The notes under the pieces were generated by a model. The model saw only the letters and a list, made by a program, of their open reading frames with translations. It was not told the origin of the DNA and searched no databases. The position numbers and the translations under genes were made by a program. Positions 1-64,000 of a DNA stretch of 64,000 nt are shown in pieces (positions within the stretch are counted from its first letter, which is position 1; the number at the start of each line of letters is the position of its first letter). Location: the IMG/VR virus record IMGVR_UViG_3300028558_000791, positions 1 to 64,000 of that record; one strand, given 5' to 3'.

Positions 1-882
1 ATGTCAACAGAAAAGAAATCGAAGGTTGGACTCTGGGCTTTGTTTGCTAAACTTGGCACCAAACTCTCCGGCGTTCTCGCTAAGCTTTTGAAGGGTCTCA
101 AACTAACTAAGGTTGGTTTGGCTGCCCTTTCTTTGGCTGGATACGCAGCAGTTTTCAATTGGAAATTCGGATTGCTTCTAATGGCAGCAATCGGTTTCCA
201 TGAGAGCGGGCACGTCTGGGCTATGAAGAAAATGGGAATCAAAACCAAAGGATTCTACTTCTTGCCCTTTATCGGAGGCGCTGCAATTGCCGAAGAGCAA
301 TACAAAACCTATGGGGAGAACGCTTACATTGCAATCATGGGTCCTGTCTGGGGCGCATTGATGGCGTGGTGTTCTGGTATTCTCTATTGGGTAACTGGTA
401 ATCCAATGTGGGCTGCGGCCGGTGCTTGGATGGCCACACTCAATCTGTTTAACCTCTTGCCCATTACTCCATTGGATGGTGGGCAGTTGATGCGAGCCAT
501 TGCATTCTCTGTTCACAAAAATCTTGGCGTGGTATTCTTAGCAATTTCTTTGCTAGGTGCCGGGATTATTATGTGGAAATTGCACATCGGATTGTTCGTA
601 CTAATTCTGGCAATTGGCGCCGCAGAACTATTCCTAGAAGTTCGTTACCGTCTTAGGATGGCTAGAGTGCGAGCAGGTACTCTTGACAAATGGAAACTAC
701 CTCAGAGTCATCTAGACTATGATCAACCGGATGGCCTGAAACGTTATCCTGATTCGATGAATAAAAAACAATTGGCGCTGACAGCCGTTGCATATGCTGG
801 AACAATCGCTGTGCTCATTGCACTGCTATTCCTGATGCAGGGAGTACCTGGATCTGATCTAGCGAAACAGTTCCTCGAATGA
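1..882 (+). CDS. Site-2 protease (peptidase M50) family membrane metalloprotease
   Basis: HESGH (HExxH) and NLLPITPLDGG (NxxPxxxLDG) motifs; multiple TM segments. Confidence 0.9.
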   Translation: MSTEKKSKVGLWALFAKLGTKLSGVLAKLLKGLKLTKVGLAALSLAGYAAVFNWKFGLLLMAAIGFHESGHVWAMKKMGIKTKGFYFLPFIGGAAIAEEQYKTYGENAYIAIMGPVWGALMAWCSGILYWVTGNPMWAAAGAWMATLNLFNLLPITPLDGGQLMRAIAFSVHKNLGVVFLAISLLGAGIIMWKLHIGLFVLILAIGAAELFLEVRYRLRMARVRAGTLDKWKLPQSHLDYDQPDGLKRYPDSMNKKQLALTAVAYAGTIAVLIALLFLMQGVPGSDLAKQFLE

Positions 883-1121
883 TCGATCATTAATCCTGAT
901 CAATAACAGGGTACGTACGATCAACTATTACATAACTCCCCCTATAGATCCCCCACGCGTTTGTCGAGATCGAGTTCAAAAAGATCCGGAATACGCGGCA
1001 CAGATGTGTCGGGACTCCAAAAGAGAATTACTAGATAATCAATATCTTACGAATTTTCTTGGGAGTCCTTATGGTAGGATGCGGGTACCAACCCGTGTAG
1101 TTCGATATAAATTACTGAACA

Positions 1122-1150
1122 TTGACCGGAGCCTCCGCTCCGGTTATAGT
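1122..1150 (+). promoter_or_regulatory. sigma70-like promoter
   Basis: TTGACC-N17-TATAGT upstream of a gene run. Confidence 0.6.
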
Positions 1151-1186
1151 TGTTCATGAACAGTAGAAATTGAATACGAGTAAGCA

Positions 1187-1381
1187 ATGAGTAACAAACT
1201 CTCAATGAAGCCGTGCCCTATTTGTCAAACCCAGATGTGGGTAATTGGTACGGATGCCAAAGGCAAGAAGATTACTTCTTGCGGTCACAAGTTTAAGTTC
1301 AAGAAAACCCGTTCCCAAAAAGAGATGGATCGGAAGTATGTCAGCACTCCCGATGGTGGTCTTGAATTAGTAAAGGAATAA
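1187..1381 (+). CDS. Small zinc-ribbon protein
   Basis: CPIC...SCGH. Confidence 0.5.
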   Translation: MSNKLSMKPCPICQTQMWVIGTDAKGKKITSCGHKFKFKKTRSQKEMDRKYVSTPDGGLELVKE

Positions 1382-1384
1382 GTT

Positions 1385-1840
1385 ATGGCCAATATTCAAG
1401 ATGATATTTCCAAACTTCAAAAGGAAGCTGCTACGGCTGTAGTAGAGGTAGAGCGTCTTGCCAAGATGGCAGCAGCTATTCCGGATCTTAAGAAGTACAC
1501 GGGTCGTTGGAACAAAGTAGCATATTACTCTGCCTCTCATAACGAGAAGGTTTCAGATTATGATATGCGTCATAACTGTGGCTGTTGTAATGATAGTCCA
1601 TTAGAAATCTGGCCGTATGTTGAGACTGAGTATGGCAAGATTTATTCAGACCCTCCCTGTTTTACAGTTGGTGAACGTCATTGGATTAGCGGAGATAAAC
1701 CTTATGATGGTTGGGAAAAGAAGTTGAAAGATGCTCATATCCCAGAGGCTATTATTGAAAAGATAGCTTATCATTTTCAGTCTGATAAGGAAGATAGAAT
1801 TGCTTCTGTTTTAGAGGAAGAAACAGATAATGGCGATTAA
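1385..1840 (+). CDS. Hypothetical phage protein
   Basis: Tightly packed ORF; HNCGCC motif. Confidence 0.6.
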   Translation: MANIQDDISKLQKEAATAVVEVERLAKMAAAIPDLKKYTGRWNKVAYYSASHNEKVSDYDMRHNCGCCNDSPLEIWPYVETEYGKIYSDPPCFTVGERHWISGDKPYDGWEKKLKDAHIPEAIIEKIAYHFQSDKEDRIASVLEEETDNGD

Positions 1841-2108
1841 TCAAAAGGTACTAGAAAAGATAGCTCAAGAACAATCAGACACAGAGTTTATGTGTCCGAA
1901 ATGTGGCAGTCGTCATTTTGAACGTAACATTCAGACGGGTATCTATCTCTGTCATGATGAGTATGAGAGGGGCTGTCACTGGTCCGGTTTGGGTGATGAG
2001 CACCAGGAAATTACTAGAGCTGGCATCGCTAAAGAATTACTCGAAGCCCGTCAGATAATAGCTACTCTCAATAGTGAAATTGCTGCCATGAAATATGGCT
2101 GGAAATAA
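1830..2108 (+). CDS. Hypothetical zinc-finger protein
   Basis: CPKC...CH...C; overlaps upstream stop. Confidence 0.55.
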   Translation: MAINQKVLEKIAQEQSDTEFMCPKCGSRHFERNIQTGIYLCHDEYERGCHWSGLGDEHQEITRAGIAKELLEARQIIATLNSEIAAMKYGWK

Positions 2109-2119
2109 GAAGGAACATA

Positions 2120-3193
2120 ATGTCAATTACTTTCAATATTAACGAGAAGGCTCTGCGCTCTCTGGGCGAGAAACCAATGGATGCAATCTCCCTTCAGCAA
2201 GCGTTCAAGCAGCGTAGCAAAGGGGAAATCGAAGCCTGTGGAGCTAGTCACCAACAGTTGATTGGTGGGCTGGACTCTCATGCATTCGTGGGCTCCATCC
2301 ACCTGAGTTACTCTCGTCACTACCCATTGATCCTTTCTCCCGATACTGTATGGTTGACCATTGCTCAAGGCTTCGGTAACCATGTCAATGCTAATGCAGA
2401 GAAGCTGCGCAAGCGTTTCGTCCAGCACGAAGGCAAGAAAATGATCTTGATTGAGAAAGATTCCTTTGTCAAAGGTAGTCCTGATAATGATTGGCAAAGT
2501 ACCTTCGGTAAGTTCTCCGAGGAGATTGCGAAGGATATCGGAAAGAAGCGTGACCTCGTAGTCAATGACTTCTCTACCACGGGTATCGTTGAGCGGGCTG
2601 CTTCTGAACTGGTACTGATGGATAGTATGAAGTCTTACTATAAGTATGCGGTCCGAACGCTGTGTGGAATTCCCAACATTACTTTGACCGGAACGGTTGA
2701 GGATTGGAAAAATATTCGCACCCGAGCCGAGAATCTTGCAGAATTTGATTTGGATTGGTGGGTCAATTCATTGATCCCAACTCTAGATCATTTCGTTAGC
2801 GCGGCTGAAGGTAAGGCTAACCTCAAGTTCTGGGACGAGATGTATAAGAACAGTGGTGGCTCTGGTGGTCCGTACATCAGTGGTTGGGTCAACACTTTGA
2901 TGCCATACCTTGAGGATTACAAAGGTAATTTGATCAAGAACAAGTACGCTGAGAAGTGGGATGATAAGAAGGGTTGGGGTGGTGGTCCGACTATGGATAA
3001 GTATCCAAGCTCTTTATGCAAGGTTCCATTTAAGTGGGAGTATCTCGGTAATACTTTCGACATGGAGTTCTTGGGAGGTACCGTTGGAGTACATCAGAAC
3101 GAGAATCTATCCATTGAACCAACTATCGGTTGGGCAGTGCGCGATGCTGGCAAGATGACTCCTGGCCCCATTAACGAAAAAGAAGATTGGTAA
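2120..3193 (+). CDS. DUF4419 family protein
   Basis: YSRHYPLILSPDTVWLTIAQG, CGIPNITLTGTVEDW and GGPYISGW motifs; RBS AAGGA. Confidence 0.75.
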   Translation: MSITFNINEKALRSLGEKPMDAISLQQAFKQRSKGEIEACGASHQQLIGGLDSHAFVGSIHLSYSRHYPLILSPDTVWLTIAQGFGNHVNANAEKLRKRFVQHEGKKMILIEKDSFVKGSPDNDWQSTFGKFSEEIAKDIGKKRDLVVNDFSTTGIVERAASELVLMDSMKSYYKYAVRTLCGIPNITLTGTVEDWKNIRTRAENLAEFDLDWWVNSLIPTLDHFVSAAEGKANLKFWDEMYKNSGGSGGPYISGWVNTLMPYLEDYKGNLIKNKYAEKWDDKKGWGGGPTMDKYPSSLCKVPFKWEYLGNTFDMEFLGGTVGVHQNENLSIEPTIGWAVRDAGKMTPGPINEKEDW

Positions 3194-3281
3194 TGATATT
3201 GGGCGGGTGGGATGTAGGTGCGCATCCCACCTTGACACGCCAATTTTCGTGATTAAATTGTAGGGGAATAAGGAGAACATC

Positions 3282-3755
3282 GTGAGTACACATTGTGGCA
3301 TTTGTTTTGGCCAAGGGCATACTGAAATTTCATGTGACAGCAAGCCACGAGTACGTGAAGATGACAGTAACCCAATGCATAAGATTGGGTATGGTCGAGG
3401 TGATGATAACACAGTACCTCAGTCACGAAAGACTCAGGCTTATTCTTTCATTAACCCACAAAGGGTTGTCAACGTAGGAGAAAAGAAGATGGACCCGACA
3501 GTCCCCATGCAGGCAGTAGAGAATCTTACCATCAAGGAGATCGTTCATCGTTTGATTGAGCGTAACCTTCAAGCATGGAAGGCTCTCCCTGAAAAGATTC
3601 GAGATGCTATGATGGAACGTCCGCAGGAGTTCCAGCTCATTCCTACCAAGAATCCCAAGGCAGATGACTTCGACTACAGTATCCTTTACAACGGAACTGT
3701 CTGGCGTTACCATCCTACTCAGTTGAGCTGGATCATTGCCGACATCGTACGATGA
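3282..3755 (+). CDS. Hypothetical protein
   Basis: AGGAG RBS before GTG; promoter TTGACA-N16-TAAATT at 3232. Confidence 0.5.
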   Translation: MSTHCGICFGQGHTEISCDSKPRVREDDSNPMHKIGYGRGDDNTVPQSRKTQAYSFINPQRVVNVGEKKMDPTVPMQAVENLTIKEIVHRLIERNLQAWKALPEKIRDAMMERPQEFQLIPTKNPKADDFDYSILYNGTVWRYHPTQLSWIIADIVR

Positions 3756-4039
3756 ATCCGTATCGAGTATCCGCAGTACCTACTCCCGAACCTAAAGGGA
3801 AACCTAGAAGCCGCGCAAAGACTCTATGGTGGAAGCTTCAGATTCGTGTGAGAGGTACCTGGAAACAACGCTATCATAGATGCGATCAGTGTTTGAAAGT
3901 TTTCAAAAGAGTGAGTGGCGACTACATAGATGCAGAGCCTATGTTCCATAGGATACAGCACTATGCTTTAGAACAACATGCGGCAGCAGCACGCCGTAGT
4001 CCAATCATTCCTCCCGACCCAGTGATGATTGAAGAATGA
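3752..4039 (+). CDS. Hypothetical protein
   Basis: ATGA coupling on both sides; N-terminal NPYR. Confidence 0.5.
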   Translation: MNPYRVSAVPTPEPKGKPRSRAKTLWWKLQIRVRGTWKQRYHRCDQCLKVFKRVSGDYIDAEPMFHRIQHYALEQHAAAARRSPIIPPDPVMIEE

Positions 4040-4542
4040 AAATCATATTTCTTGACATAGATGGAGTGCTAAACTCAGAAGATTACGGGCGGTCAGAGTT
4101 CTATTTAATTTCTACTGCCGGCTTATCTGATGCTGAGATTATGTTGACATTCCATCATCATCACCTGGACCCTAAAGCTATTGTCATACTCAATGATTTG
4201 GTCAAACGTTCAGGCGCTGAAGTAGTTCTTTCTTCTACTTGGAGGGGAAGGTACTCTCCAGAAGAGATGACAGCGATGCTCAAGGATCGTGGTGGTGAGA
4301 TCACTATCACGGCAGCAACTCCCGTTCTGCATGGTAAGATTAACTCTTCTCGTATCCCTCGTGGTAAAGAGATTGCAGCTTATCTTAAGACATTACCCGA
4401 GCAACCAGAGTCATTTGTAATTCTGGATGACCATAACGATATGGCACACTTGCTGCCATTCTTAGTTCTAACTGATATGGAACACGGACTGACAGCGGAT
4501 GACGTAGATAAAGCTCTCAAAATTCTAAACCCGGAGAAGTAA
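4036..4542 (+). CDS. HAD-superfamily phosphatase (Swiss-Army-Knife RNA-repair HAD type)
   Basis: IFLDIDGVLN, LSSTWR, RGKEI and FVILDD motifs. Confidence 0.85.
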   Translation: MKIIFLDIDGVLNSEDYGRSEFYLISTAGLSDAEIMLTFHHHHLDPKAIVILNDLVKRSGAEVVLSSTWRGRYSPEEMTAMLKDRGGEITITAATPVLHGKINSSRIPRGKEIAAYLKTLPEQPESFVILDDHNDMAHLLPFLVLTDMEHGLTADDVDKALKILNPEK

Positions 4543-4543
4543 A

Positions 4544-5038
4544 ATGCATTGGTGTATGGATGAGACTCTGGCGGTTTTAGCGATGCTCCCATTCATCGGC
4601 TATTTCTTCCGCAAGTTACACGCATGGTATCATAAGAAGATGGGACATACCTGTCATGAGAAGCATTGTGATGACATTCATGTAGAGCATGAGGAGCATG
4701 AATTTTCCCCTTATCATATGGATGCTTCTTGTCGAGGTAAGATGCAACGAGTATCTGAAGCGGATATGGAATACCTTCGTGGCACTCCGGCCCCTCTACA
4801 TATTACGGTTCCAATTACTATTTGGGATCCTCTTTCCCAAGATGATGTGAGTGAGCGTTATGGGAATGACCTTGTTGTCTTCCTGTATAAAGAGCTGGCT
4901 GATATTGGTATCCTAGATATCTCTGAAGAGGAAGTTCATTGGTATGTGAATGATAAAGCTGAGCTTTGGGTTCAAGTTCGTAATAAGAACTTCTTCCATG
5001 ACAGCGAAACCTGTGAACATGGCTGGAGAATAGCGTGA
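4544..5038 (+). CDS. Hypothetical protein
   Basis: Packed ORF, N-terminal TM, His-rich. Confidence 0.5.
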   Translation: MHWCMDETLAVLAMLPFIGYFFRKLHAWYHKKMGHTCHEKHCDDIHVEHEEHEFSPYHMDASCRGKMQRVSEADMEYLRGTPAPLHITVPITIWDPLSQDDVSERYGNDLVVFLYKELADIGILDISEEEVHWYVNDKAELWVQVRNKNFFHDSETCEHGWRIA

Positions 5039-5140
5039 ATACTTATTCAAAGGCAGACCTAATGGTCGCGCTTGAAAGAATTGAAAAAGAATATCCTGCT
5101 GTATTCAGGCATTTCTTTCTAGCAGAATTGGAGAAGCGTA

Positions 5141-5434
5141 ATGATTCCCGAACAAGTGATCCAGGATTGGGTCAAGAACAAGAGACGTATCAAGGATAGA
5201 CTCAACCGTATCAAGAAGCGTCTCAAGAAGTTGCAGAAGCAAGAGAAACATTTTGAAATGCGTGTAAGGGCGATTCAGAAACATGAAAAAGAAAATCGTA
5301 AAGAAAATCGTAAAGAAGAAGCCTCAAAAGATTCGGCACGAAATCCAGACAGATTATCTGGGCAAAGTGTACGGGATGGAGTTTCTGAAGTTGGTTCCCA
5401 GGACAGTCAAGAAGGTCCGGGCAATCAAACGTAA
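5141..5434 (+). CDS. Hypothetical basic coiled-coil protein
   Basis: GGAG RBS; overlaps the next gene. Confidence 0.4.
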   Translation: MIPEQVIQDWVKNKRRIKDRLNRIKKRLKKLQKQEKHFEMRVRAIQKHEKENRKENRKEEASKDSARNPDRLSGQSVRDGVSEVGSQDSQEGPGNQT

Positions 5435-5768
5435 GTATCCCTTTGATGCCATTGCATTTACTGGATCAAGCGGAGCGGCTTTAGCCTATCCGCTTTCTTA
5501 TTTGCTTAAGCTACCTCTCATTCATGTTCGGAAGGGCAGCAGCCATTATGGTCAGGGAAAGATAGAAGGAACCATTTCTTCTAGGCGGTATCTTATCATA
5601 GATGACTTCATCGATACTGGTGCTTCGATACGGCGTATTGTCAAGGCAGTTGATTCTGAGCTTGATGGAGCGAAGCCGGTGGCTATCTGTCTTTATAGCT
5701 CTGACCGACAATCCTATTTCGAACACAAAGATACAAACATCCCCGTCTTCAACGTACCCAAGAAGTGA
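5283..5768 (+). CDS. Type I phosphoribosyltransferase
   Basis: PRPP-binding loop YLIIDDFIDTGAS. Confidence 0.85.
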   Translation: MKKKIVKKIVKKKPQKIRHEIQTDYLGKVYGMEFLKLVPRTVKKVRAIKRKYPFDAIAFTGSSGAALAYPLSYLLKLPLIHVRKGSSHYGQGKIEGTISSRRYLIIDDFIDTGASIRRIVKAVDSELDGAKPVAICLYSSDRQSYFEHKDTNIPVFNVPKK

Positions 5769-6130
5769 ATTCAATGAAGCCCTATATGCACGCTAAGAAC
5801 AGCGCCAAGAAGCACGGTGGTAAACCTGAAGATTATCAGAAGGTCCACGACTTCATTGACTCTACCAAGGCAGCTATGCCTGATATGAGGCATCGAGCTA
5901 TTCTACATTCGGCATTTGGTATCTTCATGGTTGAGCAGGTCTTCGGTACAAATATTACCAACTCAGAAGGTAAGAAGGTTTCTACTCGTGACTTGGCAGA
6001 AGACCATGTCATTGAGGACTTGGGATTCATTCCGACCATGGAGCACTGGCTGAAGAACATGACTATGCAAAATTGGATGTTTGGTGGTCGACGTAAAGAA
6101 GTGAAAGAACGTTTCATCAAGATTGATTGA
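5765..6130 (+). CDS. Conserved phage protein (DUF6915-like)
   Basis: HAKNSAKKHGG...HDFID...RHRAILH...AEDHVIEDLG pattern. Confidence 0.65.
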   Translation: MNSMKPYMHAKNSAKKHGGKPEDYQKVHDFIDSTKAAMPDMRHRAILHSAFGIFMVEQVFGTNITNSEGKKVSTRDLAEDHVIEDLGFIPTMEHWLKNMTMQNWMFGGRRKEVKERFIKID

Positions 6131-6133
6131 GCT

Positions 6134-6460
6134 ATGTCTACCAAAGGAATGTGGGAAATCCTAGTACCGACTGTACGTAGAGATGTACCAGGGAAGTATT
6201 ATACCACAAGGTATCACCGTGTTTGGGATGCAAAAGTTAGAGAGATTACTGGCGGACTAACGGTTATGGTTCCAGCTATTGGGCAATGGGTTAATCCTAC
6301 TACGAGAGAACTCTTTAAAGAAAGAATGATTCCAGTTAGGATTATGGCTACCAGAGTCGAGATAGAAGAAATTGTAGACTTTACTCTTAAGTATTATGAT
6401 CAGCTTGCCATCCTATGTTACAAGATTAGTGATGAAGTGATCTTAAAGTATCGGGAGTAA
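6134..6460 (+). CDS. Hypothetical phage protein
   Basis: Packed ORF. Confidence 0.6.
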   Translation: MSTKGMWEILVPTVRRDVPGKYYTTRYHRVWDAKVREITGGLTVMVPAIGQWVNPTTRELFKERMIPVRIMATRVEIEEIVDFTLKYYDQLAILCYKISDEVILKYRE

Positions 6461-6463
6461 GTT

Positions 6464-6949
6464 ATGTTTTTGCCGCTCGGCCCTGTTCTCTGGGTAAAAG
6501 AAATCATTCGCCTTTGGTTTTTAACTAAAGAGATTATCTCTAAAGAAGGTGTAGTTCATTTCAGACGCTATCGTTTGTTAAGCACGCCTTGGTTTAACAT
6601 CTATATTCACAATATTCTCAAGTCTGATGAGGATGCTCATCCGCATGATCATCCTTGGCACTTCTTATCTTTCATCCTATGGGGTGGATACACGGAAGAA
6701 TGGCGTCCAGCCTATGAGGATCGGATGTACCGAAATGGATTTAGCTTGTATATTTCTAAGAGATATCCAGCTACCATGGTCTACCACCACGCCAAAGACT
6801 TCCATAAGATTACTCTACTCAAGAAGAGTGCATGGACCTTGGTGTTTACTTTTGGTAAGCGCCGCCCATCTTGGGGATATCAAACGCCGCAAGGGTGGAT
6901 TGATTTCAAAGACTATCGAGATTTGAAGAACGAAGGAAAGTTACAATGA
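6464..6949 (+). CDS. Cupin-like phage protein
   Basis: HDHPW...GGYTEE...FHKI motif. Confidence 0.6.
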   Translation: MFLPLGPVLWVKEIIRLWFLTKEIISKEGVVHFRRYRLLSTPWFNIYIHNILKSDEDAHPHDHPWHFLSFILWGGYTEEWRPAYEDRMYRNGFSLYISKRYPATMVYHHAKDFHKITLLKKSAWTLVFTFGKRRPSWGYQTPQGWIDFKDYRDLKNEGKLQ

Positions 6950-7410
6950 AGAAGAGTGAAGCGAAACCTGGTGTTAAAGTTCTAGCCTCGTACGCTGGCG
7001 CGTACGATGAGTATACCGATGAGATGATCATTCCCTATCGTTATGATGGAGATGGTGAGGACTATGGTTCTCTTGTGGGTGTAGTCCGTACCAAGGAAGC
7101 ATCTGCTGGAAAAGTTTGGGTCAAGTGGATTGAAGGGCAGTACCTAGATTCTCTTGATGAGGATGAATCGGAAATTGATCTCAAACTGCTTACCCTGGAA
7201 TCTGAACGTAGTTCTATCGAACAAGATTTCAAAAAGGTTAGCAAGGAAATCAAAGAGAAGATGAAAGAGGCTGGCAAGCTAGTCAAGGAAGCTAATGACT
7301 TAGCTGTAAAGGCAAGACTCGGGAACCTGGCCGCTCTATATGAAGCCTCGGGTCCATTGGTTGATGCTATGGATAATGCCGGTTGGCGCAGTTCTTCATG
7401 GGGATGTTAA
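6946..7410 (+). CDS. Hypothetical protein (paralog of 17687-17995)
   Basis: Shared EAN-LA-KA segment and C-terminal AM--xGW--SS--C. Confidence 0.6.
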   Translation: MKKSEAKPGVKVLASYAGAYDEYTDEMIIPYRYDGDGEDYGSLVGVVRTKEASAGKVWVKWIEGQYLDSLDEDESEIDLKLLTLESERSSIEQDFKKVSKEIKEKMKEAGKLVKEANDLAVKARLGNLAALYEASGPLVDAMDNAGWRSSSWGC

Positions 7411-7411
7411 G

Positions 7412-7867
7412 ATGGCAAAGCTATTTGATGAGTTGAAGGCGCTCAAAGAAGCCTACGATACGAAGCTGGCCGAAGAAGGCGAAGATGCTATCAAGGAACT
7501 TTTCAAAGAGTTTTTTGATAAGTACCCAAGGGCTGAATCTATTGCCTGGCGCCAGTATACTCCTTACTTCAATGATGGAGACCCATGCTACTTCAGTGTT
7601 CATGAGATGACTCTTGAAATGAATGAAGATGAAGAGGAGTCTGACGAAGACGAAGACGAAGACGAAGATGAGGATGACTATGATGATGAGGGCTATGATA
7701 GCTATAGCCTCCGCCATTCCGATGACCCCGCACTAAAACAAATGGGCGAAGACTTCATGTATCTTGAAGATATCCCTGATGATGTTATGGAACATGTGTT
7801 CGGAGATCATGTCAAAGTTACTGCAACTCGTGAAGGTTTCGATGTCGCTGAATACAACCACGACTGA
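7412..7867 (+). CDS. Acidic hypothetical phage protein
   Basis: WRQYTPYFNDGDPCYF motif, poly-D/E tract; start reassigned to ATG 7412. Confidence 0.65.
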   Translation: MAKLFDELKALKEAYDTKLAEEGEDAIKELFKEFFDKYPRAESIAWRQYTPYFNDGDPCYFSVHEMTLEMNEDEEESDEDEDEDEDEDDYDDEGYDSYSLRHSDDPALKQMGEDFMYLEDIPDDVMEHVFGDHVKVTATREGFDVAEYNHD

Positions 7868-7881
7868 GATAAGGAAGAACA

Positions 7882-9033
7882 ATGTTACAACTTCAAATTG
7901 CTGATGCAAACATCAGTAGCGGCAGCGTTGCAGTCTCATGGTGTCTTGACCACGAGCTTCTCAAGGTGCTTGCCGAAAAAGGACTGCACGATCCTCAAGT
8001 AGTAGTCGTAGTAGCTCCTGATAACAACTATCACACCTCGAAGGAATCCCGAAAGGTAGTTCCACTTAAAGACCTGATGACCTACATTGAGTGTAGGGCC
8101 GCGGGCAAGAGTAAGATTTATGGATTGATTTCTTTCCGTAAACCCAAGGAAGCTCGTGAACACTATCTCTCTAGAGAAGATGGCGCTTATCGAAATAACG
8201 TTTTAGACTATGATGGTGAGACCTATTCTTCCAACCTTCTTGGTCAGGAGGAGTACGAGGACCGGCAAAACAAAACCTATAAGTTTCTCAGTCAGCCTCT
8301 AGAAATTGATGTGCCCAAGGTGGTCTTTGCGCCTGATCCGCCCAAGTGGGAAAAGCCCTGGGTCAATCACTATTTCCGACAGAAGGTTGTAGACCAGTGC
8401 CATTACCGTAGGCGCCGTCTGTTTGCCTATTTAGTTCAGCCATTCATCGTACTCTTTTTCAGTATCGTCAAGACACTGATTCTAATCGCCGGATTGTTGA
8501 CCGGAGCTAGGGCTTGGTCTATGAAGTATCTACATCCGTTGACTTACGGATTGAAAGACACTTTTGAAATCTGGGAGAAGGGAAGTTTGTTCATTAAACA
8601 TCTTCCAGAAGATGAAGAAGAAAGTACGGACCTGAAATTTTTGACTCCGAGCTATGCTTGGCGTAGTTTCTGGGCGTTACTTTTCATGCCACTGTTCTCT
8701 TTTCCAATTATCTTCTTGATGATTTACCATCATCCAGTGATTGCAGGATTGATTGCTTTTGCCCCAGTCTTTATCATTGGAGTATTCTGCCTTATGGCCC
8801 ACCTCGTCTCACGAGGAAATGCCAGCAAGCTTCTTAAAGGAGCTTGGGAAGGTCTTCATAATTTGCTTACTAGTGATAAGCTGTGGTATATGGAGCAAGA
8901 AGATATTCAACTTATCACTTGCACTGGGGATAAAGGTCCCTTAACTTACAAAAATCTTCCTGCTAAACATAAGACGATTCGCTTAAGATTCCAGAACCTC
9001 AAGACCAAAGTTTGTAAGCCGTTTTCTGTTTGA
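7882..9033 (+). CDS. Hypothetical membrane protein
   Basis: About 3 hydrophobic segments; RBS AAGGA. Confidence 0.6.
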   Translation: MLQLQIADANISSGSVAVSWCLDHELLKVLAEKGLHDPQVVVVVAPDNNYHTSKESRKVVPLKDLMTYIECRAAGKSKIYGLISFRKPKEAREHYLSREDGAYRNNVLDYDGETYSSNLLGQEEYEDRQNKTYKFLSQPLEIDVPKVVFAPDPPKWEKPWVNHYFRQKVVDQCHYRRRRLFAYLVQPFIVLFFSIVKTLILIAGLLTGARAWSMKYLHPLTYGLKDTFEIWEKGSLFIKHLPEDEEESTDLKFLTPSYAWRSFWALLFMPLFSFPIIFLMIYHHPVIAGLIAFAPVFIIGVFCLMAHLVSRGNASKLLKGAWEGLHNLLTSDKLWYMEQEDIQLITCTGDKGPLTYKNLPAKHKTIRLRFQNLKTKVCKPFSV

Positions 9034-9037
9034 GGGC

Positions 9038-9050
9038 GGCTCCCATTCAC
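9038..9050 (+). promoter_or_regulatory. Repeated GGCTCCCATTCA motif (copy 1 of 4)
   Basis: Same 12-mer at 17348, 22734 and 38111. Confidence 0.5.
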
Positions 9051-9193
9051 ACGCCGTTAGCATGTGCATAATAGGTGATATAGTAATGAGGTACCTGCGT
9101 ACCAAAAATTTGGGATAGGCTGTTTACAAAACTAAGGTATTTCCCCTCCTTTCTGCCTTGGTTATATTTCGCTAAACAGCCTTACTCCCATTT

Positions 9194-9275
9194 GCTGAGA
9201 TGGTGGAATGGCAGACACAGAAGTCTCAAAAACTTCCGGGAAACCGTGAGGGTTCAAGTCCCTCTCTCAGCACCA
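9194..9275 (+). tRNA. tRNA-Leu(CAA)
   Basis: Cloverleaf; GAAGT-CTCAAAA-ACTTC; variable arm; ACCA end. Confidence 0.95.
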
Positions 9276-9298
9276 ACATTTTTATTTGAAAGTCAAAA

Positions 9299-9628
9299 AT
9301 GAAATTCTTATTTTTAGCCAGCTTGTTGGCTCTGTGTTCTTGTGCGGTAGGCTCTACTGCTGACACTGCTGATGAGCCCACTGGAACATATTCGGCTACT
9401 CCCAAAGCTCCACAGAAAAATCCTCCTCCTTCTACTACTCCAGAGGAACCGCAAGCTGATCCACAGTGTACGGTTAATTCCTACTGGGTTGGTAATTGCT
9501 ATGTCGTTGACATTGAGTGCAAGGGTAAGGACCCGCGCGTTGAAGTGTCATGCGGTCCAGGTCGCCCATTATGGCCATGGGAAATCATTCCCGATCCTCC
9601 GTATTACGATAACAATATTAGAAAGTAA
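9299..9628 (+). CDS. Lipoprotein, Pro/Cys-rich
   Basis: Signal peptide with lipobox-like LCSC. Confidence 0.6.
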   Translation: MKFLFLASLLALCSCAVGSTADTADEPTGTYSATPKAPQKNPPPSTTPEEPQADPQCTVNSYWVGNCYVVDIECKGKDPRVEVSCGPGRPLWPWEIIPDPPYYDNNIRK

Positions 9629-9631
9629 GTT

Positions 9632-11242
9632 ATGTCTTCTGAAGAAACACTAATTCAAGTTCGCAAGGATAAGCACTTCGAACTTAATGGTGGAACTTAT
9701 CCATTGGCCAGTGAACCCAATGTTCTGCCATTCATTACGCATACTAATCTTCTAAGCATTCATCAAGCACTTTCTCTGGATGTTGCTTCTGGTAAGCTTC
9801 CAGTCAGCCTTGATCCCATAGAGTTGGGCGAGATGCGCAAGTACATTACTCGTGGCCGCATCACTGCCTTCCGTAAGTCAGGCGCTATTACTTTCATTCG
9901 ACTGACCGACTTTACTGGAACTCTTCAGGTCATTGTTAGTAAGGCTGCGTTTGATAATTACGCTAGCCTTAAGCTGTTTGATTTGGGAGACATCGTTGAG
10001 ATTGCGGGTCGCGGCTGTCTTTCTAAGACTGGAGAGATGTCATTGCTGGCTTTCCGTGTCACTCTTTTGACGAAGGCCCACCGACCTCCGCCTGAAAAGT
10101 TCCTTGGTATTGCTGATCAAGAGCTTCAGTATCGCAAGAGGTATCTTGACCTGATGTCTTCAGAAGAAACTCGCGCTCGTTTTACGGTGCGTACCTATGC
10201 TATCCGAGCTATCCGTGATTTCATGGAGAAGAATAGTTTCTTGGAAGTTGAGACTCCTACGCTCGGAGCTATTGCTAGCGGGGCAAATGCCAAGCCATTT
10301 ATTACGCATCACAATGCACTTGATATGGATATGCGTTTGAGAATTGCGCCGGAGCTTTATCTCAAGAGGCTTTTGGTTGGTGGTATGGATAGGGTGTTCG
10401 AGATTGGTCGAAACTATCGTAATGAAGGTATCGACACTCGACATAACCCCGAGTTTACTATGATGGAGAGCTACCAAGCCTATGGTAACTTTGAAGAACT
10501 CATCTCATTCACTACCAATCTTTTACAGAGCGTATCCTTATATTTAAGGGTGAATCTTCCAGCGCGAGCAATCGAATACTACAAGACGTGGGAGCAAGAA
10601 GCTACCTACGAGTTTTTCAATTTCGTACAAGTTCCCATGCTGAGTGCTGTGTTGAAGGCGGCTCTAAAGGCCGGCATCAACATTGAAATGGACGATCAGA
10701 ATCATAGTGTAGTAGTTACACATGATTTGCAGAATGCTAATGAACGACTTCAACAGATTGATGTGAAGTCTTTATGGCACGCTTTAGATCAAGCCACTAG
10801 CAATGGTGAGAGGATTGCCTCTTTGTTCGAGTATGTGGCAGAACCTTTTCTCACGGAAGATTATCGTAATGCTGATGGAACAAAGTCTGTTCCAGTTTTC
10901 ATTACGGAGTATCCAAAGGAAATTTCTCCACTAGCTAGGGCCAATGATAGTGACCCAGTTATCTGCGATCGATTCGAACTCTTTGTGGATGGAAGAGAGT
11001 TGGCCAACGCTTTCCAGGAACTCAATGATCCTGATGAGCAAGCACTTCGATTCCAAGAGCAACTGGATGCCAACAATAAGGATCCAATGGACTATGATGC
11101 TGACTATGTAGAGGCGTTGGAGCATGGCATGCCGCCCGCCATTGGGTTTGGTATTGGCATTGATCGTTTGATAATGCTTCTAACCAACACTACATCTATC
11201 AAAGATGTGATTCTATTTCCGACTCTAAAGACAGAGAAGTAA
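9632..11242 (+). CDS. lysS: Lysyl-tRNA synthetase, class II
   Basis: OB fold, YRKRYLDL, RIAPELYLKRL, YRNEGIDTRHNPEFT, GIGIDRL. Confidence 0.95.
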   Translation: MSSEETLIQVRKDKHFELNGGTYPLASEPNVLPFITHTNLLSIHQALSLDVASGKLPVSLDPIELGEMRKYITRGRITAFRKSGAITFIRLTDFTGTLQVIVSKAAFDNYASLKLFDLGDIVEIAGRGCLSKTGEMSLLAFRVTLLTKAHRPPPEKFLGIADQELQYRKRYLDLMSSEETRARFTVRTYAIRAIRDFMEKNSFLEVETPTLGAIASGANAKPFITHHNALDMDMRLRIAPELYLKRLLVGGMDRVFEIGRNYRNEGIDTRHNPEFTMMESYQAYGNFEELISFTTNLLQSVSLYLRVNLPARAIEYYKTWEQEATYEFFNFVQVPMLSAVLKAALKAGINIEMDDQNHSVVVTHDLQNANERLQQIDVKSLWHALDQATSNGERIASLFEYVAEPFLTEDYRNADGTKSVPVFITEYPKEISPLARANDSDPVICDRFELFVDGRELANAFQELNDPDEQALRFQEQLDANNKDPMDYDADYVEALEHGMPPAIGFGIGIDRLIMLLTNTTSIKDVILFPTLKTEK

Positions 11243-11243
11243 A

Positions 11244-11486
11244 ATGGATAAGAAAGAGCTACATCCCCTTGATGTTCGCAATTGGACTAAAGAGGAATCT
11301 ATGCAAAAACTTTTTAAAGCAGAGATGACTTATTTAGCATCAAGGGGCTGGCAGATGTTATGTGGTACTCGTGATAGTAGGTACTATGTATCGCCAGAGG
11401 ATGATTATAAAGCGGAGGAAACGAAGCTATATACTCACGACGAGGCCCTCCAAATCCAAAAAGAAAAAGATAGTAAAGATGTCTGA
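11244..11486 (+). CDS. Hypothetical protein
   Basis: Packed ORF. Confidence 0.5.
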   Translation: MDKKELHPLDVRNWTKEESMQKLFKAEMTYLASRGWQMLCGTRDSRYYVSPEDDYKAEETKLYTHDEALQIQKEKDSKDV

Positions 11487-12516
11487 TATCCTCCTTGCCA
11501 AACCAAAGCTGCCGCCCGACTGGATTGATGTCTCCGTAGGGGAACCATATCTTGTCAGGGATAATCTAATCAAAATCTTTCAAGTAGAAGAGGAGCTTAA
11601 GATTGCTCACCTCAAAGTGGAAGACTTGGTTTATCCGTCTCCGACCGGATATCAGCCTTTGGTTAGGCATTTGGAGGAGAAGCATGGCTCTCCGGTTATT
11701 ATTACCAATGGAGCTAAGCAAGCATTAGGTGCAGTTTTCTATGCCTTAAAAAGATTAGGGTGGGATTATTGTCAGGAGAAGAGTCCGCATTGGGCATTGA
11801 TTCCTCCGCTTGCTAAGATGCATGGTGTCGATATGATCCATGCCAATGGGCCATGTTCAGAAGATAGGTCACCCTTCCTTCTTCTCTCTCCTAATAATCC
11901 AGATGGTCATTGTGAATCTCCTGAGGAATTGCTAAAGCTTTCCAAGGAATACAAGGAAGCTAACCTTCCTCTTATTCATGATGCGGCGTATTACACCCAC
12001 ATCTATCTGCCACCAATTCACACTCTCCCTAAAATTGGAGACGTACAGATTTACTCCATCAGTAAGATGTTCGGTTTCTCTGGTCTCAGGCTGGGATATG
12101 TGGTGTGCCACAATCTAGAATTCTATAAATTGATCCAGGAGTATATGGAGGCTATGACGGTAGGGGTTTCCATTGCCTCTCAGACCTGGCTTTATGACCT
12201 ACTGGACCGTCGTATGCGCAGCTTCCCTACTCTAATGGAGAAGTTTGAGAGCGTTAGCTCGATGGGTCTGGAGGCTAACAAGAAGCTCTGTCTTCAAATT
12301 GACCCAGAGATCCTAGAGGTACCTGCTAGCTTACCATCTAACCCTGGTATGTTTGGTTGGTTTAAGACTGGGCCGAAGTTCAGTCCGGAAAAATCAAAAA
12401 TTAATTTCATTGACGGGGCCTTGTTTGGAGCGCCGGGCATGATTAGAATGAACTTGGCTTTCAATCCGGAACAAATGCAAGAGATTGTAAAAAGGCTAAA
12501 CTCCCTCAAAGAATAA
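11479..12516 (+). CDS. PLP-dependent aminotransferase class I/II
   Basis: SPNNPDG, HDAAY, SISKMFGFSGLRLGY (PLP Lys). Confidence 0.9.
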   Translation: MSDILLAKPKLPPDWIDVSVGEPYLVRDNLIKIFQVEEELKIAHLKVEDLVYPSPTGYQPLVRHLEEKHGSPVIITNGAKQALGAVFYALKRLGWDYCQEKSPHWALIPPLAKMHGVDMIHANGPCSEDRSPFLLLSPNNPDGHCESPEELLKLSKEYKEANLPLIHDAAYYTHIYLPPIHTLPKIGDVQIYSISKMFGFSGLRLGYVVCHNLEFYKLIQEYMEAMTVGVSIASQTWLYDLLDRRMRSFPTLMEKFESVSSMGLEANKKLCLQIDPEILEVPASLPSNPGMFGWFKTGPKFSPEKSKINFIDGALFGAPGMIRMNLAFNPEQMQEIVKRLNSLKE

Positions 12517-12524
12517 GAAGTACC

Positions 12525-12899
12525 ATGTATATCTACTACTGTTGGGTTACAGCACTATTACCGGACTACCAAAACGGTATCATAGCCGGCTTAGTCAAGC
12601 ACGGTTATATGGTTGGGCCAGCAGCTAAAGATGGAAAGGTAGCTTCTATTACGGCAGGCTGCCCTTCTGTATTGATTGCTCTATCTGTCTACAAAGCGGA
12701 TGAGTCTGTTACTGCAACTACTATCTATGACGATATGGTTGTTATTCTAACAGAGATGAATGCAAGATACTATTCTGTGATTGTATCTCTTTCTCATGAA
12801 GCTACATGGGTTGGATCTAATTTCTCTATACCGGCCAAGAAGAAGGCCGAGCCACCACCAGTACCATCTGCGCCTGGTAAAAAGAACGAAGTTAACTAA
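12525..12899 (+). CDS. Hypothetical protein
   Basis: Packed ORF. Confidence 0.55.
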   Translation: MYIYYCWVTALLPDYQNGIIAGLVKHGYMVGPAAKDGKVASITAGCPSVLIALSVYKADESVTATTIYDDMVVILTEMNARYYSVIVSLSHEATWVGSNFSIPAKKKAEPPPVPSAPGKKNEVN

Positions 12900-13501
12900 T
12901 GTTTAGTAAGAAAGTTGCTTGTGGGGAGTTTGTCAAACGACAGACTCCAGAGTCAGGCTATTCACATTTCGAAGGAACTTGGGAACAATTAGAAGAACTT
13001 GTTACTAAACAAATGGAAGTTGACCCAACTAGAATTCATCCAGGTTATAAAGACGGGGTTGTTCTAGTTGATTTGGTTTCTTATGGTTTTCGTTCTGCTA
13101 TCGTAAAGCTGAATGAAGAATCAAAAATGATTGCTAGCTACGCTCCACGAAGATTGGGCGAAGCGCCTTTCATTAGAGTTTCGGCTAAGTCTGAAAAACA
13201 AAAAGCCAAGTATGCATCAGTTGTGTTATATCGACATGACGTGTTAGCGGAGAACAACGAACGCGAAACAGATGCAGAGTGGGAAATCGTGGCTATCAAA
13301 GCACGAACGACAGAGGAAGAGGAGCCAATGGATCCATATACAATGGCTCGCAACTTCCTGCACCTGAAGGGTGGAACCAAGGGTGATTTCACGGCCGAGC
13401 AATTCGCCAAATCAATTGTGTATTGGAACAGCCACTGTATGACTACTGGTAAGCCAAAGTGGTATAAGAAGATGATGAATTTCTTTCGAGGTGATAAGTG
13501 A
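12899..13501 (+). CDS. DUF3228 family protein
   Basis: VVLYRHDVL, PMDPYTMARN, GGT...SIVYW pattern. Confidence 0.65.
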   Translation: MFSKKVACGEFVKRQTPESGYSHFEGTWEQLEELVTKQMEVDPTRIHPGYKDGVVLVDLVSYGFRSAIVKLNEESKMIASYAPRRLGEAPFIRVSAKSEKQKAKYASVVLYRHDVLAENNERETDAEWEIVAIKARTTEEEEPMDPYTMARNFLHLKGGTKGDFTAEQFAKSIVYWNSHCMTTGKPKWYKKMMNFFRGDK

Positions 13502-13803
13502 GTCCGTATCGTCAGGCCGATGAGGCTTCTCAAGAAGAGCTATATGAGCTAGAAAAACAAGAGCAGTTAGCTATGTTTGGTATGCGGCAGACTCCTGATG
13601 GAGAGTGGAAGCCAATCCTTGAGAGGGTAAAGGTTAATCAATGTAGGGACTGTCGGGGATATGGAACCCATGGCAACCCGCTTTGTGGAGCGGTGTATAA
13701 CTGCGAACGTTGTGAAGGATGGGGATACGATCCTGATCCGATAGTCCCGCCAGAACCTGAAAAAAGTTTTTGGCAGAAGATTGTAAAGTTTTTTAAGGAA
13801 TAA
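13498..13803 (+). CDS. Small protein with DnaJ-type CxxCxGxG zinc finger
   Basis: CRDCRGYG...CERCEGWG. Confidence 0.55.
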   Translation: MSPYRQADEASQEELYELEKQEQLAMFGMRQTPDGEWKPILERVKVNQCRDCRGYGTHGNPLCGAVYNCERCEGWGYDPDPIVPPEPEKSFWQKIVKFFKE

Positions 13804-13807
13804 AATA

Positions 13808-15352
13808 ATGAGTAACATTGCGATTAAGACTGATGTACTGAAGGCCGTTATCAAGGATTTCGGTAAGACTGTACCATTTACTATTGGTACGGATAAGAAG
13901 ACGACAATCCCATTCTCTGATGAGAACAAGGATCTCTTGGAGTTTTTGCAGGAGAATATCTCTCTTACTCAAGCGCAGCAAAATGCGTTGAGCAAGTGGT
14001 TGTTTCCGCAGATGAGTGCCGACCAGAAGCTTGGGGATGTAACCTCTAGCTCCGTCAATGATTTCTTCCGTAAGATTGCTTTCATGAACTCTGAAGAGGA
14101 TCCGGTTGTCGAAATCAAGATTGCTAGCAAATGGTATCCGGTGCGGGCCACTGTCTCTAAGTTCAAGAGCATGAGTGGTCATATTATTCAGTTGACCTAC
14201 TACGCCCGGTTGGGCGCATTGCAGTACAGCAAGACTCTGTATATTGGTAACTGGGACTTCACCGACAACTACGACAAGCCTTGGAAGCGAACCTTCGATG
14301 AGGTTTTTGAGAAGCGTGGTCTTCGTGCAGCCTCTAAGGAGTCTGTTGAGAAAGCTAAGAAGCTGAACGCAGAGATCATGTCGTTTGCCGATAAGACTAA
14401 CCGGGCATATGATGCTTGGGGTACCGGCATTACTTACAGTGATTGGTGGGGTTTCGATGACATCAATGTTGGTTGGAAGGACTCTCCTTCTACTGTCATC
14501 ATTGAACCGCTGCTTGAGAATCGGCATGCAGGGCGGGAAATCGATCAGGGTACTGATTGGCACTTGCCATTCGTTCGTGCTTTCTCTATGAAGCACAAGA
14601 CATACATCTATGTGGATATCGAGTCTACCAAGGAGCACGAATACTTCCGAGAGGGTAAGGACAAGATTGTTCTCCCAAAGAAGATGTTCACTGCGTTGGA
14701 TTCTATCTTCAATGCTAAGCGTGAGAATATCTTCGGTGACTTGTTCCATGGTCGCCACGGTGGTATCGTTGTTCTCGCCAATGGACCTTCGGGTGTTGGT
14801 AAGACTCTGACTGCTGAAGTTTTTGCTGAGTACCAGGAGCGTCCTTTGTACTCCATGGAGATGAGCGAGATTGGAACCTCTGTCAAGGAAGTTGAAGCCA
14901 ATCTGCAACGCATCTTTGCTCGTGCAAAGAAGTGGAATGCTGTTCTTCTCTTTGACGAGGCGGACATTTTCTTGTCAGAGCGCGAAGCTTCTGACCTGGA
15001 ACGTTCGGCTATCGTTGGTATCTTCCTGCGCTTGCTGGATTACTATGAGGGAACCTTCTTCCTCACCACTAACCGTGGAGAGGGAATTGATAAGGCATTC
15101 AAGTCCCGCGTTACTCTGTACTTGAACTATCCTGAGCTTTCGGCGGAAACTCGTCGCAAGATTTGGAGAAGCATGTTGGAGTCTGCTGGTTTGAATGTCA
15201 TCGAGGATAACGTTACTTGGTCTGATGTTTCTGACCGCCCACTCAATGGTCGTCAGATTCGTAACCAGGTTCGTCTTCTTAAGCTGATGTATCCTGACAA
15301 CAACATCAAGACTTCTGATGTGCTCGCAAGCCTTGAATTTGCTGCCACCTGA
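13808..15352 (+). CDS. AAA+ ATPase
   Basis: Walker A GPSGVGKT, Walker B LLFDEAD, FLTTNR, arginine finger. Confidence 0.9.
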   Translation: MSNIAIKTDVLKAVIKDFGKTVPFTIGTDKKTTIPFSDENKDLLEFLQENISLTQAQQNALSKWLFPQMSADQKLGDVTSSSVNDFFRKIAFMNSEEDPVVEIKIASKWYPVRATVSKFKSMSGHIIQLTYYARLGALQYSKTLYIGNWDFTDNYDKPWKRTFDEVFEKRGLRAASKESVEKAKKLNAEIMSFADKTNRAYDAWGTGITYSDWWGFDDINVGWKDSPSTVIIEPLLENRHAGREIDQGTDWHLPFVRAFSMKHKTYIYVDIESTKEHEYFREGKDKIVLPKKMFTALDSIFNAKRENIFGDLFHGRHGGIVVLANGPSGVGKTLTAEVFAEYQERPLYSMEMSEIGTSVKEVEANLQRIFARAKKWNAVLLFDEADIFLSEREASDLERSAIVGIFLRLLDYYEGTFFLTTNRGEGIDKAFKSRVTLYLNYPELSAETRRKIWRSMLESAGLNVIEDNVTWSDVSDRPLNGRQIRNQVRLLKLMYPDNNIKTSDVLASLEFAAT

Positions 15353-15412
15353 GTGGAGATAGTCTTTTTGCTTATCTTTTAGAAAGCGGTCCTATTGTGG
15401 CATACAGGGACC

Positions 15413-15874
15413 ATGACTAAAAATAAAAATAAAAAGATAAGCAAAAAGATTAAACCACGTTTTTCGAAAAAACTACCTGTAATAGCAGCTCCTGTTGTGG
15501 TTTTACCGCCAACTGATTCTGCTGTTGCTACCATTCCTGAATCAGAATTTAAAAAGATATCAGGCTTCCCTACTGTAAATGTTCCTACACAGAATATAAA
15601 TAGTACAACTACAGCCGAGCAGGATTTGCATTCTGCTGGTCAAAGAAAGATTAACTATATCTGGGAGTATACTCAGGCAGCTATTGCTTTAATAACTGTA
15701 TTGGCTAACATTATCTACATTTTCGCTATGTTATTCATACCGAATATTTCTACTGGAGCAGCAACTGCCGCAACACTTTTAGCTAATGCTTTCTTCCTTG
15801 TAATTGGTTTCTATTTCGGTAGAACTAACCACGCTCGTATGGGGGAGAATCCTAAAGACACTCTAACATCCTAA
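15413..15874 (+). CDS. Two-TM membrane protein (holin-like)
   Basis: Two TM helices ending VIGFYFG. Confidence 0.45.
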   Translation: MTKNKNKKISKKIKPRFSKKLPVIAAPVVVLPPTDSAVATIPESEFKKISGFPTVNVPTQNINSTTTAEQDLHSAGQRKINYIWEYTQAAIALITVLANIIYIFAMLFIPNISTGAATAATLLANAFFLVIGFYFGRTNHARMGENPKDTLTS

Positions 15875-15885
15875 TAAGGTTTGAA

Positions 15886-16704
15886 ATGATCATCGACTGT
15901 CACACTCATATAGGACGCAACGAACACATCAAAGCCACAGTCAAAGAGCTTCTCCAGTCCATGGACGCGGCTAAGATTGATAAAGCGATGGTGTTTGCCG
16001 GTGACCTAAATGATTGTCCCAATAACTATCTATTGTCTGAGGTGAAACCTCATCGTGACAGACTGTTAGCTGTGGCAGCCGCTCATCCTAATAAGTGGAA
16101 GAAGATGTCTGAAATCCAGCAAGATGCTGGTCGTCTTGCTGATCTCTATCAAGCCGCTGACATTGTGGCCGTCAAATTCTATACAGGATATGACCACTAT
16201 TATCCGGGTGATGCTGCTGTTGCAGAGTATCTAATGGATCTAGAAGATGTTGGTTGTCCAGCCATCTTCCATATGGGAGATTGTCTTTGTTCAATCAATC
16301 ACGCCAAACTTAAGTATGCTCAACCATTGGGCATTGATGAGGTGGCCGTAGATTATCCTGACATGAATTTCATCATTGCTCATATGGCATATCCTTGGCA
16401 GCGTGATGCGGCCGAGGTCTGCTATAAGAACAAGAATGTCTTCGCCGATATTTCTGGGTTCGTTTATAAGAACTTTGAGACGGAAGATAAGATCAAATTC
16501 AAAAAAGTATTGGATGAGTTTTTGGATATCTCCAGTAGCGATAAACTTTTGTTTGGAACTGACTGGCCCATCTCAAATCAAAACTCCTACATTGAAGCTC
16601 TGGATTGGGTTGCCACTAACACGACTAACAAGAAGGTTAGTGAGACGTTCACTCCACAGTACATGACCCAGAACACTATCAAAGCATTCAAACTCAATGT
16701 CTAA
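15886..16704 (+). CDS. Amidohydrolase_2 family metal-dependent hydrolase
   Basis: IIDCHTH, IIAHM, LLFGTDWP. Confidence 0.9.
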   Translation: MIIDCHTHIGRNEHIKATVKELLQSMDAAKIDKAMVFAGDLNDCPNNYLLSEVKPHRDRLLAVAAAHPNKWKKMSEIQQDAGRLADLYQAADIVAVKFYTGYDHYYPGDAAVAEYLMDLEDVGCPAIFHMGDCLCSINHAKLKYAQPLGIDEVAVDYPDMNFIIAHMAYPWQRDAAEVCYKNKNVFADISGFVYKNFETEDKIKFKKVLDEFLDISSSDKLLFGTDWPISNQNSYIEALDWVATNTTNKKVSETFTPQYMTQNTIKAFKLNV

Positions 16705-17311
16705 GCCGAAGGTAAGAACGCGCGGTGATATGGCAGCAATGTCTACTGGCCATCGAGAGGCCATGCAAGACCCTGAAGCTAACTACCGTGCCTGGCAACG
16801 TAATGTAACTGATCCTCTAAAGGAGAAGTCCGAAGAGGAGATCCGTCAGATCCTACAGGAAACTGCTAACCCTTTCGCTGTTTGTTTTGAGCATTGGCTC
16901 GGAGATTTCAATATGTCCACTGGTGTTAGAAATGCTAATGGATTCAATGCCAAGGAAATCTATTACATCGGTGACAAGAAGTGGGACCGGCGTGGTGCAG
17001 TTGGAGTCCATAACTATACGGAAGTACAGTGGATTCCGACTGTTGCGGACTTCGCCTTGCTGAGAGAGAAGTATACATTCGTGGGAATTGACAATGTTCC
17101 CGGCTCAGTTCCAATGGCGAATTACGAATGGCCTGAGAATACTATGATGATTTTCGGGGAAGAAGGTCCTGGTTTAACCACAGCGATGCAGGCTTGGTGC
17201 AAAGATATTGTTCATATTGAAATGTTTGGAAGTGTTAGATCATTTAATTGTGGGTCAGCTTCTGCCATTGCAATGTACGATTTCACCTCGAAATATAAGG
17301 CTCGGCAATAA
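16697..17311 (+). CDS. SpoU/TrmH-family RNA 2'-O-methyltransferase
   Basis: N...R motif 1, FGEEGPGL, IEMFGSVRSFNCGSA. Confidence 0.88.
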   Translation: MSKPKVRTRGDMAAMSTGHREAMQDPEANYRAWQRNVTDPLKEKSEEEIRQILQETANPFAVCFEHWLGDFNMSTGVRNANGFNAKEIYYIGDKKWDRRGAVGVHNYTEVQWIPTVADFALLREKYTFVGIDNVPGSVPMANYEWPENTMMIFGEEGPGLTTAMQAWCKDIVHIEMFGSVRSFNCGSASAIAMYDFTSKYKARQ

Positions 17312-17342
17312 TCATGCCAAGAATTTTTAAGAATACTGCCGC

Positions 17343-17371
17343 TTGACGGCTCCCATTCACATGCTCATACT
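17343..17371 (+). promoter_or_regulatory. sigma70-like promoter containing the GGCTCCCATTCA motif
   Basis: TTGACG-N17-CATACT. Confidence 0.6.
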
Positions 17372-17380
17372 GTGGTATGT

Positions 17381-17659
17381 AAGGGAGACGTGCAGGATAG
17401 CGTCCTGCTATTGAGATGGAAACTCAAGAATACTGGAGTCGCTACCAGAAAGCCATCCCTGCTTGGGGGTTTCGTAAGAAACAAAAGCCCGCTGTTTAGG
17501 ACAGCGATGTTTAAGTAAAACCATTACGAAAGTTGAAGAGTAAGAATCTACAATATAAGTAGTGTCCACATAGCAAAAACAAAAACGGACTACCCAGATA
17601 ACAACACAGATGTACAGACTTCGGTCTCATCGCAGAAACGGGTTAAGCCGTATCCTTTT
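17381..17659 (+). ncRNA. Candidate large structured ncRNA (family unassigned)
   Basis: No ORF in the track; ends pair (AAGGGAGACG/CGTATCCTTT); at least 7 hairpins including UUCG and GNRA loops; own promoter. Confidence 0.6.
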
Positions 17660-17686
17660 ATTCGGAATTCAAAATTGAGAAAGAAC

Positions 17687-17995
17687 ATGTCAGAATTAGA
17701 TCAAGACTTCAATAGTCTCGTGGAGCAGATCAATGCCAAGATCAAAGAGTCTGCCGCGGCATTGCAAGAAGCAAATGCTCTTGCTACTAAGGCCGGCCTC
17801 CCCACTTTGTTTTATTCTCAGTTCACTAGAGAGAACATGCAGTATGACAATCGTTATGCTGAGCCACCTCTCTCTAAAGAAGAACTCAATGAGAAGTGCC
17901 GGGAGATTGAAGACAAGCTTAATCTGATTGATGTTGGTCCACTTGAAGCCGCGATGGGTGATGGTGGTTGGTCAACCTCTTCCTCTTACTGCTGA
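17687..17995 (+). CDS. Hypothetical protein (paralog of 6946-7410)
   Basis: Shared C-terminal motif. Confidence 0.6.
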   Translation: MSELDQDFNSLVEQINAKIKESAAALQEANALATKAGLPTLFYSQFTRENMQYDNRYAEPPLSKEELNEKCREIEDKLNLIDVGPLEAAMGDGGWSTSSSYC

Positions 17996-18002
17996 GGCTC
18001 AT

Positions 18003-18431
18003 ATGAAACAAGCTGGAGTAATGCTCATCATCAAGGATGGTCTCATCCTATCTGTATCTCGCCGATATGATAAGACTATCTTCGGTCTGCCTGGTGGTAA
18101 GTTCAATTCTGAACCGCCCGACAATGATAAGGACACAAAAGATACCGCCATCCGTGAGACCCAAGAAGAGACATCGGTAACCGTTCATGAGGCTACTTTC
18201 ATCTACGAACGAGTGGAACTTGGTGGGGGTCCTAATCCTGTCGATTATTATTCTCGATGTTACTATGCAGATTCTTGGGAAGGTATTCCCCAGAACTCGG
18301 AAGAAGGGGAAGTAAAGTGGCTAACGGCCGAAGAACTTACTTCTACTAAAGCAGCGTTCGGAGTTTACAATCGTAAGACTCTTGAAGTATTCAAAACAAT
18401 GTATCCTGATGTTTACATCAAAGGTGAATGA
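18003..18431 (+). CDS. NUDIX hydrolase
   Basis: LPGG...AIRETQEET Nudix box. Confidence 0.88.
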   Translation: MKQAGVMLIIKDGLILSVSRRYDKTIFGLPGGKFNSEPPDNDKDTKDTAIRETQEETSVTVHEATFIYERVELGGGPNPVDYYSRCYYADSWEGIPQNSEEGEVKWLTAEELTSTKAAFGVYNRKTLEVFKTMYPDVYIKGE

Positions 18432-18745
18432 AAATGAAGACCGATAACCGTCGTGTGTATCCTGATGCATCTCGTCAACCCCGTCACTTGGATGCACTTC
18501 GTAAGGAAGGCGTCAGGGAACGCCAGGAAGCTTATGATAAGCTGACCTTGGATGAGAAGCTTGCAAAGCTTCCGCCTGAGCCTCATGCTGCAAAGCAGCG
18601 TGCTCGTTTGCTGGCCCTGAAGAACAAGAAGGCTCAACCGAAGCAGGAAGAACCCGCTTTGGTTCCAGGTGAACTGCAAGTCGTTATTGCAGACACTTCT
18701 CCGAAAACCAAGACACAAAAGAAGTACATGAAAGGTGCTAAGTGA
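18428..18745 (+). CDS. Hypothetical basic protein
   Basis: Coupled ORF. Confidence 0.55.
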   Translation: MKMKTDNRRVYPDASRQPRHLDALRKEGVRERQEAYDKLTLDEKLAKLPPEPHAAKQRARLLALKNKKAQPKQEEPALVPGELQVVIADTSPKTKTQKKYMKGAK

Positions 18746-18746
18746 A

Positions 18747-19472
18747 ATGAAACTGTTTAATCTTGCTATGGTCGTGATGTTGTCTGTTTCCAGTGTTGCC
18801 GTCGTTGGCTGTGATGTCAACAAGCACATGGAAGACGTTGGCTTCAAGCAGGGAGAGAATCCTGTGGAGAAGGGCACTATCAAGTATGATGGCCTGGTTG
18901 ACAGGGACGAAGCTTGCAATCGAGCATGGGCCGACTATGAAGCCAATCTGACTCGTCGTGGCCAGATGATTCCCCAGGTTGTGGCAGTTGTTCGTGCACA
19001 GTCTGCCAATGAGTCTTCGACTCTCGTTGCAATTCAACAGGCCCAGGCCAATGCAACTCGACCTGAGATCAAGCTCGATACGTCCAAGGGCGACATGGAA
19101 GACCCCGATAAGGTCAAGGCTTTCCAACAGGCTCAGGGTACTCTTGGTACTCAGTTGAGTCGCCTGATGGTTCAGGCTCCTGCTCAGTTCCCGACCCTTG
19201 GTGCAAACCAGGCGTTCCATGATTTGCAGGTACAAATCGAGGGTACTGAGAATCGATTGCTTCGTGCTCGTGAGCAGTACAACAAGACTGTCGAAGCGTT
19301 CAATACTGACCTTCGCCATGTCAGTGGTAAGATTATCAACCCTGTAACGGGTCATGAGTTCAAGCCTCGTGTCTATTTCCAGGCGGATGAGGCTGATAAG
19401 GCTGCTCCGAAGCTGGACTTCGGAACCCCTGCTGCTGCTCCGGCAGTGACGGTTGCCCCTACCCACAAGTGA
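18747..19472 (+). CDS. lemA: LemA family lipoprotein
   Basis: AW...RR...IP, FPTLGANQAF, QIEGTENR...YN; lipobox VVGC. Confidence 0.85.
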   Translation: MKLFNLAMVVMLSVSSVAVVGCDVNKHMEDVGFKQGENPVEKGTIKYDGLVDRDEACNRAWADYEANLTRRGQMIPQVVAVVRAQSANESSTLVAIQQAQANATRPEIKLDTSKGDMEDPDKVKAFQQAQGTLGTQLSRLMVQAPAQFPTLGANQAFHDLQVQIEGTENRLLRAREQYNKTVEAFNTDLRHVSGKIINPVTGHEFKPRVYFQADEADKAAPKLDFGTPAAAPAVTVAPTHK

Positions 19473-19482
19473 TTGAGGTAGA

Positions 19483-19737
19483 ATGAGTATACCAAAAAAG
19501 AAGTTACTTAAGAAACAGGTTCGTAAAATCGAAGATGAATTCGGTGTCGATTCCACTGTTGAAGATATCGTTGATGGTATCCTCAGCATTTTTGGAGATG
19601 ATGACGAAGACGATTCTGAAGATGATGGTAACCTCATTTCTGAGAGTGACGATTCAGATGATGACACCGATGACTCAGACGATGATGATTTCGGTGGCGG
19701 TGATTTCGGAGGAGGCGGCGCCTCCAGTGATTGGTAA
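19483..19737 (+). CDS. Acidic mini-protein ending FGGGDFGGGGASSDW
   Basis: GAGG RBS; TPM-type Gly tail. Confidence 0.7.
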   Translation: MSIPKKKLLKKQVRKIEDEFGVDSTVEDIVDGILSIFGDDDEDDSEDDGNLISESDDSDDDTDDSDDDDFGGGDFGGGGASSDW

Positions 19738-19741
19738 ATAA

Positions 19742-19849
19742 ATGCTAACCATAATTGTCATTATCATAGTGCTTCTAATTCTATTGGCACTAGGCTCCAA
19801 ATTTGGTGGTGGTGATTTCGGGGGCGGCGGTTCGTCTTCCGATTGGTAA
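19742..19849 (+). CDS. 35-aa single-TM peptide ending FGGGDFGGGGSSSDW (not in ORF track)
   Basis: Hand translation MLTIIVIIIVLLILLALGSKFGGGDFGGGGSSSDW*. Confidence 0.75.
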   Translation: MLTIIVIIIVLLILLALGSKFGGGDFGGGGSSSDW

Positions 19850-19872
19850 GCTCAATCTAACAAAAGGACATT

Positions 19873-20109
19873 ATGTTTACTGTTTTGTTTATTATTGTAG
19901 CGGTACTTTTTGTACTCGCCTTAGTGTGGCTAGCTGTCAAGTTTTTTGGCAGCGGTAGTAGTTCTAGTTGGAGCAGTGGTAGCAGTAGCTACTCTAGCTG
20001 GGGCAGTTCCGATTCTAGTTCTTCCAGCAGCTCGTCTAGTTCCTCTTCGGACAGCGGCTCCTTCGGTGGTGGAGATTCCGGTGGTGGTGGCGCTTCAGGT
20101 GATTGGTGA
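19873..20109 (+). CDS. Single-TM Ser-rich mini-protein ending FGGGDSGGGGASGDW
   Basis: AAGGA RBS; TM plus Ser linker plus tail. Confidence 0.75.
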   Translation: MFTVLFIIVAVLFVLALVWLAVKFFGSGSSSSWSSGSSSYSSWGSSDSSSSSSSSSSSSDSGSFGGGDSGGGGASGDW

Positions 20110-20116
20110 TCATATC

Positions 20117-21382
20117 ATGAAAAAGTATCTCTCTATGTTGGTTGCCCTTGCGGTAACCCTGTTCGCTGTCAATAGTTTCGCTTGGGATCCTCCGGCATCT
20201 CCTGCTCCTAAGAGCTGGATTTCGGATAACTCTGGCGTTCTCTCGCCTGCTGCGCATGCCCGCTTGGATGCTAAGCTGAAGATGATTAACCAAAGCTCTG
20301 CTAATGAAGTTGCAGCGCTTGTTCTTCCGACCCTTGATGGGGCTGATATTGCCGATGTTGGCGATTTGACGGCCAAGTCATGGGGTGTTGGTAAGAAGGG
20401 ATTGGACAATGGTGTTCTCGTGGTTCTCGCCATGAAGGAACATAAGAGTCGAATCTCTACGGGTAAGGGTGTTGAGGGAGACCTCCCCGACCTGAAGACC
20501 AAGGATATTTTAGATGCTGCTCGCCCTTATCTTCGTAAGGGTGATGTAGAAGGTGCGCTTGGATTCATTTTCGATAGCGCTTCCAGTTCGATTGCAAACC
20601 ACAAAGCTGAAGCTCAAGCAGCCAAAGAAGCTGCTGCTAAGGCCGGGACTCAGAACCCTGTAACTACGACCACTACAACCACGACTACTGGTAGTACCAA
20701 GTCTGGTTGCTCTGCTTCTGGTGCAGGAGTTAGTGATGGTGGTGGCTTGATGTTACTGTTTGTTGGTGGTGCAGTTCTCTTAGTGTGGTATCTGGCTCGT
20801 CAACAGATGAAGCGCCGTGCGGCTGAAGAAGCTGAACGACTTGCCGCCGCTCAAAGAGCAGATGCTCGTAGGCGTCAAGTTGAGGAACGAGAAGCAGCCC
20901 GTAGGCGTGATGCAGAAAAGGCCCGACAGTTACACTTGAGCAAGCCGACTCCGGTTGTTCCAGTTCCTGAAGTTCCTCGTCCTGCTCCGCGCTCTGTTGC
21001 ACCCCCTCCTGTGGTTCACTACCCAGTGAATGCACCTGTTACTCATCACAAGCCTGTGACTCATCCAGTTGCTACTGTTGCAGTTGCTGCAACTGCTGTA
21101 ACGGCTGCCGCTGTTCTTGCTGAGCAAGAAGCTCGCCAGCATCGTGCTGAGGCCGATCGTCTTCGTCGTGAACGTGAAGAAGAGCGTAATCGTAGGCAGC
21201 GTGAACAGGATGAAGAAGACCGTAGGCGCCGACAGCGTGAACGAGATGAGGAAGATAGCCGTTCTTCCAGTAGTTCTTCTAGCTCCTTTGATTGGGGTGG
21301 AAGCTCTAGTGGTGGAGGTTCTGACTCTGGTGGCTTCGGTGGTGGTGATTCAGGCGGTGGTGGTTCTTCCGGCGACTGGTGA
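20117..21382 (+). CDS. TPM (TLP18.3/Psb32/MOLO-1; YgcG-like) domain membrane protein
   Basis: Signal peptide, WGVGKKGLDNGVL, GKGVEGDLPD, TM, Gly tail ...SSGDW. Confidence 0.88.
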   Translation: MKKYLSMLVALAVTLFAVNSFAWDPPASPAPKSWISDNSGVLSPAAHARLDAKLKMINQSSANEVAALVLPTLDGADIADVGDLTAKSWGVGKKGLDNGVLVVLAMKEHKSRISTGKGVEGDLPDLKTKDILDAARPYLRKGDVEGALGFIFDSASSSIANHKAEAQAAKEAAAKAGTQNPVTTTTTTTTTGSTKSGCSASGAGVSDGGGLMLLFVGGAVLLVWYLARQQMKRRAAEEAERLAAAQRADARRRQVEEREAARRRDAEKARQLHLSKPTPVVPVPEVPRPAPRSVAPPPVVHYPVNAPVTHHKPVTHPVATVAVAATAVTAAAVLAEQEARQHRAEADRLRREREEERNRRQREQDEEDRRRRQRERDEEDSRSSSSSSSSFDWGGSSSGGGSDSGGFGGGDSGGGGSSGDW

Positions 21383-21422
21383 AGCCGGGTAAGTGCAAAG
21401 CCATTAAATCGCGCGTGCCCCA

Positions 21423-21454
21423 GCAACCCCTAATCTTGACTGGTTAGGGGTTGC
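21423..21454 (+). terminator. Hairpin after LemA/TPM locus
   Basis: GCAACCCCTAA/TTAGGGGTTGC inverted repeat. Confidence 0.55.
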
Positions 21455-21457
21455 CTA

Positions 21458-21826
21458 ATGTTTTTAGGTTTATACCCACTAGATAATTTTGGCCCCAAGT
21501 CCCACAATAAGGTAGGAGACTTCTTTCAATACAGATACATTGTAGAAGACTCCGAGTTTACTGAGGAATGGATAGGGCTTTGTAAGCAACGTCTCAACTA
21601 TTCTGATGTTAGATGCGGTGCCGTTATCTCATGCTATGAAGCAAAGAAGGATAACGTCCCCTACCAGCTAGCTCTGTATCATAGATACATGATGGATACC
21701 CATAAATGGTATAAGCTGGAGGATGAGATTAGGTATAACATCGAGCATACTCCTATGTATGGTGAGTATGCGCCGCAAGTTCTTCATTATATGAAGCGTA
21801 TCAATAACCTCAAAGCATTTTGGTAA
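21458..21826 (+). CDS. Hypothetical phage protein
   Basis: C-terminal RINNLKAFW resembles RIIKLKAFL of 62016-62222. Confidence 0.55.
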   Translation: MFLGLYPLDNFGPKSHNKVGDFFQYRYIVEDSEFTEEWIGLCKQRLNYSDVRCGAVISCYEAKKDNVPYQLALYHRYMMDTHKWYKLEDEIRYNIEHTPMYGEYAPQVLHYMKRINNLKAFW

Positions 21827-21831
21827 TACAA

Positions 21832-22344
21832 ATGTCTCACGAACCCGCTAGAGATTCTCATTGTTCATACTGTGGAACCAGATTCACGGAGCAAAAGGAA
21901 TGGCCCCGCAAATGTTTCCGTTGCTACAATGATTCCTATAAGAATCCACTGCCTGTAGTGGTTACTCTCTTGAATGTTTGGGAGAATGGTAAGCTCGGTA
22001 CCCTCATTCAGCAGCGTAATCATGACCCCAAGAAGGGTGAGTGGGCATTTACTGGTGGTTACATTGACCAGGATGAGACCTGGCAAGAGGCTATCGTCCG
22101 TGAAGTACGAGAAGAACTTGGACTTGAAACATCTGTAGGTGATTATCTACTGTCTGATGTTGTATCTAATACAGATAAGTCTAACCTATTAGTATTCTCT
22201 ATTTGTCTTAAAGCATTTGATATGAAGGAAATACATTTCATTCCTAATGCCGAGGTAACTGCAATCCAAATTATTCATGAACCAATCGAGTTGGCGTTCC
22301 CAACCCATACAGAAATGTTGGCTTTGAGATTCGAGAAGAAGTAA
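21832..22344 (+). CDS. NUDIX hydrolase with N-terminal zinc ribbon
   Basis: CSYC/CFRC; GGYID...REVREELG. Confidence 0.9.
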   Translation: MSHEPARDSHCSYCGTRFTEQKEWPRKCFRCYNDSYKNPLPVVVTLLNVWENGKLGTLIQQRNHDPKKGEWAFTGGYIDQDETWQEAIVREVREELGLETSVGDYLLSDVVSNTDKSNLLVFSICLKAFDMKEIHFIPNAEVTAIQIIHEPIELAFPTHTEMLALRFEKK

Positions 22345-22670
22345 TGGCTAGTACACCTGATTCAGAAAAGACCGAACGAATAGGATGGCTTTGTGTCACT
22401 ATGATGATACTCGGCCTGTTCCTTATGATTACTAAGAGTAATGCCTGTGGCTCTGTTTTTGGCTCTTGTAATGCTCCTGCTAAGACTGAGGCTTGCAAGG
22501 ATGAGTTCTTTGAGATTGGTGATAATAGTCGATACGGCAATAACCATTCTTGTACTCCAGGCGCACGCGCTGAAGTAGTCTCCTCTCCTCCCGCACCTAA
22601 GCCTGGTATCATATGCCACTGTATAAATAAGGATCAGGACGGCCAGGCTACTCAGGACGCCGGCAAGTAA
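22344..22670 (+). CDS. Membrane-anchored Cys-rich protein
   Basis: TM plus several Cys; DAG motif. Confidence 0.5.
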   Translation: MASTPDSEKTERIGWLCVTMMILGLFLMITKSNACGSVFGSCNAPAKTEACKDEFFEIGDNSRYGNNHSCTPGARAEVVSSPPAPKPGIICHCINKDQDGQATQDAGK

Positions 22671-22780
22671 GTAATTTAATAGATTAGTTTACGGGCTTGA
22701 CAATTGATTTTATAGGGTTAAGTTTATAGGGAAGGCTCCCATTCAGTGCTCCGGCACTCGTAGAGTAAGGACGAAATAAA

Positions 22781-23896
22781 ATGTCGTGGTCTGATAAACT
22801 AAAAGAAGCTGGCGTTAGTATCCATGTTATTGCGACTGGTGGTGGTGCTGGTTTACAGCAACTACTTTGGCAAGTACCTGGTAGCTCTGCTTATTTATCA
22901 GGCGCTAGTTTTCCTTACTCCCCTGAAGAACAGAGAGAGTTGCTTGGTTTCATGCCTGAGCATTTTTCTTCTGAGGAGGCAGCTATCGACCTAGCATCTG
23001 AAGCTTATATGAAGGCTTACAAGTTTGGTGGTAAGAAGCCAGTTGGACTTGGGATTGCAGCTTCAGTTGCTTCTGAGAAAATTCATCGTGGAGATCATCG
23101 AGTTTTTGCATGTATCATTACTGAAGAGCAAGTCCGTACTTGCCAGTATACCCTAGAGAAAGGTGCGGGTTCTGAGGTTAGATTGTTGGATGGTGAGACC
23201 TGTGATGACATTGGCTTCCTGCTTCTTACTGAAGCCCTGGCTTTAGATGAGGTTGAATACACTCATCCAGACCATCCGTATCAAACAAAGCGTGCAGAGG
23301 ATAAGGCCAAGGCTCGTTTCTTTGAGCGACCTTTCTTTGCAGCCAACGGCCAGCGTTTGAGTACCATGCCAAACAACAAGCATGTGGCCTTGATGCCTGG
23401 TGCTTACAATCCTCCTCATGAGGGACATTTTGGTACCGCTCAACATGTGATGGATGAGTATGGTCGCACCGTAGTGTATGAGGTAACGGCCGAACCTCCT
23501 CATAAAGAAGCGCTTCCAGTGCAGCTTTTACTACAACGAGCCAAGCTATTGCACGGCCGTGATAGACTCTTTACTCGTAAGGAGCCTTTTTACATCGATA
23601 AGGCCCGAGCATTCCCAGGTATTCCTTTAGTTCTTGGGGCAGATGCAATGGTTCGCATGTTGGATCCAAAGTGGGGAATAGAATTAACTCCTCTATTCAA
23701 GGAGTTCAAGAAGCTTGACACCAAATTATTGGTGGCAGGGCGTACTATTGGTGACAAGTTTGTTACCTTAGATGATATCTCAAAGAATTTACGCCTACAA
23801 GATCCTCATGCGTGGGGACAAACTGTAGGGGTGATGCTTCCAATCAGTGGTAGGATTGATATTTCTTCTACCGAACTGAGGGGTAAGTTGGTATAA
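22781..23896 (+). CDS. CinA/PncC-like domain fused to HIGH-type nucleotidyltransferase (NMNAT-like)
   Basis: ATGGGAG...VPGSS N-domain; PGAYNPPHEGH, LGAD, ISSTELR. Confidence 0.75.
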   Translation: MSWSDKLKEAGVSIHVIATGGGAGLQQLLWQVPGSSAYLSGASFPYSPEEQRELLGFMPEHFSSEEAAIDLASEAYMKAYKFGGKKPVGLGIAASVASEKIHRGDHRVFACIITEEQVRTCQYTLEKGAGSEVRLLDGETCDDIGFLLLTEALALDEVEYTHPDHPYQTKRAEDKAKARFFERPFFAANGQRLSTMPNNKHVALMPGAYNPPHEGHFGTAQHVMDEYGRTVVYEVTAEPPHKEALPVQLLLQRAKLLHGRDRLFTRKEPFYIDKARAFPGIPLVLGADAMVRMLDPKWGIELTPLFKEFKKLDTKLLVAGRTIGDKFVTLDDISKNLRLQDPHAWGQTVGVMLPISGRIDISSTELRGKLV

Positions 23897-23902
23897 AGAT
23901 AT

Positions 23903-24016
23903 GGAGCGGTGGCGGAATGGCGTACGCGGGTGGGAAAGGATCGTGCATGGTCCTGATCACCTATTCCAAACTAATGCAACTAGTAGGAATTGCACGTTCA
24001 ACTCGTGCCCGCTCCA
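23903..24016 (+). ncRNA. tRNA-like RNA with extended anticodon arm and long variable arm
   Basis: GGAGCGG/CCGCTCC acceptor, D arm, GCACG-TTCAACT-CGTGC T arm; no 7-nt anticodon loop. Confidence 0.75.
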
Positions 24017-24022
24017 CAATAG

Positions 24023-24415
24023 GTGACTGATATGTATAGTGTAACTCGCCGTTCACACGAGCGCTACGGCTCCGTTATCCACATCGAGAGATCGGAGAAT
24101 GGGAGGCTAATGACACCCTTCCAAGCGGTTCAATCTGCAATGAAAGAACGAAGACTTTGGATAGAATCTGGAGTAAAGAAAGTTCGAATCTTAGTAGATG
24201 ACAAGGTAATGTCAACCAAACAGGCAGAACACTGGGCTCATGAAGAGTATATCTCATTACCTAAGTGTGAAGGATGCGCCAAGATTCTTGATGGAGATAT
24301 TCATACTCATCAATTATCGGGTACTAAGTTCTTCTGTTCAAAGGTTTGTGCTGACCGGGACTATATTGAAGAAGTAGAGAGGCTGAAAGATGAAGAAGAA
24401 ATCGACTACCTCTGA
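24023..24415 (+). CDS. Hypothetical protein with C-terminal zinc finger
   Basis: CEGC...FCSKVC. Confidence 0.55.
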   Translation: MTDMYSVTRRSHERYGSVIHIERSENGRLMTPFQAVQSAMKERRLWIESGVKKVRILVDDKVMSTKQAEHWAHEEYISLPKCEGCAKILDGDIHTHQLSGTKFFCSKVCADRDYIEEVERLKDEEEIDYL

Positions 24416-24704
24416 CCATCCGACTATTGGTATGGGGGCTACAATCCATATTGGATCAGACTCTCATCCAGCAACAGTTATTCAAGTTACCAATAATGGT
24501 AAGAGGGTTGTTGTTCAAGAAGATAATGCGACTAGGACAGATAGTAATGGTATGTCTGAGTCTCAAAGTTACACATACGAACCTGATCCAAATGGTGCTA
24601 CCTATATAGCCACTTTACGTAAGGATGGAAGGTACCGAATTACTGGCGGTAAGATGCCAATTTCTATTGGATTCCGCCGTAAATATTACGATTACTCGTT
24701 CTAA
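24390..24704 (+). CDS. Conserved phage protein
   Basis: GMGAT...SD.HP.TV...YYDYSF pattern. Confidence 0.6.
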   Translation: MKKKSTTSDHPTIGMGATIHIGSDSHPATVIQVTNNGKRVVVQEDNATRTDSNGMSESQSYTYEPDPNGATYIATLRKDGRYRITGGKMPISIGFRRKYYDYSF

Positions 24705-24725
24705 ACAAATAGCTGGGGATATATA

Positions 24726-24974
24726 ATGTTTGTGTATAAAGACTGCCTCGCTTTCAAGATACTTGATGAGGAAGTAAACATCATCTCGGATGAGACGGCG
24801 TATGGCAGAAACACAGTAGTGGAGATTGATAAAGTCTATCATTATATGGGTGATGAATTTCCTGGTGTTGCCGCAGCAATTTTTGCTTGGCAAGAAGTTA
24901 AAGGTCGCGACCTAACGAACGAGGAACTGCACCAGATAATGGAAGACAATAAGTTACTCTCCAAAGCTATCTAA
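24726..24974 (+). CDS. Hypothetical protein
   Basis: ORF after GATATATA motif. Confidence 0.55.
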   Translation: MFVYKDCLAFKILDEEVNIISDETAYGRNTVVEIDKVYHYMGDEFPGVAAAIFAWQEVKGRDLTNEELHQIMEDNKLLSKAI

Positions 24975-24991
24975 ACGTTTAGGAGAACAGA

Positions 24992-25222
24992 ATGCCAGTC
25001 AAGAAAGCCGCAGCCAAAAAGGTTGCTAAGAAGCCAGTAAAGAAAGTAGTTAAGAAGCCAGCTAAAAAGACAGTCAAGAAGGCCGTCAAAAAGCCAGTAA
25101 AGAAGACTGTCCGTAAGCCCAAGACATCTCGTGACCCTGATGTTGTGGTAACTCCTGTTGTAGATTCCTCAGGTGTTGTCACTATGAATCCAGTCCCAGA
25201 TGACCTTCTTAATAAAGGCTAA
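24992..25222 (+). CDS. Histone H1-like Lys-rich DNA-binding protein
   Basis: KKxx repeats; AGGAG RBS. Confidence 0.65.
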   Translation: MPVKKAAAKKVAKKPVKKVVKKPAKKTVKKAVKKPVKKTVRKPKTSRDPDVVVTPVVDSSGVVTMNPVPDDLLNKG

Positions 25223-25289
25223 TTCATTACACATCTATTAGAACGAATGCCCAAGCTAATCCCTTGGGCATTTCTATTTGTAGGATTCA

Positions 25290-25913
25290 ATGCTAGTATT
25301 ATCCTTGTGCAGGCAGTTGTGCCCCGATAAGATTCCATACTCCACTGACATTCGCCTTGGTGACGGAGCAGATGGTGAAGTATTCTCTATCACAGATGTG
25401 CCTGACAAGGTACTTAAGCTGGGTATCTTCTATGAGCGTCATGATAAAGGGTTCGAGAAGCACTATAAACAGATTCAAAAAGTCCTAGACTATTTGATTG
25501 TTTCTCGGCCAGCCGGGTACGCACGCGTGTATGAGCATGGATATCTAGGTACCTATACTAGGAAGGCCGAACACTGGCGTAGTGGTGAACAGAAGTTCAT
25601 CATCTATTATTACACGATGGAAAAGTTGAACAAAATTTCGGAGGATGAGAAGAAAGTATTTCATACAATTCTTTCACACGAAGATCGTGGAATTGAAAAG
25701 AATTTTTCTCCAGATAAAATTCGAGAAATGTTACGGGGTATGAGCCGGGGGCTTGACTTTGATGCGGAAAAGGTTATCTTATTCTGCAACAATATCAGGA
25801 CCGCGCCCGTCTCGCACCTGGACATACACGTTCGTAATATCATGAAGAATGATGCGGGCGATTTCAAACTGATCGATTTAGATCGCATAGAACTGGAGAG
25901 AACCGATGGGTAA
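25290..25913 (+). CDS. Protein-kinase-like fold protein
   Basis: LGDGADGEV Gly loop, VLK, HLDIHVRN catalytic loop, LID. Confidence 0.75.
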   Translation: MLVLSLCRQLCPDKIPYSTDIRLGDGADGEVFSITDVPDKVLKLGIFYERHDKGFEKHYKQIQKVLDYLIVSRPAGYARVYEHGYLGTYTRKAEHWRSGEQKFIIYYYTMEKLNKISEDEKKVFHTILSHEDRGIEKNFSPDKIREMLRGMSRGLDFDAEKVILFCNNIRTAPVSHLDIHVRNIMKNDAGDFKLIDLDRIELERTDG

Positions 25914-26190
25914 AAAAGTAGACCTAGATACCATCAAAAGGTTGATGGCTGAACTAGAATCAACGCTGGCAACAGCAGAAAACATTACTACCGATGTCAA
26001 GGCTGACAAGGTTGAGTTCGTTGTTGAAATGAACAAGGCCACTGGACTAGCGGCCGGTATCATGATGGAAGCAGGACTGTTGATGGGAGATATTCAGTAC
26101 CTGATTTCAGGAGGTGGAGCACCCGCTGGCAAGTCAGACTTCTTAGAGAAGCTTATGGCAGGTTTGAAGGGGCCGGGCAACACGAATTAA
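25906..26190 (+). CDS. Hypothetical protein
   Basis: GGAG RBS. Confidence 0.55.
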   Translation: MGKKVDLDTIKRLMAELESTLATAENITTDVKADKVEFVVEMNKATGLAAGIMMEAGLLMGDIQYLISGGGAPAGKSDFLEKLMAGLKGPGNTN

Positions 26191-26274
26191 AAACAATTCG
26201 AGGCCCTTGCCACGTCAAAGATTCGTGATTATTTTTGTAGAATTCCCTCTTAGAGGAAAATTAGGAGATTGAAA

Positions 26275-26571
26275 ATGTCTAATACTAACGTTCGTAATGC
26301 AGTGAGCCAAATCGCTCAACAGATCGAGAACCTTGCTCGTCAGGTTCAGGACAAGCTTGCTCAGGGTGGGGACCTCATTCCTGTCGCCAATGAGCTGGTT
26401 CGTAACAGCAGCACCTTCACTTTTGCTTTGGGTGAATTGTTTGCTTTGGAAGAGGGCGTCAAGACCAAGAGGGTCAAGACCACTGTGGTTAGCAACCCAA
26501 GCGGTACTGCCCAGGCCCGCCCCAACTATCATAACGTCCGAGACTCCTTGGGACGTTTCCGTAGGGTCTAA
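26275..26571 (+). CDS. Hypothetical protein with C-terminal RDxxGRF motif
   Basis: AGGAG RBS; VRDSLGRF. Confidence 0.55.
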   Translation: MSNTNVRNAVSQIAQQIENLARQVQDKLAQGGDLIPVANELVRNSSTFTFALGELFALEEGVKTKRVKTTVVSNPSGTAQARPNYHNVRDSLGRFRRV

Positions 26572-26820
26572 ATGAACCTCTACGATAAGATAGCTACTGC
26601 GTTGGCTGTGATTCCTGTCATCATCATGGTGACGTTAGCTAACGTTCTTATCGCTTCAGTCATGGCCGGCATGACTTTCATACAGCTTGTGGCTGTAGCC
26701 GGCTGGTCCAAGAACGTTTCTTTGGGGGTGGCTATCCTAGTAGCCATAGTTGTTCACGCATACATCGTGTTTCAACCAAAGATTAGGAAGTACATAGACA
26801 CGAGGAGTGGAAATATATGA
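26572..26820 (+). CDS. Small membrane protein
   Basis: 2-3 TM segments. Confidence 0.55.
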   Translation: MNLYDKIATALAVIPVIIMVTLANVLIASVMAGMTFIQLVAVAGWSKNVSLGVAILVAIVVHAYIVFQPKIRKYIDTRSGNI

Positions 26821-27269
26821 GTATTCCAGTACACATTCAAGCTTACTTAGATAGTAAAGTCACCATGTTTCAGATCGTTGATGAAGTTCTCAATGACTGG
26901 ACCGGAGATGGTTGCCTTCAGTTCCCCACTTTGATGGGAACGGTAACCGCCAAGATTGGTTGGTCAGGCGAAGAAGGCGAGAAACTTGCCCGAGCTAATG
27001 AACCAATCATTCGAGACTACGTGCGTAACCATCCGGATTGGTATGTTACTCGTGGCGCTCATGGTGGGATTATGAGGGCATCCGAAAAGCAGAAGAAGGA
27101 AGATGCTAAGGCCGCGAAGGATAAGGCTAAGGCGGAACTAGCCGCTGCCATTGAAGCAACCATTGCCCGTAAGAAGGCAGAGGCTGCTGCCGCATTGGCA
27201 CAGCAACCAGTTGTATCAACTCCTACTGTTGATGGCGACGAAGACAATACCAATATTGCATCCGAGTAA
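26817..27269 (+). CDS. Hypothetical protein (paralog of 58880-59203)
   Basis: Shared YVTRGxxGGI motif. Confidence 0.6.
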   Translation: MSIPVHIQAYLDSKVTMFQIVDEVLNDWTGDGCLQFPTLMGTVTAKIGWSGEEGEKLARANEPIIRDYVRNHPDWYVTRGAHGGIMRASEKQKKEDAKAAKDKAKAELAAAIEATIARKKAEAAAALAQQPVVSTPTVDGDEDNTNIASE

Positions 27270-27286
27270 ATCGGAACAGATGCATA

Positions 27287-27318
27287 AAAGGCAGATAGGA
27301 TGAAACTTATCTGCCTTT
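27287..27318 (+). terminator. Intrinsic terminator
   Basis: AAAGGCAGATA/TATCTGCCTTT hairpin. Confidence 0.6.
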
Positions 27319-27334
27319 CTAATTAGGGGTCCCA

Positions 27335-27949
27335 ATGAATTTTGACTTCACAGATTTCAAGAACTTTTTTACAGTAAAACATATTACTGTCGTATTGTTT
27401 GTGGCAGCGTGCCTGTTCCTCATCTGTTCTCCGCATTCAGATAATAGTTCCGTCGTAGCACAAACTTGTAGTGATGCCTCATGTCCCTACCCAAAGGTAG
27501 ATGGAGGTGCTACATTATCAGTTACCGTACTAACATCAGTCTCCGATGAGAACTGGTCAATAAATTTGGTTGGCGAAGGCTGGGAGAGAATGGAAGGTTC
27601 TCGGTCAGAATTCAAAATGGTTCAACGAAATGCCGACCAACAGTGCATGGTTCTTCTTATTAAAGAACCAACCGGCCATATGTCGTTTGGTCAGTATATA
27701 CTTGAATCTATTAAAGGCTTCAGTGAGGGTGGCGCCCAAGTCACTGCTATCAAACAGGTTTCATTAAATGAACAGAAGTTTGTTTTGATGGAAAGCCACG
27801 TTGAAGGTAGCGATGTATTGATGGCTTGGAATGGAATCAAAGATGGCTTTGGTTATAGTCTCAGTTGCTTCTACCATCCCGATGTTGATGCAGGTAGCAC
27901 CCAACACGATCTCTGTGTAGAGATTGCTGAATCGCTACAGATAAAGTAA
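27335..27949 (+). CDS. Exported/membrane-anchored protein
   Basis: N-terminal TM. Confidence 0.5.
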   Translation: MNFDFTDFKNFFTVKHITVVLFVAACLFLICSPHSDNSSVVAQTCSDASCPYPKVDGGATLSVTVLTSVSDENWSINLVGEGWERMEGSRSEFKMVQRNADQQCMVLLIKEPTGHMSFGQYILESIKGFSEGGAQVTAIKQVSLNEQKFVLMESHVEGSDVLMAWNGIKDGFGYSLSCFYHPDVDAGSTQHDLCVEIAESLQIK

Positions 27950-27951
27950 AG

Positions 27952-28239
27952 ATGATCATTGCAATAGATTATGATAACACCTACACTATGGATCCTAATC
28001 TCTGGAATAATTTCGTTACAACTGCCCTGGAAATAGGGCACACTGTTGTTTGTGTTACAGCCAGACCTGAGGTTATGGGGCAAGTTGTTCTAGATTCAAT
28101 TGGTAAATTAGTGCCAGTTGTATTTGCAGGCGGTGAATGGAAACGTGAGATAGCCTTGAAAAATGGCTATAAGGTTGACGTTTGGATTGATGATATGCCA
28201 GAATACATCGGACCACAGAATATCGTAGGTCATCGGTAA
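27952..28239 (+). CDS. Small HAD-family phosphatase
   Basis: IAIDYDNT, VTAR, K, WIDD. Confidence 0.75.
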   Translation: MIIAIDYDNTYTMDPNLWNNFVTTALEIGHTVVCVTARPEVMGQVVLDSIGKLVPVVFAGGEWKREIALKNGYKVDVWIDDMPEYIGPQNIVGHR

Positions 28240-29132
28240 TGGATAAAGTATTGCTTATTGACGCTCATAATGCTATGTGGCGTGCTAGCATTGCCTTCTC
28301 TCCAAAGAAGGCGGCTGCTCCAGTATCAGATGACGGTTGGGATATGCGTGGCGAACCTACCCCTCCTCAACCAGAAAAGAAAGAGATAGACGAAAGCTTC
28401 GTTCTCATCTTTAATTTCTTTCGCAACCTGCGCCCTATCATCGAGCAGTTTGCCCCCGACAAATGCTTTTTTGTATTAGAAGGTCATCCACAGTTTAGAT
28501 ATGATTTGTTTTCTGATTACAAAGCAAATCGTATTATTAAGCAGGCTGCTAGCAAAGACAAGCTAGATTCTTTTCTTAAAAACAAAGATGAGATTGTTAG
28601 GTTGATGCAGCACTTTCCTATCACAGTAGCCCGAGCTTCTAACTACGAAGCCGACGACCTTATTGGTACGCTCTGTGAGAACATGCGCGATGAAGACTTG
28701 ACTGTTCTGAGTAACGACTCAGATTACATTCAACTTCTACAGCGTGGGTATCCTCACTGTCAGGTCTACAATCCTATCAAAAAGGTTTTTATGGAAGCCC
28801 CGGCCTATCCATATGTAGCCTGGAAGTCTTTGAACGGGGATAAATCTGACAATATTCCATCTATCCTTAAGCCTAAGAAGGCGTTGGATACTGTAAATAG
28901 TCCAGAGCTTTTCAAAAAGTTTATGGAGATAGAAGAGAACCGCGCCAACTTTAGCGTCAACCGACAGCTAATTGAATTTCGTTCGGTTCCAGTGGAAGAA
29001 ATTCTTCTACACGAAGGTATCCGTAACTTCGATATAGTCAAACAAGAGTTTGCTAGAATGGATTTCCAATCCATAATTAACGATAAATCCTGGGCCAAAT
29101 ATACAAAAACGTTTGACTGTCTGAGGTATTGA
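28239..29132 (+). CDS. 5'-3' exonuclease / flap endonuclease (T4 RNase H, T5 D15-like)
   Basis: LLID, YKANR, YEADD, SNDSD, GDKSDNIP. Confidence 0.92.
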   Translation: MDKVLLIDAHNAMWRASIAFSPKKAAAPVSDDGWDMRGEPTPPQPEKKEIDESFVLIFNFFRNLRPIIEQFAPDKCFFVLEGHPQFRYDLFSDYKANRIIKQAASKDKLDSFLKNKDEIVRLMQHFPITVARASNYEADDLIGTLCENMRDEDLTVLSNDSDYIQLLQRGYPHCQVYNPIKKVFMEAPAYPYVAWKSLNGDKSDNIPSILKPKKALDTVNSPELFKKFMEIEENRANFSVNRQLIEFRSVPVEEILLHEGIRNFDIVKQEFARMDFQSIINDKSWAKYTKTFDCLRY

Positions 29133-29929
29133 ACATGGACCACAAAGCACTAAAGTCCGACCTGACTTACGCACTCAAGAAGCTTTCTAAGGAAGGCAAG
29201 ATCATTACCTGCGAAGCTCTCGCGGATAACATGAGTCTTGTGGACGGTCAGTTTGTATTGAGCGGAGACAATGTAGACGTGCTTGAGGCCCTAGTCTTTG
29301 TCAAGGGATATGCGTGCCCCAAGATTGAACAAGGTTATTCAATTCCTCTATCAGACCTCATCTCTGAAAATGGACAGATTGCCAAGACAGACCTCTATGA
29401 TTTTATGGATGGTCTAGAGAACGTAGCTGGCAATGACAAGACTGAGTTCTACAAGGTTGGAGTTTACATTCGTGAGAAGTTTACTCCAGCCGGTGTACGC
29501 ACTGAGCTGTTGCCAAAGACAAAATACCAGTATTCTACTGCCGTAGAAACTGTTCGTAGGTTCATTGTCCATAACAGACCAATGCCAGGCTGTCGTAAAA
29601 CCGGTGCACCCTCTATCGTAGAGGTAGATTGTGAACTGTTTACTCCAGTTCTTGCTAGAGAAGGTGAGTTCGCTGCCCGCATTCTCAAGCCAGAATTCTT
29701 GTGGGAGCCTACTCGTATCCTCCAGGATGGAGTCTTGAAGGATGTAACCCTGCCTCCCGTATACGTTAGTCATGCCGTATTCGAAACTATCGAACAAGCA
29801 AGGGAAACTGCGAAGCAACAGGTTCGTGGTGGCTTTGATTTCGAAGTTCGTAAGGGTAAGATTCCTTCCTATACTGAGGAGGAGTTGAAGGCCAAATGTG
29901 ATCTAATTCAAGAAGTTATGATGTCATGA
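29129..29929 (+). CDS. Hypothetical protein
   Basis: Packed ORF. Confidence 0.6.
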   Translation: MNMDHKALKSDLTYALKKLSKEGKIITCEALADNMSLVDGQFVLSGDNVDVLEALVFVKGYACPKIEQGYSIPLSDLISENGQIAKTDLYDFMDGLENVAGNDKTEFYKVGVYIREKFTPAGVRTELLPKTKYQYSTAVETVRRFIVHNRPMPGCRKTGAPSIVEVDCELFTPVLAREGEFAARILKPEFLWEPTRILQDGVLKDVTLPPVYVSHAVFETIEQARETAKQQVRGGFDFEVRKGKIPSYTEEELKAKCDLIQEVMMS

Positions 29930-30537
29930 AAATCTTCATTATAGGTTTACCAAAGAGTGGTCGAACGACCGTATCCAAAGCCTTAGTGGAAGCTCACGGC
30001 TTTGAATACATTGACGCAACGTCATGGGTTCGATCTACCTATCGTGACCGTAAAGAGGGCGAACACCCTCACCAATATGAAGATGAATACCAGGCATACT
30101 TAACTAAAAGAATGATGGTTAATCCATGGTTTATTAGCGATCATGTTAGAGAGATGATGAAGGTTGTTGGTAAAGAGTATACAAACTTTGTCATCGATGG
30201 CATCATTAGTCCTAAAGACTTTTCTGTCTTATTCGATTATCGAGAAGACGTCGCTGTCTTTTTGAATAGAACGGATAATGAACACGAGTACAGAGACCAC
30301 GAAAACATTGGCGTCTCGGTTATCCGAGACTATTGTTTCTGGATGTCTGCTGCCGGCGTTCTATCTAAAGATAGATGGCTGGAATACAACTTCAAAATTC
30401 CTGGAGAGGATTCTGATTTTGTCAAGGCCATGGGTGCACAGAACAGTGTATTCATTACGAAGTCAATCAATAAAGTGATTGCTCATTTGATTGAACGTCT
30501 TAAAGGAAGCCCTCAAGATGGGAATCAAATTTATTGA
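29926..30537 (+). CDS. P-loop nucleotide kinase-like protein
   Basis: GLPKSGRTT Walker A variant; VIDG. Confidence 0.65.
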   Translation: MKIFIIGLPKSGRTTVSKALVEAHGFEYIDATSWVRSTYRDRKEGEHPHQYEDEYQAYLTKRMMVNPWFISDHVREMMKVVGKEYTNFVIDGIISPKDFSVLFDYREDVAVFLNRTDNEHEYRDHENIGVSVIRDYCFWMSAAGVLSKDRWLEYNFKIPGEDSDFVKAMGAQNSVFITKSINKVIAHLIERLKGSPQDGNQIY

Positions 30538-31474
30538 TTTGTTTGCTGGTATTGGGGGATTCAGAGTAGCTCTGGAAAATGCCGGGGCTACCTGCGTCTT
30601 CTCGTCTGAAATAGATAAATATGCCCTACAGGTTTATAAGGCAAATTTCAATGAAGATGCTAGTGGCGATATCACAAAAATCAAAGCGGAAGATATCCCG
30701 GCGCATGATGTTTTATGTGCTGGGTTTCCCTGTCAAGCCTTCTCTGAGTTTGGACAGAGAAAAGGGTTTAGTGATCCAAGAGGTACCCTTTTCTTTGAGA
30801 TACTTAGAGTAGCCAAACACCATAAACCTAAAGTAGTTTTACTAGAAAATGTATTGGGACTCACTTATCATAATGGTGGGGATACGTTTGAAACTATTAA
30901 GAATAGTCTAGGTGCTATGGGGTACCAAGTCCATTGGCAGCTCTTAGATGCATCTATGTTTGATCTTCCTCAAAGAAGAAAGAGAGTTTTCATAGTTGGC
31001 ATCAGAAAAGATATTAAGAAGCCCTTCAAGTTCCCAGAGGGACAATTAACAAGTAAAGGTATGAAGGACATCATAGAGTCTAATGTAGACGCTAATCACT
31101 TCATAGCTGAAGAGCGCTGGGAACATGTACTAAAGCAAAAGGCTGCTGGCAAATGTAAGCTGAGTCACTTTGTAATTGCACCAGACGAACTAGCTCACAC
31201 TCTACTTACCTCTAAATATGAGCACAACCTAGTAGTGGATCATAGTGTGCCGACTGGTACGTTTCATAATGTGAAAGCAAAAACGGCGAAAGCGGCTCGT
31301 ATCAACAAGCAACATGTCCGCCGTTTGACTCCCAAGGAATATTGTAGATTACAAGGGTTCCCAGATACATTCCAGATGCCGGTCTCTAACAAGCAATGCT
31401 ATAGATTGTTTGGTAACGCCGTAGCTGTTCCAGTAGTCGCTGCAATTTTCGAAGAGATTAAGAAAGTGTTATGA
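30518..31474 (+). CDS. DNA (cytosine-5)-methyltransferase
   Basis: FAGIGG, GFPCQ, ENV, QRRKR, RLQGFP, GNAV. Confidence 0.95.
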   Translation: MGIKFIDLFAGIGGFRVALENAGATCVFSSEIDKYALQVYKANFNEDASGDITKIKAEDIPAHDVLCAGFPCQAFSEFGQRKGFSDPRGTLFFEILRVAKHHKPKVVLLENVLGLTYHNGGDTFETIKNSLGAMGYQVHWQLLDASMFDLPQRRKRVFIVGIRKDIKKPFKFPEGQLTSKGMKDIIESNVDANHFIAEERWEHVLKQKAAGKCKLSHFVIAPDELAHTLLTSKYEHNLVVDHSVPTGTFHNVKAKTAKAARINKQHVRRLTPKEYCRLQGFPDTFQMPVSNKQCYRLFGNAVAVPVVAAIFEEIKKVL

Positions 31475-31641
31475 TTGAAGTAGCTTCTGAAGCTCTTCTT
31501 GAAACAATTGATCAAAGATATCTTGAGCCATTTTGTCAGCTTGAGCTTGGTCAATTTCTCCTGGCTGGTTGCCCACTTCTTGAGCCATCTTACGAATCTT
31601 TGCTTCTTCCATAATTTGGGAGAGAGTATCCATTCTTTTAG

Positions 31642-34134
31642 TCATTGTAATGGTCCTTGTGTTTTAACATATTCTAGATACTGAATAATAGTAGCAAGAA
31701 TTGATTTGGTTGGTTCCAGGTTTATATTTTTGAAATGCTGTGAAATTAAATCAGATAATCTAGTTGCTAGATCAATTGTACTGCTAATAAAAAATTGGTC
31801 ATTTGGCGTCAACCGATAATCATTATTAGTTGGTCCTTGCCATTTAGCAATGGTTTTTAGTGCGCCTCTTAGTTTTCTAAAATGTGGCATTAATCTAGCA
31901 AACTTAATTAAAGGCGATCTTTCATCTCTTCGTAAATGATCTGCGCTAATTTCTCTAATTTTTTGTATGGCTTCATATTTCGCTTGATTGTTTTTCTTCA
32001 CTATAGCGCTAGCTAAAGCATCAACAAATGGTTTAAATTGCGGATCGCCGCCATCTACTGGTCTAGAAACTCTTTGTTTGAGACGAGTAAAGTCTGAATT
32101 AAATCTTGTTTGAAGCTCATTAATAAGACCTAAAAATGTAGCTAGTTCAAAATCTGGCTGCATCGGATATTCTAAGTTTTTTATAGAAACACGACCGCCG
32201 CCTTTTGTTGGAGCATATTCTGGAACATCTTCTCGCATTTGCTCTCTGCCTTTTTGTTTTGTGAGCATTCTATCAGTTTCACGTTTTGACTGCTGAGGAG
32301 ACTTTTTATTTAACATATCTTCTAAAGATTGGGCAGTTGTTTCAAGGGATGGTTGTTCCTCTTGTAAAATGTTATCATAGATATATTTGACAAGAGAAGG
32401 ATAAAACTTCACTGATGTCATATAGTGTGAGCGTCCATACCTACCACCTTTTTCAGGGAAGTATTTAGTGTAGATATCATACATTCTATTAATTTGAGCA
32501 GCAGCAGTTCGTAACATATCTCTTTCACTTTCGCTCAAGTTCCAAACACCACTAGCATTTTGTTTGGATTTGATATTGTAGAGAAATTCTTCAATAGTCT
32601 TGAAGTGTGGAGCCAATCTAATAGACCAGAGGTAACCTCTTAGTGAAGCATCGCTTACTAAGGTTTCTTTGATGGCAGCTTTCAAAGCATTGATTGCTGT
32701 AAACTTAGCGGCCTGGTCTTTTCTTTTGATAGCCATAGATACGGCCTCAACATATGGCTGCATTTTATCATCACCTTTTTCTTTACCAGAACGGGCGACA
32801 TACTTCTTAGCGTCAGAGGTAATAGTATTGTTTAGTTCTCTAAAACGTTTTAGTAGGGTTGGATAAGATGCGGTATCAAAGTCTACTTGAGGTTTCTTGA
32901 TTCTACCGCCACCTCTCATTGGTGCTGCCGTAGGAGCCTCTCTACCCTCTTCCTCTCTTGTCTTTTGTACAGTACGAATTCTATCATACTGCGCCTTAGT
33001 GATTCTGTCAGTAAACTGCGCTGCCCCATTGATGGCTTCTTCCATCTTTTTAAACTGCTCGTCAGATAGATTAGGGTCAGCGGTTAGCGCATTGATTAGT
33101 CTAGTTCTTTCCTGGGCTTCTTTGCCGTAACCATACTTGCCAGACGTACGTAGCTCTTGAAGCTTGATCTTCTCTTGTAGAATGCGTCTCTCCTGCCCAC
33201 TCATTGGTGCCGTGAGTTTTCCTTGGAGTACGCCTAACTCATTCTCTTTATAGAATTTACTGAGACTACGTTTCAATAGGCGTCTCTCACGTTCACCAGC
33301 ACTAAGTTTTAAACGAATATCAGCTAACTGAGCCTCTTCTTTGGGGTGGGCGATTTCAGTTTCAATATCGATTTGGTTTTGAATTTTTAGTGCATCAATA
33401 GTTAGTTTACTAAGAACACCTAAAACTTTAATCAATGCTTCTAGATTAGCTCTGACCTTTGGATTTTGACGAGCTTGCTGGCTAGCTGGTGTTAATAAGC
33501 TAGAAGAACCATTCAAGTCTTCATTATACTTATCAGCTTCATTAGCATATAATGCGGCCCAATCTTTGAGAGAACGAGCTTTACCTACACTATAACCTCT
33601 TCCAGTTCCACTCTGAGCGGCTTCTTGGTTTACACCGCCAGTCATATCGAACTGTCCACCGCCATAACCTAGCAAGCTAGCCTCATAGGCAGAGACATCT
33701 TCTTCTTCTTCTTCAGGTTCTTCATAGGAGAATGGGCTATCTTCAGTACGTGCAGCAGAGCCGGCCATCTGGAGTTCACGCATGTCTCCAGGAGAATCAG
33801 GACGAGCAGCCCTAGCCTTAATAGAGCTGGCAATTTGATTCAAAAGGTCTTCGACTGATTCAGTCTCCTCTTCATCAGGATCCATATCTTCAACCATTCC
33901 CTGAATGGCTTTGTAGATGGTATTGAATCCACCATTCATCTCAAGCGCTTTGTTGTACATAGCAGCTAGGACACGCAAGTTATAAGACACCTCAGGGTTG
34001 AGGGTCTGTTGAGCGGCTTTCGATAATTCGGCAACTAGTTTAGTATCGTCAGCTCCCAAAGAAACTAAACTGTAATGTTCGGCAACTTTGAAAAATTCAT
34101 CTATTCTTCTGATTAGACTGGGTAAAAGCGGCAT
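31642..34134 (-). CDS. Large hypothetical protein with internally duplicated C-terminal domain
   Basis: Only credible minus-strand gene; two related helical repeats. Confidence 0.75.
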   Translation of the reverse strand: MPLLPSLIRRIDEFFKVAEHYSLVSLGADDTKLVAELSKAAQQTLNPEVSYNLRVLAAMYNKALEMNGGFNTIYKAIQGMVEDMDPDEEETESVEDLLNQIASSIKARAARPDSPGDMRELQMAGSAARTEDSPFSYEEPEEEEEDVSAYEASLLGYGGGQFDMTGGVNQEAAQSGTGRGYSVGKARSLKDWAALYANEADKYNEDLNGSSSLLTPASQQARQNPKVRANLEALIKVLGVLSKLTIDALKIQNQIDIETEIAHPKEEAQLADIRLKLSAGERERRLLKRSLSKFYKENELGVLQGKLTAPMSGQERRILQEKIKLQELRTSGKYGYGKEAQERTRLINALTADPNLSDEQFKKMEEAINGAAQFTDRITKAQYDRIRTVQKTREEEGREAPTAAPMRGGGRIKKPQVDFDTASYPTLLKRFRELNNTITSDAKKYVARSGKEKGDDKMQPYVEAVSMAIKRKDQAAKFTAINALKAAIKETLVSDASLRGYLWSIRLAPHFKTIEEFLYNIKSKQNASGVWNLSESERDMLRTAAAQINRMYDIYTKYFPEKGGRYGRSHYMTSVKFYPSLVKYIYDNILQEEQPSLETTAQSLEDMLNKKSPQQSKRETDRMLTKQKGREQMREDVPEYAPTKGGGRVSIKNLEYPMQPDFELATFLGLINELQTRFNSDFTRLKQRVSRPVDGGDPQFKPFVDALASAIVKKNNQAKYEAIQKIREISADHLRRDERSPLIKFARLMPHFRKLRGALKTIAKWQGPTNNDYRLTPNDQFFISSTIDLATRLSDLISQHFKNINLEPTKSILATIIQYLEYVKTQGPLQ

Positions 34135-34205
34135 GTGACCTTCTAAAACTTTTGGATTTGCTAGACTGTTATATATACAGCATTATGACCAAAAGGGGAT
34201 AACTA

Positions 34206-35393
34206 ATGAAAGTAGTGTATACTGGCGAGGATATGCCTGAAACGTTTACAAAATCCATCTTTTTAGCTGGACCTACGCCACGCAATAAAGATGAGCAGGA
34301 ATCCTGGCGTCCCGATGCCTTGCAGATTCTAGAAGATAAAGGATTTGATGGAGTTGTTTTCGTCCCTGAAGGACGTGATGGCCAGTTTAAACTAGATTAT
34401 GATGACCAGGTTGGCTGGGAAGAGAAGTATCTCAACGTGGCTGATTGTATCGTCTTCTGGGTTCCTCGTGACCTAGAACCAGATAGCAAAGGTTATCCTA
34501 AGATGGCAGCCTTTACTACTAATGTAGAGTTTGGAACCTGGCAGTCGAGCGGTAAGATTGTATTTGGTGCTCCGCCTGACGCGACTAAGAATGGGTATTT
34601 AAAACATTACGCCGAGAAGTATAGCGTCCCGGTAGCTGAGTCGCTGGTGGAAACGCTAGACGATGCCATGGGAATGGTAGAAGATGGTGCCGAGCGTAGT
34701 GGCGGGGAGCGATATGTTCCACTGTTCATCTGGAAACAGGATTCATTTCAGTCTTGGTATAAATCTCAGACTGATGCCGGTAATCGTTTAGAAGAAGCGC
34801 GTTTGCTTTATAGCTTTCGTCCCCGCTATAAGAGTTTTGTTTTCCTTTGGATTCTACATACTAAAATCTATGTTGAATCAGAAGATAGGGTAAAAGATAA
34901 TGAATTTGTTCTGGCCCGTCCTGATATTTCTTCTGTCTGCCTATACCACAAAGTGTCTGCTGGCTTCCCTGCGTCGTGGAAAGACATCGAAGTAGTTTTG
35001 GTTAGGGAATTTAGGGCTCCAGCCTCTACTAAAAATGGATTCATTCTGGAACTTCCAGGAGGAAGCTCAACTAAGGAAGCTAATCCAGAAGAGGTTGCTG
35101 CCGAAGAGGTGCATGAGGAGATGGGATTTTATATAGAACCATCTCGTTTGAAACTGCATGGCACTCGTCAGCTAGCTGCTACACTTTCCTCACACAAGTC
35201 TCATCTTTTTTCAGCGGAAATTACCGAAGAAGAAGCTGATTGGTTTAAGTCTCAGGAAGATATTGCTCACGGTAAAGAAGAAGATAGCGAAAGAACATTT
35301 ATTGAAGTTCACCCCATCTCTCAGTTAGTAAATGAAGAGTCAATTGACTGGACTACATTAGGACAAATTCTATCTGTAATTTCTAAAGTTTAA
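34206..35393 (+). CDS. Nucleoside 2-deoxyribosyltransferase-like domain fused to NUDIX hydrolase
   Basis: IFLAGPTPR...WE...TNVEFG; ELPGGS...AAEEVHEEMG. Confidence 0.8.
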   Translation: MKVVYTGEDMPETFTKSIFLAGPTPRNKDEQESWRPDALQILEDKGFDGVVFVPEGRDGQFKLDYDDQVGWEEKYLNVADCIVFWVPRDLEPDSKGYPKMAAFTTNVEFGTWQSSGKIVFGAPPDATKNGYLKHYAEKYSVPVAESLVETLDDAMGMVEDGAERSGGERYVPLFIWKQDSFQSWYKSQTDAGNRLEEARLLYSFRPRYKSFVFLWILHTKIYVESEDRVKDNEFVLARPDISSVCLYHKVSAGFPASWKDIEVVLVREFRAPASTKNGFILELPGGSSTKEANPEEVAAEEVHEEMGFYIEPSRLKLHGTRQLAATLSSHKSHLFSAEITEEEADWFKSQEDIAHGKEEDSERTFIEVHPISQLVNEESIDWTTLGQILSVISKV

Positions 35394-35421
35394 GAACCGG
35401 GTAATTTTGTCATATGATATT

Positions 35422-35583
35422 ATGTTCGATGACAAACTATACAAGTTTCTTTTTAAATGCGATGACTGTGCAATGATTGTCTCTATCGAGTTAGAGGAAG
35501 AAGACGAGCTAGAGAAGGTCAATGAGAATAAGTTCGTTCTCGAATGTCCTTGCGGTGGCCAGAGTCACGTACTGCGAGACTAA
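35422..35583 (+). CDS. 53-aa zinc-ribbon protein (not in ORF track)
   Basis: Hand translation: CDDC...CPCG. Confidence 0.55.
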   Translation: MFDDKLYKFLFKCDDCAMIVSIELEEEDELEKVNENKFVLECPCGGQSHVLRD

Positions 35584-35683
35584 TTTCATATACATACCTA
35601 TCAATACTGATATATAAAACGTATCGAAAGAGGGTTTCGATTTTCGGGCTACGTCCGTTTATTTTAGAAAATTATCTACGTCC

Positions 35684-35712
35684 TTGACGGCGAATGTGCA
35701 GAGTTTTACTAT
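35684..35712 (+). promoter_or_regulatory. sigma70-like promoter of Ro60 gene
   Basis: TTGACG-N17-TACTAT. Confidence 0.6.
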
Positions 35713-35787
35713 GCGCAACTCGACGACATCGGCATGTTTCGTTTCAATTTGTTGGGACTATTTCCCAAATATGGAAGGTGTATTATT

Positions 35788-37419
35788 ATGTCAAACAAGA
35801 ACTTATTCTCAAACAAGAACAAGCTAACGGTATCTGTTTCTAAGAAGGTAACTCTGCCAACCAACACGGTTAATGAGGCAGGTGGAACTGCATATAAGCT
35901 GTCCGACAAGGCTGCTTTGGCGCAGTACGCCATGACTGGTACGTTCAACGGTACATACTATGCATCCGATGCAGATCAACTTAAGAAGGTCCTTGAGTTG
36001 GCAAACAAGGTAGATCCAAAGTTCGTCGCTAAGCTGGCAGTGTACGCACGCCAGAGAGGCTTGATGAAGGATATGCCTGCCGTTCTTGCAGCCGTCATTG
36101 CTGGAAGAGACGCTGACCTATTGGCTACGATTTTCGATAGAGTAATCGACAATCCAAAGATGCTTCGTAACTTCGTTCAGATCATCCGATCTGGCGCAAC
36201 TGGCCGTAAGTCCTTGGGAACTCGCCCAAAGAAGTTGGTACAGAAGTATCTTGAGAACTTGACCGACGAGCAGTTGTTCAAGGCTGATGTTGGTAACGAT
36301 CCGTCGTTGCAGGACATCATCAAGTTGGTTCACCCAAAGCCAACTAACAAGCAGCGTTCTGCGTTGTACGGTTACTTGCTCGACAAGGAGTACAACAAGA
36401 GAGACCTCGTGTCTTTGGCACAACAGTTCGAAGCATTCAAGAAGGATATGAAGGGAGAGATCCCAGATGTTCCGTTCCAGATGTTGACGGCTCTGCCATT
36501 GACTGATACGCACTGGAAGCAGATTGCTGAGAATGCAACCTGGAACCAGATCCGTATGAACCTCAATACGTTTGCTCGTCACAACGTATTGGCTGACAAG
36601 AAGCTGGTCGATGTTTTGGCAGCAAAGCTATCGGACCCAGAGCAGGTCAAGCGTTCCAAGACGTTCCCATATCAGTTGTTCACCACTTACTTGAACGTGG
36701 ACGCCACGATTCCAAGCAAGCTGACGAACGCATTGCAAGATGCGGCTGATTCTTCTTTGGATAACATTCCTGAGTTCCCAGGAAAGGTCTTCGTAATGGT
36801 TGACACTTCTGGTTCTATGGGCTCTGCCGTCACCGGTAAGAGAGTAAATCCAAAGACTGGTAAGGAGGAATCCTTTACGACTAAGGCTCGATGCGTAGAC
36901 GTGGCAGCACTTTTCGCAGCAGCAATCTTGCGCAAGAATCCAGACACTGAGATTGTGCCATTCGACACCTCAGTACATGTTGGTCACCGATTCAATCCAC
37001 GTGATTCGATCATGACCAATGCAAAGACTCTAGCTTCATTCGGTGGTGGTGGTACCAACTGCTCCGCTGCTTTGGAGTATGTCAACAAAAAGGCTGGCAA
37101 GGGCGACCTTGTCATCTACGTGTCTGACAATGAGTCATGGGTTGATACGAAGGCATCTAACTCAGGTGTGTTCGGATACTACCGCCGTAATGGCACTGCC
37201 ACTATGGAAGAGTGGAATAAGTTCGCAGCCCGTAACAAGGGTGCAAAGCTTGTCTGTATCGACATTCAACCAAACTCCTCCACCCAAGCACACGACAGGG
37301 ATGACATCCTGAACGTGGGAGGATTCAGTGACCAGGTGTTCGATGTAATCGCAAGATTCGCCGAGCTTGGAAACAACAAGGATCTCTGGATCAAGACGAT
37401 CGAAGACGTCAAACTCTAA
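35788..37419 (+). CDS. rsr: Ro60 / TROVE domain RNA-binding protein (Rsr) with vWA domain
   Basis: NEAGGTAY, TGTFNGTYY, LVHPKP, RMNLNTFARH, MIDAS VDTSGSM, GGGTNCS, VSDNESW. Confidence 0.93.
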   Translation: MSNKNLFSNKNKLTVSVSKKVTLPTNTVNEAGGTAYKLSDKAALAQYAMTGTFNGTYYASDADQLKKVLELANKVDPKFVAKLAVYARQRGLMKDMPAVLAAVIAGRDADLLATIFDRVIDNPKMLRNFVQIIRSGATGRKSLGTRPKKLVQKYLENLTDEQLFKADVGNDPSLQDIIKLVHPKPTNKQRSALYGYLLDKEYNKRDLVSLAQQFEAFKKDMKGEIPDVPFQMLTALPLTDTHWKQIAENATWNQIRMNLNTFARHNVLADKKLVDVLAAKLSDPEQVKRSKTFPYQLFTTYLNVDATIPSKLTNALQDAADSSLDNIPEFPGKVFVMVDTSGSMGSAVTGKRVNPKTGKEESFTTKARCVDVAALFAAAILRKNPDTEIVPFDTSVHVGHRFNPRDSIMTNAKTLASFGGGGTNCSAALEYVNKKAGKGDLVIYVSDNESWVDTKASNSGVFGYYRRNGTATMEEWNKFAARNKGAKLVCIDIQPNSSTQAHDRDDILNVGGFSDQVFDVIARFAELGNNKDLWIKTIEDVKL

Positions 37420-37427
37420 TCGTCAGA

Positions 37428-37492
37428 GCCTCTAACCGAAGGGTGCCCGAGTGAAGACCGGGTTGCTGATGCAAGTTCAGCATGGAGGCCCA
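37428..37492 (+). ncRNA. Compact tRNA-like RNA directly after Ro60
   Basis: GCCTCTA/TGGAGGC plus CCA; GCTGA-TGCAAGT-TCAGC T-like arm; CCCG/CGGG arm. Confidence 0.55.
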
Positions 37493-37494
37493 TC

Positions 37495-37911
37495 ATGAAT
37501 AAGTTAGAAGATTTAGTGGCGGCAGCAAGACTAGCCGCCCAACATTCGTACAGTCCATACAGCAACTTCAAAGTTGCATCCGCCGTAGAAATGGAAGATG
37601 GAAGCATCTTTAGCGGCTCTAATGTAGAGAATGCGTCTTACGGTCTCACTATCTGTGCAGAGCGCAACGCAATCTTTCAAGCTGTGTCTAAGGGACATCG
37701 CCTAATAAAACGTATCATTGTCTACGCTCCTTCACCAACTGTTCGTACTGGCCCTTGTGGAGCCTGTAGGCAGGTAATTAAAGAATTTGCCGATGAATAT
37801 ACACTAATCATTGGCGCCTGTAACTCAGACGATATATTAACTTTTACAATGGAAGATTTGTTACCAAAGAGTTTTGGTCCCGATAATCTTCTAAAGAAAA
37901 GAAACCAATGA
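37495..37911 (+). CDS. cdd: Cytidine deaminase
   Basis: YSPYS, NVENASYGLTICAER, PCGACRQ. Confidence 0.93.
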   Translation: MNKLEDLVAAARLAAQHSYSPYSNFKVASAVEMEDGSIFSGSNVENASYGLTICAERNAIFQAVSKGHRLIKRIIVYAPSPTVRTGPCGACRQVIKEFADEYTLIIGACNSDDILTFTMEDLLPKSFGPDNLLKKRNQ

Positions 37912-38753
37912 TTAAGCGAAATGGCGTAGAGGTAATGAACGCCCGCACTAAAAACGTCTCTATTGCCAAAGAAACAATCGCTATAATCAACAACCAAAAA
38001 TACACCAATCTCAATGGAGATACAGTAGATATCTCAGTAGAAATGGATGCGGCCATAGACGGCACTCATTACTATGAGGCTGACGTTTTAGTCGGCATGC
38101 CCGCCGATCAGGCTCCCATTCACGCTACGATTGAGGTAGTAAATGAGACTACTGCTCAAGCTGCTGTTCGATTGCAAGCTAAAGGAAAAACTAATCTAGT
38201 TGCCCTTAACTTCGCTTCAGCGCGTAATCAAGGTGGAGGCTTTCTTTCTGGAGCTTTGGCTCAAGAAGAAGACTTGTGTAGGGCTTCTGGCCTATATGGT
38301 TGCCTGAAACGCAAACCATTGTTCTACAATGCAAACATCCTGTGTGACGATGCATTCTATACAAATGGAGTTCTCTACTCACCTAACGTTCCGTTCTTTA
38401 GGGATGATCATAATCTGTTTTTAGAGAAGCCTTTTCCGCTTTCTATCGTCTCAGCACCAGCTCCTAACCTTTCTAGCACCAAGTCGAACATCGACCCTAA
38501 AGTATTAACCTCTCTTATTAGAGAGCGTACTGTTAGGATTCTACAGGTGGCTCATGCCAATGGGCATAAGAACATCATTTTAGGTGCCTGGGGCTGTGGA
38601 GCCTTCGGAAATGATCCTGAAATGGTATCAAAAGCATTTATGTTGGCCCTAACTAAAGTTCCATATTTCGAGCATGTAACCTTTGCGGTATATGATACCA
38701 GAGAGCCGTACGTTTTATATGAAACGTTCAAAGAAGTCTGTAACGCTGTATAG
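37908..38753 (+). CDS. TIGR02452/DUF2263 bacterial-type poly(ADP-ribose) glycohydrolase
   Basis: LNFASA..GGGF..GALAQEEDLCRAS, LGAWGCGAFGN. Confidence 0.9.
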   Translation: MIKRNGVEVMNARTKNVSIAKETIAIINNQKYTNLNGDTVDISVEMDAAIDGTHYYEADVLVGMPADQAPIHATIEVVNETTAQAAVRLQAKGKTNLVALNFASARNQGGGFLSGALAQEEDLCRASGLYGCLKRKPLFYNANILCDDAFYTNGVLYSPNVPFFRDDHNLFLEKPFPLSIVSAPAPNLSSTKSNIDPKVLTSLIRERTVRILQVAHANGHKNIILGAWGCGAFGNDPEMVSKAFMLALTKVPYFEHVTFAVYDTREPYVLYETFKEVCNAV

Positions 38754-39315
38754 ACCAACCGGCCCAAAAGAGTTAGATTTGATTAAAAAGTCTAACTATA
38801 AGAAGTTCCCGCCCCGCTTGCCTGAACAACCAATTTTCTATCCAGTTCTTACAAAAGAGTATGCGGTAAAGATTGCACGAGATTGGAATGTAAAAGCTTC
38901 CGGAATAGGTTTTGTACTAGAATTCAAGGTCCGAAAGGATTTTCTAGACAAATATCCAGTGCAAGTAGCTGGCGGCAATTCTCATCAGGAGTATTGGATT
39001 CCAGCGGAAGAATTAGAAGACTTCAATCAAGCTCTAGTGGGCGAGATAAAGGTCACTGAGACGTACCAAGAGTGGTACATTTACATCCTAAAGTGTTCTG
39101 ATGGTACTTTGTACACAGGTATCACGAACAATCTGGGTAAACGAATCAAACAACATAACGAGGGTAAAGGCGCAAAGTACACGAAGGGTCGTGGTCCCGT
39201 TGCCCTTGTTAAGTTTTTCACCCGATTAACTAAGGGTGAAGCCCTGAAACTTGAATATCAGATCAAACAACTCTCTAAAGAAGAGAAACTGAATTACAAT
39301 GAGCAGAAGAGGTAA
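38719..39315 (+). CDS. Conserved LYRP..RLPEQPIFYPV domain fused to GIY-YIG nuclease
   Basis: C-terminal YIYILKCSDGTLYTGITNN..R..HN..GAKYT. Confidence 0.75.
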   Translation: MKRSKKSVTLYRPTGPKELDLIKKSNYKKFPPRLPEQPIFYPVLTKEYAVKIARDWNVKASGIGFVLEFKVRKDFLDKYPVQVAGGNSHQEYWIPAEELEDFNQALVGEIKVTETYQEWYIYILKCSDGTLYTGITNNLGKRIKQHNEGKGAKYTKGRGPVALVKFFTRLTKGEALKLEYQIKQLSKEEKLNYNEQKR

Positions 39316-39871
39316 AAAAAGTTTTAGTCCTCAATTTGAAAGAGACTACACTTTTTATCTGTCTAATAAAGATAACTTCACATTTGCTGGTTCAGATCTA
39401 AAATTACAATATCGTATTCAGTTTCCAGGAGAACCGGAACCAATTGGTAAGGATGAAGGGGGAAAGGACATTAATGTTCCATTCTCTATTCCTTACTCAG
39501 CAACTGGTAAAACTGCCAAGGTATGTTTCTATTCGCTAGATAGCGAAGGTAAATGTAAACCTTGTGCAGAACCGCAACTTCTAGTAGAAATTCTCACTTG
39601 TAAGGCCGCAATCAATCTACAGATTAAGATTTGGTCACAGAGTCGAGCCGAGTATACTTTATCCAAGATTGAGTTACAAGAATATCTTGATCACTATCAA
39701 GCTCCTGAATGGGTTTTCAAAGCGATTGAGAATCAAAAACTTAAGATTTTGAAGGAATGGAGCGCCGAAAAGCTTTATAAATCCGACTATTACAAGCGGG
39801 CTTATGAGCTTCATATGGGCGAATTTTTAGAAGAGATGCGTGGTTCCGGTGTTATATTAGATCCGAAATGA
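39299..39871 (+). CDS. Hypothetical protein
   Basis: Packed ORF. Confidence 0.55.
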   Translation: MSRRGKKSFSPQFERDYTFYLSNKDNFTFAGSDLKLQYRIQFPGEPEPIGKDEGGKDINVPFSIPYSATGKTAKVCFYSLDSEGKCKPCAEPQLLVEILTCKAAINLQIKIWSQSRAEYTLSKIELQEYLDHYQAPEWVFKAIENQKLKILKEWSAEKLYKSDYYKRAYELHMGEFLEEMRGSGVILDPK

Positions 39872-39893
39872 TCAAACACTGATTAGGAACATA

Positions 39894-40595
39894 ATGACCA
39901 AGGAAAACTTTACATCTATCAACGTAATCATCGACGCATCTGGCTCGATGTCTCACCTCACCCATGACACCATCGGGAACTTTAATACCTTCTTGCAAGA
40001 GCAAAAGGCATTCCCCGGTGAAGCTGTCTTCACTCTTTGTACTTTCAATACTGATTATCACTTGGTCCATGACTTCGTGAAGATTGCTGGTGTCCCTAGC
40101 TTGGATGCTAAGACCTATGTTCCACAAGGTGGAACCGCTTTGTTAGATGCTATGGGATCAACTATTGATTCTGTTGGTAAGAAGTTGGCCGCATTACCAG
40201 AAGAGGAACGTCCTTCTAAGGTTATTTTCCTCATCATCACTGATGGTCATGAAAACTCCAGTCGTCGTTTTGATGCGGCTCAAGTTAAGTCTATGGTCGA
40301 ACATCAGAAGGATACTTATAGTTGGGAGTTCGTATTCATGGGCGCTAACATTGATGCTATCTCTGCCGGCACCAACCTTGGTATCTCTATGCAGAACACT
40401 CTCAACTACGTTCCAAGTGCCGCTGGTACCGAGAATTTGTACAAGAGTATCAGTTCTAACGTAAGCAGCTATCGTGGCTCCAACTCTTCTAGAGTTGACT
40501 TTTTCAATCAGACTCAACAGGGCGTTGGCTCAGTTACTCCTCCAGTCGTAGTTACAACTACCACTACGGTAACTCCTCCAAAGACCTCAAAGTAA
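39894..40595 (+). CDS. von Willebrand factor A domain protein
   Basis: IIDASGSM, GGTALLDA, ITDGHENSS. Confidence 0.88.
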   Translation: MTKENFTSINVIIDASGSMSHLTHDTIGNFNTFLQEQKAFPGEAVFTLCTFNTDYHLVHDFVKIAGVPSLDAKTYVPQGGTALLDAMGSTIDSVGKKLAALPEEERPSKVIFLIITDGHENSSRRFDAAQVKSMVEHQKDTYSWEFVFMGANIDAISAGTNLGISMQNTLNYVPSAAGTENLYKSISSNVSSYRGSNSSRVDFFNQTQQGVGSVTPPVVVTTTTTVTPPKTSK

Positions 40596-40599
40596 TATC

Positions 40600-40806
40600 A
40601 TGTGTGCCGTTTCAGTTATCTATGACATGTTTGGTGGACAACCAGACGATTGGTATACGCTGGAACGTATTGATCTTTTCAAACGTATGGTGGCTGATGC
40701 TCGACTCTTCGATGAGGAGTCGGGCCAGCCCGATTGCGAAGACCCTGAAAAAACTAAAGTTACTGAACGCATTGAAAAAATCGAAGAAGAACTAGAGCAG
40801 AAGTAA
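40600..40806 (+). CDS. Hypothetical phage protein
   Basis: MCAVSVIYD...QPDCEDPEK. Confidence 0.55.
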   Translation: MCAVSVIYDMFGGQPDDWYTLERIDLFKRMVADARLFDEESGQPDCEDPEKTKVTERIEKIEEELEQK

Positions 40807-40807
40807 A

Positions 40808-41416
40808 ATGACTAAAGCATTATATGTTGGTAGTTTCGACCCTATCACCAACGGTCATATTGATATTATGAAGCGTAGCTTACAGTTCTGTAAGCAACTG
40901 GTGATTGGGATAGGTATCAATCCTAACAAGACTACTATGTTTGATGAGCGGGAGAGGAACTCCATGATTTTTCAAACGATAGTGAAGGAGTTTGACTTCC
41001 TTCATTCAACCAATACTTCGGTTGCTTCTTTTCAGGGACTTACAGTAGAGTATGCTAAAGAAATTGGTGCAACGATTCTAATTCGCGGAATTAGATCCGT
41101 TTCTGATTTCGAATATGAAATTAATTTGGCCAACATCAACAAGGTTCTGGCCCCATCAATTGAAACAATTTTCCTGCCCACCAGTCCTGATCTGGCGGTT
41201 GTCTCCTCTTCAATGGTAAAAGAAATTGCAAAGTTGAACGGAGATATTTCAAGATTCGTACCCAGCTATATTGCCGAGAGGATTCATTCAAAATTCGGTT
41301 TCTTCAAGCATGGCAAGACAGAGATTGGCACTGATACTATCAATAGATTACGAGAAGCTACAGTAGCTATTGAGAAAGAATTGGGAATCAAACCAAAAGA
41401 TGAGGGCGAAAAATAA
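40808..41416 (+). CDS. coaD: Phosphopantetheine adenylyltransferase
   Basis: GSFDPITNGH, IRGIRSVSDFEYE, VSSSMVKEIA. Confidence 0.92.
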   Translation: MTKALYVGSFDPITNGHIDIMKRSLQFCKQLVIGIGINPNKTTMFDERERNSMIFQTIVKEFDFLHSTNTSVASFQGLTVEYAKEIGATILIRGIRSVSDFEYEINLANINKVLAPSIETIFLPTSPDLAVVSSSMVKEIAKLNGDISRFVPSYIAERIHSKFGFFKHGKTEIGTDTINRLREATVAIEKELGIKPKDEGEK

Positions 41417-41430
41417 AAATTAGCGACGGG

Positions 41431-41458
41431 TTGACGAGCTAATTTTTAAGACTACAAT
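41431..41458 (+). promoter_or_regulatory. sigma70-like promoter of the RNA cluster
   Basis: TTGACG-N16-TACAAT. Confidence 0.55.
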
Positions 41459-41561
41459 GTTCGTTACTTCGGAGGCGCAAACCAAAGAATAATCAAAAAA
41501 GAATAGTGTGATAAAAATCTAGGCATAGCGTGATATAATACATACGATTCACCATTTTCAT

Positions 41562-41644
41562 GGGGGAGTAGCTCAGCGAAAGAGCGCAAGGATACCGTAA
41601 GGAAAACCTTGAGGTCCCTGGTTCAATTCCAGGCTCCCCCACCA
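41562..41644 (+). ncRNA. tRNA-like RNA with 15-nt anticodon loop
   Basis: Intact acceptor, D and T arms plus ACCA; CAAGG-ATACCGTAAGGAAAA-CCTTG. Confidence 0.85.
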
Positions 41645-41708
41645 TTTCAGTAGTTGTCTGAAAGTTTACCAAAGCATTAGCCTGGTATTACAATCAAAAC
41701 AACATTAT

Positions 41709-41784
41709 GGGACTGTAGCTCAGTGTTAGAGCGTCGGATTAAAAACCCGAAGGTCGCAGGTTCAACTCCTCGCCAGTCCCACCA
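41709..41784 (+). tRNA. Atypical tRNA, anticodon AAA (Phe)
   Basis: GGGACTG/CAGTCCC plus ACCA; loop TTAAAAA; bulged T stem. Confidence 0.7.
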
Positions 41785-41790
41785 TCTAAT

Positions 41791-41877
41791 CCCTCGTAAT
41801 TGGATCCGTGGGAGGATCTCCGGTCTGTAAAACCGGCGCCAATGTGCTAGGTAGTTCGATTCTACTGCGGGGGACCA
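41791..41877 (+). tRNA. 8/4-fold tRNA (allo-tRNA/Sec-like), anticodon GTA
   Basis: 8-bp acceptor CCCTCGTA/TGCGGGGG, 4-bp T stem, 6-bp D stem, CCGGT-CTGTAAA-ACCGG. Confidence 0.75.
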
Positions 41878-41967
41878 AACTGTAAGAGGAGCTTCGGCTC
41901 CAGTATTTATGCGGTACAAACCAACTAAGTATTTACAGTCTGTTCAATGACAACTTAATATTTGTTT

Positions 41968-42044
41968 CGGGGACTGGCTCAACCTGGTAGAGCGTCTGTT
42001 TTGGGTACAGAAGGTTGCGAGTTCAAATCTCGCGTCCCCGACCA
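41968..42044 (+). tRNA. tRNA-Pro(TGG)
   Basis: Canonical cloverleaf, C1-G72, A73. Confidence 0.95.
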
Positions 42045-42047
42045 TAT

Positions 42048-42081
42048 CCTTCTTTTTGGGTTAAACCGAAGAGAGGGGCCA
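42048..42081 (+). ncRNA. Minihelix: 12-bp hairpin plus G-CCA
   Basis: CCTTCTTTTTGG-GTTAAA-CCGAAGAGAGGG-G-CCA. Confidence 0.6.
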
Positions 42082-42084
42082 TAA

Positions 42085-42159
42085 GCCTCTGTAGCTCAAG
42101 AAACAGAGCGTCGTCCGTTGAGGACGATGATGTAGGTGTAAAGCCTACTGGAGGCTCCA
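42085..42159 (+). tRNA. Atypical tRNA (loop CG-TTG-AG, T-loop TGTAAAG)
   Basis: All four stems pair; G33; T-CCA end. Confidence 0.7.
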
Positions 42160-42168
42160 TGTTACTAT

Positions 42169-42245
42169 GCCACTACTAGCTCAATTGGTTAGAGCACTGG
42201 ATTGTGGATCCGGGGGTTTCGGTTCGATTCCGAAGTTTGGTACCA
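42169..42245 (+). tRNA. tRNA-His(GTG)-like, imperfect acceptor
   Basis: CTGGA-TTGTGGA-TCCGG; lacks C73. Confidence 0.75.
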
Positions 42246-42353
42246 TGACGAATGTCCGAGTAGGATTACATTTTTATGCAAAAAAACCGATGGGGTTCGA
42301 TTCCCCTTTAGGGCTGGCGCCAGGCAAAACATCTTATTCATTTCTTGTCGTCA
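42246..42353 (+). ncRNA. Y RNA-like 1 (T-arm cargo)
   Basis: TGACGA-ATG..GAGTAGGAT-TACA / ATCTTATTC..TTG-TCGTCA; internal GGGG-TTCGATT-CCCC. Confidence 0.8.
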
Positions 42354-42355
42354 AT

Positions 42356-42432
42356 CAGAGAATGTTGTTTAATGGTTAGCATCCGTGCCCTGGAAGCATG
42401 TGGTCCCGGTTCGAATCCGGGTTCTCTGACCA
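42356..42432 (+). tRNA. tRNA-Pro(TGG), atypical loop
   Basis: CAGAGAA/TTCTCTG plus ACCA; CGTGC-CCTGGAA-GCATG. Confidence 0.75.
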
Positions 42433-42503
42433 ATGCCAGTATATCTGGAAACTAATGAAGAACATTATTGGTAGTTCTGTTCTCGATGAAGTTTCTTGCT
42501 GGT

Positions 42504-42619
42504 CATACCGAATGAGCTTTAAGAGCTACTCAGTCTTAATAAATAAGTGCATGGGATAGCTACCTTAAAAATAACCGTTATAGTTAAGGCTCATAAGGAA
42601 ACACAATTTTGTCGGTATG
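42504..42619 (+). ncRNA. Y RNA-like 2 (divergent)
   Basis: CATACCGA-ATG / TTTTG-TCGGTATG; second helix GAGCTTTAA/TTAAGGCTC; lacks GGATTACA. Confidence 0.6.
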
Positions 42620-42623
42620 TTTT

Positions 42624-42724
42624 TGGGATACATTAAGTTGGTAATCATTACGATTCTGGTTCGAGTGGTAGGAACACAAATCGGAAACGTAAGTGAGAAG
42701 GTTCGAATCCTTCTGTCCTGACCA
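42624..42724 (+). ncRNA. tRNA-like RNA with long replaced anticodon arm
   Basis: TGGGATA/TGTCCTG plus ACCA; GAAGG-TTCGAAT-CCTTC; arm TTAC-GATT..AATC..GTAA. Confidence 0.7.
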
Positions 42725-42727
42725 AAT

Positions 42728-42801
42728 GACTTTGTGGACAAATTATTAAGTCACTCCCGTTAGAGGGAGAGATGTAAGTGCAAGGCTTGCCAAGGTCACC
42801 A
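42728..42801 (+). ncRNA. tRNA-like RNA with 6-nt anticodon loop (GTTAGA)
   Basis: GACTTTG/CAAGGTC plus ACCA; CTCCC/GGGAG; T-loop TGCAAGG. Confidence 0.7.
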
Positions 42802-42802
42802 T

Positions 42803-43019
42803 GTAACAAATGCCCCGAGAGGATTACATTCATTAGGAGAACGAGGTCGTGGGTCCGAGTCCCACCACTGCTACCATCCCAAAGCACGTCATTAAATTGA
42901 AGGGACACTCGAAAGAGTGATGTTGCCTGACTTACTTAGCGAAAGCTATCTAAGTCCTCATAGCAGTGTAGCTCAGTTGGCAGAGCGCGAAAAACATCTT
43001 TTCAAATTTTTGTTGTTAC
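42803..43019 (+). ncRNA. Y RNA-like 3 containing a circularly permuted tRNA with internal CCA
   Basis: GTAACAA-ATG..GAGAGGAT-TACA / ATCTTTTC..TTG-TTGTTAC; T arm plus CACTGCT-A-CCA precedes AGCAGTG plus D arm. Confidence 0.85.
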
Positions 43020-43022
43020 TAT

Positions 43023-43056
43023 CTCCGCTGTAGGGTCAAACCTAAAGCGGGGACCA
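43023..43056 (+). ncRNA. Minihelix: 12-position hairpin plus A-CCA
   Basis: CTCCGCTGTAGG-GTCAAA-CCTAAAGCGGGG-A-CCA. Confidence 0.6.
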
Positions 43057-43348
43057 AAAGACCAATCGTATCGGTCTTTATGAGAGAGATACATTCCTCT
43101 CAAAAGCATCTAGTGGTCGTCCGTTATCACTGGAGCTAAATAGTTAGCGGGCAGTATTCAGGGTTTGCTCCAGCCGAATTATGAATACTATTATTGAGAT
43201 TAAATTTGTTGGGGGCGTATTCGGTTGCGCTTGATATTCCGAAACTCTAATGGGAGTGAATATAGTTCCATTGTAACACTCAGCTATAACGATTAAGTAA
43301 CTCAGAGTGTTGCGCTTTACTAGCAATAACAATGCATAGTATATGTAT

Positions 43349-43422
43349 TCCGAGGTCGTTCAACGGTAGGACGGGTCGCTGTTAACGACTCTATATTGGT
43401 TCGATTCCAGTCCTCGGAGCCA
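43349..43422 (+). tRNA. tRNA-Asn(GTT)
   Basis: Canonical; G73-CCA. Confidence 0.95.
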
Positions 43423-43428
43423 GAATAT

Positions 43429-43515
43429 TCTGTGGTAGCCTAATGGTAAGGCAGGTGGCTGTTAACCACCCGGTGGTAAAACACTTTCTAGGTTCGAGTC
43501 CTAGCTGCAGAGCCA
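43429..43515 (+). tRNA. tRNA-Asn(GTT) with long variable arm
   Basis: GGTGG-CTGTTAA-CCACC; V-arm GGTG-GTAAAA-CACT. Confidence 0.85.
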
Positions 43516-43624
43516 AATAATACGGGGATTGATTAGACCGAAATGATCCGTATTAGCTGTTATGTTTGGTCAATTCTGCATAACGACAGAAGCTATGTCC
43601 AGTAAAATGGAGTCGTCTTCTGAA

Positions 43625-43880
43625 GATGAATGCCGATAAGGATTACACTAATACAACCGAGCCTCACGCCGTAGAATGCCCGCAAGGATTTCATTCCACA
43701 AATACCGGGTGGCTCACATCTCCCACTACATTACAAGAGATGATGAAAATTAAACTGAGATGTCTGACAAGCCTGCCTACCAGTTAGAGTAACAGGCTCA
43801 GTGGTGTAACTGATAATACACTGTGATTACTTGTTTACTTGTAAACAAAATAATTGCTATCTTTATCAACTTTAGTCATC
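43625..43880 (+). ncRNA. Y RNA-like 4 (large unknown cargo)
   Basis: GATGA-ATG..GATAAGGAT-TACA / ATCTTTATC..TAG-TCATC. Confidence 0.7.
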
Positions 43881-43887
43881 AAAATAT

Positions 43888-43962
43888 TCTGCTCTAGTGT
43901 AATTAGCACGGCGATCTCTTTGTAGGTCGAGGGTCATGGTTTAAGTCCATGGGGCGGAGCCA
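43888..43962 (+). ncRNA. tRNA-like RNA (Gln-like T1-A72, G73) with irregular anticodon arm
   Basis: TCTGCTC/GGGCGGA plus GCCA; CGATCT-CTTTGT-AGGTCG. Confidence 0.65.
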
Positions 43963-43982
43963 AAGCAAATCATGAGAAAGCA

Positions 43983-44411
43983 ATGTTTACTTCAACCGGA
44001 ATCCTTCAATATGATCCTGGTCAGGGTCTAAAACATTTCGATCCATGGTGGGCTCTTCTAGCCTGTGACGATGAAGTATCTAGGTATTATGCCTGGTTAC
44101 TAAAGAGACACGGAGTAGAAGTCTACCCTAACGATAAAGGGTTGTGGGGAACACACGTTTCAGTTTTGAAAGGTGCCGTCCCTCCCAATCAAGATAAGTG
44201 GGGCAAGTATCAAGACTTCGAAGTAGAAATCCATCTCAATCATCTTGTCCGTTATGATAACGGGAAACATGCTTGGGTAGATGTATACTCAGAAGATTTA
44301 TCAGCAATCCGACAGGAGTTAGGCTTCGATGCCAAGCCCTGGTACCATCTGACAATTGGTAGGTTGGTGAGACCATTTGATGTGGACTTTACCAAATATG
44401 GCATAACCTGA
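43983..44411 (+). CDS. 2H phosphoesterase family protein
   Basis: Two HxS/T motifs (THVSV, YHLTI) about 65 aa apart. Confidence 0.7.
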   Translation: MFTSTGILQYDPGQGLKHFDPWWALLACDDEVSRYYAWLLKRHGVEVYPNDKGLWGTHVSVLKGAVPPNQDKWGKYQDFEVEIHLNHLVRYDNGKHAWVDVYSEDLSAIRQELGFDAKPWYHLTIGRLVRPFDVDFTKYGIT

Positions 44412-44427
44412 TATATAATCAGCACAT

Positions 44428-44502
44428 ACCCTCGTACGCATCGGGTGAGGCGGGAAGCTTGTCAAGCTTTTGAGGGCGGTTCGAGTCCGCTCGGGGGTGC
44501 CA
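44428..44502 (+). tRNA. tRNA-Asp(GTC)
   Basis: GAAGC-TTGTCAA-GCTTT; G73-CCA. Confidence 0.85.
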
Positions 44503-44569
44503 AAGTCAAATGCCTTGATAGGATTACATTTTACCAAAAGAAAACATCTTATCTACTTTTTGTTGACTT
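44503..44569 (+). ncRNA. Y RNA-like 5 (minimal, stem only)
   Basis: AAGTCAA-ATG..GATAGGAT-TACA / AAAC-ATCTTATC..TTG-TTGACTT. Confidence 0.8.
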
Positions 44570-44572
44570 TTT

Positions 44573-44666
44573 CGATCACGCGTAGCTGGTTGCTCGGGCG
44601 AGACTTATAATCTTGCAAGGACTGATATTCCGTAACGGCAGGGTTCGATTCCCTGGTGATCGACCA
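44573..44666 (+). tRNA. Atypical tRNA-Ile(TAT), 6-bp anticodon stem, long variable region
   Basis: CGATCAC/GTGATCG plus ACCA; GCGAGA-CTTATAA-TCTTGC. Confidence 0.75.
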
Positions 44667-44669
44667 TAT

Positions 44670-44746
44670 GGCACTGTAGCCCAAAGGCAGGAGGCACCTG
44701 ACTTAAAATCAGTTCAGTGTGGGTTCAAATCCCACCAGTGCTACCA
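44670..44746 (+). tRNA. tRNA-Leu(TAA) with short variable loop
   Basis: CTGA-CTTAAAA-TCAG; no type II arm. Confidence 0.85.
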
Positions 44747-44765
44747 ATAAAGATATAGTTAATAT

Positions 44766-44841
44766 GGAACTTGAGCAAGTATGGTTATTGCATCGGTCTG
44801 AAAAGCCGACAAACGGGGTTCGATCCCCCGAGGTTCCACCA
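44766..44841 (+). tRNA. tRNA-Phe(GAA)
   Basis: TCGGT-CTGAAAA-GCCGA; ACCA. Confidence 0.9.
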
Positions 44842-44842
44842 A

Positions 44843-45193
44843 ATGAGAATTGTTCAAAAGCCTTGGGGCCATGAAGAAATCTGGGCAGAAACTCCCAACT
44901 ATGTTGGAAAAGTTCTCTCAATCAATCCTGGTCACAGACTCTCAAGACAATATCATAATCTCAAAGAAGAAACATTCAGAGTTCTTTTTGGGACGTTGAC
45001 GCTAGAAATAGGTGAGGGTGACGATATAGTTACTCACGTATTAACGGCAGGTCAAACTTTTCACTGTCCTCCAAAGACAGTTCATAGAATGATTTGCCAA
45101 CGAGTTATCAACTATGCACCAGTAAATGTATTGGAAGTATCAACCAATCATTTAGATGATGTAGTAAGATTAGAAGACGATTATAAAAGATAA
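44843..45193 (+). CDS. Cupin domain protein (mannose-6-phosphate isomerase C-terminal-like)
   Basis: KPWG, LSRQYH..KEE, HR, DDVVRLEDDY. Confidence 0.85.
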   Translation: MRIVQKPWGHEEIWAETPNYVGKVLSINPGHRLSRQYHNLKEETFRVLFGTLTLEIGEGDDIVTHVLTAGQTFHCPPKTVHRMICQRVINYAPVNVLEVSTNHLDDVVRLEDDYKR

Positions 45194-45270
45194 CGTGCTA
45201 TAGCTCAGTTGGTTAGAGTGCCTCTCTGATAAGGAGGAAGTCCCAGGTTCGAATCCCGGTAGCACGACCA
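45194..45270 (+). tRNA. tRNA-Ile(GAT)
   Basis: Canonical cloverleaf. Confidence 0.92.
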
Positions 45271-45481
45271 GTAACGAATGCAGTTAGGATTACATCCATA
45301 ACGACCTTAAAGTAGTTGACAGAGCCGCGAGGCGCTGAATCGATGGCAACAAAACGATCACCAGGTAATGCTGAGGTCCATCAGACTCTTGAGTCGAAGT
45401 TGCGGGGCGAACGGGAAGTATCTCGAAAGAGACTTTCAATGTGCCGGTCACACCCAGTATCTTAGCAATTTTTGTCGTTAT
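45271..45481 (+). ncRNA. Y RNA-like 6 (large unknown cargo)
   Basis: GTAACGA-ATG..GTTAGGAT-TACA / ATCTTAGC..TTG-TCGTTAT. Confidence 0.78.
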
Positions 45482-45485
45482 ACAT

Positions 45486-45561
45486 GGGACGGTAGCTCAG
45501 TGGTTAGAGCGCAACGCTGATAACGTTGAAGTCGATGGTTCGATTCCATCTCGTCCTACCA
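45486..45561 (+). tRNA. tRNA-Ile(GAT)
   Basis: Canonical cloverleaf. Confidence 0.95.
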
Positions 45562-45697
45562 ATGGCAAGCCATTAAAGCCCTTCCTTCTATAATTAATTG
45601 ATAAAACAGGACTTTTGCTTTCTTGCCAGATGATATTACATTTATGGCCCCACGCTTTAGTGGGTCACCATAAATAATAAATGAAGGTCGCACCTTC

Positions 45698-45786
45698 AGC
45701 CTGCCCACATGGATGGAAACTGTGGCGTCACCTTGGTAAACCAAGTAGTAAAGTGACAAGCCTGCCCACATGGTTGGAAACTGTGG
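45698..45786 (+). repeat. 28-nt direct repeat x2 with 33-nt hairpin spacer
   Basis: AGCCTGCCCACATGGWTGGAAACTGTGG at 45698 and 45759. Confidence 0.85.
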
Positions 45787-45789
45787 AAA

Positions 45790-45866
45790 GAATCGTTTAG
45801 CTCAATGGTAGAGCGTGGTCACTAGTGACGACTAAGATGCGGGTTCGATTCCCGTAATGATTCCCA
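45790..45866 (+). ncRNA. His-like tRNA (G-1:C73) with 9-nt anticodon loop
   Basis: GAATCGTT/AATGATTC-CCA; TGGTC-ACTAGTGAC-GACTA. Confidence 0.75.
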
Positions 45867-45894
45867 AGGGGACAACATTGTTGCTCCCTCAATC

Positions 45895-46048
45895 GAGGCA
45901 AATGCACCGAAGGTTTACATTTGGAATAATCATATCGTCGTAAGACGGTCGCAGGTTCGAATCCTGCAACTTCCGAAAGGAAGTTTGGCTGAGTGGTCTA
46001 AAGCAATGATGCTGAAAAGCATGCTAACTTTCAAATTTTTGTTGCTTC
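45895..46048 (+). ncRNA. yrlA: Y RNA-like 7, classical YrlA architecture
   Basis: GAGGCAA-ATG / TTG-TTGCTTC; T arm GCAGG-TTCGAAT-CCTGC, acceptor AACTTCC-GAAA-GGAAGTT, then D arm. Confidence 0.85.
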
Positions 46049-46050
46049 AT

Positions 46051-46179
46051 CTCCCGCTAGTTTAAAACGAAACACTTGTTATAGAGGACGTATACTTAAT
46101 CTATGATGAGCAAGTAGTAGAGCAAAACACCTCCACGCTAAGGAGGAGATTGCGAGTGCAAGTCTCGCAAGGGAGACCA
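46051..46179 (+). ncRNA. tRNA-like RNA with ~50-nt hairpin inserted in the D loop
   Basis: CTCCC/GGGAG plus ACCA; CCTCC-ACGCTAA-GGAGG; GCGAG-TGCAAGT-CTCGC. Confidence 0.7.
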
Positions 46180-46184
46180 AGGGT

Positions 46185-46511
46185 ATGAACCAAGACAAGC
46201 CGACAATGAAGGACCTGAAAGAAGGTCCGCCATTACTTTGTCCTATCTGTGATAGACCAAACTACTTCCCTTCAGACCATCACATGGTTCCGAAGTCAAG
46301 AGGCGGCAAGTCTACTGAAACGATCTGTGAAGATTGCCACAAAGCAATCCATGCACACTTCACCAATAAAGAATTGGAAGAAACGTATCATACGCCAGAA
46401 GCTTTGTTAGCTCATGAAGGTTTTGCCAAACAGATTAAATTTCTATCGAAACAAGATCCCGGCGGCAGATCGAAAACTAAAAAGAATAAAGATCGTCTAA
46501 GACGAGAATAA
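46185..46511 (+). CDS. HNH endonuclease
   Basis: CPIC, DHHMVPKSRGG, CEDCHKAIH. Confidence 0.85.
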   Translation: MNQDKPTMKDLKEGPPLLCPICDRPNYFPSDHHMVPKSRGGKSTETICEDCHKAIHAHFTNKELEETYHTPEALLAHEGFAKQIKFLSKQDPGGRSKTKKNKDRLRRE

Positions 46512-46516
46512 ATTGT

Positions 46517-46595
46517 GGTGCTATCGTATTTGTGGCCTTCAAGACTGCCCGCTGAAAACGGGACAAAATGAGTTCGATTCTCATTGGCACCACCA
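46517..46595 (+). tRNA. tRNA-Phe(GAA), weak D arm
   Basis: CCCG-CTGAAAA-CGGG; GGTGCTA/TGGCACC plus ACCA. Confidence 0.8.
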
Positions 46596-46664
46596 GCTAA
46601 TCGCGTGATATATCCTGTGTAACCAAGCGTGAGCCCCCGAGGCCACGATCGAAAAGGCGGTAAT

Positions 46665-47276
46665 ATGGGACAAGTAATTCTAGCGAAATGCGTTGTAACA
46701 ACAGAAGAAGATTGGGTTCCAGTTGTATTAGAGGATGACCTCGAAACCTTAGCTGTACAGCAAGGTATTCTACAAGAGAATCAATCTAAAGCGCGAAGAC
46801 TAAACGATAGAGCAATCAATAAAGATCCCGAAGCTAGTCTTAGGAACACGATCTTTTCTAAGCGCTCTGAGTATGCAGTACATCAGTACTTCGATAAAGT
46901 TCCCCGAGTTACTTTACCCGGAGAGTTTCATGACTGGCCAGATGTTGGTCAGGCGAATGTTAGATTCATCGGTGATGCAGCCGATGGCTTAATGATACAA
47001 GATAGAGACCAGGGCGAACTGCCCATGATACTAACTACAACCAAGGACTTGACATTTCAAGACCGAACGATATGGTTAATCGGTTGGGGTCTCACAGATC
47101 AATTACGACGTAATTTTTATCTAATCAACCAGTTCCGAGAGAATAAGAATTGGGGTAGAATGGGCGGAGACTTTGAGGACCATGAGCAATTCATTTATCC
47201 TCGCTCGATGCTGACTCCGATGAAATGGTTTAGCAAAGAAACCATGAACGTACCATATATCAATAAAAAGAAATAA
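46665..47276 (+). CDS. Hypothetical protein, related to 50396-50908 (possible PD-(D/E)xK-like fold)
   Basis: E-x-A..., DVG..VR..L....D pattern shared. Confidence 0.5.
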   Translation: MGQVILAKCVVTTEEDWVPVVLEDDLETLAVQQGILQENQSKARRLNDRAINKDPEASLRNTIFSKRSEYAVHQYFDKVPRVTLPGEFHDWPDVGQANVRFIGDAADGLMIQDRDQGELPMILTTTKDLTFQDRTIWLIGWGLTDQLRRNFYLINQFRENKNWGRMGGDFEDHEQFIYPRSMLTPMKWFSKETMNVPYINKKK

Positions 47277-47323
47277 TACTTAGTGGTGCAACCTCAGCCA
47301 CTCTAATTAGCGATGAGGTTCAT

Positions 47324-47398
47324 GGGGCTATGATGTTAATGGTAGCATAGTTGACTCTTAATCAATCCGTCTGAGTTCGATCCTCAGTGGCCCTACCA
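47324..47398 (+). tRNA. tRNA-Lys(CTT)
   Basis: GTTGA-CTCTTAA-TCAAT; ACCA. Confidence 0.92.
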
Positions 47399-47399
47399 A

Positions 47400-47654
47400 A
47401 TGAAAAGATGCAGTGTTTGCAAAAGAAGCGACGTAGAATTCGGCAAGAATAAGAATAAAAAAGATGGCCTACAAGTTCAATGTAAGATTTGTCAGGCACA
47501 AACTTCTGCAAAACATTATCTTTGTAATAAAGAAAAACAGTTAGAAAGAATTTACGAACGCCGTAATCAGTTAAGGCAATCAATCTTTGATTATTTCAAA
47601 GAGCATCCTTGTGTTGATTGTGGCGAGACTGATCCAATAGTTTTAGAGTATAAT
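47400..47654 (+). pseudogene. Truncated HNH endonuclease
   Basis: CSVC..CKIC..CVDCGETDPIVLE, then runs into a tRNA where the catalytic DH is expected. Confidence 0.6.
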
Positions 47655-47731
47655 GGGTCCATAGTGTTAGCGGAGAGCACCACGGTCTTTTAAACCGTCT
47701 AGGCTGGGTTCGAATCCCAGTGGACCTACCA
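47655..47731 (+). tRNA. tRNA-Lys(TTT)
   Basis: ACGGT-CTTTTAA-ACCGT; ACCA. Confidence 0.92.
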
Positions 47732-47734
47732 CAT

Positions 47735-47899
47735 ATGAGCAAGCTTATTGAGGGTGAGGACTTCTACTACGATGAAAGTGGTAAGATGGTTCTCACCCAA
47801 GCTTTTTTATTGAGGCGTGGTTACTGCTGTAACTACAGGTGCAAACATTGTCCGTATAAGAAGGTCCCCGATGGAAAAGATAAAGACCACGATAATTAA
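47735..47899 (+). CDS. DUF5522-like Cys-rich small protein (not in ORF track)
   Basis: Hand translation: EGEDFYY...LLRRGYCCNYRCKHCPY. Confidence 0.75.
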   Translation: MSKLIEGEDFYYDESGKMVLTQAFLLRRGYCCNYRCKHCPYKKVPDGKDKDHDN

Positions 47900-48428
47900 C
47901 CTGTACGGCGGGCCTGGTGCTGGTAAATCTACCTCAGCCGCTTATTTGTATTATCTATTGAAGTGTCAACAAGAAAATGTTGAACTTGTTCGTGAGTATG
48001 TCAAGAACTGGGCCTGGGAAGGTCGAGCGTTCAATGTCTACGATGAACTTTACTTCTTAGGTAAACAGGTTCGACATGAGAGTATGTTGTTCGGCAAAGT
48101 GAAATATATCGTGACTGATGCTCCCGTCTATATGACAGCTTATTATGCCGGCATCTATTGCAGTCAAGGTCTTGCGCAAGGCGTTGAGAAAGCTGCTACG
48201 GCGTTCTATCAGCAAGCCAAGGACGATGGCCACAATCACCTCCACGTCTATTTAAAGCGTCACAGGCCCTATCAGGCTGAGGGGCGTTACCAGTCCGAGA
48301 CTGAAGCGTTGTCCGTTGACTCTGGTGTCTTGGAAATGTTATCTAGACTAGATGTTCCAGTTCTTCATGCCTCACCTGAAGAGGAAGACATGAAGCGAGT
48401 GCTGGAGTTGATTCAGAAAGACGCATAA
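47871..48428 (+). CDS. P-loop ATPase/kinase (NadR/AAA_28-like)
   Basis: INLYGGPGAGKST, ELVREYVK..AWE, IVTD, GRYQ. Confidence 0.8.
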   Translation: MEKIKTTIINLYGGPGAGKSTSAAYLYYLLKCQQENVELVREYVKNWAWEGRAFNVYDELYFLGKQVRHESMLFGKVKYIVTDAPVYMTAYYAGIYCSQGLAQGVEKAATAFYQQAKDDGHNHLHVYLKRHRPYQAEGRYQSETEALSVDSGVLEMLSRLDVPVLHASPEEEDMKRVLELIQKDA

Positions 48429-48429
48429 C

Positions 48430-48843
48430 ATGATTGAAACATTCAAAGACCTTGTGGGTGATGACGCAAAGACGCCCGAAGATATCGATGCAAAACTCAA
48501 AGAGAAGCTTGGTATCGGACTAGATGCAATGGCTGGTGCCCTATGTGACTCTCTCAAGAATAAAGCGGAAGAGGTTGCCGAAGATTGTTTTAGTATTGCT
48601 CCCTACGGAGACTATTCTAAAATGATTGAAGACAAAGCAGAGATGGTTAAGTTCCTCCGAGAGGAGGCGTCTAAGCCAGAACATTGGAAGCTAGACTTCT
48701 TGGAAGTCAAGAAGAAGGAAGATAAACTAATCGAGTTCATCTTCGTAAATTCATCCGTTGATGATGGAGACATTCTCAAAGGATTCGTCTTCGTTGGATT
48801 CAGCGGCATTATCCGTCATGCCTTCGCCCAAATTCACACATGA
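48430..48843 (+). CDS. Hypothetical protein
   Basis: Packed ORF. Confidence 0.55.
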   Translation: MIETFKDLVGDDAKTPEDIDAKLKEKLGIGLDAMAGALCDSLKNKAEEVAEDCFSIAPYGDYSKMIEDKAEMVKFLREEASKPEHWKLDFLEVKKKEDKLIEFIFVNSSVDDGDILKGFVFVGFSGIIRHAFAQIHT

Positions 48844-49070
48844 AAATAATTCTATTATGTTTATGCCTCGTTGGTTGTAACGAGGAATCTAGAGAGGGTT
48901 TTAGGAAAGAAGTTTTCCCAACTGTTCATGAAGAGGCCCAGCGCATTACCTATGTGAAGGATACGAGAACAAATCTATGCTTCGTAAGGAATTCAGTACT
49001 TACGGATGTCAATAGTGTTGTTTTCACCAATGTTCCTTGTACGCCAGAGGTAGAGAAATTGATTAGATGA
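48840..49070 (+). CDS. Small lipoprotein
   Basis: LVGC lipobox. Confidence 0.6.
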   Translation: MKIILLCLCLVGCNEESREGFRKEVFPTVHEEAQRITYVKDTRTNLCFVRNSVLTDVNSVVFTNVPCTPEVEKLIR

Positions 49071-49082
49071 ATTGGAGAATGT

Positions 49083-49172
49083 ATGATTTTATTGGGTGTT
49101 TCCGCACTAGTCCTTACAGGATTTGCATTCTCTTTGACCTTTGAGTTTGTTTACAAGCTAGTCATTAAATGA
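49083..49172 (+). CDS. 29-aa hydrophobic peptide
   Basis: GGAGA RBS; single TM. Confidence 0.45.
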   Translation: MILLGVSALVLTGFAFSLTFEFVYKLVIK

Positions 49173-49212
49173 CATCTAAGGGTAAGTTTCAATTTTAACC
49201 TGGAGACATATT

Positions 49213-49314
49213 ATGCTTTCTACTTTGACTTTCGTTATGGTAGCATGCTTGTTTGCAGACTTCTGCTACGAAAAAGGTGGCATGTTGGTTGCACTCGTAA
49301 AGAGCAAGCTCTAA
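49213..49314 (+). CDS. 33-aa hydrophobic peptide
   Basis: GGAGA RBS; hydrophobic N-terminus. Confidence 0.45.
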   Translation: MLSTLTFVMVACLFADFCYEKGGMLVALVKSKL

Positions 49315-49419
49315 TTAACTCAATAGAAAGCGCTCTTGATTGGGCACTTTCTATCTAAACTAAAAAAAATATCAGGGTTGACACCTGGCAATAAAGCGTT
49401 ATATTATGTGACAGGTTAT

Positions 49420-49495
49420 GGGGCATTAGCTCATCTGGGAGAGCGTCTGCTTTGCACGCAGAAGGCGATCGGTTCAAGTCCGATATGCTCCACCA
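49420..49495 (+). tRNA. tRNA-Ala(TGC)
   Basis: Canonical, G3-U70; TTGACA promoter at 49378. Confidence 0.95.
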
Positions 49496-49639
49496 TAACT
49501 GACTGGTCAAGTACGAAACAGAATTCAATTCGCGAATGTTTCAATAGTTACTTGAACCAGCCTCAGTAAAATTTTGAGTCTCACCCAAGAGATTCTACAA
49601 GTCCTGGACATGACTTGGATTCGGAAACTGTCCGGTAAT

Positions 49640-49713
49640 GGGAACATGGTGTAATATAAACACGAGGCCGTAACTGGCTTAGTTCCAGGTGAAACTCCTG
49701 GTGTCATCCACCA
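49640..49713 (+). ncRNA. tRNA-like RNA with 6-nt anticodon loop
   Basis: AGGCC-GTAACT-GGCTT; CCAGG-TGAAACT-CCTGG; ACCA end. Confidence 0.65.
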
Positions 49714-49844
49714 TCGAGCTGGCATATCCAGCAGAACTGAAGTCTGCGGAAGCTTCAGCGAAGATTAACAAAAAGCGCAACCAAACACTATACATCAGCG
49801 TAGTGTAATCCTAAAAGAGTAATATGCAATTAGGAAGCTGATAT

Positions 49845-49920
49845 GGGGCCTTAGCTCAATTGGGAGAGCGTCACGCTGGCAGTGTGAAGGTCGCGGGTTC
49901 GACCCCCGCAGGCTCCACCA
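49845..49920 (+). tRNA. tRNA-Ala(GGC)
   Basis: Canonical, G3-U70. Confidence 0.95.
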
Positions 49921-50072
49921 TCAAGTTTGTTTGAACATCTCCGTCTAACGGAGTGAACGTTGTCAGCGGCTGGTATGATAGCTCCAGCAACAAATTTGAT
50001 TGGTAGTTGCATTGTAACAGATGCTCTGGGTCCTTGGGAAAATGACCCGGTGAAAATAAACTGTCCCTAGTT

Positions 50073-50149
50073 GGGTCTTTTGATGTAAAGGCTGGCCTCT
50101 AGACTTTAGTGCTAGAGGACATCGGGTTCGACTCCCGAATGATCCGCCA
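50073..50149 (+). ncRNA. tRNA-like RNA, no D stem, loop CT-TTA-GT
   Basis: GGGTC/GATCC plus GCCA; CCTCTAG/CTAGAGG; TCGGG-TTCGACT-CCCGA. Confidence 0.65.
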
Positions 50150-50271
50150 ATGCTTTAGTGGCACTACGTTTGTGGATTTTGTAATGGAATCCCGCAGAAA
50201 CTTGGTGTATTACGTTACCAAGTAGCAAACCATCGCAAGGTGTAAGGCTAGGTCATTACGGCGTGTTTTAT

Positions 50272-50374
50272 GCTTCGCAATTCGAAATAATCTCTGCTGG
50301 CTGTCTTCCGCGGCTGCAAACAAAGAATACTGGCACGGACAGAGAACATGGTGAAATTCCATGGCGAAGCACCA
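50272..50374 (+). ncRNA. tRNA-like RNA with tmRNA-TLD-like layout
   Basis: GCTTCGC/GCGAAGC plus ACCA; CTCTG/CAGAG enclosing about 43 nt; CATGG-TGAAATT-CCATG. Confidence 0.7.
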
Positions 50375-50395
50375 TTAGTTGTTATAGGTAGCTCA

Positions 50396-50908
50396 ATGAA
50401 TCACGATCCGATTACAGTTAAGCTAACCGCCATTGAAAAAAGAGTTGCCATTCTAGTTGGAGATACTAGAACATCAGTATCTAAAGATGATGATGATCGT
50501 CCTGATGCTCATGGTTTAGAGGCTACCAGAGAAGAGGGTCAGAAGATCGATAGACAGGGAGCTACTGCGGAATCAGCTTTCGCCAAGCATCTCAATGTAT
50601 ATTGGTGTGGCTCTGTCAATACTTTCAAGAGCGAGAAGGATGTAGGATCTGTTTTTGAAGTAAGATCCATCGATTCTTTCAAAAAGTCCTTGATTGTTAG
50701 GGCTGATGATGCAGATGATGCGTATTTCGTTTGTGTTGCAGTTCTTGATGATGCCTGTTATATTATGGGCTACCTTCTTGGTAAAGACGCTAAGAAGGGC
50801 AAGTGGTTACGAGATGTCAATGGCCGAGAGCCATCCTTCTTTGTCCCCGTAGATTTTTTGAGAGATCCGCGAGAACTGAAAGATTTGTACTTAAAGATAA
50901 AGAAATAA
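50396..50908 (+). CDS. Hypothetical phage protein (possible PD-(D/E)xK-like fold)
   Basis: GATAESAFAK, DVG..FEVRS; start moved past the RNA gene. Confidence 0.55.
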   Translation: MNHDPITVKLTAIEKRVAILVGDTRTSVSKDDDDRPDAHGLEATREEGQKIDRQGATAESAFAKHLNVYWCGSVNTFKSEKDVGSVFEVRSIDSFKKSLIVRADDADDAYFVCVAVLDDACYIMGYLLGKDAKKGKWLRDVNGREPSFFVPVDFLRDPRELKDLYLKIKK

Positions 50909-51051
50909 TCAAATAAACTACGCAAATGCTTGTATAGGGTTACAAACCCTATCCTCTATGGAGAACGGAGGGCTCATCATGAGCGGTAAAAGTAGAAAAG
51001 GTAACAGAGAATCCTAAGAAAGATACGCTGTCACAGCGTCTATCAGACCAT

Positions 51052-51405
51052 ATGGCCAAGGTATTTAGAACCTGGGCCTTCGTAGCCACTCAAATAGCTT
51101 TTGTAGCCTCTTGGTTTGGCGCACACCACTTCTTCCCACTGCAAGTATCTTTTGATGTCTTGCAGATTTTGCTTCTTACAGAAGGGTGTTGTATCGGTTC
51201 GGTTTTTCTAATGCATCAACACAATGAGCATTCTCTAGATCGTCGCATTGCTCTCAACGATTACATCGTTGATTGTCAGATTCGAAAAGATGTAAAAGAG
51301 TTACTCAAGGACGCAGAAAAGAAAAACAATTTCTGGTGTAATGGATGCGGGGAACCACGATATAAATGTTGCTGCAATGAGCGCTCCCAAGCTCATCAAA
51401 GCTAA
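51052..51405 (+). CDS. DUF1003-like membrane protein
   Basis: Two TMs; (RLSD)HMA..TWAFV..LMHQ..DR pattern. Confidence 0.5.
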   Translation: MAKVFRTWAFVATQIAFVASWFGAHHFFPLQVSFDVLQILLLTEGCCIGSVFLMHQHNEHSLDRRIALNDYIVDCQIRKDVKELLKDAEKKNNFWCNGCGEPRYKCCCNERSQAHQS

Positions 51406-51442
51406 GGGTTTCTATGTATATTGATATATACTTGTTACCTAT

Positions 51443-51516
51443 TCAGGAATCGTCTAATGGTAGGACGCGGGCCTTTGACTCCCGATATGCTGGTTCGAAT
51501 CCAGACTCCTGAGCCA
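51443..51516 (+). tRNA. tRNA-Gln(TTG)
   Basis: Loop CTTTGAC; T1-A72, G73. Confidence 0.9.
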
Positions 51517-51523
51517 GAACCAT

Positions 51524-51597
51524 TCAGGGTTCGTCTAATGGTAGGACAGCAGACTCTGACTCTGCTTATCGAGGTTCGAATCCTTGCCCCTGAGCCA
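51524..51597 (+). tRNA. tRNA-Gln(CTG)
   Basis: GCAGA-CTCTGAC-TCTGC. Confidence 0.93.
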
Positions 51598-51603
51598 GTT
51601 TAT

Positions 51604-51677
51604 TCGGGATTCGTCCAATGGCAGGACAACGGTCTCTGAAGCCGCTAATAGGAGTTCGAATCTCTTATCCCGAACCA
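51604..51677 (+). tRNA. tRNA-Gln(CTG)
   Basis: CGGT-CTCTGAA-GCCG; ACCA. Confidence 0.88.
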
Positions 51678-51698
51678 GTAACAATAGTTACATAATAT

Positions 51699-51776
51699 AG
51701 CAGTATAGAGCAGTCCGGTAGCTCGTCAGGTTCATACCCTGAAGGTCACGTGGTTCAAATCCCGTTACTGCAACCA
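51699..51776 (+). tRNA. tRNA-Met(CAT), initiator-like
   Basis: 1:72 mismatch, GAGC/GCTC D stem, loop TTCATAC. Confidence 0.85.
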
Positions 51777-51778
51777 TA

Positions 51779-51855
51779 TGCGGAAGAGTGAAACGGCTTC
51801 CACGCAGGTCTCATAAGCCAGCAACACCAGGTTCGACTCCTGTGTTCCGCACCCA
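51779..51855 (+). tRNA. tRNA with CAT anticodon (Met)
   Basis: TGCGGAA/TTCCGCA; loop CTCATAA. Confidence 0.78.
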
Positions 51856-51877
51856 CTCAAACAGATATTAAGTTGTC

Positions 51878-52288
51878 TTGGATCCTTTAGCAAAACTTAT
51901 ACTCAACGCCCTTAAGTGTCCCATCTGTCAGTCTAGATTAGACTTACTCGATTGGAAAGACCACATACCAGGACCCAAGTATAATTTCACTTGCTCTTCT
52001 AATTGGGAGCACTATCGTATCTTCTTTGTACATTGGGAACCAGTGTGCAGAGTTGAATACGAAACAGTAATTGTTTACGAAGGTAAACACCAATATCGAA
52101 TAACTCAGTATGGTATGCCTGACCGTACTGAGATTTTTATTCATGATGTCGATGCCGAAAATCGAATCATTGATAACCGTAGTAAAACCAATAATAAGTT
52201 TTCCTATGAGAAAAAGCTTTTTGATTTCGCAAATACTACTCGCGAAAAAGTTGTGAATAGAGTTAGAACCATTCTGGTTTTCTCGTAA
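51878..52288 (+). CDS. Hypothetical protein
   Basis: CPIC motif. Confidence 0.5.
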   Translation: MDPLAKLILNALKCPICQSRLDLLDWKDHIPGPKYNFTCSSNWEHYRIFFVHWEPVCRVEYETVIVYEGKHQYRITQYGMPDRTEIFIHDVDAENRIIDNRSKTNNKFSYEKKLFDFANTTREKVVNRVRTILVFS

Positions 52289-52309
52289 TTTGTCTCCTCG
52301 GAGAATGCT

Positions 52310-53233
52310 ATGTCCACTAAGAATCTCGCCCGTACCGTCATTGAAGGCGGTCGTCATAAGGGCAACAAATGGGATCGTCACTACTCAAACGCAGAAGAAC
52401 GCGCCCATCTCAGAAACTATATGCAGGAAGTTCGTCAAGACCCTGACAACTATGATGCTTACGATATTGAACCTCGTCAGCACGTTTACAAAGGTTTCGA
52501 TGATAAACTTGGCCCTATCTATCGTTGGTTAGACCGTCAGGTTGGTCGTCCTTGGGATGAAGTTCGTTCCGACGTTACCAAAACTTTTGACACTCGTACC
52601 ACGGCTGGCCGTCACATTGTCTACGATCATATGCTACAATCTGTTGAGGTAACTCCAGATGTCAGGCGCCGATATTATTCCAATCCAGATGATCCAACAA
52701 CCTCTTATTCTAAGCATGATTTCTATGTAGATGATGATGGGTTCTTACAGAAAAAGCGTTACCTTGGCCGCCGCTATGCTCGCGAAAAGGTACCACCATT
52801 TGATATTAACCAGATTTCCAATTGGCTCAACGGCAAAATCGTTGGCAAGGTTGGCAACAAATTCTTCTGGTTTGTCCCCGCCACCAAGAGCAAGAAGGGT
52901 GGTTACAGCCACATCTGGGCTACTGAATGGCACCGTGGCAGCTACTATGCTCCAACTGGTCCTCAGTTCTTATACCTCTCTTATGAGCCTGTGCACAAGA
53001 CAGACTCGGCTGGTCGGGCCATTATTGGTGAAGATGGTAAGATGATTGTCATTGGCCGCACTGCTAAGTGGGTTCGTGCCAGTACCCCAACTCTTCGTCA
53101 GGATCGCAAGCTTAATCCAAAAGAATTGGATTACTGGAACTCTTTGCCAGAGTATTATCAGACTAAAATCCTTCAGCTTTCGCCGGGTTATCCAAAGCCT
53201 CCGAAGAGAGATTCTTGGGGATATTACTACTAA
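52310..53233 (+). CDS. Hypothetical phage protein
   Basis: GGAG RBS; QVGRPWDEVRS motif. Confidence 0.65.
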   Translation: MSTKNLARTVIEGGRHKGNKWDRHYSNAEERAHLRNYMQEVRQDPDNYDAYDIEPRQHVYKGFDDKLGPIYRWLDRQVGRPWDEVRSDVTKTFDTRTTAGRHIVYDHMLQSVEVTPDVRRRYYSNPDDPTTSYSKHDFYVDDDGFLQKKRYLGRRYAREKVPPFDINQISNWLNGKIVGKVGNKFFWFVPATKSKKGGYSHIWATEWHRGSYYAPTGPQFLYLSYEPVHKTDSAGRAIIGEDGKMIVIGRTAKWVRASTPTLRQDRKLNPKELDYWNSLPEYYQTKILQLSPGYPKPPKRDSWGYYY

Positions 53234-53248
53234 TTTCACATCTTCTTT

Positions 53249-53770
53249 ATGAAGGTGCATGGTCCTTACAAGAGAAAAGATGGTCGTCAAATTGTTATCG
53301 TCATAGAAGATGACGGAACAAAACGTACTATTTCATATCCAAAATGGCTTCTAGAATTGCAATTAGGCCGCAGGCTTGACCCAAATCTAGAAACCGTTGA
53401 CCATATTGATTCTAATTTCGATAATAATAATTTCGAGAATCTAAGAATCATGCCGCGTAATGAACACTCTCGTGAAGATACTAGGCGTGTCAAGCATGTG
53501 AAGTTTGATTGTGCCTGGTGTAAAAAGGAATTCGAACGTAGCCCACGTCTCATTAGAGATAAAGCACGTAAGAATAAGGCAGGCCCATTCTGTTCTAGAC
53601 AGTGTGCCGGCAAGTACAGTCGAAAGTTACAACTTAAATTGATTGACAAATTCGACACCCAGCCGGTCATTGATTCGGAATATTATAAGAAGAAATACGT
53701 GAAAGCGTTTTCTTCGATCATTGACAGCGACTCTCTAATTGATTATCTTTGTGACGTTTGGGAAGAATAA
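53249..53770 (+). CDS. HNH homing endonuclease
   Basis: ETVDHIDSNFDNNNFENL; CAWC..FCSRQC. Confidence 0.85.
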   Translation: MKVHGPYKRKDGRQIVIVIEDDGTKRTISYPKWLLELQLGRRLDPNLETVDHIDSNFDNNNFENLRIMPRNEHSREDTRRVKHVKFDCAWCKKEFERSPRLIRDKARKNKAGPFCSRQCAGKYSRKLQLKLIDKFDTQPVIDSEYYKKKYVKAFSSIIDSDSLIDYLCDVWEE

Positions 53771-53852
53771 AGATCTTCATTTGACATTTGATAAGTGCCG
53801 ACATATGTTGTGCGATGGTTGTTATGACCTACAACAAAAGGAAGCAAAATCA

Positions 53853-54890
53853 ATGAAGAAATTTTTGAAAGTATTTAGTGCTGCTCTATTGGGGGCAGGA
53901 TTATTTGCATTACCTTCTTTGGCGCATGCCCAAGAAGTTACTCTTAGAGTAGAGCCTGGTGTAGCTATTCCGCTCACTAACCCGCAAGCTCAGCGATTCG
54001 ATGTTGGTGGCGCAGTTGCCGTCAAGCCAGAGATTGGTATTGGACCCTATTTTAGTGTGGGTCCCCAGTTAACCTATATGGTTTTACCCTCTTCCGTTTC
54101 CGGCGTTGATGCCGGAACTGCATTAAGCCTTGGTGCTTTTGCACGTGTAAAGAGACCACATGATTACGCACATAACCCTGGCACTGGTTTCGATGCAGTC
54201 TCTCCTTGGATTGACGGCGATGCAGGATATGTTCGCACAGATTCTCTAGATCGTTTTAACTGGTCTGTTGCTGTTGGAGCTTCTGTTCCAACCAGTGATA
54301 GTCGATGGTTATGGGTTGGTCCATTCGCACGCTTCAATGATATTCATGAGGCATACGATAAGGCTGGCACTAATACCAATAATGCCAAGACTTTGATTCT
54401 TGGACTGAGCTTTGAACTTGGCGCGGCTGCAAAGCGTGTTGAAGAGCCAAAGCCAGTTGCTCCGCCGCCTCCTGCACCTCCACCAATTGTAGAACAACCA
54501 AAGAAGGTTGAACCACTTCCTCCACCACCTCCGGTTGAGATTGTCAAGTTCAAGCCTCGTATTCAGTTCGCTTGGGACTCTGCAATTCTAGATTCAACAC
54601 AGACCACTGCATTAGCCGGTGTTGTCAAGTCTCTCTTAGCCGACAAGACTTATAATGTCAAAATTGAAGGCCATGCGTCTTCTGAAGGGCAAGTAGAGCA
54701 TAACAACAAGTTAGCTCAAAAGAGAGCTGATGCAGTTCGTAACTTCCTTATTGCCAATGGTGTCGATGGGAAGCGTTTGACCGCAACGGGATTCGGGTCT
54801 AAGGTTCCAGTTGCCGATAACAAGACTGAAGCTGGACGTATTCAAAATCGTCGAGTTGAGTTTGATGTTTCATTCGTAGTGGTAAAGTAA
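53853..54890 (+). CDS. OmpA family outer-membrane protein
   Basis: Signal peptide, beta-barrel, Pro linker, IEGHAS..N..LAQKRA..NRRVEF. Confidence 0.9.
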   Translation: MKKFLKVFSAALLGAGLFALPSLAHAQEVTLRVEPGVAIPLTNPQAQRFDVGGAVAVKPEIGIGPYFSVGPQLTYMVLPSSVSGVDAGTALSLGAFARVKRPHDYAHNPGTGFDAVSPWIDGDAGYVRTDSLDRFNWSVAVGASVPTSDSRWLWVGPFARFNDIHEAYDKAGTNTNNAKTLILGLSFELGAAAKRVEEPKPVAPPPPAPPPIVEQPKKVEPLPPPPPVEIVKFKPRIQFAWDSAILDSTQTTALAGVVKSLLADKTYNVKIEGHASSEGQVEHNNKLAQKRADAVRNFLIANGVDGKRLTATGFGSKVPVADNKTEAGRIQNRRVEFDVSFVVVK

Positions 54891-54903
54891 AGAGGTTAAA
54901 GCA

Positions 54904-55710
54904 ATGAAGAAATTTTTTCTTGTATTATCGCTTCTTGCAGTAGGTATCTTCGCCGGCTGTGGTTCTCAATTAGTTGAGTTCCCAGAAGACGGGGCGGCCA
55001 CCGCAGATAGCGGCGTTCCAGTAGACGACGGCTCTACTGATAACGATGTAAATGTAACACCACCTGATAGTGGTGTATGCGTGGATCAAAATTGTCCTTT
55101 GGGACAAGCATGTCAAAATGGCGTTTGTACTCCTGTCGATCCTTGCTCCGGCGTTACCTGCCCTGATGGTGACGTTTGCAAAGATGGAACCTGTACTCCA
55201 GTTGACCCATGCGTTGGTGTAACTTGCCCTGATGGCAGCGTATGTAAAGACGGCATTTGCACTCCAGTTGATCCTTGTGCTGGCGTAACTTGCCCTAAAG
55301 GTGTTCAGTGTGTGAATGGCACTTGCCCAACTCCACCTGATGCTGGCTTGCCTGATTCCGGTCCACCAAAGGATCCATGTGATGGTGTCTGCTGTCCCAA
55401 GAATGATGTCTGCAAAGACGGAGCTTGTGTACCAGTTGATCCTTGTGCAGGCGTGAAGTGCTGTGTTGGTAAGGTCTGTAAGGAAGGTGCTTGTGTCCCA
55501 GTTGACCCATGTGCTGGAGTACAGTGCCCAGAAAGCAGGGTCTGTAAGAATGGCTCATGTGTATGTGATGGTGATAATGATGATGACAACCACGGTTGCA
55601 AGAGCGGTCAAGACCGTGTCTGTAGCTGGAGTCATGGACAGAAACATCACCACTGTGTTGATCATGACAAGACCTCTTGTCATCAGAAGCATGGTGATAA
55701 AAAAGAGTAA
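54904..55710 (+). CDS. Cys-rich repeat lipoprotein
   Basis: FAGC lipobox; about 6 PVDPCxGVxCPxxxVCKDGxC repeats. Confidence 0.8.
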   Translation: MKKFFLVLSLLAVGIFAGCGSQLVEFPEDGAATADSGVPVDDGSTDNDVNVTPPDSGVCVDQNCPLGQACQNGVCTPVDPCSGVTCPDGDVCKDGTCTPVDPCVGVTCPDGSVCKDGICTPVDPCAGVTCPKGVQCVNGTCPTPPDAGLPDSGPPKDPCDGVCCPKNDVCKDGACVPVDPCAGVKCCVGKVCKEGACVPVDPCAGVQCPESRVCKNGSCVCDGDNDDDNHGCKSGQDRVCSWSHGQKHHHCVDHDKTSCHQKHGDKKE

Positions 55711-55733
55711 TTAACCTCACTCTAACTTCAGAT

Positions 55734-55761
55734 AGCCTATACTGTAACAGGTATAGGCTTT
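55734..55761 (+). terminator. Intrinsic terminator
   Basis: AGCCTATAC/GTATAGGCT plus T tract. Confidence 0.6.
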
Positions 55762-55843
55762 CCTATTTTTACAAATGATCACGCCTTGACACGGGATAAT
55801 TCCGTGAATATCTTGGGGCGTGTAACCAAGGAAAACAATTACG

Positions 55844-56566
55844 ATGCAAGCTACTACCGTTGCCGCTCAAGGCACTGCTGAGACGAAGTTCAATCAAGTG
55901 ACGTTTAGCGTTCATTTGACTGAAGAAGCGCAGACCGTTCCTAATGCCAAGAACAAATTGGGATTGGCAATACTTGGGCTCAATGAAGCTCTTGATGAAG
56001 TGAAGAAGGAATTAGGATTGGAGTTTGTAAAGAACTCAGTCCGTACATCATCCAGTACCCAAGAGAACTGGGAGTACGTTGGTAAGAACAATACTCGCGA
56101 ACTCAAAGGATATACGATGAGTTATTCTCTGGCGTTCAGTATTAGTGATTTGGATAAGGTTTCTAAGGTCTATGATGCTTTAACTTCTATTCCAAAGGTC
56201 AGGGTGTTACCGCCAGCATTTAGTCTCAAGAATCATGACCGTCTCAACAAGCGTGCTCTCAAAGCTGCTCAGAAGAAAGTCGAAGAACGTTTCGCTATGG
56301 AGTGTGAGATTTTGGGTCTTGTCCCAGCAGATTTCGAAATTGCCAGTTGGGAAACTAGTTACAGCGATTCTCAACGCTCTGATCGAGTTGCTAAGATGTC
56401 AATGCGTTCTGTCGCTCCTATGGCAGGAGCACAGAATTATTCGTCTACTGACATCAATATTATTGAATCAGCAGCAGCACCACATGAACCTGCAATTGGA
56501 TTCACCGTTGGCTTAGCCAGCGTTACCGTCAATCTTGAAATAGGATATGTTCGTAAGGCGCGTTGA
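55844..56566 (+). CDS. SIMPL (DUF541) domain protein
   Basis: V.A.G.A, P.F.L, AL..A pattern; TTGACA-N17-TATCTT promoter at 55786. Confidence 0.7.
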   Translation: MQATTVAAQGTAETKFNQVTFSVHLTEEAQTVPNAKNKLGLAILGLNEALDEVKKELGLEFVKNSVRTSSSTQENWEYVGKNNTRELKGYTMSYSLAFSISDLDKVSKVYDALTSIPKVRVLPPAFSLKNHDRLNKRALKAAQKKVEERFAMECEILGLVPADFEIASWETSYSDSQRSDRVAKMSMRSVAPMAGAQNYSSTDINIIESAAAPHEPAIGFTVGLASVTVNLEIGYVRKAR

Positions 56567-56898
56567 ACATGAGCTTAGCTTGGTCAAAGGATATGGAATT
56601 GGATCCTGGTACGTTTGGAGGTTCTCCGGCATGCCATGTTTTAGTAGATATGATGAATCACAATGTTATTCCTATTATAGAGAAGCATCGTGTTTTATCA
56701 TTCATCAATGATGCTATCTATCAATTCAAGTGGTTATCCACTGTGAAGGAGTATGGCGTCAAGGAGAGGTCTATGGTTCTGATGAGGGACGATATTCTAT
56801 CTAGGGTGGATCATATGCCATATCCTGCCAAGTTTAATTCACATCTGAAGAACGTGATAACTCACCACTTCAGACGATACTTGAAAGAAGAGACCTAG
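56563..56898 (+). CDS. Hypothetical protein
   Basis: Packed ORF. Confidence 0.5.
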   Translation: MNMSLAWSKDMELDPGTFGGSPACHVLVDMMNHNVIPIIEKHRVLSFINDAIYQFKWLSTVKEYGVKERSMVLMRDDILSRVDHMPYPAKFNSHLKNVITHHFRRYLKEET

Positions 56899-57250
56899 AC
56901 AATCGCTCCCGTAAGGAGAGGAAAGTCGGAGCTACGTAGGGCAATTTGCTGGCTAACGGCCAGGCGCAGTGATGCGACAGATAGTGCAACAGAAAAGAAA
57001 CCGCCATGAATCCGCCAGGCCCGAAAGGGAGCAACGGTAGATGGTAAGGGTGAAATGGTGGGGTAAGAGCCCACCGCACCTATAGTGATATAGGTGGCAA
57101 GGTAAACCTCAGATGTAGCAAGCTAAATAGAGAGTGACTTGTCCGGTCAATACTCTCGGGTTAGTGCTGGAGCCATTAGGTAACTAACGGCCAAGATTAA
57201 TGATTGTCTCGATTTATAGACAGGACTCCGCTTATAGGGTGTCTTCTTTC
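56883..57250 (+). ncRNA. rnpB: RNase P RNA, bacterial type A
   Basis: GAGGAAAGTCGGAG, AGTGCAACAGAAA, GGGTGAAA..GGTAAGAG, GGTAAACC, ACAGGACTCCGCTTA; P1 GAAAGAAGA/TCTTCTTTC. Confidence 0.93.
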
Positions 57251-57276
57251 AGGTTCTATTTTTACAAGGATACACA

Positions 57277-57966
57277 ATGACAAACAAAGTTACTACCGTG
57301 TCGGCTCGTGGATGTGTCGTGACAGATTACGATACTGCCACTTTTACCCTTTCCTTCAACGAATTCGCCCCTAAAGCGAAGGAAGCAAAGTTGAAGTTAA
57401 AGAAGGGTGCGTCTAAAATTACTGCCGCCCTTGATGAACTCAAGAAGAGGGGCTTGGAGTTTTTGACCAACAACTACCGCTCTAACATTTCGGTTGCTCC
57501 GAATTATGTTTATGACCGTACCAATGGTGTAAACCGAATGGAAGGCCAAAAGGCTACCTATTCCGTTACTTTCCAGACTCCCACATTGGAGATGGTCAAT
57601 GAAGCATATGATGTGCTTTCTGAGTTGGAAGTAAATGAATACACGGTTAACTCCCCAACCTACTCTGTTAGGGCTGAGGCGCAATTCAAACAACAGGCAT
57701 TGGAAGATGCTTGGAAGGTAGCGCAAGTATTGTTTGCTCACCAGTGCAAAACGCTTGGGTTTGAAGCAGACAAGTTCTCTGTGGATAGCTGGCAGGTAAA
57801 CTACAGCGGTCGTGACCATGGTGGTTTCTCTAAGGGAGCTAACTATACTAACGGTCTCGCTGGTGGTAGCGCAGGCGGTAGTGAAGATGACGCCATCGAG
57901 TTGAATGCTGGTCGTGCAGCTATCGATGTCATCCTTACTGTAGATTACGTTCGTACCGGATCATGA
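57277..57966 (+). CDS. SIMPL (DUF541) domain protein
   Basis: Paralog of 55844-56566; ALEDA, PNYVY. Confidence 0.7.
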   Translation: MTNKVTTVSARGCVVTDYDTATFTLSFNEFAPKAKEAKLKLKKGASKITAALDELKKRGLEFLTNNYRSNISVAPNYVYDRTNGVNRMEGQKATYSVTFQTPTLEMVNEAYDVLSELEVNEYTVNSPTYSVRAEAQFKQQALEDAWKVAQVLFAHQCKTLGFEADKFSVDSWQVNYSGRDHGGFSKGANYTNGLAGGSAGGSEDDAIELNAGRAAIDVILTVDYVRTGS

Positions 57967-58607
57967 AAATCAAACTTGCCTACCCCAAGATTCCCGATAC
58001 ACTAGACTGTCCACTCAAGCAGTGTATTGCATTTGAGAAGTATGATGGAACCAATATCCATTGGACTTTCATGCCGGGTGAGGGGTGGCAAGACTACGGT
58101 GCTCGACGTGACAGATATGCCATCAATACAACTGGTGTTAGAGCCTTTGAGGAAGCGCATCCAGAGTTGAAGGGTGTCCATACTCTATGGGATCAAAAGG
58201 ATCTTCTAAATGATTTCCTTAATGAGAATCCTAAATACAATACTGCTAAAGAAATTATTGTATTCACTGAGTATCTTGGACCCCATTCTTTTGCAGGTCA
58301 ACATGACCCGAAAGATGTTATCAAGCAATTAATTATATTTGATGTCCAAGTTGATGGGAGCTTAATTCCTCCTGAACAATTTGTAGAAGACTTCAAACAA
58401 TTCAATATTGCGAGAGTTGTCTTCCAAGGAAAGTTTTCTGGCCAACTCTTCGTAGATGTTCGAAAAGGCAAGTACGATGTCAAAGAAGGGGTAGTAGTTA
58501 AGGGCATTTACAACAATCAAATCTATATGGCTAAGATTAAGACTGAAGCCTATATGGAACGATTGAAGAACGAATTCAAAGATAATTGGAAAGAATATTG
58601 GGAATGA
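57963..58607 (+). CDS. RNA ligase (Rnl2-like adenylation domain)
   Basis: Motif I EKYDGTN, FTEYLG, IFDV, EGVVVK, AKIK. Confidence 0.8.
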   Translation: MKIKLAYPKIPDTLDCPLKQCIAFEKYDGTNIHWTFMPGEGWQDYGARRDRYAINTTGVRAFEEAHPELKGVHTLWDQKDLLNDFLNENPKYNTAKEIIVFTEYLGPHSFAGQHDPKDVIKQLIIFDVQVDGSLIPPEQFVEDFKQFNIARVVFQGKFSGQLFVDVRKGKYDVKEGVVVKGIYNNQIYMAKIKTEAYMERLKNEFKDNWKEYWE

Positions 58608-58807
58608 TGCGGCATTTCTTCGTGGAGAACGAAGATCAACCGTGTCAGGCTTCTTGGTTTGCCGTAAGCTATGAAACCACCTTTTTTACGGTTTCTGGTG
58701 GTGGATGCAACGCTTCAGGGCTTGGCCCTGGGGTCGGTGACCAGGGAGTTTCCACACCAATCCTATAATTTGAATTAGACGATCTTATTATTTTTCTTTT
58801 GATCTCG

Positions 58808-58835
58808 TTGACAGTGTTGAAAGCGTGCATATAGT
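58808..58835 (+). promoter_or_regulatory. sigma70-like promoter
   Basis: TTGACA-N16-TATAGT. Confidence 0.6.
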
Positions 58836-58879
58836 TATGAATATACACGAGGCACGTCCTCGAATTTTGGAGAATTACA

Positions 58880-59203
58880 ATGAGTTCAAAAGATGTTGAG
58901 CGTATGACCGCTTTTTCACAACAGTGCTATGAAGCCGCTGAGCATGCTCTTGAAGCGATGCAAGATGGCGAACGCATTCAAATCAAACAGTTAGCCCAAG
59001 TAGTTGGTCTAGCAGTTGCCAAGGACCCAAAAGAAGTTCTAGGTTTTGTCAATCACTACGCACATGATAACAGTCTTGCTTACGTCACCCGAGGTAAGAA
59101 TGGCGGCATTATCAAGGGCCTAAAACCAGCAAAAGTTGTCAAGGCCAGCAAGCGCCAGAAAAAGGCTGATGCTGACGTTGCCACATCTACTGACGCAACC
59201 TAA
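58880..59203 (+). CDS. Hypothetical protein (paralog of 26817-27269; possible winged helix)
   Basis: YVTRGKNGGI; GGAG RBS. Confidence 0.6.
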   Translation: MSSKDVERMTAFSQQCYEAAEHALEAMQDGERIQIKQLAQVVGLAVAKDPKEVLGFVNHYAHDNSLAYVTRGKNGGIIKGLKPAKVVKASKRQKKADADVATSTDAT

Positions 59204-59212
59204 GAGGGTTAT

Positions 59213-59545
59213 GTGTCAAAAGATAGAGATACCCTTGCTCAGCTTCTAAAGAACTGGGCTCAAGACCATGACCACAATTTCATAATTGCATCACCTGAAC
59301 CTGGTGATGATGGCCTTACTCAGACCGGATCTTTCCTCTCATACGTTCTTCGGCAAGAAGGAGCTAGTGTTGATCTAGTTGGATTACTAGACCGCATAGA
59401 ACTCTACGTTGATAGAATCAGAGGTAAGGTCGGCCTGGATGGTATGTTCTGTCGTAAGTGTAAGTCCTTCTACAAGTATGCTGAAGGCAACCAGCCCGAC
59501 GGCTCTTTATTGTGTTATTCGTGTCGAAGTAGTCCATATACCTAA
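59213..59545 (+). CDS. Zinc-finger protein
   Basis: CRKC...CYSC. Confidence 0.6.
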   Translation: MSKDRDTLAQLLKNWAQDHDHNFIIASPEPGDDGLTQTGSFLSYVLRQEGASVDLVGLLDRIELYVDRIRGKVGLDGMFCRKCKSFYKYAEGNQPDGSLLCYSCRSSPYT

Positions 59546-59554
59546 GAGGATGTC

Positions 59555-60910
59555 ATGAAGAACTTTGTAGTCATTGGTGGCGGTACAGTCTCCCATGTTC
59601 GTAATCATTTGGCCCTATGTGCCCCAGCTTACGGAACTACTGCAAAGAAAATGTTTACCATGCTCTACCATAAGCTAGGAGTGAGTGGTGCTGAAGCTAG
59701 CCTCCGAGAGTATGGTTACTGGCCTTCTAGACAAGAATTTGACGTCCAACTCTATCTAACTAAGATGGCTGGACATGATGAGTATGCTCAGCCTTCCAAT
59801 CTAGAAACCAATGAAGACGTTTCCAAACTGGTTGACGAGCTAATTGCAGACCCTAATACTAAAGCCATCATCTTCAACCCAGCTTTGGTAGATTTTGAGG
59901 GTGGAATCGAAAAAGAGCCTCATCTAGAAGATAAAACTAAAGACTATTTTGAATTTAGCACAGTTACCTCTAGTGGTAAATATGAGCCTCGTCTAAAAAC
60001 TTCTGAAGGCGAACAAACGATGTTGTTGTGGCCTGCGGAGAAATTAGTAAAGAAAATTCGCAAAGAACGCAAGGATATTTTCTTGGTCGCTTTCAAGACA
60101 ACTTGTGGGGCAACCGAGGATGAGCAGTTTTTAACTGGCCTGCACTTACTCAAATCTAACTCCTGTAACCTAGTCCTAGCTAACGATACTAAGACTCGCG
60201 TCAACATGATCATCACACCCGAGCAAGCTCGTCACTGTGTCACTACTGACCGTGACATTGCTCTGGACATGTTGATGGAGATGACCATCTCTCGTTCCAA
60301 GGGTACCTTCACTAGGTCTAAAGTAGTCACTGGTAGGGGTGTTCCATGGGGTCATGAGCTGGTTCCAAGCTCTCTTAGAGCGGTAGTTGACCACTGTGTC
60401 AAGGCAGGGGCCTATAAGCCCTTCCAAGGTTCAACAGTTGGTCACTTTGCCGTCAAGGTAGATGACAACAAGTTCCTCACCTCTATGCGTAAGACCAACT
60501 ACAACCAGCTAGAGGAGCTGGCATTGGTCCATGCCAATGGTGATAATGAGGTTTGGAGTCAGGGAGGTAAGCCTTCGGTGGGTGGTCAGTCACAACGTAT
60601 CGTCTTCCGCGAGCATCCAGGCATGGACTGTATCGTTCACTTTCACTGCCCTCCCAAGCCTGGAGCAAAGCTTTCTGTTAGAGACCAGGCGCCCTATGAA
60701 TGTGGTAGCCATGAGTGCGGCAAGAACACCAGTGCAGGTCTTAGAGAGGAAGAAACGGGTATCAAGTGTGTCTATTTGGACAACCATGGCCCCAATATTG
60801 TCTTCAATCGTAATGTCGACCCTGAGAGGGTTATCAAGTTTATCGAAGAGAACTTCGACCTCACCAAGTCTACTGACGGGGTGGATAGGACAAAAGTAGC
60901 GGTGGTATAA
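59555..60910 (+). CDS. CoaB/DFP-like domain fused to class II aldolase/adducin-like domain
   Basis: GGGT..VR, ALVDF, LVAFK, LVLAND; C-terminal PS, IVHFH, NHG. Confidence 0.7.
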   Translation: MKNFVVIGGGTVSHVRNHLALCAPAYGTTAKKMFTMLYHKLGVSGAEASLREYGYWPSRQEFDVQLYLTKMAGHDEYAQPSNLETNEDVSKLVDELIADPNTKAIIFNPALVDFEGGIEKEPHLEDKTKDYFEFSTVTSSGKYEPRLKTSEGEQTMLLWPAEKLVKKIRKERKDIFLVAFKTTCGATEDEQFLTGLHLLKSNSCNLVLANDTKTRVNMIITPEQARHCVTTDRDIALDMLMEMTISRSKGTFTRSKVVTGRGVPWGHELVPSSLRAVVDHCVKAGAYKPFQGSTVGHFAVKVDDNKFLTSMRKTNYNQLEELALVHANGDNEVWSQGGKPSVGGQSQRIVFREHPGMDCIVHFHCPPKPGAKLSVRDQAPYECGSHECGKNTSAGLREEETGIKCVYLDNHGPNIVFNRNVDPERVIKFIEENFDLTKSTDGVDRTKVAVV

Positions 60911-61233
60911 TGTTCATTCACTATGATAAACAGATTCTCAACTCTGACACTATTAGATGGATTGAGTGCTATAATTTGGTCAATGGAGGCTATATCCGCC
61001 TCTATCTTCAGGATGGTTCATCTGAATTGGTAGAGGGGCCAGCCGCATTCGATATAGTGATGCGGCTGTGTCCTGATGCACTAGAGGGTGAGCGGGCCAA
61101 GTATAAGCGCCATGCATGGGCGATTCATAATTTAATTGGTCACCCCTTGATGCAGGTTTTTTCGTGGTTAGGTTTAACAAAGTTAGGGCTGAAAATTCAT
61201 GACATTACTGTCCCCAATCCTATCACTAAGTAG
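60910..61233 (+). CDS. Hypothetical phage protein
   Basis: WAIHNLIGHPL..IHD motif. Confidence 0.55.
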   Translation: MFIHYDKQILNSDTIRWIECYNLVNGGYIRLYLQDGSSELVEGPAAFDIVMRLCPDALEGERAKYKRHAWAIHNLIGHPLMQVFSWLGLTKLGLKIHDITVPNPITK

Positions 61234-61243
61234 GTAAGCAAGC

Positions 61244-61783
61244 ATGGGAACTAAACTGGAAATCGAGCGAAAGTACTTGGTCAAGCTTCCAACATCTTGG
61301 GCGGCTCTCGCAGAACTTTTTGATGGCATAGTAGATGTCAAGCGCATTTCACAGACGTATCTGGTGGCAGAAAAGGGTGAACAGTCATCCAGGGTTAGAA
61401 AAACCATAGAAGGGCTGAGCGGTGACACTGAAACTGTATACCATCATAACCAGAAGAAGCCAACGGGCGATACTGGAGTCCATGAAGAAACCGAGTCAGA
61501 GATTAATGAAAAAGAGTATAACAAGGCCCTCAAGGGAGCAAGACCTGATAAGTGCGCTGTTGAAAAGACCCGCTTCGTCTTCGAGTGGCACGATCAAATT
61601 TTTGAGCTTGACCTGTTCAAAGGGCACCTCAAGGGGCTGGCTATATTGGAGATTGAGTTAGAAGACAAAGACGATACTGTAGAGTTACCGCCCTTTCTCA
61701 AAATTGTCAAAGAGGTAACTAAGGACAAGAAGTTTACTAATTTCAGTCTAGCTGATAAAAAATTAAAAGAGAAATGTGAGTAA
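61244..61783 (+). CDS. CYTH domain protein
   Basis: EIERKYL (ExExK), RVRK, KTR, ELD, EIE. Confidence 0.88.
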   Translation: MGTKLEIERKYLVKLPTSWAALAELFDGIVDVKRISQTYLVAEKGEQSSRVRKTIEGLSGDTETVYHHNQKKPTGDTGVHEETESEINEKEYNKALKGARPDKCAVEKTRFVFEWHDQIFELDLFKGHLKGLAILEIELEDKDDTVELPPFLKIVKEVTKDKKFTNFSLADKKLKEKCE

Positions 61784-62015
61784 GACTATGGCAAGTTTGA
61801 AAGACCTATCATCCAAAATCACTGCTGCTTTGGATAAAATCCTCCCAGAAGAGGTTCGTTGCGCCTTCGTTATGATTGATATCAAGGAGAAGGAAGTCTC
61901 GACAGTTTCCAATATGAGCGACGAAAGTACCATCGCTTTGCTGGAAGAGGCTATCAAAGGGCTGCAAGATCCTGAAGTTGTTGTAAGTGATGTGGATGAA
62001 TTGAAAATCAACTGA
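61776..62015 (+). CDS. Hypothetical protein
   Basis: Packed ORF. Confidence 0.5.
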   Translation: MSKTMASLKDLSSKITAALDKILPEEVRCAFVMIDIKEKEVSTVSNMSDESTIALLEEAIKGLQDPEVVVSDVDELKIN

Positions 62016-62222
62016 ATGCATCCTGAGATTAGGAAATTCTGGGAAGATGCTGGCCATGTTGTACATGGCCCTTCCATTATAGATACATATGAGATATACA
62101 TTGGTCCTGGTCCAGCTAGACTAATTGAAACAATTGCTCACGGCAACAAGTACCGATTTAATAAACAATGGTATTCGGAAGAGGAAGCGCTAAGGATTAT
62201 CAAGCTAAAAGCTTTTCTTTAA
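62016..62222 (+). CDS. Hypothetical phage protein
   Basis: C-terminal LKAFL. Confidence 0.5.
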   Translation: MHPEIRKFWEDAGHVVHGPSIIDTYEIYIGPGPARLIETIAHGNKYRFNKQWYSEEEALRIIKLKAFL

Positions 62223-62259
62223 CCTATCAATAGGTGGATATATAAGATACGCTATTTAA

Positions 62260-62335
62260 GTCGTCGTACCCAAATGGTTAAGGGACGGAGCTGCAACCTC
62301 CGTATGTGTCCGTTCGAATCGGACCGACGACTCCA
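62260..62335 (+). tRNA. tRNA-Cys(GCA)
   Basis: CGGAG-CTGCAAC-CTCCG; U73. Confidence 0.93.
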
Positions 62336-62344
62336 TACCACTAA

Positions 62345-62434
62345 GGAGATTTGCGTGAGTGGTTGAAACGGTCACCCTGGAAAGGTGAAGGGGTCGCAAG
62401 GCTCCCATGGGTTCGAATCCCATAGTCTCCTCCA
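62345..62434 (+). tRNA. tRNA-Ser(GGA)
   Basis: Type II cloverleaf. Confidence 0.93.
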
Positions 62435-62440
62435 AAACAA

Positions 62441-62638
62441 ATGTGCTATCTATGTTTACAAGACAATCCATTTAATATCCAGGATTTATCTAAAGAAAAG
62501 ATAGATATTAAGAGGAATAGAGCTAAGTTAGTTAAAGAGCTATTAGAGTTTTATTATAAAGAAGTTGTTTGTGATGATGGTAAGTTGGAGATAATAAAAC
62601 TAAAAGAAGAGCAGTATAAATTATCCCGAGAGATGTAA
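62441..62638 (+). CDS. Small hypothetical protein
   Basis: ORF filling the gap between tRNAs. Confidence 0.45.
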   Translation: MCYLCLQDNPFNIQDLSKEKIDIKRNRAKLVKELLEFYYKEVVCDDGKLEIIKLKEEQYKLSREM

Positions 62639-62643
62639 TATAT

Positions 62644-62733
62644 GGAAACTTGGCCGAGTGGTTTAAGGCGCTAGTCTTGAAAACTAGAGATCTCGAAAGG
62701 GGTCCGGGGGTTCGAATCCCTCAGTTTCCGCCA
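62644..62733 (+). tRNA. tRNA-Ser(TGA)
   Basis: Type II cloverleaf. Confidence 0.95.
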
Positions 62734-62755
62734 GATTCATTATTGAAAGATTAGA

Positions 62756-63676
62756 ATGAATAAGATTGCAACATTAGTAGGATGTGCCATTGGAGATGCT
62801 CTTGGCAATCCATTTGAGATGTGGAGTGTCCATGAGCCCAAGCTTAAAGAGTGGGATGGTCAGTTCAAAGCTGGCGGTACTTTCTGGGTAGGAGAGGCCG
62901 GACAATATACCGATGATACCCTAATGAGCCTTGCTTTGTCATATTCTTTGCTTGAGAAGAGCGGATTCGATCAAGAGCACGTAGGTCTTCAGTACTTGGC
63001 TTGGATGGAGTCTGGTAACACTCGCGGTATTGGCGGGACTACTCACAGAGCTTTGACACGAATGAAGAACGGAGCATCCGCTCTTGAGAGTGGTGTTACC
63101 CATAACGATGGCAAGCCTGCCTCTGGTAATGGAACTGCTATGAGAGCCACACCAATTGGCCTCTGGTACCGTAAAGATATCGGCAAGTTGATTGAGGTTG
63201 CAATGGCGGACGCATCCATCACTCATAATTCATTTGAACCCAAGATGGGTTCTGTGGCGGTTGCACTAGGTACTGCATTGATTGCTAATGGTGCAACTGA
63301 CATGATTGAGGTCTTAGAAGAGGTAGCTGAGGTAATCTCTGAATCTATTGTCAAAGAGAAGTTAGTATTGGCCTTAACCCATCTAAAACTGGGTACCGAA
63401 CATTTTGAGGCCCTTGCGCAGATCGGCGTCAATGGCTATGTTCCAGAGACGGTTGGCGCGGCATTCTATTGTTTAGGGGCCAACGCAAACTATAGAGATA
63501 CTGTAGTGTTAGCTGTCAAGGCTGGCGGAGATACTGATACCACTGCGGCGATTGCTGGTGGCATGGCTGGTACTTTATACGGACTTGATGGTATTCCATT
63601 AGAATATAAGGATAAAGTAGAGAATTTCGAGTTATTGCAATCATTGACTGATGAACTTGTCAATAATGAGATATAA
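62756..63676 (+). CDS. ADP-ribosylglycohydrolase (DraG/ARH family)
   Basis: GDALG, YTDDT, GNGTAMR, GGDTDT. Confidence 0.93.
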   Translation: MNKIATLVGCAIGDALGNPFEMWSVHEPKLKEWDGQFKAGGTFWVGEAGQYTDDTLMSLALSYSLLEKSGFDQEHVGLQYLAWMESGNTRGIGGTTHRALTRMKNGASALESGVTHNDGKPASGNGTAMRATPIGLWYRKDIGKLIEVAMADASITHNSFEPKMGSVAVALGTALIANGATDMIEVLEEVAEVISESIVKEKLVLALTHLKLGTEHFEALAQIGVNGYVPETVGAAFYCLGANANYRDTVVLAVKAGGDTDTTAAIAGGMAGTLYGLDGIPLEYKDKVENFELLQSLTDELVNNEI

Positions 63677-63691
63677 TAGTTAGCATAACAC

Positions 63692-63781
63692 GGAGAGTTG
63701 TCCGAGTGGTCTATGGTGAGAGTTTGCTAAACTCTTGGGGTCGAAAGGCCCCCACAGGTTCGAATCCTGTACTCTCCGCCA
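63692..63781 (+). tRNA. tRNA-Ser(GCT)
   Basis: Type II cloverleaf. Confidence 0.93.
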
Positions 63782-63792
63782 CACTGTGTTAA

Positions 63793-63883
63793 GGAATAGT
63801 GCGTGAGTCCGGCTGAAACGGTCTGTCTCGAAAACAGAAGCTCCTTATGGGAGCCAGGGGTTCAAATCCCTTCTATTCCTCCA
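63793..63883 (+). tRNA. tRNA-Ser(CGA)
   Basis: Type II cloverleaf. Confidence 0.93.
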
Positions 63884-63890
63884 ACAATAC

Positions 63891-63961
63891 AGGGTCGAGT
63901 ATAGGATACAACGGAGCCTCCAAAACTCCGGAAGAGGGTTCAATTCCCTCCGGCCCTGCCA
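63891..63961 (+). tRNA. tRNA-Trp(CCA) with shrunken D arm
   Basis: AGGGTCG/CGGCCCT plus GCCA; loop CTCCAAA. Confidence 0.8.
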
Positions 63962-64000
63962 ACTATTATAGAATTGGTTATTACATGAAAAGGTGCGCTG

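What the first reader, a model, noticed from the sequence alone, without database searches (positions are those of the whole stretch)
45895..46048. Textbook YrlA topology anchors the Y RNA assignment
Seen: T arm (GCAGG-TTCGAAT-CCTGC), then a 7-bp acceptor-like stem closed by GAAA (AACTTCC/GGAAGTT), then a D arm (GCT-GAGTGGTCTAA-AGC), all inside the shared terminal stem, with a variable-arm hairpin CGTC-GTAA-GACG. Known: T arm, then closed acceptor, then D arm is the defining YrlA order. This supports treating the six siblings as Y RNAs.
Basis: partly seen in the sequence, partly recalled or inferred. Interest (0 to 1): 0.65.

Follow-up and report, generated by a model that had tools for sequence, protein, structure and literature searches.

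The report
Phage Y RNA with tRNA-like core
This 154-base element is very likely a Y RNA of the YrlA type, a small RNA with a handle for the Ro60 protein and a tRNA-shaped core; it is one of at least seven such RNAs scattered among the tRNA genes of a 480-kb soil phage that also encodes Ro60.

Summary
At 45895-46048 a 7-bp terminal stem encloses a variable-arm hairpin, a T arm, a 7-bp stem closed by GAAA, and a D arm.

Rfam's YrlA model gives 24.2 bits (cut-off 69), and a plain tRNA dimer in the window scores 23.2.

What supports it:
- **Ro60 gene:** the window is the start of a 480,838-bp phage record with a Ro60 (TROVE plus Ro60-vWA) gene at 35734-37419 on the same strand.
- **Shared handle:** seven units share stem 1 carrying a GNC(G/A)AAUG motif, an AUGC loop, stem 2 and UUAC. 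Curated-score YrlAs next to Ro60 in related phages have the same handle.
- **Leave-one-out model:** a covariance model built only from relatives finds the target at exactly these coordinates (36.5 bits, E about 1e-8). tRNA dimers score 22.9 bits or less.
- **Covariation:** in four orthologs 186 of 190 pair cells hold, and 26 of 38 positions change on both sides. The Levitt pair switches from G15:C48 to A15:U48.

The core mimics a class II tRNA. The kind is known, including in phages. The class II core, the seven-member array among tRNA genes and the failure of the Rfam model are variant features. Expression and Ro60 binding are untested.

The parts
35734..37419 (+). Ro60 (Rsr) ortholog, 561 aa: the presumed protein partner of the Y RNAs
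   Evidence: Pfam TROVE 37 bits (cut-off 23) and vWA_Ro60 52.1 bits (cut-off 27.7). Nearest solved structures are Thermus phage phiLo Ro60 (9KOP/9L5Y, E 3.4e-12) and D. radiodurans Rsr (2NVO, E 9.2e-9).
45895..46048 (+). The target unit (S6): complete YrlA-type Y RNA candidate, 154 nt
   Evidence: Leave-one-genome-out model R1: 36.5 bits, E 1.7e-8, full length. Parsed. Fold energy.
45895..45901 (+). Stem 1, 5' strand (GAGGCAA). With the next three bases it includes GGCAAAUG (45897-45904), a one-substitution variant of the YrlA motif GNCGAA(N0-1)G.
   Evidence: Pairs with 46042-46048. Motif definition from PMC4201824. The G-to-A change is matched by C-to-U on the 3' strand.
45902..45908 (+). 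5' side of the internal loop (AUGCACC). AUGC is conserved in all units and in the Rfam YrlA consensus.
45909..45915 (+). Stem 2, 5' strand (GAAGGUU), followed by UUAC/UACAU (the YUAY element)
   Evidence: Pairs with 46026-46032 over 7 bp. The other units have AGGAU/AUCUU where the target has AGGUU/AACUU.
45929..45933 (+). Anticodon-stem analogue, 5' strand (AUCAU)
   Evidence: Pairs with 46006-46010. All 5 positions change on both sides among the orthologs.
45936..45947 (+). Variable-arm hairpin CGUC-GUAA-GACG
   Evidence: All 4 pairs covary among the orthologs.
45950..45950 (+). Position 48 analogue (C), Levitt partner of G15 at 45993
   Evidence: G15:C48 in the target and A15:U48 in four orthologs.
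45951..45967 (+). T arm GCAGG-UUCGAAU-CCUGC
   Evidence: The T54-psi55-C56-R57-A58 letters and G53:C61 are kept.
45968..45985 (+). Acceptor-like 7-bp stem closed by GAAA (AACUUCC/GGAAGUU), with no CCA
   Evidence: All 7 pairs change on both sides among the orthologs. No N-CCA after the 3' strand.
45986..46004 (+). U8-G9 followed by a class II type D arm (3-bp stem GCU/AGC, 11-nt loop with A14 and G18G19)
   Evidence: With the permutation undone, the best matches are the phage's tRNA-Ser genes.
46006..46010 (+). Anticodon-stem analogue, 3' strand (AUGAU)
46011..46025 (+). 3' junction with a small hairpin (GC-UGAAAA-GC). Orthologs have GUC-GAAA-GAC or GCC-GAAA-GGC here.
46026..46048 (+). Stem 2 3' strand (AACUUUC), U-rich loop AAAUUUUUG, stem 1 3' strand (UUGCUUC)
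42245..42354 (+). Sibling S1: same handle (GACGAAUG), core with a T arm only. It abuts the CCA end of the upstream tRNA and ends 1-2 nt before tRNA-Pro.
   Evidence: R1 27.8 bits. R2 42.0 bits, E 8.4e-8..
42803..43019 (+). Sibling S2: same handle, with a permuted class I tRNA-like core: T arm, 3' acceptor strand plus A-CCA, an ~85-nt insert, 5' acceptor strand, D arm
   Evidence: R1 83.1 bits, E 2.3e-22. Orthologs in L122 and L127 keep the A-CCA.
43625..43880 (+). Sibling S3: same handle (GAUGAAUG, with compensatory CAUC), and a ~200-nt core of unknown fold
   Evidence: Motif-plus-complementarity detector. Orthologs in L122, L123, L144 and L189. No Rfam family. Not seen by R1 or R2.
44503..44569 (+). 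Sibling S4: minimal unit, the handle alone, lying exactly between tRNA-Asp and tRNA-Ile
   Evidence: R2 57.9 bits, E 1e-11..
45271..45481 (+). Sibling S5: same handle (AACGAAUG), a ~150-nt core that is not tRNA-like, lying exactly between two tRNA-Ile genes
   Evidence: Detector. Orthologs in L123 and L144. No Rfam family. R2 sees only its 5' half.
45791..45866 (+). tRNA-Thr(AGU), 28 nt upstream of the target
56887..57250 (+). Phage-encoded bacterial class A RNase P RNA (context: possible processing enzyme for the array)
   Evidence: Rfam RF00010, 272.5 bits against a cut-off of 100.
41431..41458 (+). Best sigma-70-like promoter match at the head of the tRNA/Y RNA array (consensus match only)
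   Evidence: TTGACG-16-TACAAT, 10 of 12. The count of such sites is not above the shuffles.

Best explanation
The element at 45895-46048 is a gene for a Y RNA of the YrlA type, encoded by a 480-kb phage that also encodes the Y RNA-binding protein Ro60. The RNA has two modules. The outer module is shared by all seven paralogs: a terminal stem carrying GNC(G/A)AAUG, an asymmetric internal loop with AUGC on the 5' side and a U-rich stretch ending in UUG on the 3' side, a second stem, and then UUAC. It corresponds to the Ro60-binding handle of known YrlA RNAs. The inner module of this copy is a circularly permuted class II tRNA look-alike: anticodon-stem analogue, long variable arm, T arm, a 7-bp acceptor-like stem capped by a GAAA tetraloop with no CCA, and a 3-bp D stem. 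It keeps the letters needed for the D-loop/T-loop elbow and the 15:48 Levitt pair, so it should fold into a tRNA-like L shape. Inferred mechanism: the RNA is transcribed with the surrounding tRNA genes and trimmed to the base of stem 1. Phage Ro60 binds the handle. The tRNA-like core then acts either as a nuclease-resistant cap or as the docking site for a tRNA-recognising or RNA-degrading partner. This is by analogy with the Ro60/Y RNA/PNPase complexes of Deinococcus, Salmonella and Thermus phage phiLo. The result would be a retargeting of RNA quality control or decay during infection. Shown here: the sequence anatomy, conservation and covariation of the structure, homology of the handle to curated-score YrlAs, and linkage to Ro60. 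Inferred, not shown: expression, the RNA ends, Ro60 binding and the partner.
For: (1) Ro60 gene on the same strand at 35734-37419. (2) Seven units share one module. Stem 1 and stem 2 pair in every copy, with changes on both sides. (3) On a MAFFT alignment of 26 minimal units from other phages, not fitted to any structure, stem 1 pairs in 95.5% of cells and 5 of 6 pairs change on both sides. The covariation score is 0.516 against 0.224 for shuffles (0 of 500 reach it) and at most 0.207 when slid. (4) Related contigs with Ro60 54-55% identical carry Rfam YrlA hits above the curated cut-off (79.5, 79.2 and 70.0 bits against 69) within about 1.2 kb downstream of Ro60, and these have the same handle layout. 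(5) Model R1 was built from five relatives, two of them curated-score YrlAs, and holds no sequence from this genome. It hits the target full length at 36.5 bits, E 1.7e-8, while tRNA dimers reach at most 22.9 bits. It finds 146 matches in 78 Ro60-linked loci, 145 of them on the Ro60 strand. (6) Orthologs of the target in L123, L130, L137 and L189 keep every helix: 186 of 190 cells are paired, 26 of 38 positions change on both sides, and register shifts give 36-49%. (7) U8, A14, G18G19, A21 and the UUCGA T loop are kept, and the Levitt pair covaries, G15:C48 against A15:U48, as Chen et al. describe for YrlA. (8) The proposed fold is within 1.1 kcal/mol of the MFE. (9) In the more distant relatives the units sit 300-700 nt downstream of Ro60, the classic YrlA arrangement.
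Against: Rfam RF02553 scores the target at 24.2 bits, far below the gathering score of 69 and no better than a tRNA dimer. The 5' motif is GGCAAAUG, not an exact GNCGAA(N0-1)G. The gene lies 8.5 kb from Ro60, not within the 4 kb seen for most published YrlAs. Unlike five of its siblings, the target does not abut a tRNA (28 nt upstream spacer, no tRNA directly downstream), so how its ends form is unclear. No RNA data exist for this phage, so transcription, processing, modification and Ro60 binding are all untested. The helix boundaries in the four orthologs were set by eye, which inflates the paired percentage somewhat. Only about four independent lineages support the core. E-values from the home-built models are rough.
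Confidence: 0.82

Rival explanations
1. The units are tRNA-like decoys or processing elements of the tRNA array and work without Ro60. For example, they could be baits for host tRNA-cleaving defence nucleases or spacers that guide RNase P/RNase Z processing, with the shared outer stem being only a structural clamp.
For: Five of seven units abut tRNA ends. The phage carries 57 tRNAs, its own RNase P RNA and two CCA-adding-type enzymes. The function of the tRNA-like module of YrlA is itself unknown.
Against: The shared module is the handle of curated-score YrlAs found next to Ro60. Units were found in loci chosen only because they encode Ro60, and 145 of 146 lie on the Ro60 strand. Minimal units such as S4 have no tRNA-like part at all, yet they keep the handle with strong covariation, which a tRNA decoy role does not explain.
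Confidence: 0.1
2. It is a decayed remnant, a tRNA dimer or rearranged tRNA-Ser pseudogene, that happens to resemble YrlA and has no function.
For: The Rfam YrlA model scores real tRNA dimers as high as the target. Chen et al. warn of this artefact. The core is most similar to the phage's own tRNA-Ser genes.
Against: The acceptor-like stem is a closed hairpin with a 4-nt loop, not two tRNAs. No tRNA is called there. Orthologs in four other phages keep all seven helices through 26 positions changed on both sides, and the Levitt pair covaries, which means purifying selection on the structure.
Confidence: 0.03
3. It is a circularly permuted tRNA gene, as in the red alga Cyanidioschyzon merolae, or a piece of a two-piece permuted tmRNA, and matures into a working tRNA or tmRNA.
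For: The 3' half of a tRNA precedes the 5' half. Sibling S2 even encodes A-CCA after the 3' acceptor strand.
Against: The target has no CCA, no discriminator base and no anticodon loop: the anticodon-stem analogue runs into the handle. ARAGORN calls no tmRNA. The Rfam permuted-tmRNA model gives only one weak hit elsewhere, at 44814-44871 (24.6 bits against 47). This is my own knowledge, not tested here: bacteria and phages are not known to have the splicing endonuclease pathway that matures permuted tRNAs.
Confidence: 0.02

Closest known systems
YrlA RNAs of Salmonella Typhimurium, Mycobacterium smegmatis and mycobacteriophages (Chen et al. 2014, PMC4201824; Rfam RF02553)
   Same: Terminal stem with a GNCGAA(N)G-type motif, AUGC internal loop, second stem, YUAY, then V arm, T arm, closed acceptor-like stem and D arm. 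tRNA tertiary letters and 15:48 covariation. Same strand as Ro60. A 7-bp acceptor-like stem, as in M. smegmatis YrlA.
   Different: Scores only 24.2 bits with RF02553. The motif has A for G at position 4. The D arm is class II type (3-bp stem, 11-nt loop) rather than the class I type GCUC/GAGC of the consensus. There is an extra 13/15-nt internal loop with a small 3' hairpin between stem 2 and the anticodon-stem analogue. It lies 8.5 kb from Ro60, inside a tRNA array, and is one of seven paralogs.
Yrl1 and Yrl2 of Thermus phage phiLo with its Ro60 (PMC12135203)
   Same: Phage-encoded Ro60 (the nearest solved structure to this one) with more than one phage-encoded Y RNA-like partner carrying a CGAA-type motif. 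That system forms a RYPER-like complex with host PNPase, which is the model for the mechanism proposed here.
   Different: As described in the passages read, the phiLo RNAs are stem-bulge-stem RNAs upstream of Ro60. No tRNA-like core or tRNA-array setting is reported there. The Ro60 proteins are only about 23% identical.
Deinococcus radiodurans Yrn1 and the Ro60/Y RNA/PNPase complex
   Same: A Y RNA that tethers Ro60 to an effector. It has a T arm-like element.
   Different: According to Chen et al., Yrn1 has the opposite orientation of its T and D elements, both strands of the metazoan-type Ro60 helix, and an independent origin.
Circularly permuted tRNA genes (Cyanidioschyzon merolae) and two-piece permuted tmRNA genes; comparison from my own knowledge
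   Same: The 3' half of a tRNA-like fold is encoded before the 5' half.
   Different: Those mature into functional tRNA or tmRNA with free acceptor ends. Here the acceptor-like stem is capped and there is no anticodon loop or tag reading frame.

Membership tests
YrlA-type Y RNA (as defined by Chen et al. 2014) | GNCGAA(N0-1)G motif near the 5' end | tested here: inconclusive
   The target has GGCAAAUG at 45897-45904, one substitution (G to A), compensated by C to U in the 3' strand. Siblings S1 and S7 and orthologs L189 and L144 have an exact GACGAAUG.
YrlA-type Y RNA (as defined by Chen et al. 2014) | Stem-loops in the order V, T, AS (closed acceptor-like stem), D, enclosed by the terminal stem | tested here: met
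   Conserved with compensatory changes in four orthologs.
YrlA-type Y RNA (as defined by Chen et al. 2014) | tRNA-like conserved letters and tertiary pairs, including 15:48 as either G:C or A:U | tested here: met
   U8, A14, G18G19, A21 and UUCGA are present. G15:C48 in the target and A15:U48 in four orthologs.
YrlA-type Y RNA (as defined by Chen et al. 2014) | Conserved YUAY after the second stem | tested here: met
   UUAC at 45915-45918. The following UACA is invariant in the 26 minimal units.
YrlA-type Y RNA (as defined by Chen et al. 2014) | Encoded on the same strand as a Ro60 ortholog | tested here: met
   Ro60 at 35734-37419 on the + strand.
YrlA-type Y RNA (as defined by Chen et al. 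2014) | Within about 4 kb of Ro60 (an empirical regularity, not a definition) | tested here: not met
   The target is 8.5 kb from Ro60 and the nearest sibling, S1, is 4.8 kb away. In more distant relatives the units lie 0.3-0.7 kb downstream.
Rfam RF02553 (YrlA) as currently modelled | Score at or above the curated gathering score of 69 bits | tested here: not met
   24.2 bits. I therefore do not file it under RF02553 as modelled. It is linked to it through relatives' YrlAs that do pass (70.0-79.5 bits) and share the handle.
Y RNA in general | Bound by Ro60 in vivo | not testable with these tools
   Needs immunoprecipitation or a gel-shift assay.
YrlA-type Y RNA | tRNA-type modifications (pseudouridine 55, dihydrouridine) | not testable with these tools
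   Needs RNA from infected cells. No RNA runs hold this phage.
Permuted tRNA gene | Anticodon loop, discriminator base and a free or encoded CCA end | tested here: not met
   None of these is present in the target.

The most novel reading that the evidence does not exclude
The phage keeps a modular library of Ro60 adaptor RNAs. One covarying Ro60 handle is fused to at least five different cores: a class II tRNA mimic (the target), a permuted class I tRNA with encoded CCA, a T arm only, nothing, and two conserved cores of unknown fold. Most of them lie flush between tRNA genes, so tRNA-processing enzymes, perhaps including the phage's own RNase P, would cut them out. Each adaptor would direct Ro60 to a different partner or substrate, or act as a decoy for a different tRNA-targeting host defence.
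Probability: 0.3. Interest if true: 0.75.

Novelty: new variant of a known kind. Interest (0 to 1): 0.5.

Why it matters
Y RNAs and Ro60 are conserved from bacteria to humans, where Ro60 is a lupus and Sjogren autoantigen. What the tRNA-like module of bacterial Y RNAs does is still an open question. This phage group offers a natural experiment: one Ro60, one constant handle and many different cores, with enough sequence diversity to read structure from covariation. The group includes a cultured member, Myxococcus phage Mx1, where two such units lie unannotated or mis-annotated among its tRNA genes. The finding also shows that the curated YrlA model misses a whole phage subfamily, so Y RNAs are probably under-counted in large phage genomes.

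Tried and rejected
- **Rfam at gathering threshold:** no YrlA or Y RNA hit in the window. In E-value mode the target scores 24.2 bits, no better than a tRNA dimer. I rejected this score as evidence in either direction.
- **Megablast of 41000-49000 against cultured phages:** no match.
- **Short 5' pattern in viral contigs:** more than 118 single hits, almost all chance. Not used.
- **Two loose regex detectors:** flooded with false hits. Replaced by a strict one whose strand bias, 106 against 7, shows its specificity.
- **MAFFT alignments A2 and A5 of long units:** both misplace the closed stem, so I did not count pairs on them. I parsed helices by segment lengths instead. This is partly fitted by eye, and I say so.
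- **Module-only model R2:** cannot span units with long cores, so S3, S5, S6 and S7 are invisible to it.
- **Expression:** no RNA run holds this phage. Read laying was not used, because DNA contigs cannot show RNA ends.
- **RtcB:** absent from the genome, so this is not an rsr-yrlBA-rtcBA type repair operon.
- **S3 and S5 cores:** no Rfam family.
- **Literature:** two review papers were not held and the supplements of Chen 2014 are not held. I therefore could not check how many Y RNAs were reported per phage, for example in Bacillus phage G.
- **Rejected hypotheses:** permuted tRNA gene, two-piece tmRNA, and tRNA-dimer remnant (see the rival explanations).
- **Not used:** the large protein searches, structure prediction and complex prediction were not needed. 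No genetic code other than table 11 was used.

Full report
**1. The observation.** I parsed it into segments whose lengths were checked against the sequence.
- Stem 1: GAGGCAA 45895-45901 pairs with TTGCTTC 46042-46048.
- Variable-arm hairpin: CGTC-GTAA-GACG at 45936-45947.
- T arm: GCAGG-TTCGAAT-CCTGC at 45951-45967.
- Closed stem: AACTTCC-GAAA-GGAAGTT, 7 bp, at 45968-45985.
- D arm: GCT-GAGTGGTCTAA-AGC at 45988-46004.

- a second helix, GAAGGTT 45909-45915 with AACTTTC 46026-46032;
- a UUAC directly after it;
- a 5-bp analogue of the anticodon stem, ATCAT 45929-45933 with ATGAT 46006-46010.

The unconstrained minimum-energy fold of the unit contains stem 1, stem 2 and the V, T and closed-stem hairpins. 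The complete proposed fold costs only 1.1 kcal/mol more than the minimum, -43.7 against -44.8.

**2. The setting.** The window is the first 64 kb of a 480,838-bp virus record. The same genome appears as a 498-kb rhizosphere metagenome contig.
- The window holds 29 tRNA genes by ARAGORN, all on the + strand, and a bacterial class A RNase P RNA at 56887-57250 with 272.5 bits. The whole phage has 57 tRNAs.
- At 35734-37419 on the same strand lies a 561-aa Ro60 ortholog. It scores above the curated cut-offs for TROVE and for the Ro60-type vWA domain.
- Its closest solved relatives are the Ro60 of Thermus phage phiLo and Rsr of Deinococcus.
- The phage has no RtcB but has two genes of the CCA-adding/poly(A) polymerase family.

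**3. The siblings.** Six units in the window and a seventh at genome position 76353-76472 share one outer module. It has four parts:
- a terminal stem of 5-8 bp whose 5' strand runs into the motif GNC(G/A)AAUG;
- an internal loop with AUGC on the 5' side and a U-rich stretch ending in UUG or UAG on the 3' side;
- a second stem of 7-9 bp rich in G-U pairs;
- UUAC directly after it.

The cores differ sharply:

| Unit | Core |
|---|---|
| S1, S7 | T arm only |
| S2 | permuted class I tRNA: 3' acceptor strand, A-CCA, ~85-nt insert, 5' acceptor strand, D arm |
| S4 | none |
| S3, S5 | 150-200 nt matching no Rfam family |
| Target (S6) | full V, T, closed-stem and D set |

Five of the seven units start 0-1 nt after the CCA end of a tRNA, and four end 1-4 nt before the next tRNA. 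The target is an exception: 28 nt separate it from tRNA-Thr, and no tRNA follows it directly.

Rfam's YrlA model gives the target 24.2 bits against a gathering score of 69. Over the whole genome it gives a plain tRNA-Asn dimer 23.2 bits, and it gives hits at this level in 13 of 14 control genomes. Chen et al. warned of exactly this dimer artefact. So the weak Rfam score counts neither for nor against the assignment.

**5. The link to certified YrlAs.** Searching with the Ro60 protein found more than 70 related loci in viral and metagenome contigs, many from phages of 266-498 kb.
- A strict detector requires the 5' motif, the 3' motif, a complementary stem 1 and at least 6 of 7 pairs in stem 2. 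It found 106 units on the Ro60 strand and 7 on the other strand.
- In the more distant relatives the units sit 300-700 nt downstream of Ro60.
- Three such contigs (L156, L159, L190) carry Rfam YrlA hits above the curated cut-off, at 70.0, 79.5 and 79.2 bits.
- Those certified YrlAs have the same handle layout as the window's units.

**6. Leave-one-out model.** I built model R1 from five relatives, two of them certified, using a hand-set structure of stem 1, stem 2 and the T, AS and D arms. No sequence from this genome was used.

| Search with R1 | Result |
|---|---|
| 78 Ro60-linked loci | 146 matches, 145 on the Ro60 strand |
| Window, S2 | 83.1 bits |
| Window, target | 45895-46048 full length, 36.5 bits, E 1.7e-8 |
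| Window, S1 | 27.8 bits |
| Whole genome, target | E 1.3e-7 |
| Whole genome, S7 | 28.1 bits |
| tRNA dimers | 20.8-22.9 bits |

The tool states that these E-values are rough. The margin of about 14 bits over the decoys is the safer measure.

**7. Covariation in the handle.** Twenty-six minimal units from other phages align well with MAFFT without any structural fitting.
- Stem 1 pairs in 95.5% of cells, and five of its six pairs change on both sides. One position, for example, has CG in 14 rows and UA in 12.
- The covariation score is 0.516. Shuffles give 0.224 (0 of 500 reach the observed value), and slid registers give at most 0.207.
- Stem 2 looks weaker there (59.6% paired) because MAFFT's gap placement shifts its inner pairs by one column in some rows. 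In the copy-by-copy parse it pairs in every unit.
- Model R2, built from these units, finds S4 at 57.9 bits and S1 at 42.0 bits in the window. It cannot span the long-core units.

**8. Covariation in the target's core.** Orthologs of the target exist in L123, L130, L137, L189 and L144. For the first four I parsed the same 27 segments.
- 186 of 190 pair cells are standard pairs, and 26 of 38 helix positions change on both sides. That includes all 7 pairs of the closed stem, all 5 of the anticodon-stem analogue and all 4 of the V stem.
- Shifting the register by 1-3 nt drops pairing to 36-49%.
- U8, A14, G18G19, A21 and the UUCGA of the T loop are kept.
- The Levitt pair is G15:C48 in the target and A15:U48 in all four orthologs. 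These are the two alternatives that Chen et al. report for YrlA.

Two caveats apply. L130 and L137 are near-identical, so there are about four independent lineages. I also set the helix boundaries by eye.

**9. The kind of tRNA mimicked.** With the permutation undone, the target's core matches the phage's tRNA-Ser genes best, and its orthologs match tRNA-Leu. The 3-bp D stem, long D loop and V hairpin fit a class II tRNA. The canonical YrlA consensus has a class I type 4-bp D stem. The target also has an extra 13/15-nt internal loop with a small 3' hairpin between stem 2 and the anticodon-stem analogue. The acceptor-like stem is capped by a GAAA tetraloop and has no CCA. By contrast, at least 8 of 46 parsed units in relatives encode N-CCA at that place, and S2 encodes A-CCA.

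**10. Mechanism.** The anatomy, the selection on structure, the homology of the handle and the link to Ro60 are shown. The rest is inferred.
- The RNA is probably co-transcribed with the tRNA array. The best promoter-like site is at 41431-41458, and the scan listed no + strand terminator-like site next to the units. This is weak evidence, because the count of promoter-like sites is not above the shuffles.
- It would be trimmed to the base of stem 1 and bound by phage Ro60 through the handle.
- The tRNA-like core would then act either as a nuclease-resistant cap or as a docking site.
- The nearest worked example is Thermus phage phiLo, where Ro60, two Yrl RNAs and host PNPase form a RYPER-like complex.
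- Chen et al. show that a YrlA with a 7-bp acceptor-like stem is cut by RNase P and receives CCA in M. smegmatis. I think this is more likely for S2 than for the GAAA-capped target.

**11. Novelty.** Ro60 with Y RNA-like partners is already known in phages:
- mycobacteriophages, Caulobacter phage CcrColossus, Bacillus phage G and phiLo;
- TROVE proteins in a subset of jumbo phages.

So the kind is known. The variant features are:
- the class II type core;
- a score far below the curated model's cut-off;
- expansion to seven paralogs with one handle and different cores;
- their placement flush between tRNA genes.

I found no description of such interleaved arrays in the papers held. Two reviews and the supplements of Chen 2014 were not available.

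The closest cultured phage, Myxococcus phage Mx1 (Ro60 51.8% identical), has two full-length R1 hits among its tRNA genes, at 50.6 and 35.3 bits. One is unannotated. The other overlaps a 40-aa 'hypothetical protein'. That gives a laboratory system for the tests listed under next steps.

**12. Verdict.** I put the probability that this is a Ro60-associated YrlA-type Y RNA at about 0.8. It is a divergent variant of a known kind and of moderate interest.

Noticed in passing
window 56887-57250 (+): The phage encodes a complete bacterial class A RNase P RNA (272.5 bits against a cut-off of 100). This is notable for a virus and may bear on processing of its 57 tRNAs and the Y RNA units. I did not search for an RNase P protein gene.
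   Followed up: no
window 42803-43019 (+); L122 16157-16297; L127 15827-15986: Sibling S2 and its orthologs are permuted class I tRNA look-alikes. They encode a discriminator A plus CCA right after the 3' acceptor strand, then an insert of 11-85 nt before the 5' strand. This suggests cleavage into a two-piece RNA with a tRNA-like CCA end.
   Followed up: partly
window 43625-43880 and 45271-45481 (+): Siblings S3 and S5 carry the Ro60 handle around cores of 150-200 nt that match no Rfam family but are conserved in related phages (L122, L123, L144, L189). Their folds and roles are unknown.
   Followed up: partly
window 50073-50149 (+); whole genome: ARAGORN calls a tRNA with anticodon UUA, which would read the TAA stop codon, and two tRNAs labelled Pyl elsewhere in the genome. 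Possible suppressor tRNAs. I did not test for stop-codon recoding and used table 11 throughout.
   Followed up: no
window 34206-35393, 37908-38753, 40808-41416, 47817-48428 (+): Genes around Ro60 and inside the array look related to NAD and ADP-ribose metabolism: nucleoside deoxyribosyltransferase-like plus NUDIX, a microbial PARG, a cytidylyltransferase-like (NMNAT-type) protein, and an AAA_28 kinase-like protein.
   Followed up: no
window 45698-45725 and 45759-45786 (+): Two copies, 96% identical, of a 28-nt direct repeat lie 61 nt apart between tRNA-Ile and tRNA-Thr, just upstream of the target. Each can form a CCACA/TGTGG hairpin. Unexplained.
   Followed up: no
window 46115-46168 (+), just before the HNH endonuclease ORF 46185-46511: A partial tRNA-like match (anticodon arm and T arm, 22.3 bits, below the cut-off) lies between the target and an HNH endonuclease gene. 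It may be a tRNA remnant linked to a homing endonuclease.
   Followed up: no
window 54904-55710 (+): An ORF with five copies of a 54-nt unit, mostly at a 66-nt period. I did not translate it. Unrelated to the finding.
   Followed up: no
L201 1722-1825 = Myxococcus phage Mx1 OR576727.2 45521-45624: A Y RNA-like unit (R1 35.3 bits) starts 3 nt after tRNA-Ile and overlaps the annotated 40-aa 'hypothetical protein' WNM70101.1, which is probably a mis-annotation. A second unit at 45169-45294 (50.6 bits) is unannotated.
   Followed up: partly
L190 8108-8210 (+): A group II intron catalytic domain hit (47.6 bits against a cut-off of 40) lies upstream of Ro60 in one related contig.
   Followed up: no

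What the first reader, a model, noticed from the sequence alone, without database searches (positions are those of the whole stretch)
56883..57250. Phage-context RNase P RNA with compensatory changes in P4
Seen: the conserved regions of type A rnpB are present. P4 reads GAAAGTCGGAG/CTCCGCTTA instead of the usual GAAAGTCCGGG/CCCGGCTTA, a covarying pattern that implies selection on function. It lies among phage-like genes, between two SIMPL paralogs and one gene from an RNA ligase; no rnpA is in the window. Inference: a dedicated processing ribozyme for the atypical tRNA/Y RNA cluster.
Basis: partly seen in the sequence, partly recalled or inferred. Interest (0 to 1): 0.72.

Follow-up and report, generated by a model that had tools for sequence, protein, structure and literature searches.

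The report
Phage-encoded RNase P RNA gene
A 480-kb soil phage carries its own complete, evolutionarily maintained copy of the RNase P ribozyme (the RNA enzyme that trims tRNA precursors) next to its roughly 57 tRNA genes; many other giant-phage contigs have one too, and I found no published description of this.

Summary
Window 56887-57250 (+) is a full-length bacterial type A RNase P RNA (Rfam RF00010, 272.5 bits against a cut-off of 100). Two P4 base pairs are swapped with compensation on both strands.

The record is a 480.8-kb myovirus-type huge phage. It has a large terminase, portal, tail sheath and DNA polymerase, 57 tRNA genes and a tmRNA. It has no 16S rRNA gene and no rnpA.

The gene is not an assembly artefact. 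Five related huge-phage genomes (terminase 72-88% identical) carry it in the same gene order. rnpB identity falls in step with terminase identity. 52 of 92 helix pairs show compensatory changes.

At least 25 further large viral contigs also carry a full-length rnpB, usually inside tRNA arrays.

The P4 variant itself is ordinary. More than 120 cellular genomes, mostly Clostridia, have it, and none of them is close to the phage RNA.

Nothing indicates specialisation for atypical substrates. The CCA-binding GGU motif is invariant, and 56 of 57 phage tRNA genes encode CCA.

Best reading: a working ribozyme that uses the host RnpA protein to mature phage tRNA and tmRNA precursors.

New lead: an uncharacterised 109-aa protein gene (orf111) sits directly 5' of rnpB in 12 of 13 loci examined.

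Eight of ten literature searches found no report of a phage-encoded RNase P RNA.

The parts
56887..57250 (+). rnpB: full-length bacterial type A RNase P RNA (364 nt)
   Evidence: RF00010, 272.5 bits, E 7.6e-88, model 1-367/367. Syntenic orthologues in five related huge-phage genomes at 247-308 bits.
56923..56931 (+). P4 5' strand AAG(U)CGGAG, with the bulged U at 56926
   Evidence: Sequence. All eight P4 pairs are standard in the window copy. Pairs 71-356 and 73-354 differ from the consensus on both sides.
57226..57233 (+). P4 3' strand CUCCGCUU
   Evidence: Sequence and pair table.
57157..57162 (+). L15 CGGGUU holding the GGU motif, which pairs with the tRNA 3'-CCA in type A enzymes (established knowledge)
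   Evidence: Aligned to the consensus CGGGU. GGU is invariant in 28 distinct viral rnpB copies.
56563..56898 (+). orf111: conserved uncharacterised small protein (109 aa from the ATG at 56569). Its stop codon lies inside rnpB helix P1.
   Evidence: No Pfam or PHROG match. 118 homologous clusters, all from metagenomes, on contigs up to 511 kb. rnpB lies directly 3' in 12 of 13 loci examined. The AF2 model is a four-helix bundle, pLDDT 85, with no informative structural match.
55844..56566 (+). SIMPL/DUF541 protein, upstream paralogue
   Evidence: PF04402, E 3.9e-17. Conserved upstream of orf111/rnpB in relatives.
57277..57966 (+). SIMPL/DUF541 protein, downstream paralogue
   Evidence: PF04402, E 5e-17. 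80% identical copies at the same place in G002 and G005.
57963..58607 (+). RNA ligase-family protein (214 aa)
   Evidence: PF09414, E 4.5e-9. Found downstream of rnpB in G002, G005, G007 and G012. No sequence match in the PDB.
55786..55814 (+). Promoter-like site (TTGACA, 17-nt spacer, TATCTT) just after a terminator-like hairpin at 55734-55759. Possible start of a SIMPL-orf111-rnpB-SIMPL-ligase transcription unit.
   Evidence: Consensus scan only, and the number of sites is no higher than in shuffled sequence. Inference.
41562..51775 (+). Upstream tRNA array, about 24 genes: the presumed substrates
   Evidence: ARAGORN and Rfam. 3'-CCA is encoded.
62260..63883 (+). Downstream tRNA array (Cys and four Ser)
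35734..37419 (+). Ro60-like protein (TROVE plus Ro60 vWA domains)
   Evidence: PF05731 and PF25045. It belongs to the wider RNA-handling gene set. No link to rnpB is shown.

Best explanation
This is a functional RNase P ribozyme gene of a huge rhizosphere phage, inherited vertically within its clade. The phage transcribes about 57 tRNA genes and a tmRNA, mostly from dense same-strand arrays. Every one of these needs a 5' leader removed by RNase P.

The phage supplies extra catalytic RNA. It has no rnpA, so the RNA presumably assembles with the host's RnpA protein; type A RNAs accept heterologous RnpA proteins (established knowledge). The holoenzyme would recognise phage precursors in the canonical way: the specificity domain reads the T-arm, and the L15 GGU motif pairs with the genomically encoded 3'-CCA. 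This would keep RNase P capacity from limiting phage tRNA supply during infection.

Shown: identity, completeness and conservation of the RNA; its phage location; purifying selection on its helices; absence of rnpA; CCA-encoding substrates.

Inferred: catalytic activity, use of host RnpA, and the benefit to the phage.
For: - Family identity: RF00010, 272.5 bits, full length.
- Phage identity: TerL, portal, sheath and DNA polymerase by PHROGs lie on the same contig. Coding density is 0.92 and nearly all genes are on one strand. There is no 16S rRNA. CheckV estimates 100% completeness.
- Not chimeric: orthologous rnpB sits in the same HNH-OmpA-SIMPL-orf111-rnpB-SIMPL-ligase order in independent contigs G002, G005, G007, G008 and G012. 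A second rhizosphere sample holds 69% of the locus words.
- Vertical descent: rnpB identity to the window is 86-87%, 72.5%, 66% and 66% where TerL identity is 88%, 79%, 75% and 72%.
- Phylogeny: the window copy sits in an 18-member clade made only of large viral contigs (SH-aLRT 97).
- Selection on structure: 96.6% of cells are paired, and 52 of 92 pairs have two-sided changes. Slid controls give at most 43% and 17; 500 shuffles give at most 83% and 36.
- P4 and L15: P4 is fully paired in 25 of 28 viral copies with an invariant C70-G357 and a bulged U in 27; the L15 GGU is invariant.
- Substrates: 57 tRNAs and a tmRNA; 56 of 57 encode CCA.
- No rnpA.
- Other tRNA-handling genes: two CCA-adding-type nucleotidyltransferases, two RNA ligases and Ro60.
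- Weak expression hint: a soil metatranscriptome holds contigs 91-95% identical to orf111 (depth 70) and to the rnpB 5' half (depth 340-3025), and nothing downstream of rnpB.
Against: - No activity data exist.
- The expression evidence comes from a relative, from assembled contigs, and could include DNA. Most depth over the core comes from other organisms' RNase P.
- The gene is dispensable in the clade. G014 (452 kb, terminal repeats, about 40 tRNAs) and G013 lack it. tRNA number does not separate carriers (41-58) from non-carriers (29-42).
- The host and its RnpA are unknown, so compatibility is assumed.
- Host RNase P RNA is normally stable and not obviously limiting (general knowledge).
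Confidence: 0.7

Rival explanations
1. The phage RNase P RNA works with a phage-encoded partner rather than, or in addition to, host RnpA. The small basic protein orf111, encoded immediately 5' of rnpB, would be a new kind of RNase P protein cofactor, chaperone or regulator. Together they would form a self-contained viral RNase P.
For: - rnpB lies directly 3' of orf111, with the stop codon inside or a few nt from P1, in 12 of 13 loci. These include homologues only 40-49% identical.
- G014 and G013 lack both genes.
- Most homologues are basic, pI 9.5-10.
- The family is confined to metagenomic contigs, the longest 240-511 kb, and has no Pfam or PHROG match.
- There is no rnpA in the genome.
Against: - Adjacency may only reflect co-transcription, with rnpB processed from the 3' end of the orf111 mRNA.
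- G012 and the other viral rnpB lineages (G001/G003 and the copies inside tRNA arrays) have rnpB without orf111.
- L326 has orf111 without rnpB.
- The window's own orf111 has pI 7.9.
- The predicted four-helix bundle does not resemble RnpA or the archaeal/eukaryal RNase P proteins and has only generic matches.
Confidence: 0.15
2. The ribozyme is specialised for unusual phage substrates (atypical tRNAs, suppressor tRNAs, tRNA-like Y RNAs) that host RNase P handles poorly.
For: - The window holds odd tRNA calls: a 2-nt anticodon call at 42728-42801, a 94-nt tRNA-Ile(UAU), and anticodons AAA, UUA and CUA.
- A Ro60 homologue is present.
- A tRNA-like Y RNA can be an RNase P substrate in M. smegmatis (PMC4201824).
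Against: - All canonical recognition elements are conserved and nothing substrate-specific is altered.
- The P4 variant is common in ordinary bacteria.
- Most phage tRNAs score as normal tRNAs at 44-71 bits and encode CCA.
- No Y RNA was detected.
Confidence: 0.08
3. It is a decoy. The RNA's role is to soak up host RnpA (or another RNase P-binding factor) and so disturb host tRNA maturation, not to catalyse cleavage.
For: There is no rnpA. Phages often subvert host RNA metabolism (general knowledge).
Against: - Conservation extends over the whole catalytic core and the specificity domain, including parts not needed for protein binding: the P4 bulged U, the L15 GGU and the J11/12-J13/14 blocks.
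- The phage itself needs RNase P for 57 tRNAs and its tmRNA.
Confidence: 0.05
4. It is not a phage gene: host flank of a provirus, a chimeric assembly, or a decaying passenger copy.
For: - IMG/VR labels the record 'provirus'.
- GC jumps from 0.42 to 0.60 at about 420 kb.
- Many small IMG/VR contigs do carry rnpB at their very ends, as host flank would.
Against: - rnpB lies 57 kb inside the record, on the same strand and at the same GC as its neighbours. The neighbours are conserved around it in five independent related contigs that also carry TerL.
- Covariation shows selection.
- There is no 16S rRNA.
- The high-GC block holds PHROG families, and one of its proteins has a 53% homologue in a relative bounded by terminal repeats.
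- No close cellular copy was found: best 74% over 162 nt in 401 Pseudomonadota, and about 66% over 329 nt among 80 cellular genomes that share the P4 variant.
Confidence: 0.02

Closest known systems
Bacterial type A RNase P RNA (E. coli M1 RNA, Rfam RF00010)
   Same: Full-length match to the family model. It has the P4 pseudoknot with a bulged U, the conserved J3/4, J11/12, J13/14 and J18/2 blocks, P13/P14, P18, and the L15 GGU motif.
   Different: It is encoded by a virus. No cognate rnpA lies in the same genome. It sits in an operon-like block after a small unknown protein gene instead of standing alone. Two P4 pairs are swapped, a variant also seen in Clostridia, and P12 is longer than in sister phages.
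Translation-related genes of huge phages: tRNA arrays, tmRNA, SmpB, aminoacyl-tRNA synthetases, ribosomal proteins (Al-Shayeb et al. 2020, PMC7162821)
   Same: The same kind of genome (over 200 kb, many tRNAs, a tmRNA) and the same logic of a phage supplementing the host translation apparatus.
   Different: That paper does not mention RNase P, ribonuclease P or rnpB. Two later huge-phage surveys do not either. The tRNA 5'-maturation enzyme itself has not been listed among phage translation genes in anything I could find.
Phage T4 tRNA cluster matured by host RNase P, with phage RNA ligase and Pnkp repairing tRNA (established knowledge, from memory)
   Same: Clustered phage tRNA genes that need RNase P, and RNA ligase genes in the same genome.
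   Different: T4 relies wholly on the host ribozyme. This phage brings its own RNA subunit.
Organellar rnpB genes, such as plastid or cyanelle and fungal mitochondrial RNase P RNA with a protein subunit encoded elsewhere (from memory)
   Same: A dependent genome keeps the RNA subunit while the protein must come from the 'host' genome.
   Different: Organellar RNAs are usually reduced and inherited from the endosymbiont. The phage RNA is a complete type A molecule in a mobile lytic-type genome.
GOLLD and other large ncRNAs next to tRNA arrays in phages and prophages (discussed in PMC6582537)
   Same: A large structured RNA embedded in, or next to, phage tRNA arrays together with HNH endonuclease genes.
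   Different: GOLLD has no known function. This RNA belongs to a ribozyme family with a known activity.

Membership tests
Bacterial RNase P RNA class A (RF00010) | Covariance-model score above the curated gathering threshold over the whole model | tested here: met
   272.5 bits against 100; model positions 1-367 of 367; E 7.6e-88.
Bacterial RNase P RNA class A (RF00010) | P4 long-range helix with a bulged U and an A-rich 5' strand (the catalytic metal-binding core) | tested here: met
   All 8 pairs are standard in the window copy, with the bulged U at 56926. The helix is maintained by compensated changes across 28 viral copies.
Bacterial RNase P RNA class A (RF00010) | Type A peripheral elements (P13/P14, P18, P15-L15-P16/17) rather than type B elements | tested here: met
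   These elements are aligned by the model with high posterior probability. P12-P14, P15-17 and P18 are recovered independently by RNAalifold with covariation.
Bacterial RNase P RNA class A (RF00010) | L15 GGU motif for pairing with the tRNA 3'-CCA | tested here: met
   CGGGUU at 57157-57162. GGU is invariant in 28 viral copies. 56 of 57 phage tRNA genes encode CCA.
Bacterial RNase P RNA class A (RF00010) | Endonucleolytic removal of pre-tRNA 5' leaders | not testable with these tools
   Needs an in vitro cleavage assay or genetic complementation.
Bacterial RNase P holoenzyme (RNA plus RnpA) | A cognate RnpA protein (PF00825) encoded in the same genome | tested here: not met
   No PF00825 match at E <= 1 in the 480,838-bp record; the control genomes respond. 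The protein must come from the host or be replaced.
Phage (Caudoviricetes) gene, as opposed to cellular DNA | Physical linkage to virion and packaging genes, absence of cellular core markers, and conservation in related phages | tested here: met
   TerL, portal and sheath lie on the same contig. There is no 16S rRNA. The locus is syntenic in five relatives that share TerL.
   A Ro60 protein is present at 35734-37419. No Y RNA family matched at E <= 0.1 in 34-64 kb. Divergent Y RNAs could be missed.

The most novel reading that the evidence does not exclude
A clade of huge soil phages encodes a self-contained viral RNase P. It would consist of a canonical type A catalytic RNA and a new, phage-specific small protein partner (the orf111 family, a four-helix bundle unrelated to RnpA) that replaces or modulates the host protein subunit. 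This would be the first virus-encoded RNase P and a new class of RNase P protein cofactor.
Probability: 0.15. Interest if true: 0.85.

Novelty: new member of a known kind. Interest (0 to 1): 0.62.

Why it matters
RNase P is one of the few universal ribozymes and has been treated as a cellular and organellar enzyme. A conserved, selected copy in huge phages adds tRNA 5' maturation to the translation steps that phages can bring with them, alongside tRNAs, tmRNA, synthetases and ribosomal proteins.

The viral copies form a set of natural, diverged but functional-looking type A variants. They show compensated P4 swaps, P12 insertions and loss of P18, which is useful for structure-function work.

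The finding raises two testable questions. How does a viral RNA subunit recruit a protein subunit? Is the tightly linked orf111 protein part of the enzyme?

It also matters for virus-calling pipelines. Such 'cellular' RNA genes may contribute to huge phages being labelled as proviruses.

Tried and rejected
- **blastn against 50,697 GenBank phage records.** Only two hits. One is a Salmonella chromosome record. The other is 'Microcystis phage MaAM05', whose matching region is surrounded by fabI, engB, mtgA and glyS and looks cellular. I found no cultured-phage precedent.
- **orf111 as a divergent RnpA.** No Pfam hit even at E <= 10. The AF2 model is all-helical. Foldseek against the PDB gave a best E of 1.1, and VIA-align gave only generic helical bundles at Z <= 8. 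The ESM Atlas gave nothing. It is not an RnpA homologue.
- **P4 variant as a phage signature or donor marker.** Rejected. More than 120 cellular genomes have it, and they are distant from the phage RNA.
- **Donor or host search.** A sample of 401 Pseudomonadota gave at best 74% identity over 162 nt. Other phyla could not be sampled evenly, so the donor and host remain unknown.
- **Does rnpB presence track tRNA number?** No clear relation. Carriers have 41-58 tRNAs and non-carriers 29-42.
- **Metatranscriptome evidence.** Most signal is the universal core from other organisms. Only a few contigs from a relative are informative, so I treat this as a hint.
- **Y RNA.** No Rfam match.
- **High-GC block at 420-478 kb as host flank or chimera.** Rejected on PHROG content and a homologue in relative G014.
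- **Not done.** I did not send the 407-column structure string to the count of structure pairs, to avoid pasting long text; the equivalent counts and controls were computed in a script. No complex-prediction job was run, because RNA partners get no verdict and the RNA exceeds 300 nt.

Full report
**1. The observation**

Rfam's covariance models find one RNase P RNA in the window. It is RNaseP_bact_a (RF00010) at 56887-57250 on the + strand: 272.5 bits against a gathering score of 100, E 7.6e-88, covering model positions 1-367 without truncation.

The 5' strand is AAG(U)CGGAG at 56923-56931 and the 3' strand is CUCCGCUU at 57226-57233. Relative to the family consensus, pair 71-356 is inverted (C-G to G-C) and pair 73-354 is G-C to A-U. 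The numbering is E. coli numbering from memory. All eight pairs and the bulged U are intact.

The flanking genes are as described:
- SIMPL/DUF541 proteins at 55844-56566 and 57277-57966.
- An RNA-ligase-family protein (PF09414) at 57963-58607.
- An OmpA-like protein and an HNH endonuclease further upstream.

There is no RnpA (PF00825) in the window or in the rest of the record.

ARAGORN finds 29 tRNA genes in the window, in arrays at about 41.5-51.8 kb and 62.3-63.9 kb.

**2. What the contig is**

The window is the first 64 kb of a 480,838-bp IMG/VR record with a CheckV completeness estimate of 100%.

Evidence that it is a phage:
- PHROG profiles identify a large terminase (233412-235295), portal (235376-237253), tail sheath (291761-294589) and DNA polymerase (207986-211534).
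- Coding density under the standard code is 0.92 and nearly all genes share one strand.
- There is no 16S rRNA.
- The genome holds 57 tRNA genes and a tmRNA, and two CCA-adding-type nucleotidyltransferase genes.
- It holds a second, Rnl1-like RNA ligase and a Ro60 homologue.

The DNA comes from a rhizosphere metagenome, and a second rhizosphere sample holds 69% of the locus words.

The record carries the label 'provirus', and GC jumps from 0.42 to 0.60 at about 420 kb. That block holds phage-type families. One of its proteins has a 53% identical homologue in a relative bounded by terminal repeats. I therefore see no host flank and no chimera.

**3. Is rnpB really a phage gene under selection?**

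TerL-based searching of IMG/VR gave 80 related loci. Together with the strict-pattern scan, the larger related contigs fall out as follows:
- Carrying a full-length rnpB at 247-308 bits: G002, G005, G007, G008 and G012.
- Lacking it: G014 (452 kb, terminal repeats, complete) and G013.

The gene order HNH-OmpA-hyp-SIMPL-orf111-rnpB-SIMPL-RNA ligase is conserved, with small variations.

rnpB identity to the window falls in step with TerL identity:

| Relative | TerL identity | rnpB identity |
|---|---|---|
| G002, G005 | 88% | 86-87% |
| G007 | 79% | 72.5% |
| G008 | 75% | 66% |
| G012 | 72% | 66% |

This is what vertical inheritance predicts.

On a nine-sequence alignment, RNAalifold recovers the type A helices, including P4. 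52 of 92 pairs carry two-sided compensatory changes. 96.6% of cells are paired. Partner-slid controls reach at most 43%, and column shuffles at most 83%. One caveat: the structure was derived from the same alignment.

**4. P4 in context**

Within the viral set, P4 exists in several compensated versions:
- The window's version also occurs in G002, G005, L153, L307, L046, L308 and L325.
- The canonical version occurs in G007, G001/G003, L288 and L320.
- A version with G68-C358 changed to U-A and a U-G wobble at 71-356 occurs in G008, L150 and L151.
- Further versions occur in G012/L323, L296, L309, L313 and L316.

Across 28 distinct copies, C70-G357 is invariant. G72-C355 and the bulged U hold in 27. 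Pairs 67-359, 68-358, 71-356, 73-354 and 74-353 vary almost only by compensated changes. 25 copies are fully paired.

So the covariation is real evidence of function. The particular variant, however, is not special. These are mostly Peptostreptococcaceae and Syntrophomonadaceae. On a tree they lie far from the phage RNAs.

**5. How widespread it is**

Two pattern scans of IMG/VR and Rfam checks give at least 30 viral contigs with a full-length rnpB.

Many are 60-500 kb, and the gene is embedded in dense tRNA arrays. In several, tRNA genes abut both ends of rnpB (L288, L313, L320) or a tmRNA lies nearby (L300, L318). A second huge-phage lineage (G001, 372 kb; G003, 497 kb) has a TerL-like gene and its own rnpB.

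On the tree, the window's copy belongs to an 18-member clade made only of large viral contigs (SH-aLRT 97). Other viral copies form at least one further clade and some long single branches. The cellular sampling in that tree is biased towards genomes sharing the P4 variant.

An even sample of 401 Pseudomonadota gave no close relative: best 74% over 162 nt. The donor and the host remain unknown. The OmpA, outer-membrane beta-barrel and SIMPL genes suggest a Gram-negative host; this is inference.

**6. Mechanism**

The catalytic core and the substrate-recognition elements are all retained.
- The consensus blocks of J3/4-P4, J11/12, J13/14 and J18/2 align.
- The L15 GGU motif is invariant in all 28 viral copies.
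- 56 of 57 phage tRNA genes encode the 3'-CCA that this motif binds.

I therefore read it as a generalist, canonical RNase P RNA. It would mature the phage's own tRNA and tmRNA precursors using the host RnpA, because none is encoded. Heterologous RnpA-RNA pairs are known to work (established knowledge).

The neighbouring RNA ligase, the CCA-adding-type enzymes, Ro60 and tmRNA place it in a broader tRNA/RNA maintenance gene set.

Nothing supports specialisation for atypical tRNAs or Y RNAs. No Y RNA family was detected, although a Ro60 is present and tRNA-like Y RNAs can be RNase P substrates (PMC4201824).

Expression evidence is only a hint. One soil metatranscriptome contains contigs 91-95% identical to orf111 (depth 70) and to the 5' half of rnpB (depth 340-3025), with nothing downstream. 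The very high depth over 57016-57103 is the universal core from other organisms.

**7. A new lead: orf111**

The 109-aa ORF at 56569-56898 ends inside helix P1.
- It has no Pfam or PHROG match.
- It has 118 homologous clusters in metagenomes, on contigs up to 511 kb.
- Most members are basic, pI 9.5-10, although the window's copy has pI 7.9.
- Its predicted fold is a four-helix bundle at pLDDT 85 with no informative structural match.

rnpB follows it directly in 12 of 13 loci examined, including homologues only 40-49% identical. The two relatives that lack rnpB also lack orf111.

There are counter-examples. G012 and the rnpB copies inside tRNA arrays have no orf111, and L326 has orf111 without rnpB.

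Co-transcription is the simplest explanation. A dedicated protein partner is the most novel reading that is not excluded; I give it about 0.15.

**8. Novelty**

Eight of ten literature searches, combining RNase P, rnpB or the Rfam name with phage, huge phage, jumbo phage and tRNA cluster terms, found no description of a phage-encoded RNase P RNA. The main huge-phage papers do not mention it. No GenBank phage record shows a credible copy.

The library is incomplete, so prior mention elsewhere cannot be excluded.

The molecule itself is an ordinary member of a well-known family. What is new is its viral location, its recurrence in huge phages and its linkage to orf111.

**Verdict**
- The P4 point is ordinary.
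- The phage-borne ribozyme is real and of moderate to high interest.

Noticed in passing
window 56563-56898; L053, L141-L143, L150-L155, L323-L326: An uncharacterised small-protein family (orf111: four-helix bundle, mostly basic, no Pfam or PHROG match) sits immediately 5' of rnpB in 12 of 13 loci. It has 118 clusters in metagenomes, on contigs up to 511 kb.
   Followed up: yes
L288 727-1224; L313 1980-2486; L320 462-1021; L300 and L318: In other large viral contigs rnpB lies inside dense tRNA arrays. tRNA genes abut one or both ends with 0-15 nt spacers, and in two contigs a tmRNA lies a few kb away. The ends of the ribozyme could then be made by tRNA processing itself.
   Followed up: partly
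window 50073-50149; genome 172924-172997 and 173183-173255: Suppressor-type tRNAs are present (anticodon UUA, and two with CUA). The standard code nonetheless gives 0.92 coding density and ORFs up to 2384 aa, so no genome-wide stop-codon reassignment is apparent.
   Followed up: partly
window 35734-37419: A Ro60-like protein (TROVE plus Ro60 vWA domains) is encoded by the phage. No Rfam Y RNA was found within 34-64 kb at E <= 0.1.
   Followed up: partly
genome 420000-478000 (loci L020-L022, L147): GC rises abruptly from about 0.42 to 0.55-0.60. The block has many small ORFs, lower coding density, PHROG families and an Rnl1-like RNA ligase (467104-468198). A 715-aa protein there has a 53% homologue in the terminal-repeat-bounded relative G014. 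It is therefore phage DNA of different composition, and the 'provirus' label is probably an artefact.
   Followed up: partly
L153 2798-3298; L046 1002-1492; L308 554-1036: Helix P12 of the viral rnpB is an insertion hot spot. One copy (501 nt) has an AT-rich insert holding a 53-codon ORF for a hydrophobic peptide. Two others (about 485 nt) carry a different GC-rich structured insert. The window's own P12 is 31 nt longer than in G002 and G005.
   Followed up: partly
genome 258639-259010 (-) and 229261-229659 (+); tmRNA at 170047-170403: Two PolyA_pol/CCA-adding-type nucleotidyltransferase genes and a tmRNA (tag ANDNAFAMAA) add to the phage's tRNA and translation toolkit.
   Followed up: no
L002 (MW495066.1 111385-119472): The GenBank record 'Microcystis phage MaAM05' has an unannotated rnpB-like match flanked by fabI, engB, mtgA and glyS. 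That part of the record looks cellular rather than viral.
   Followed up: partly
window 53739-54890, 55844-56566, 57277-57966: The phage encodes envelope-type proteins around rnpB: an OmpA-like protein with an outer-membrane beta-barrel, and two SIMPL/DUF541 proteins. This hints at a Gram-negative host. Their link to rnpB, if any, is unexplained.
   Followed up: no
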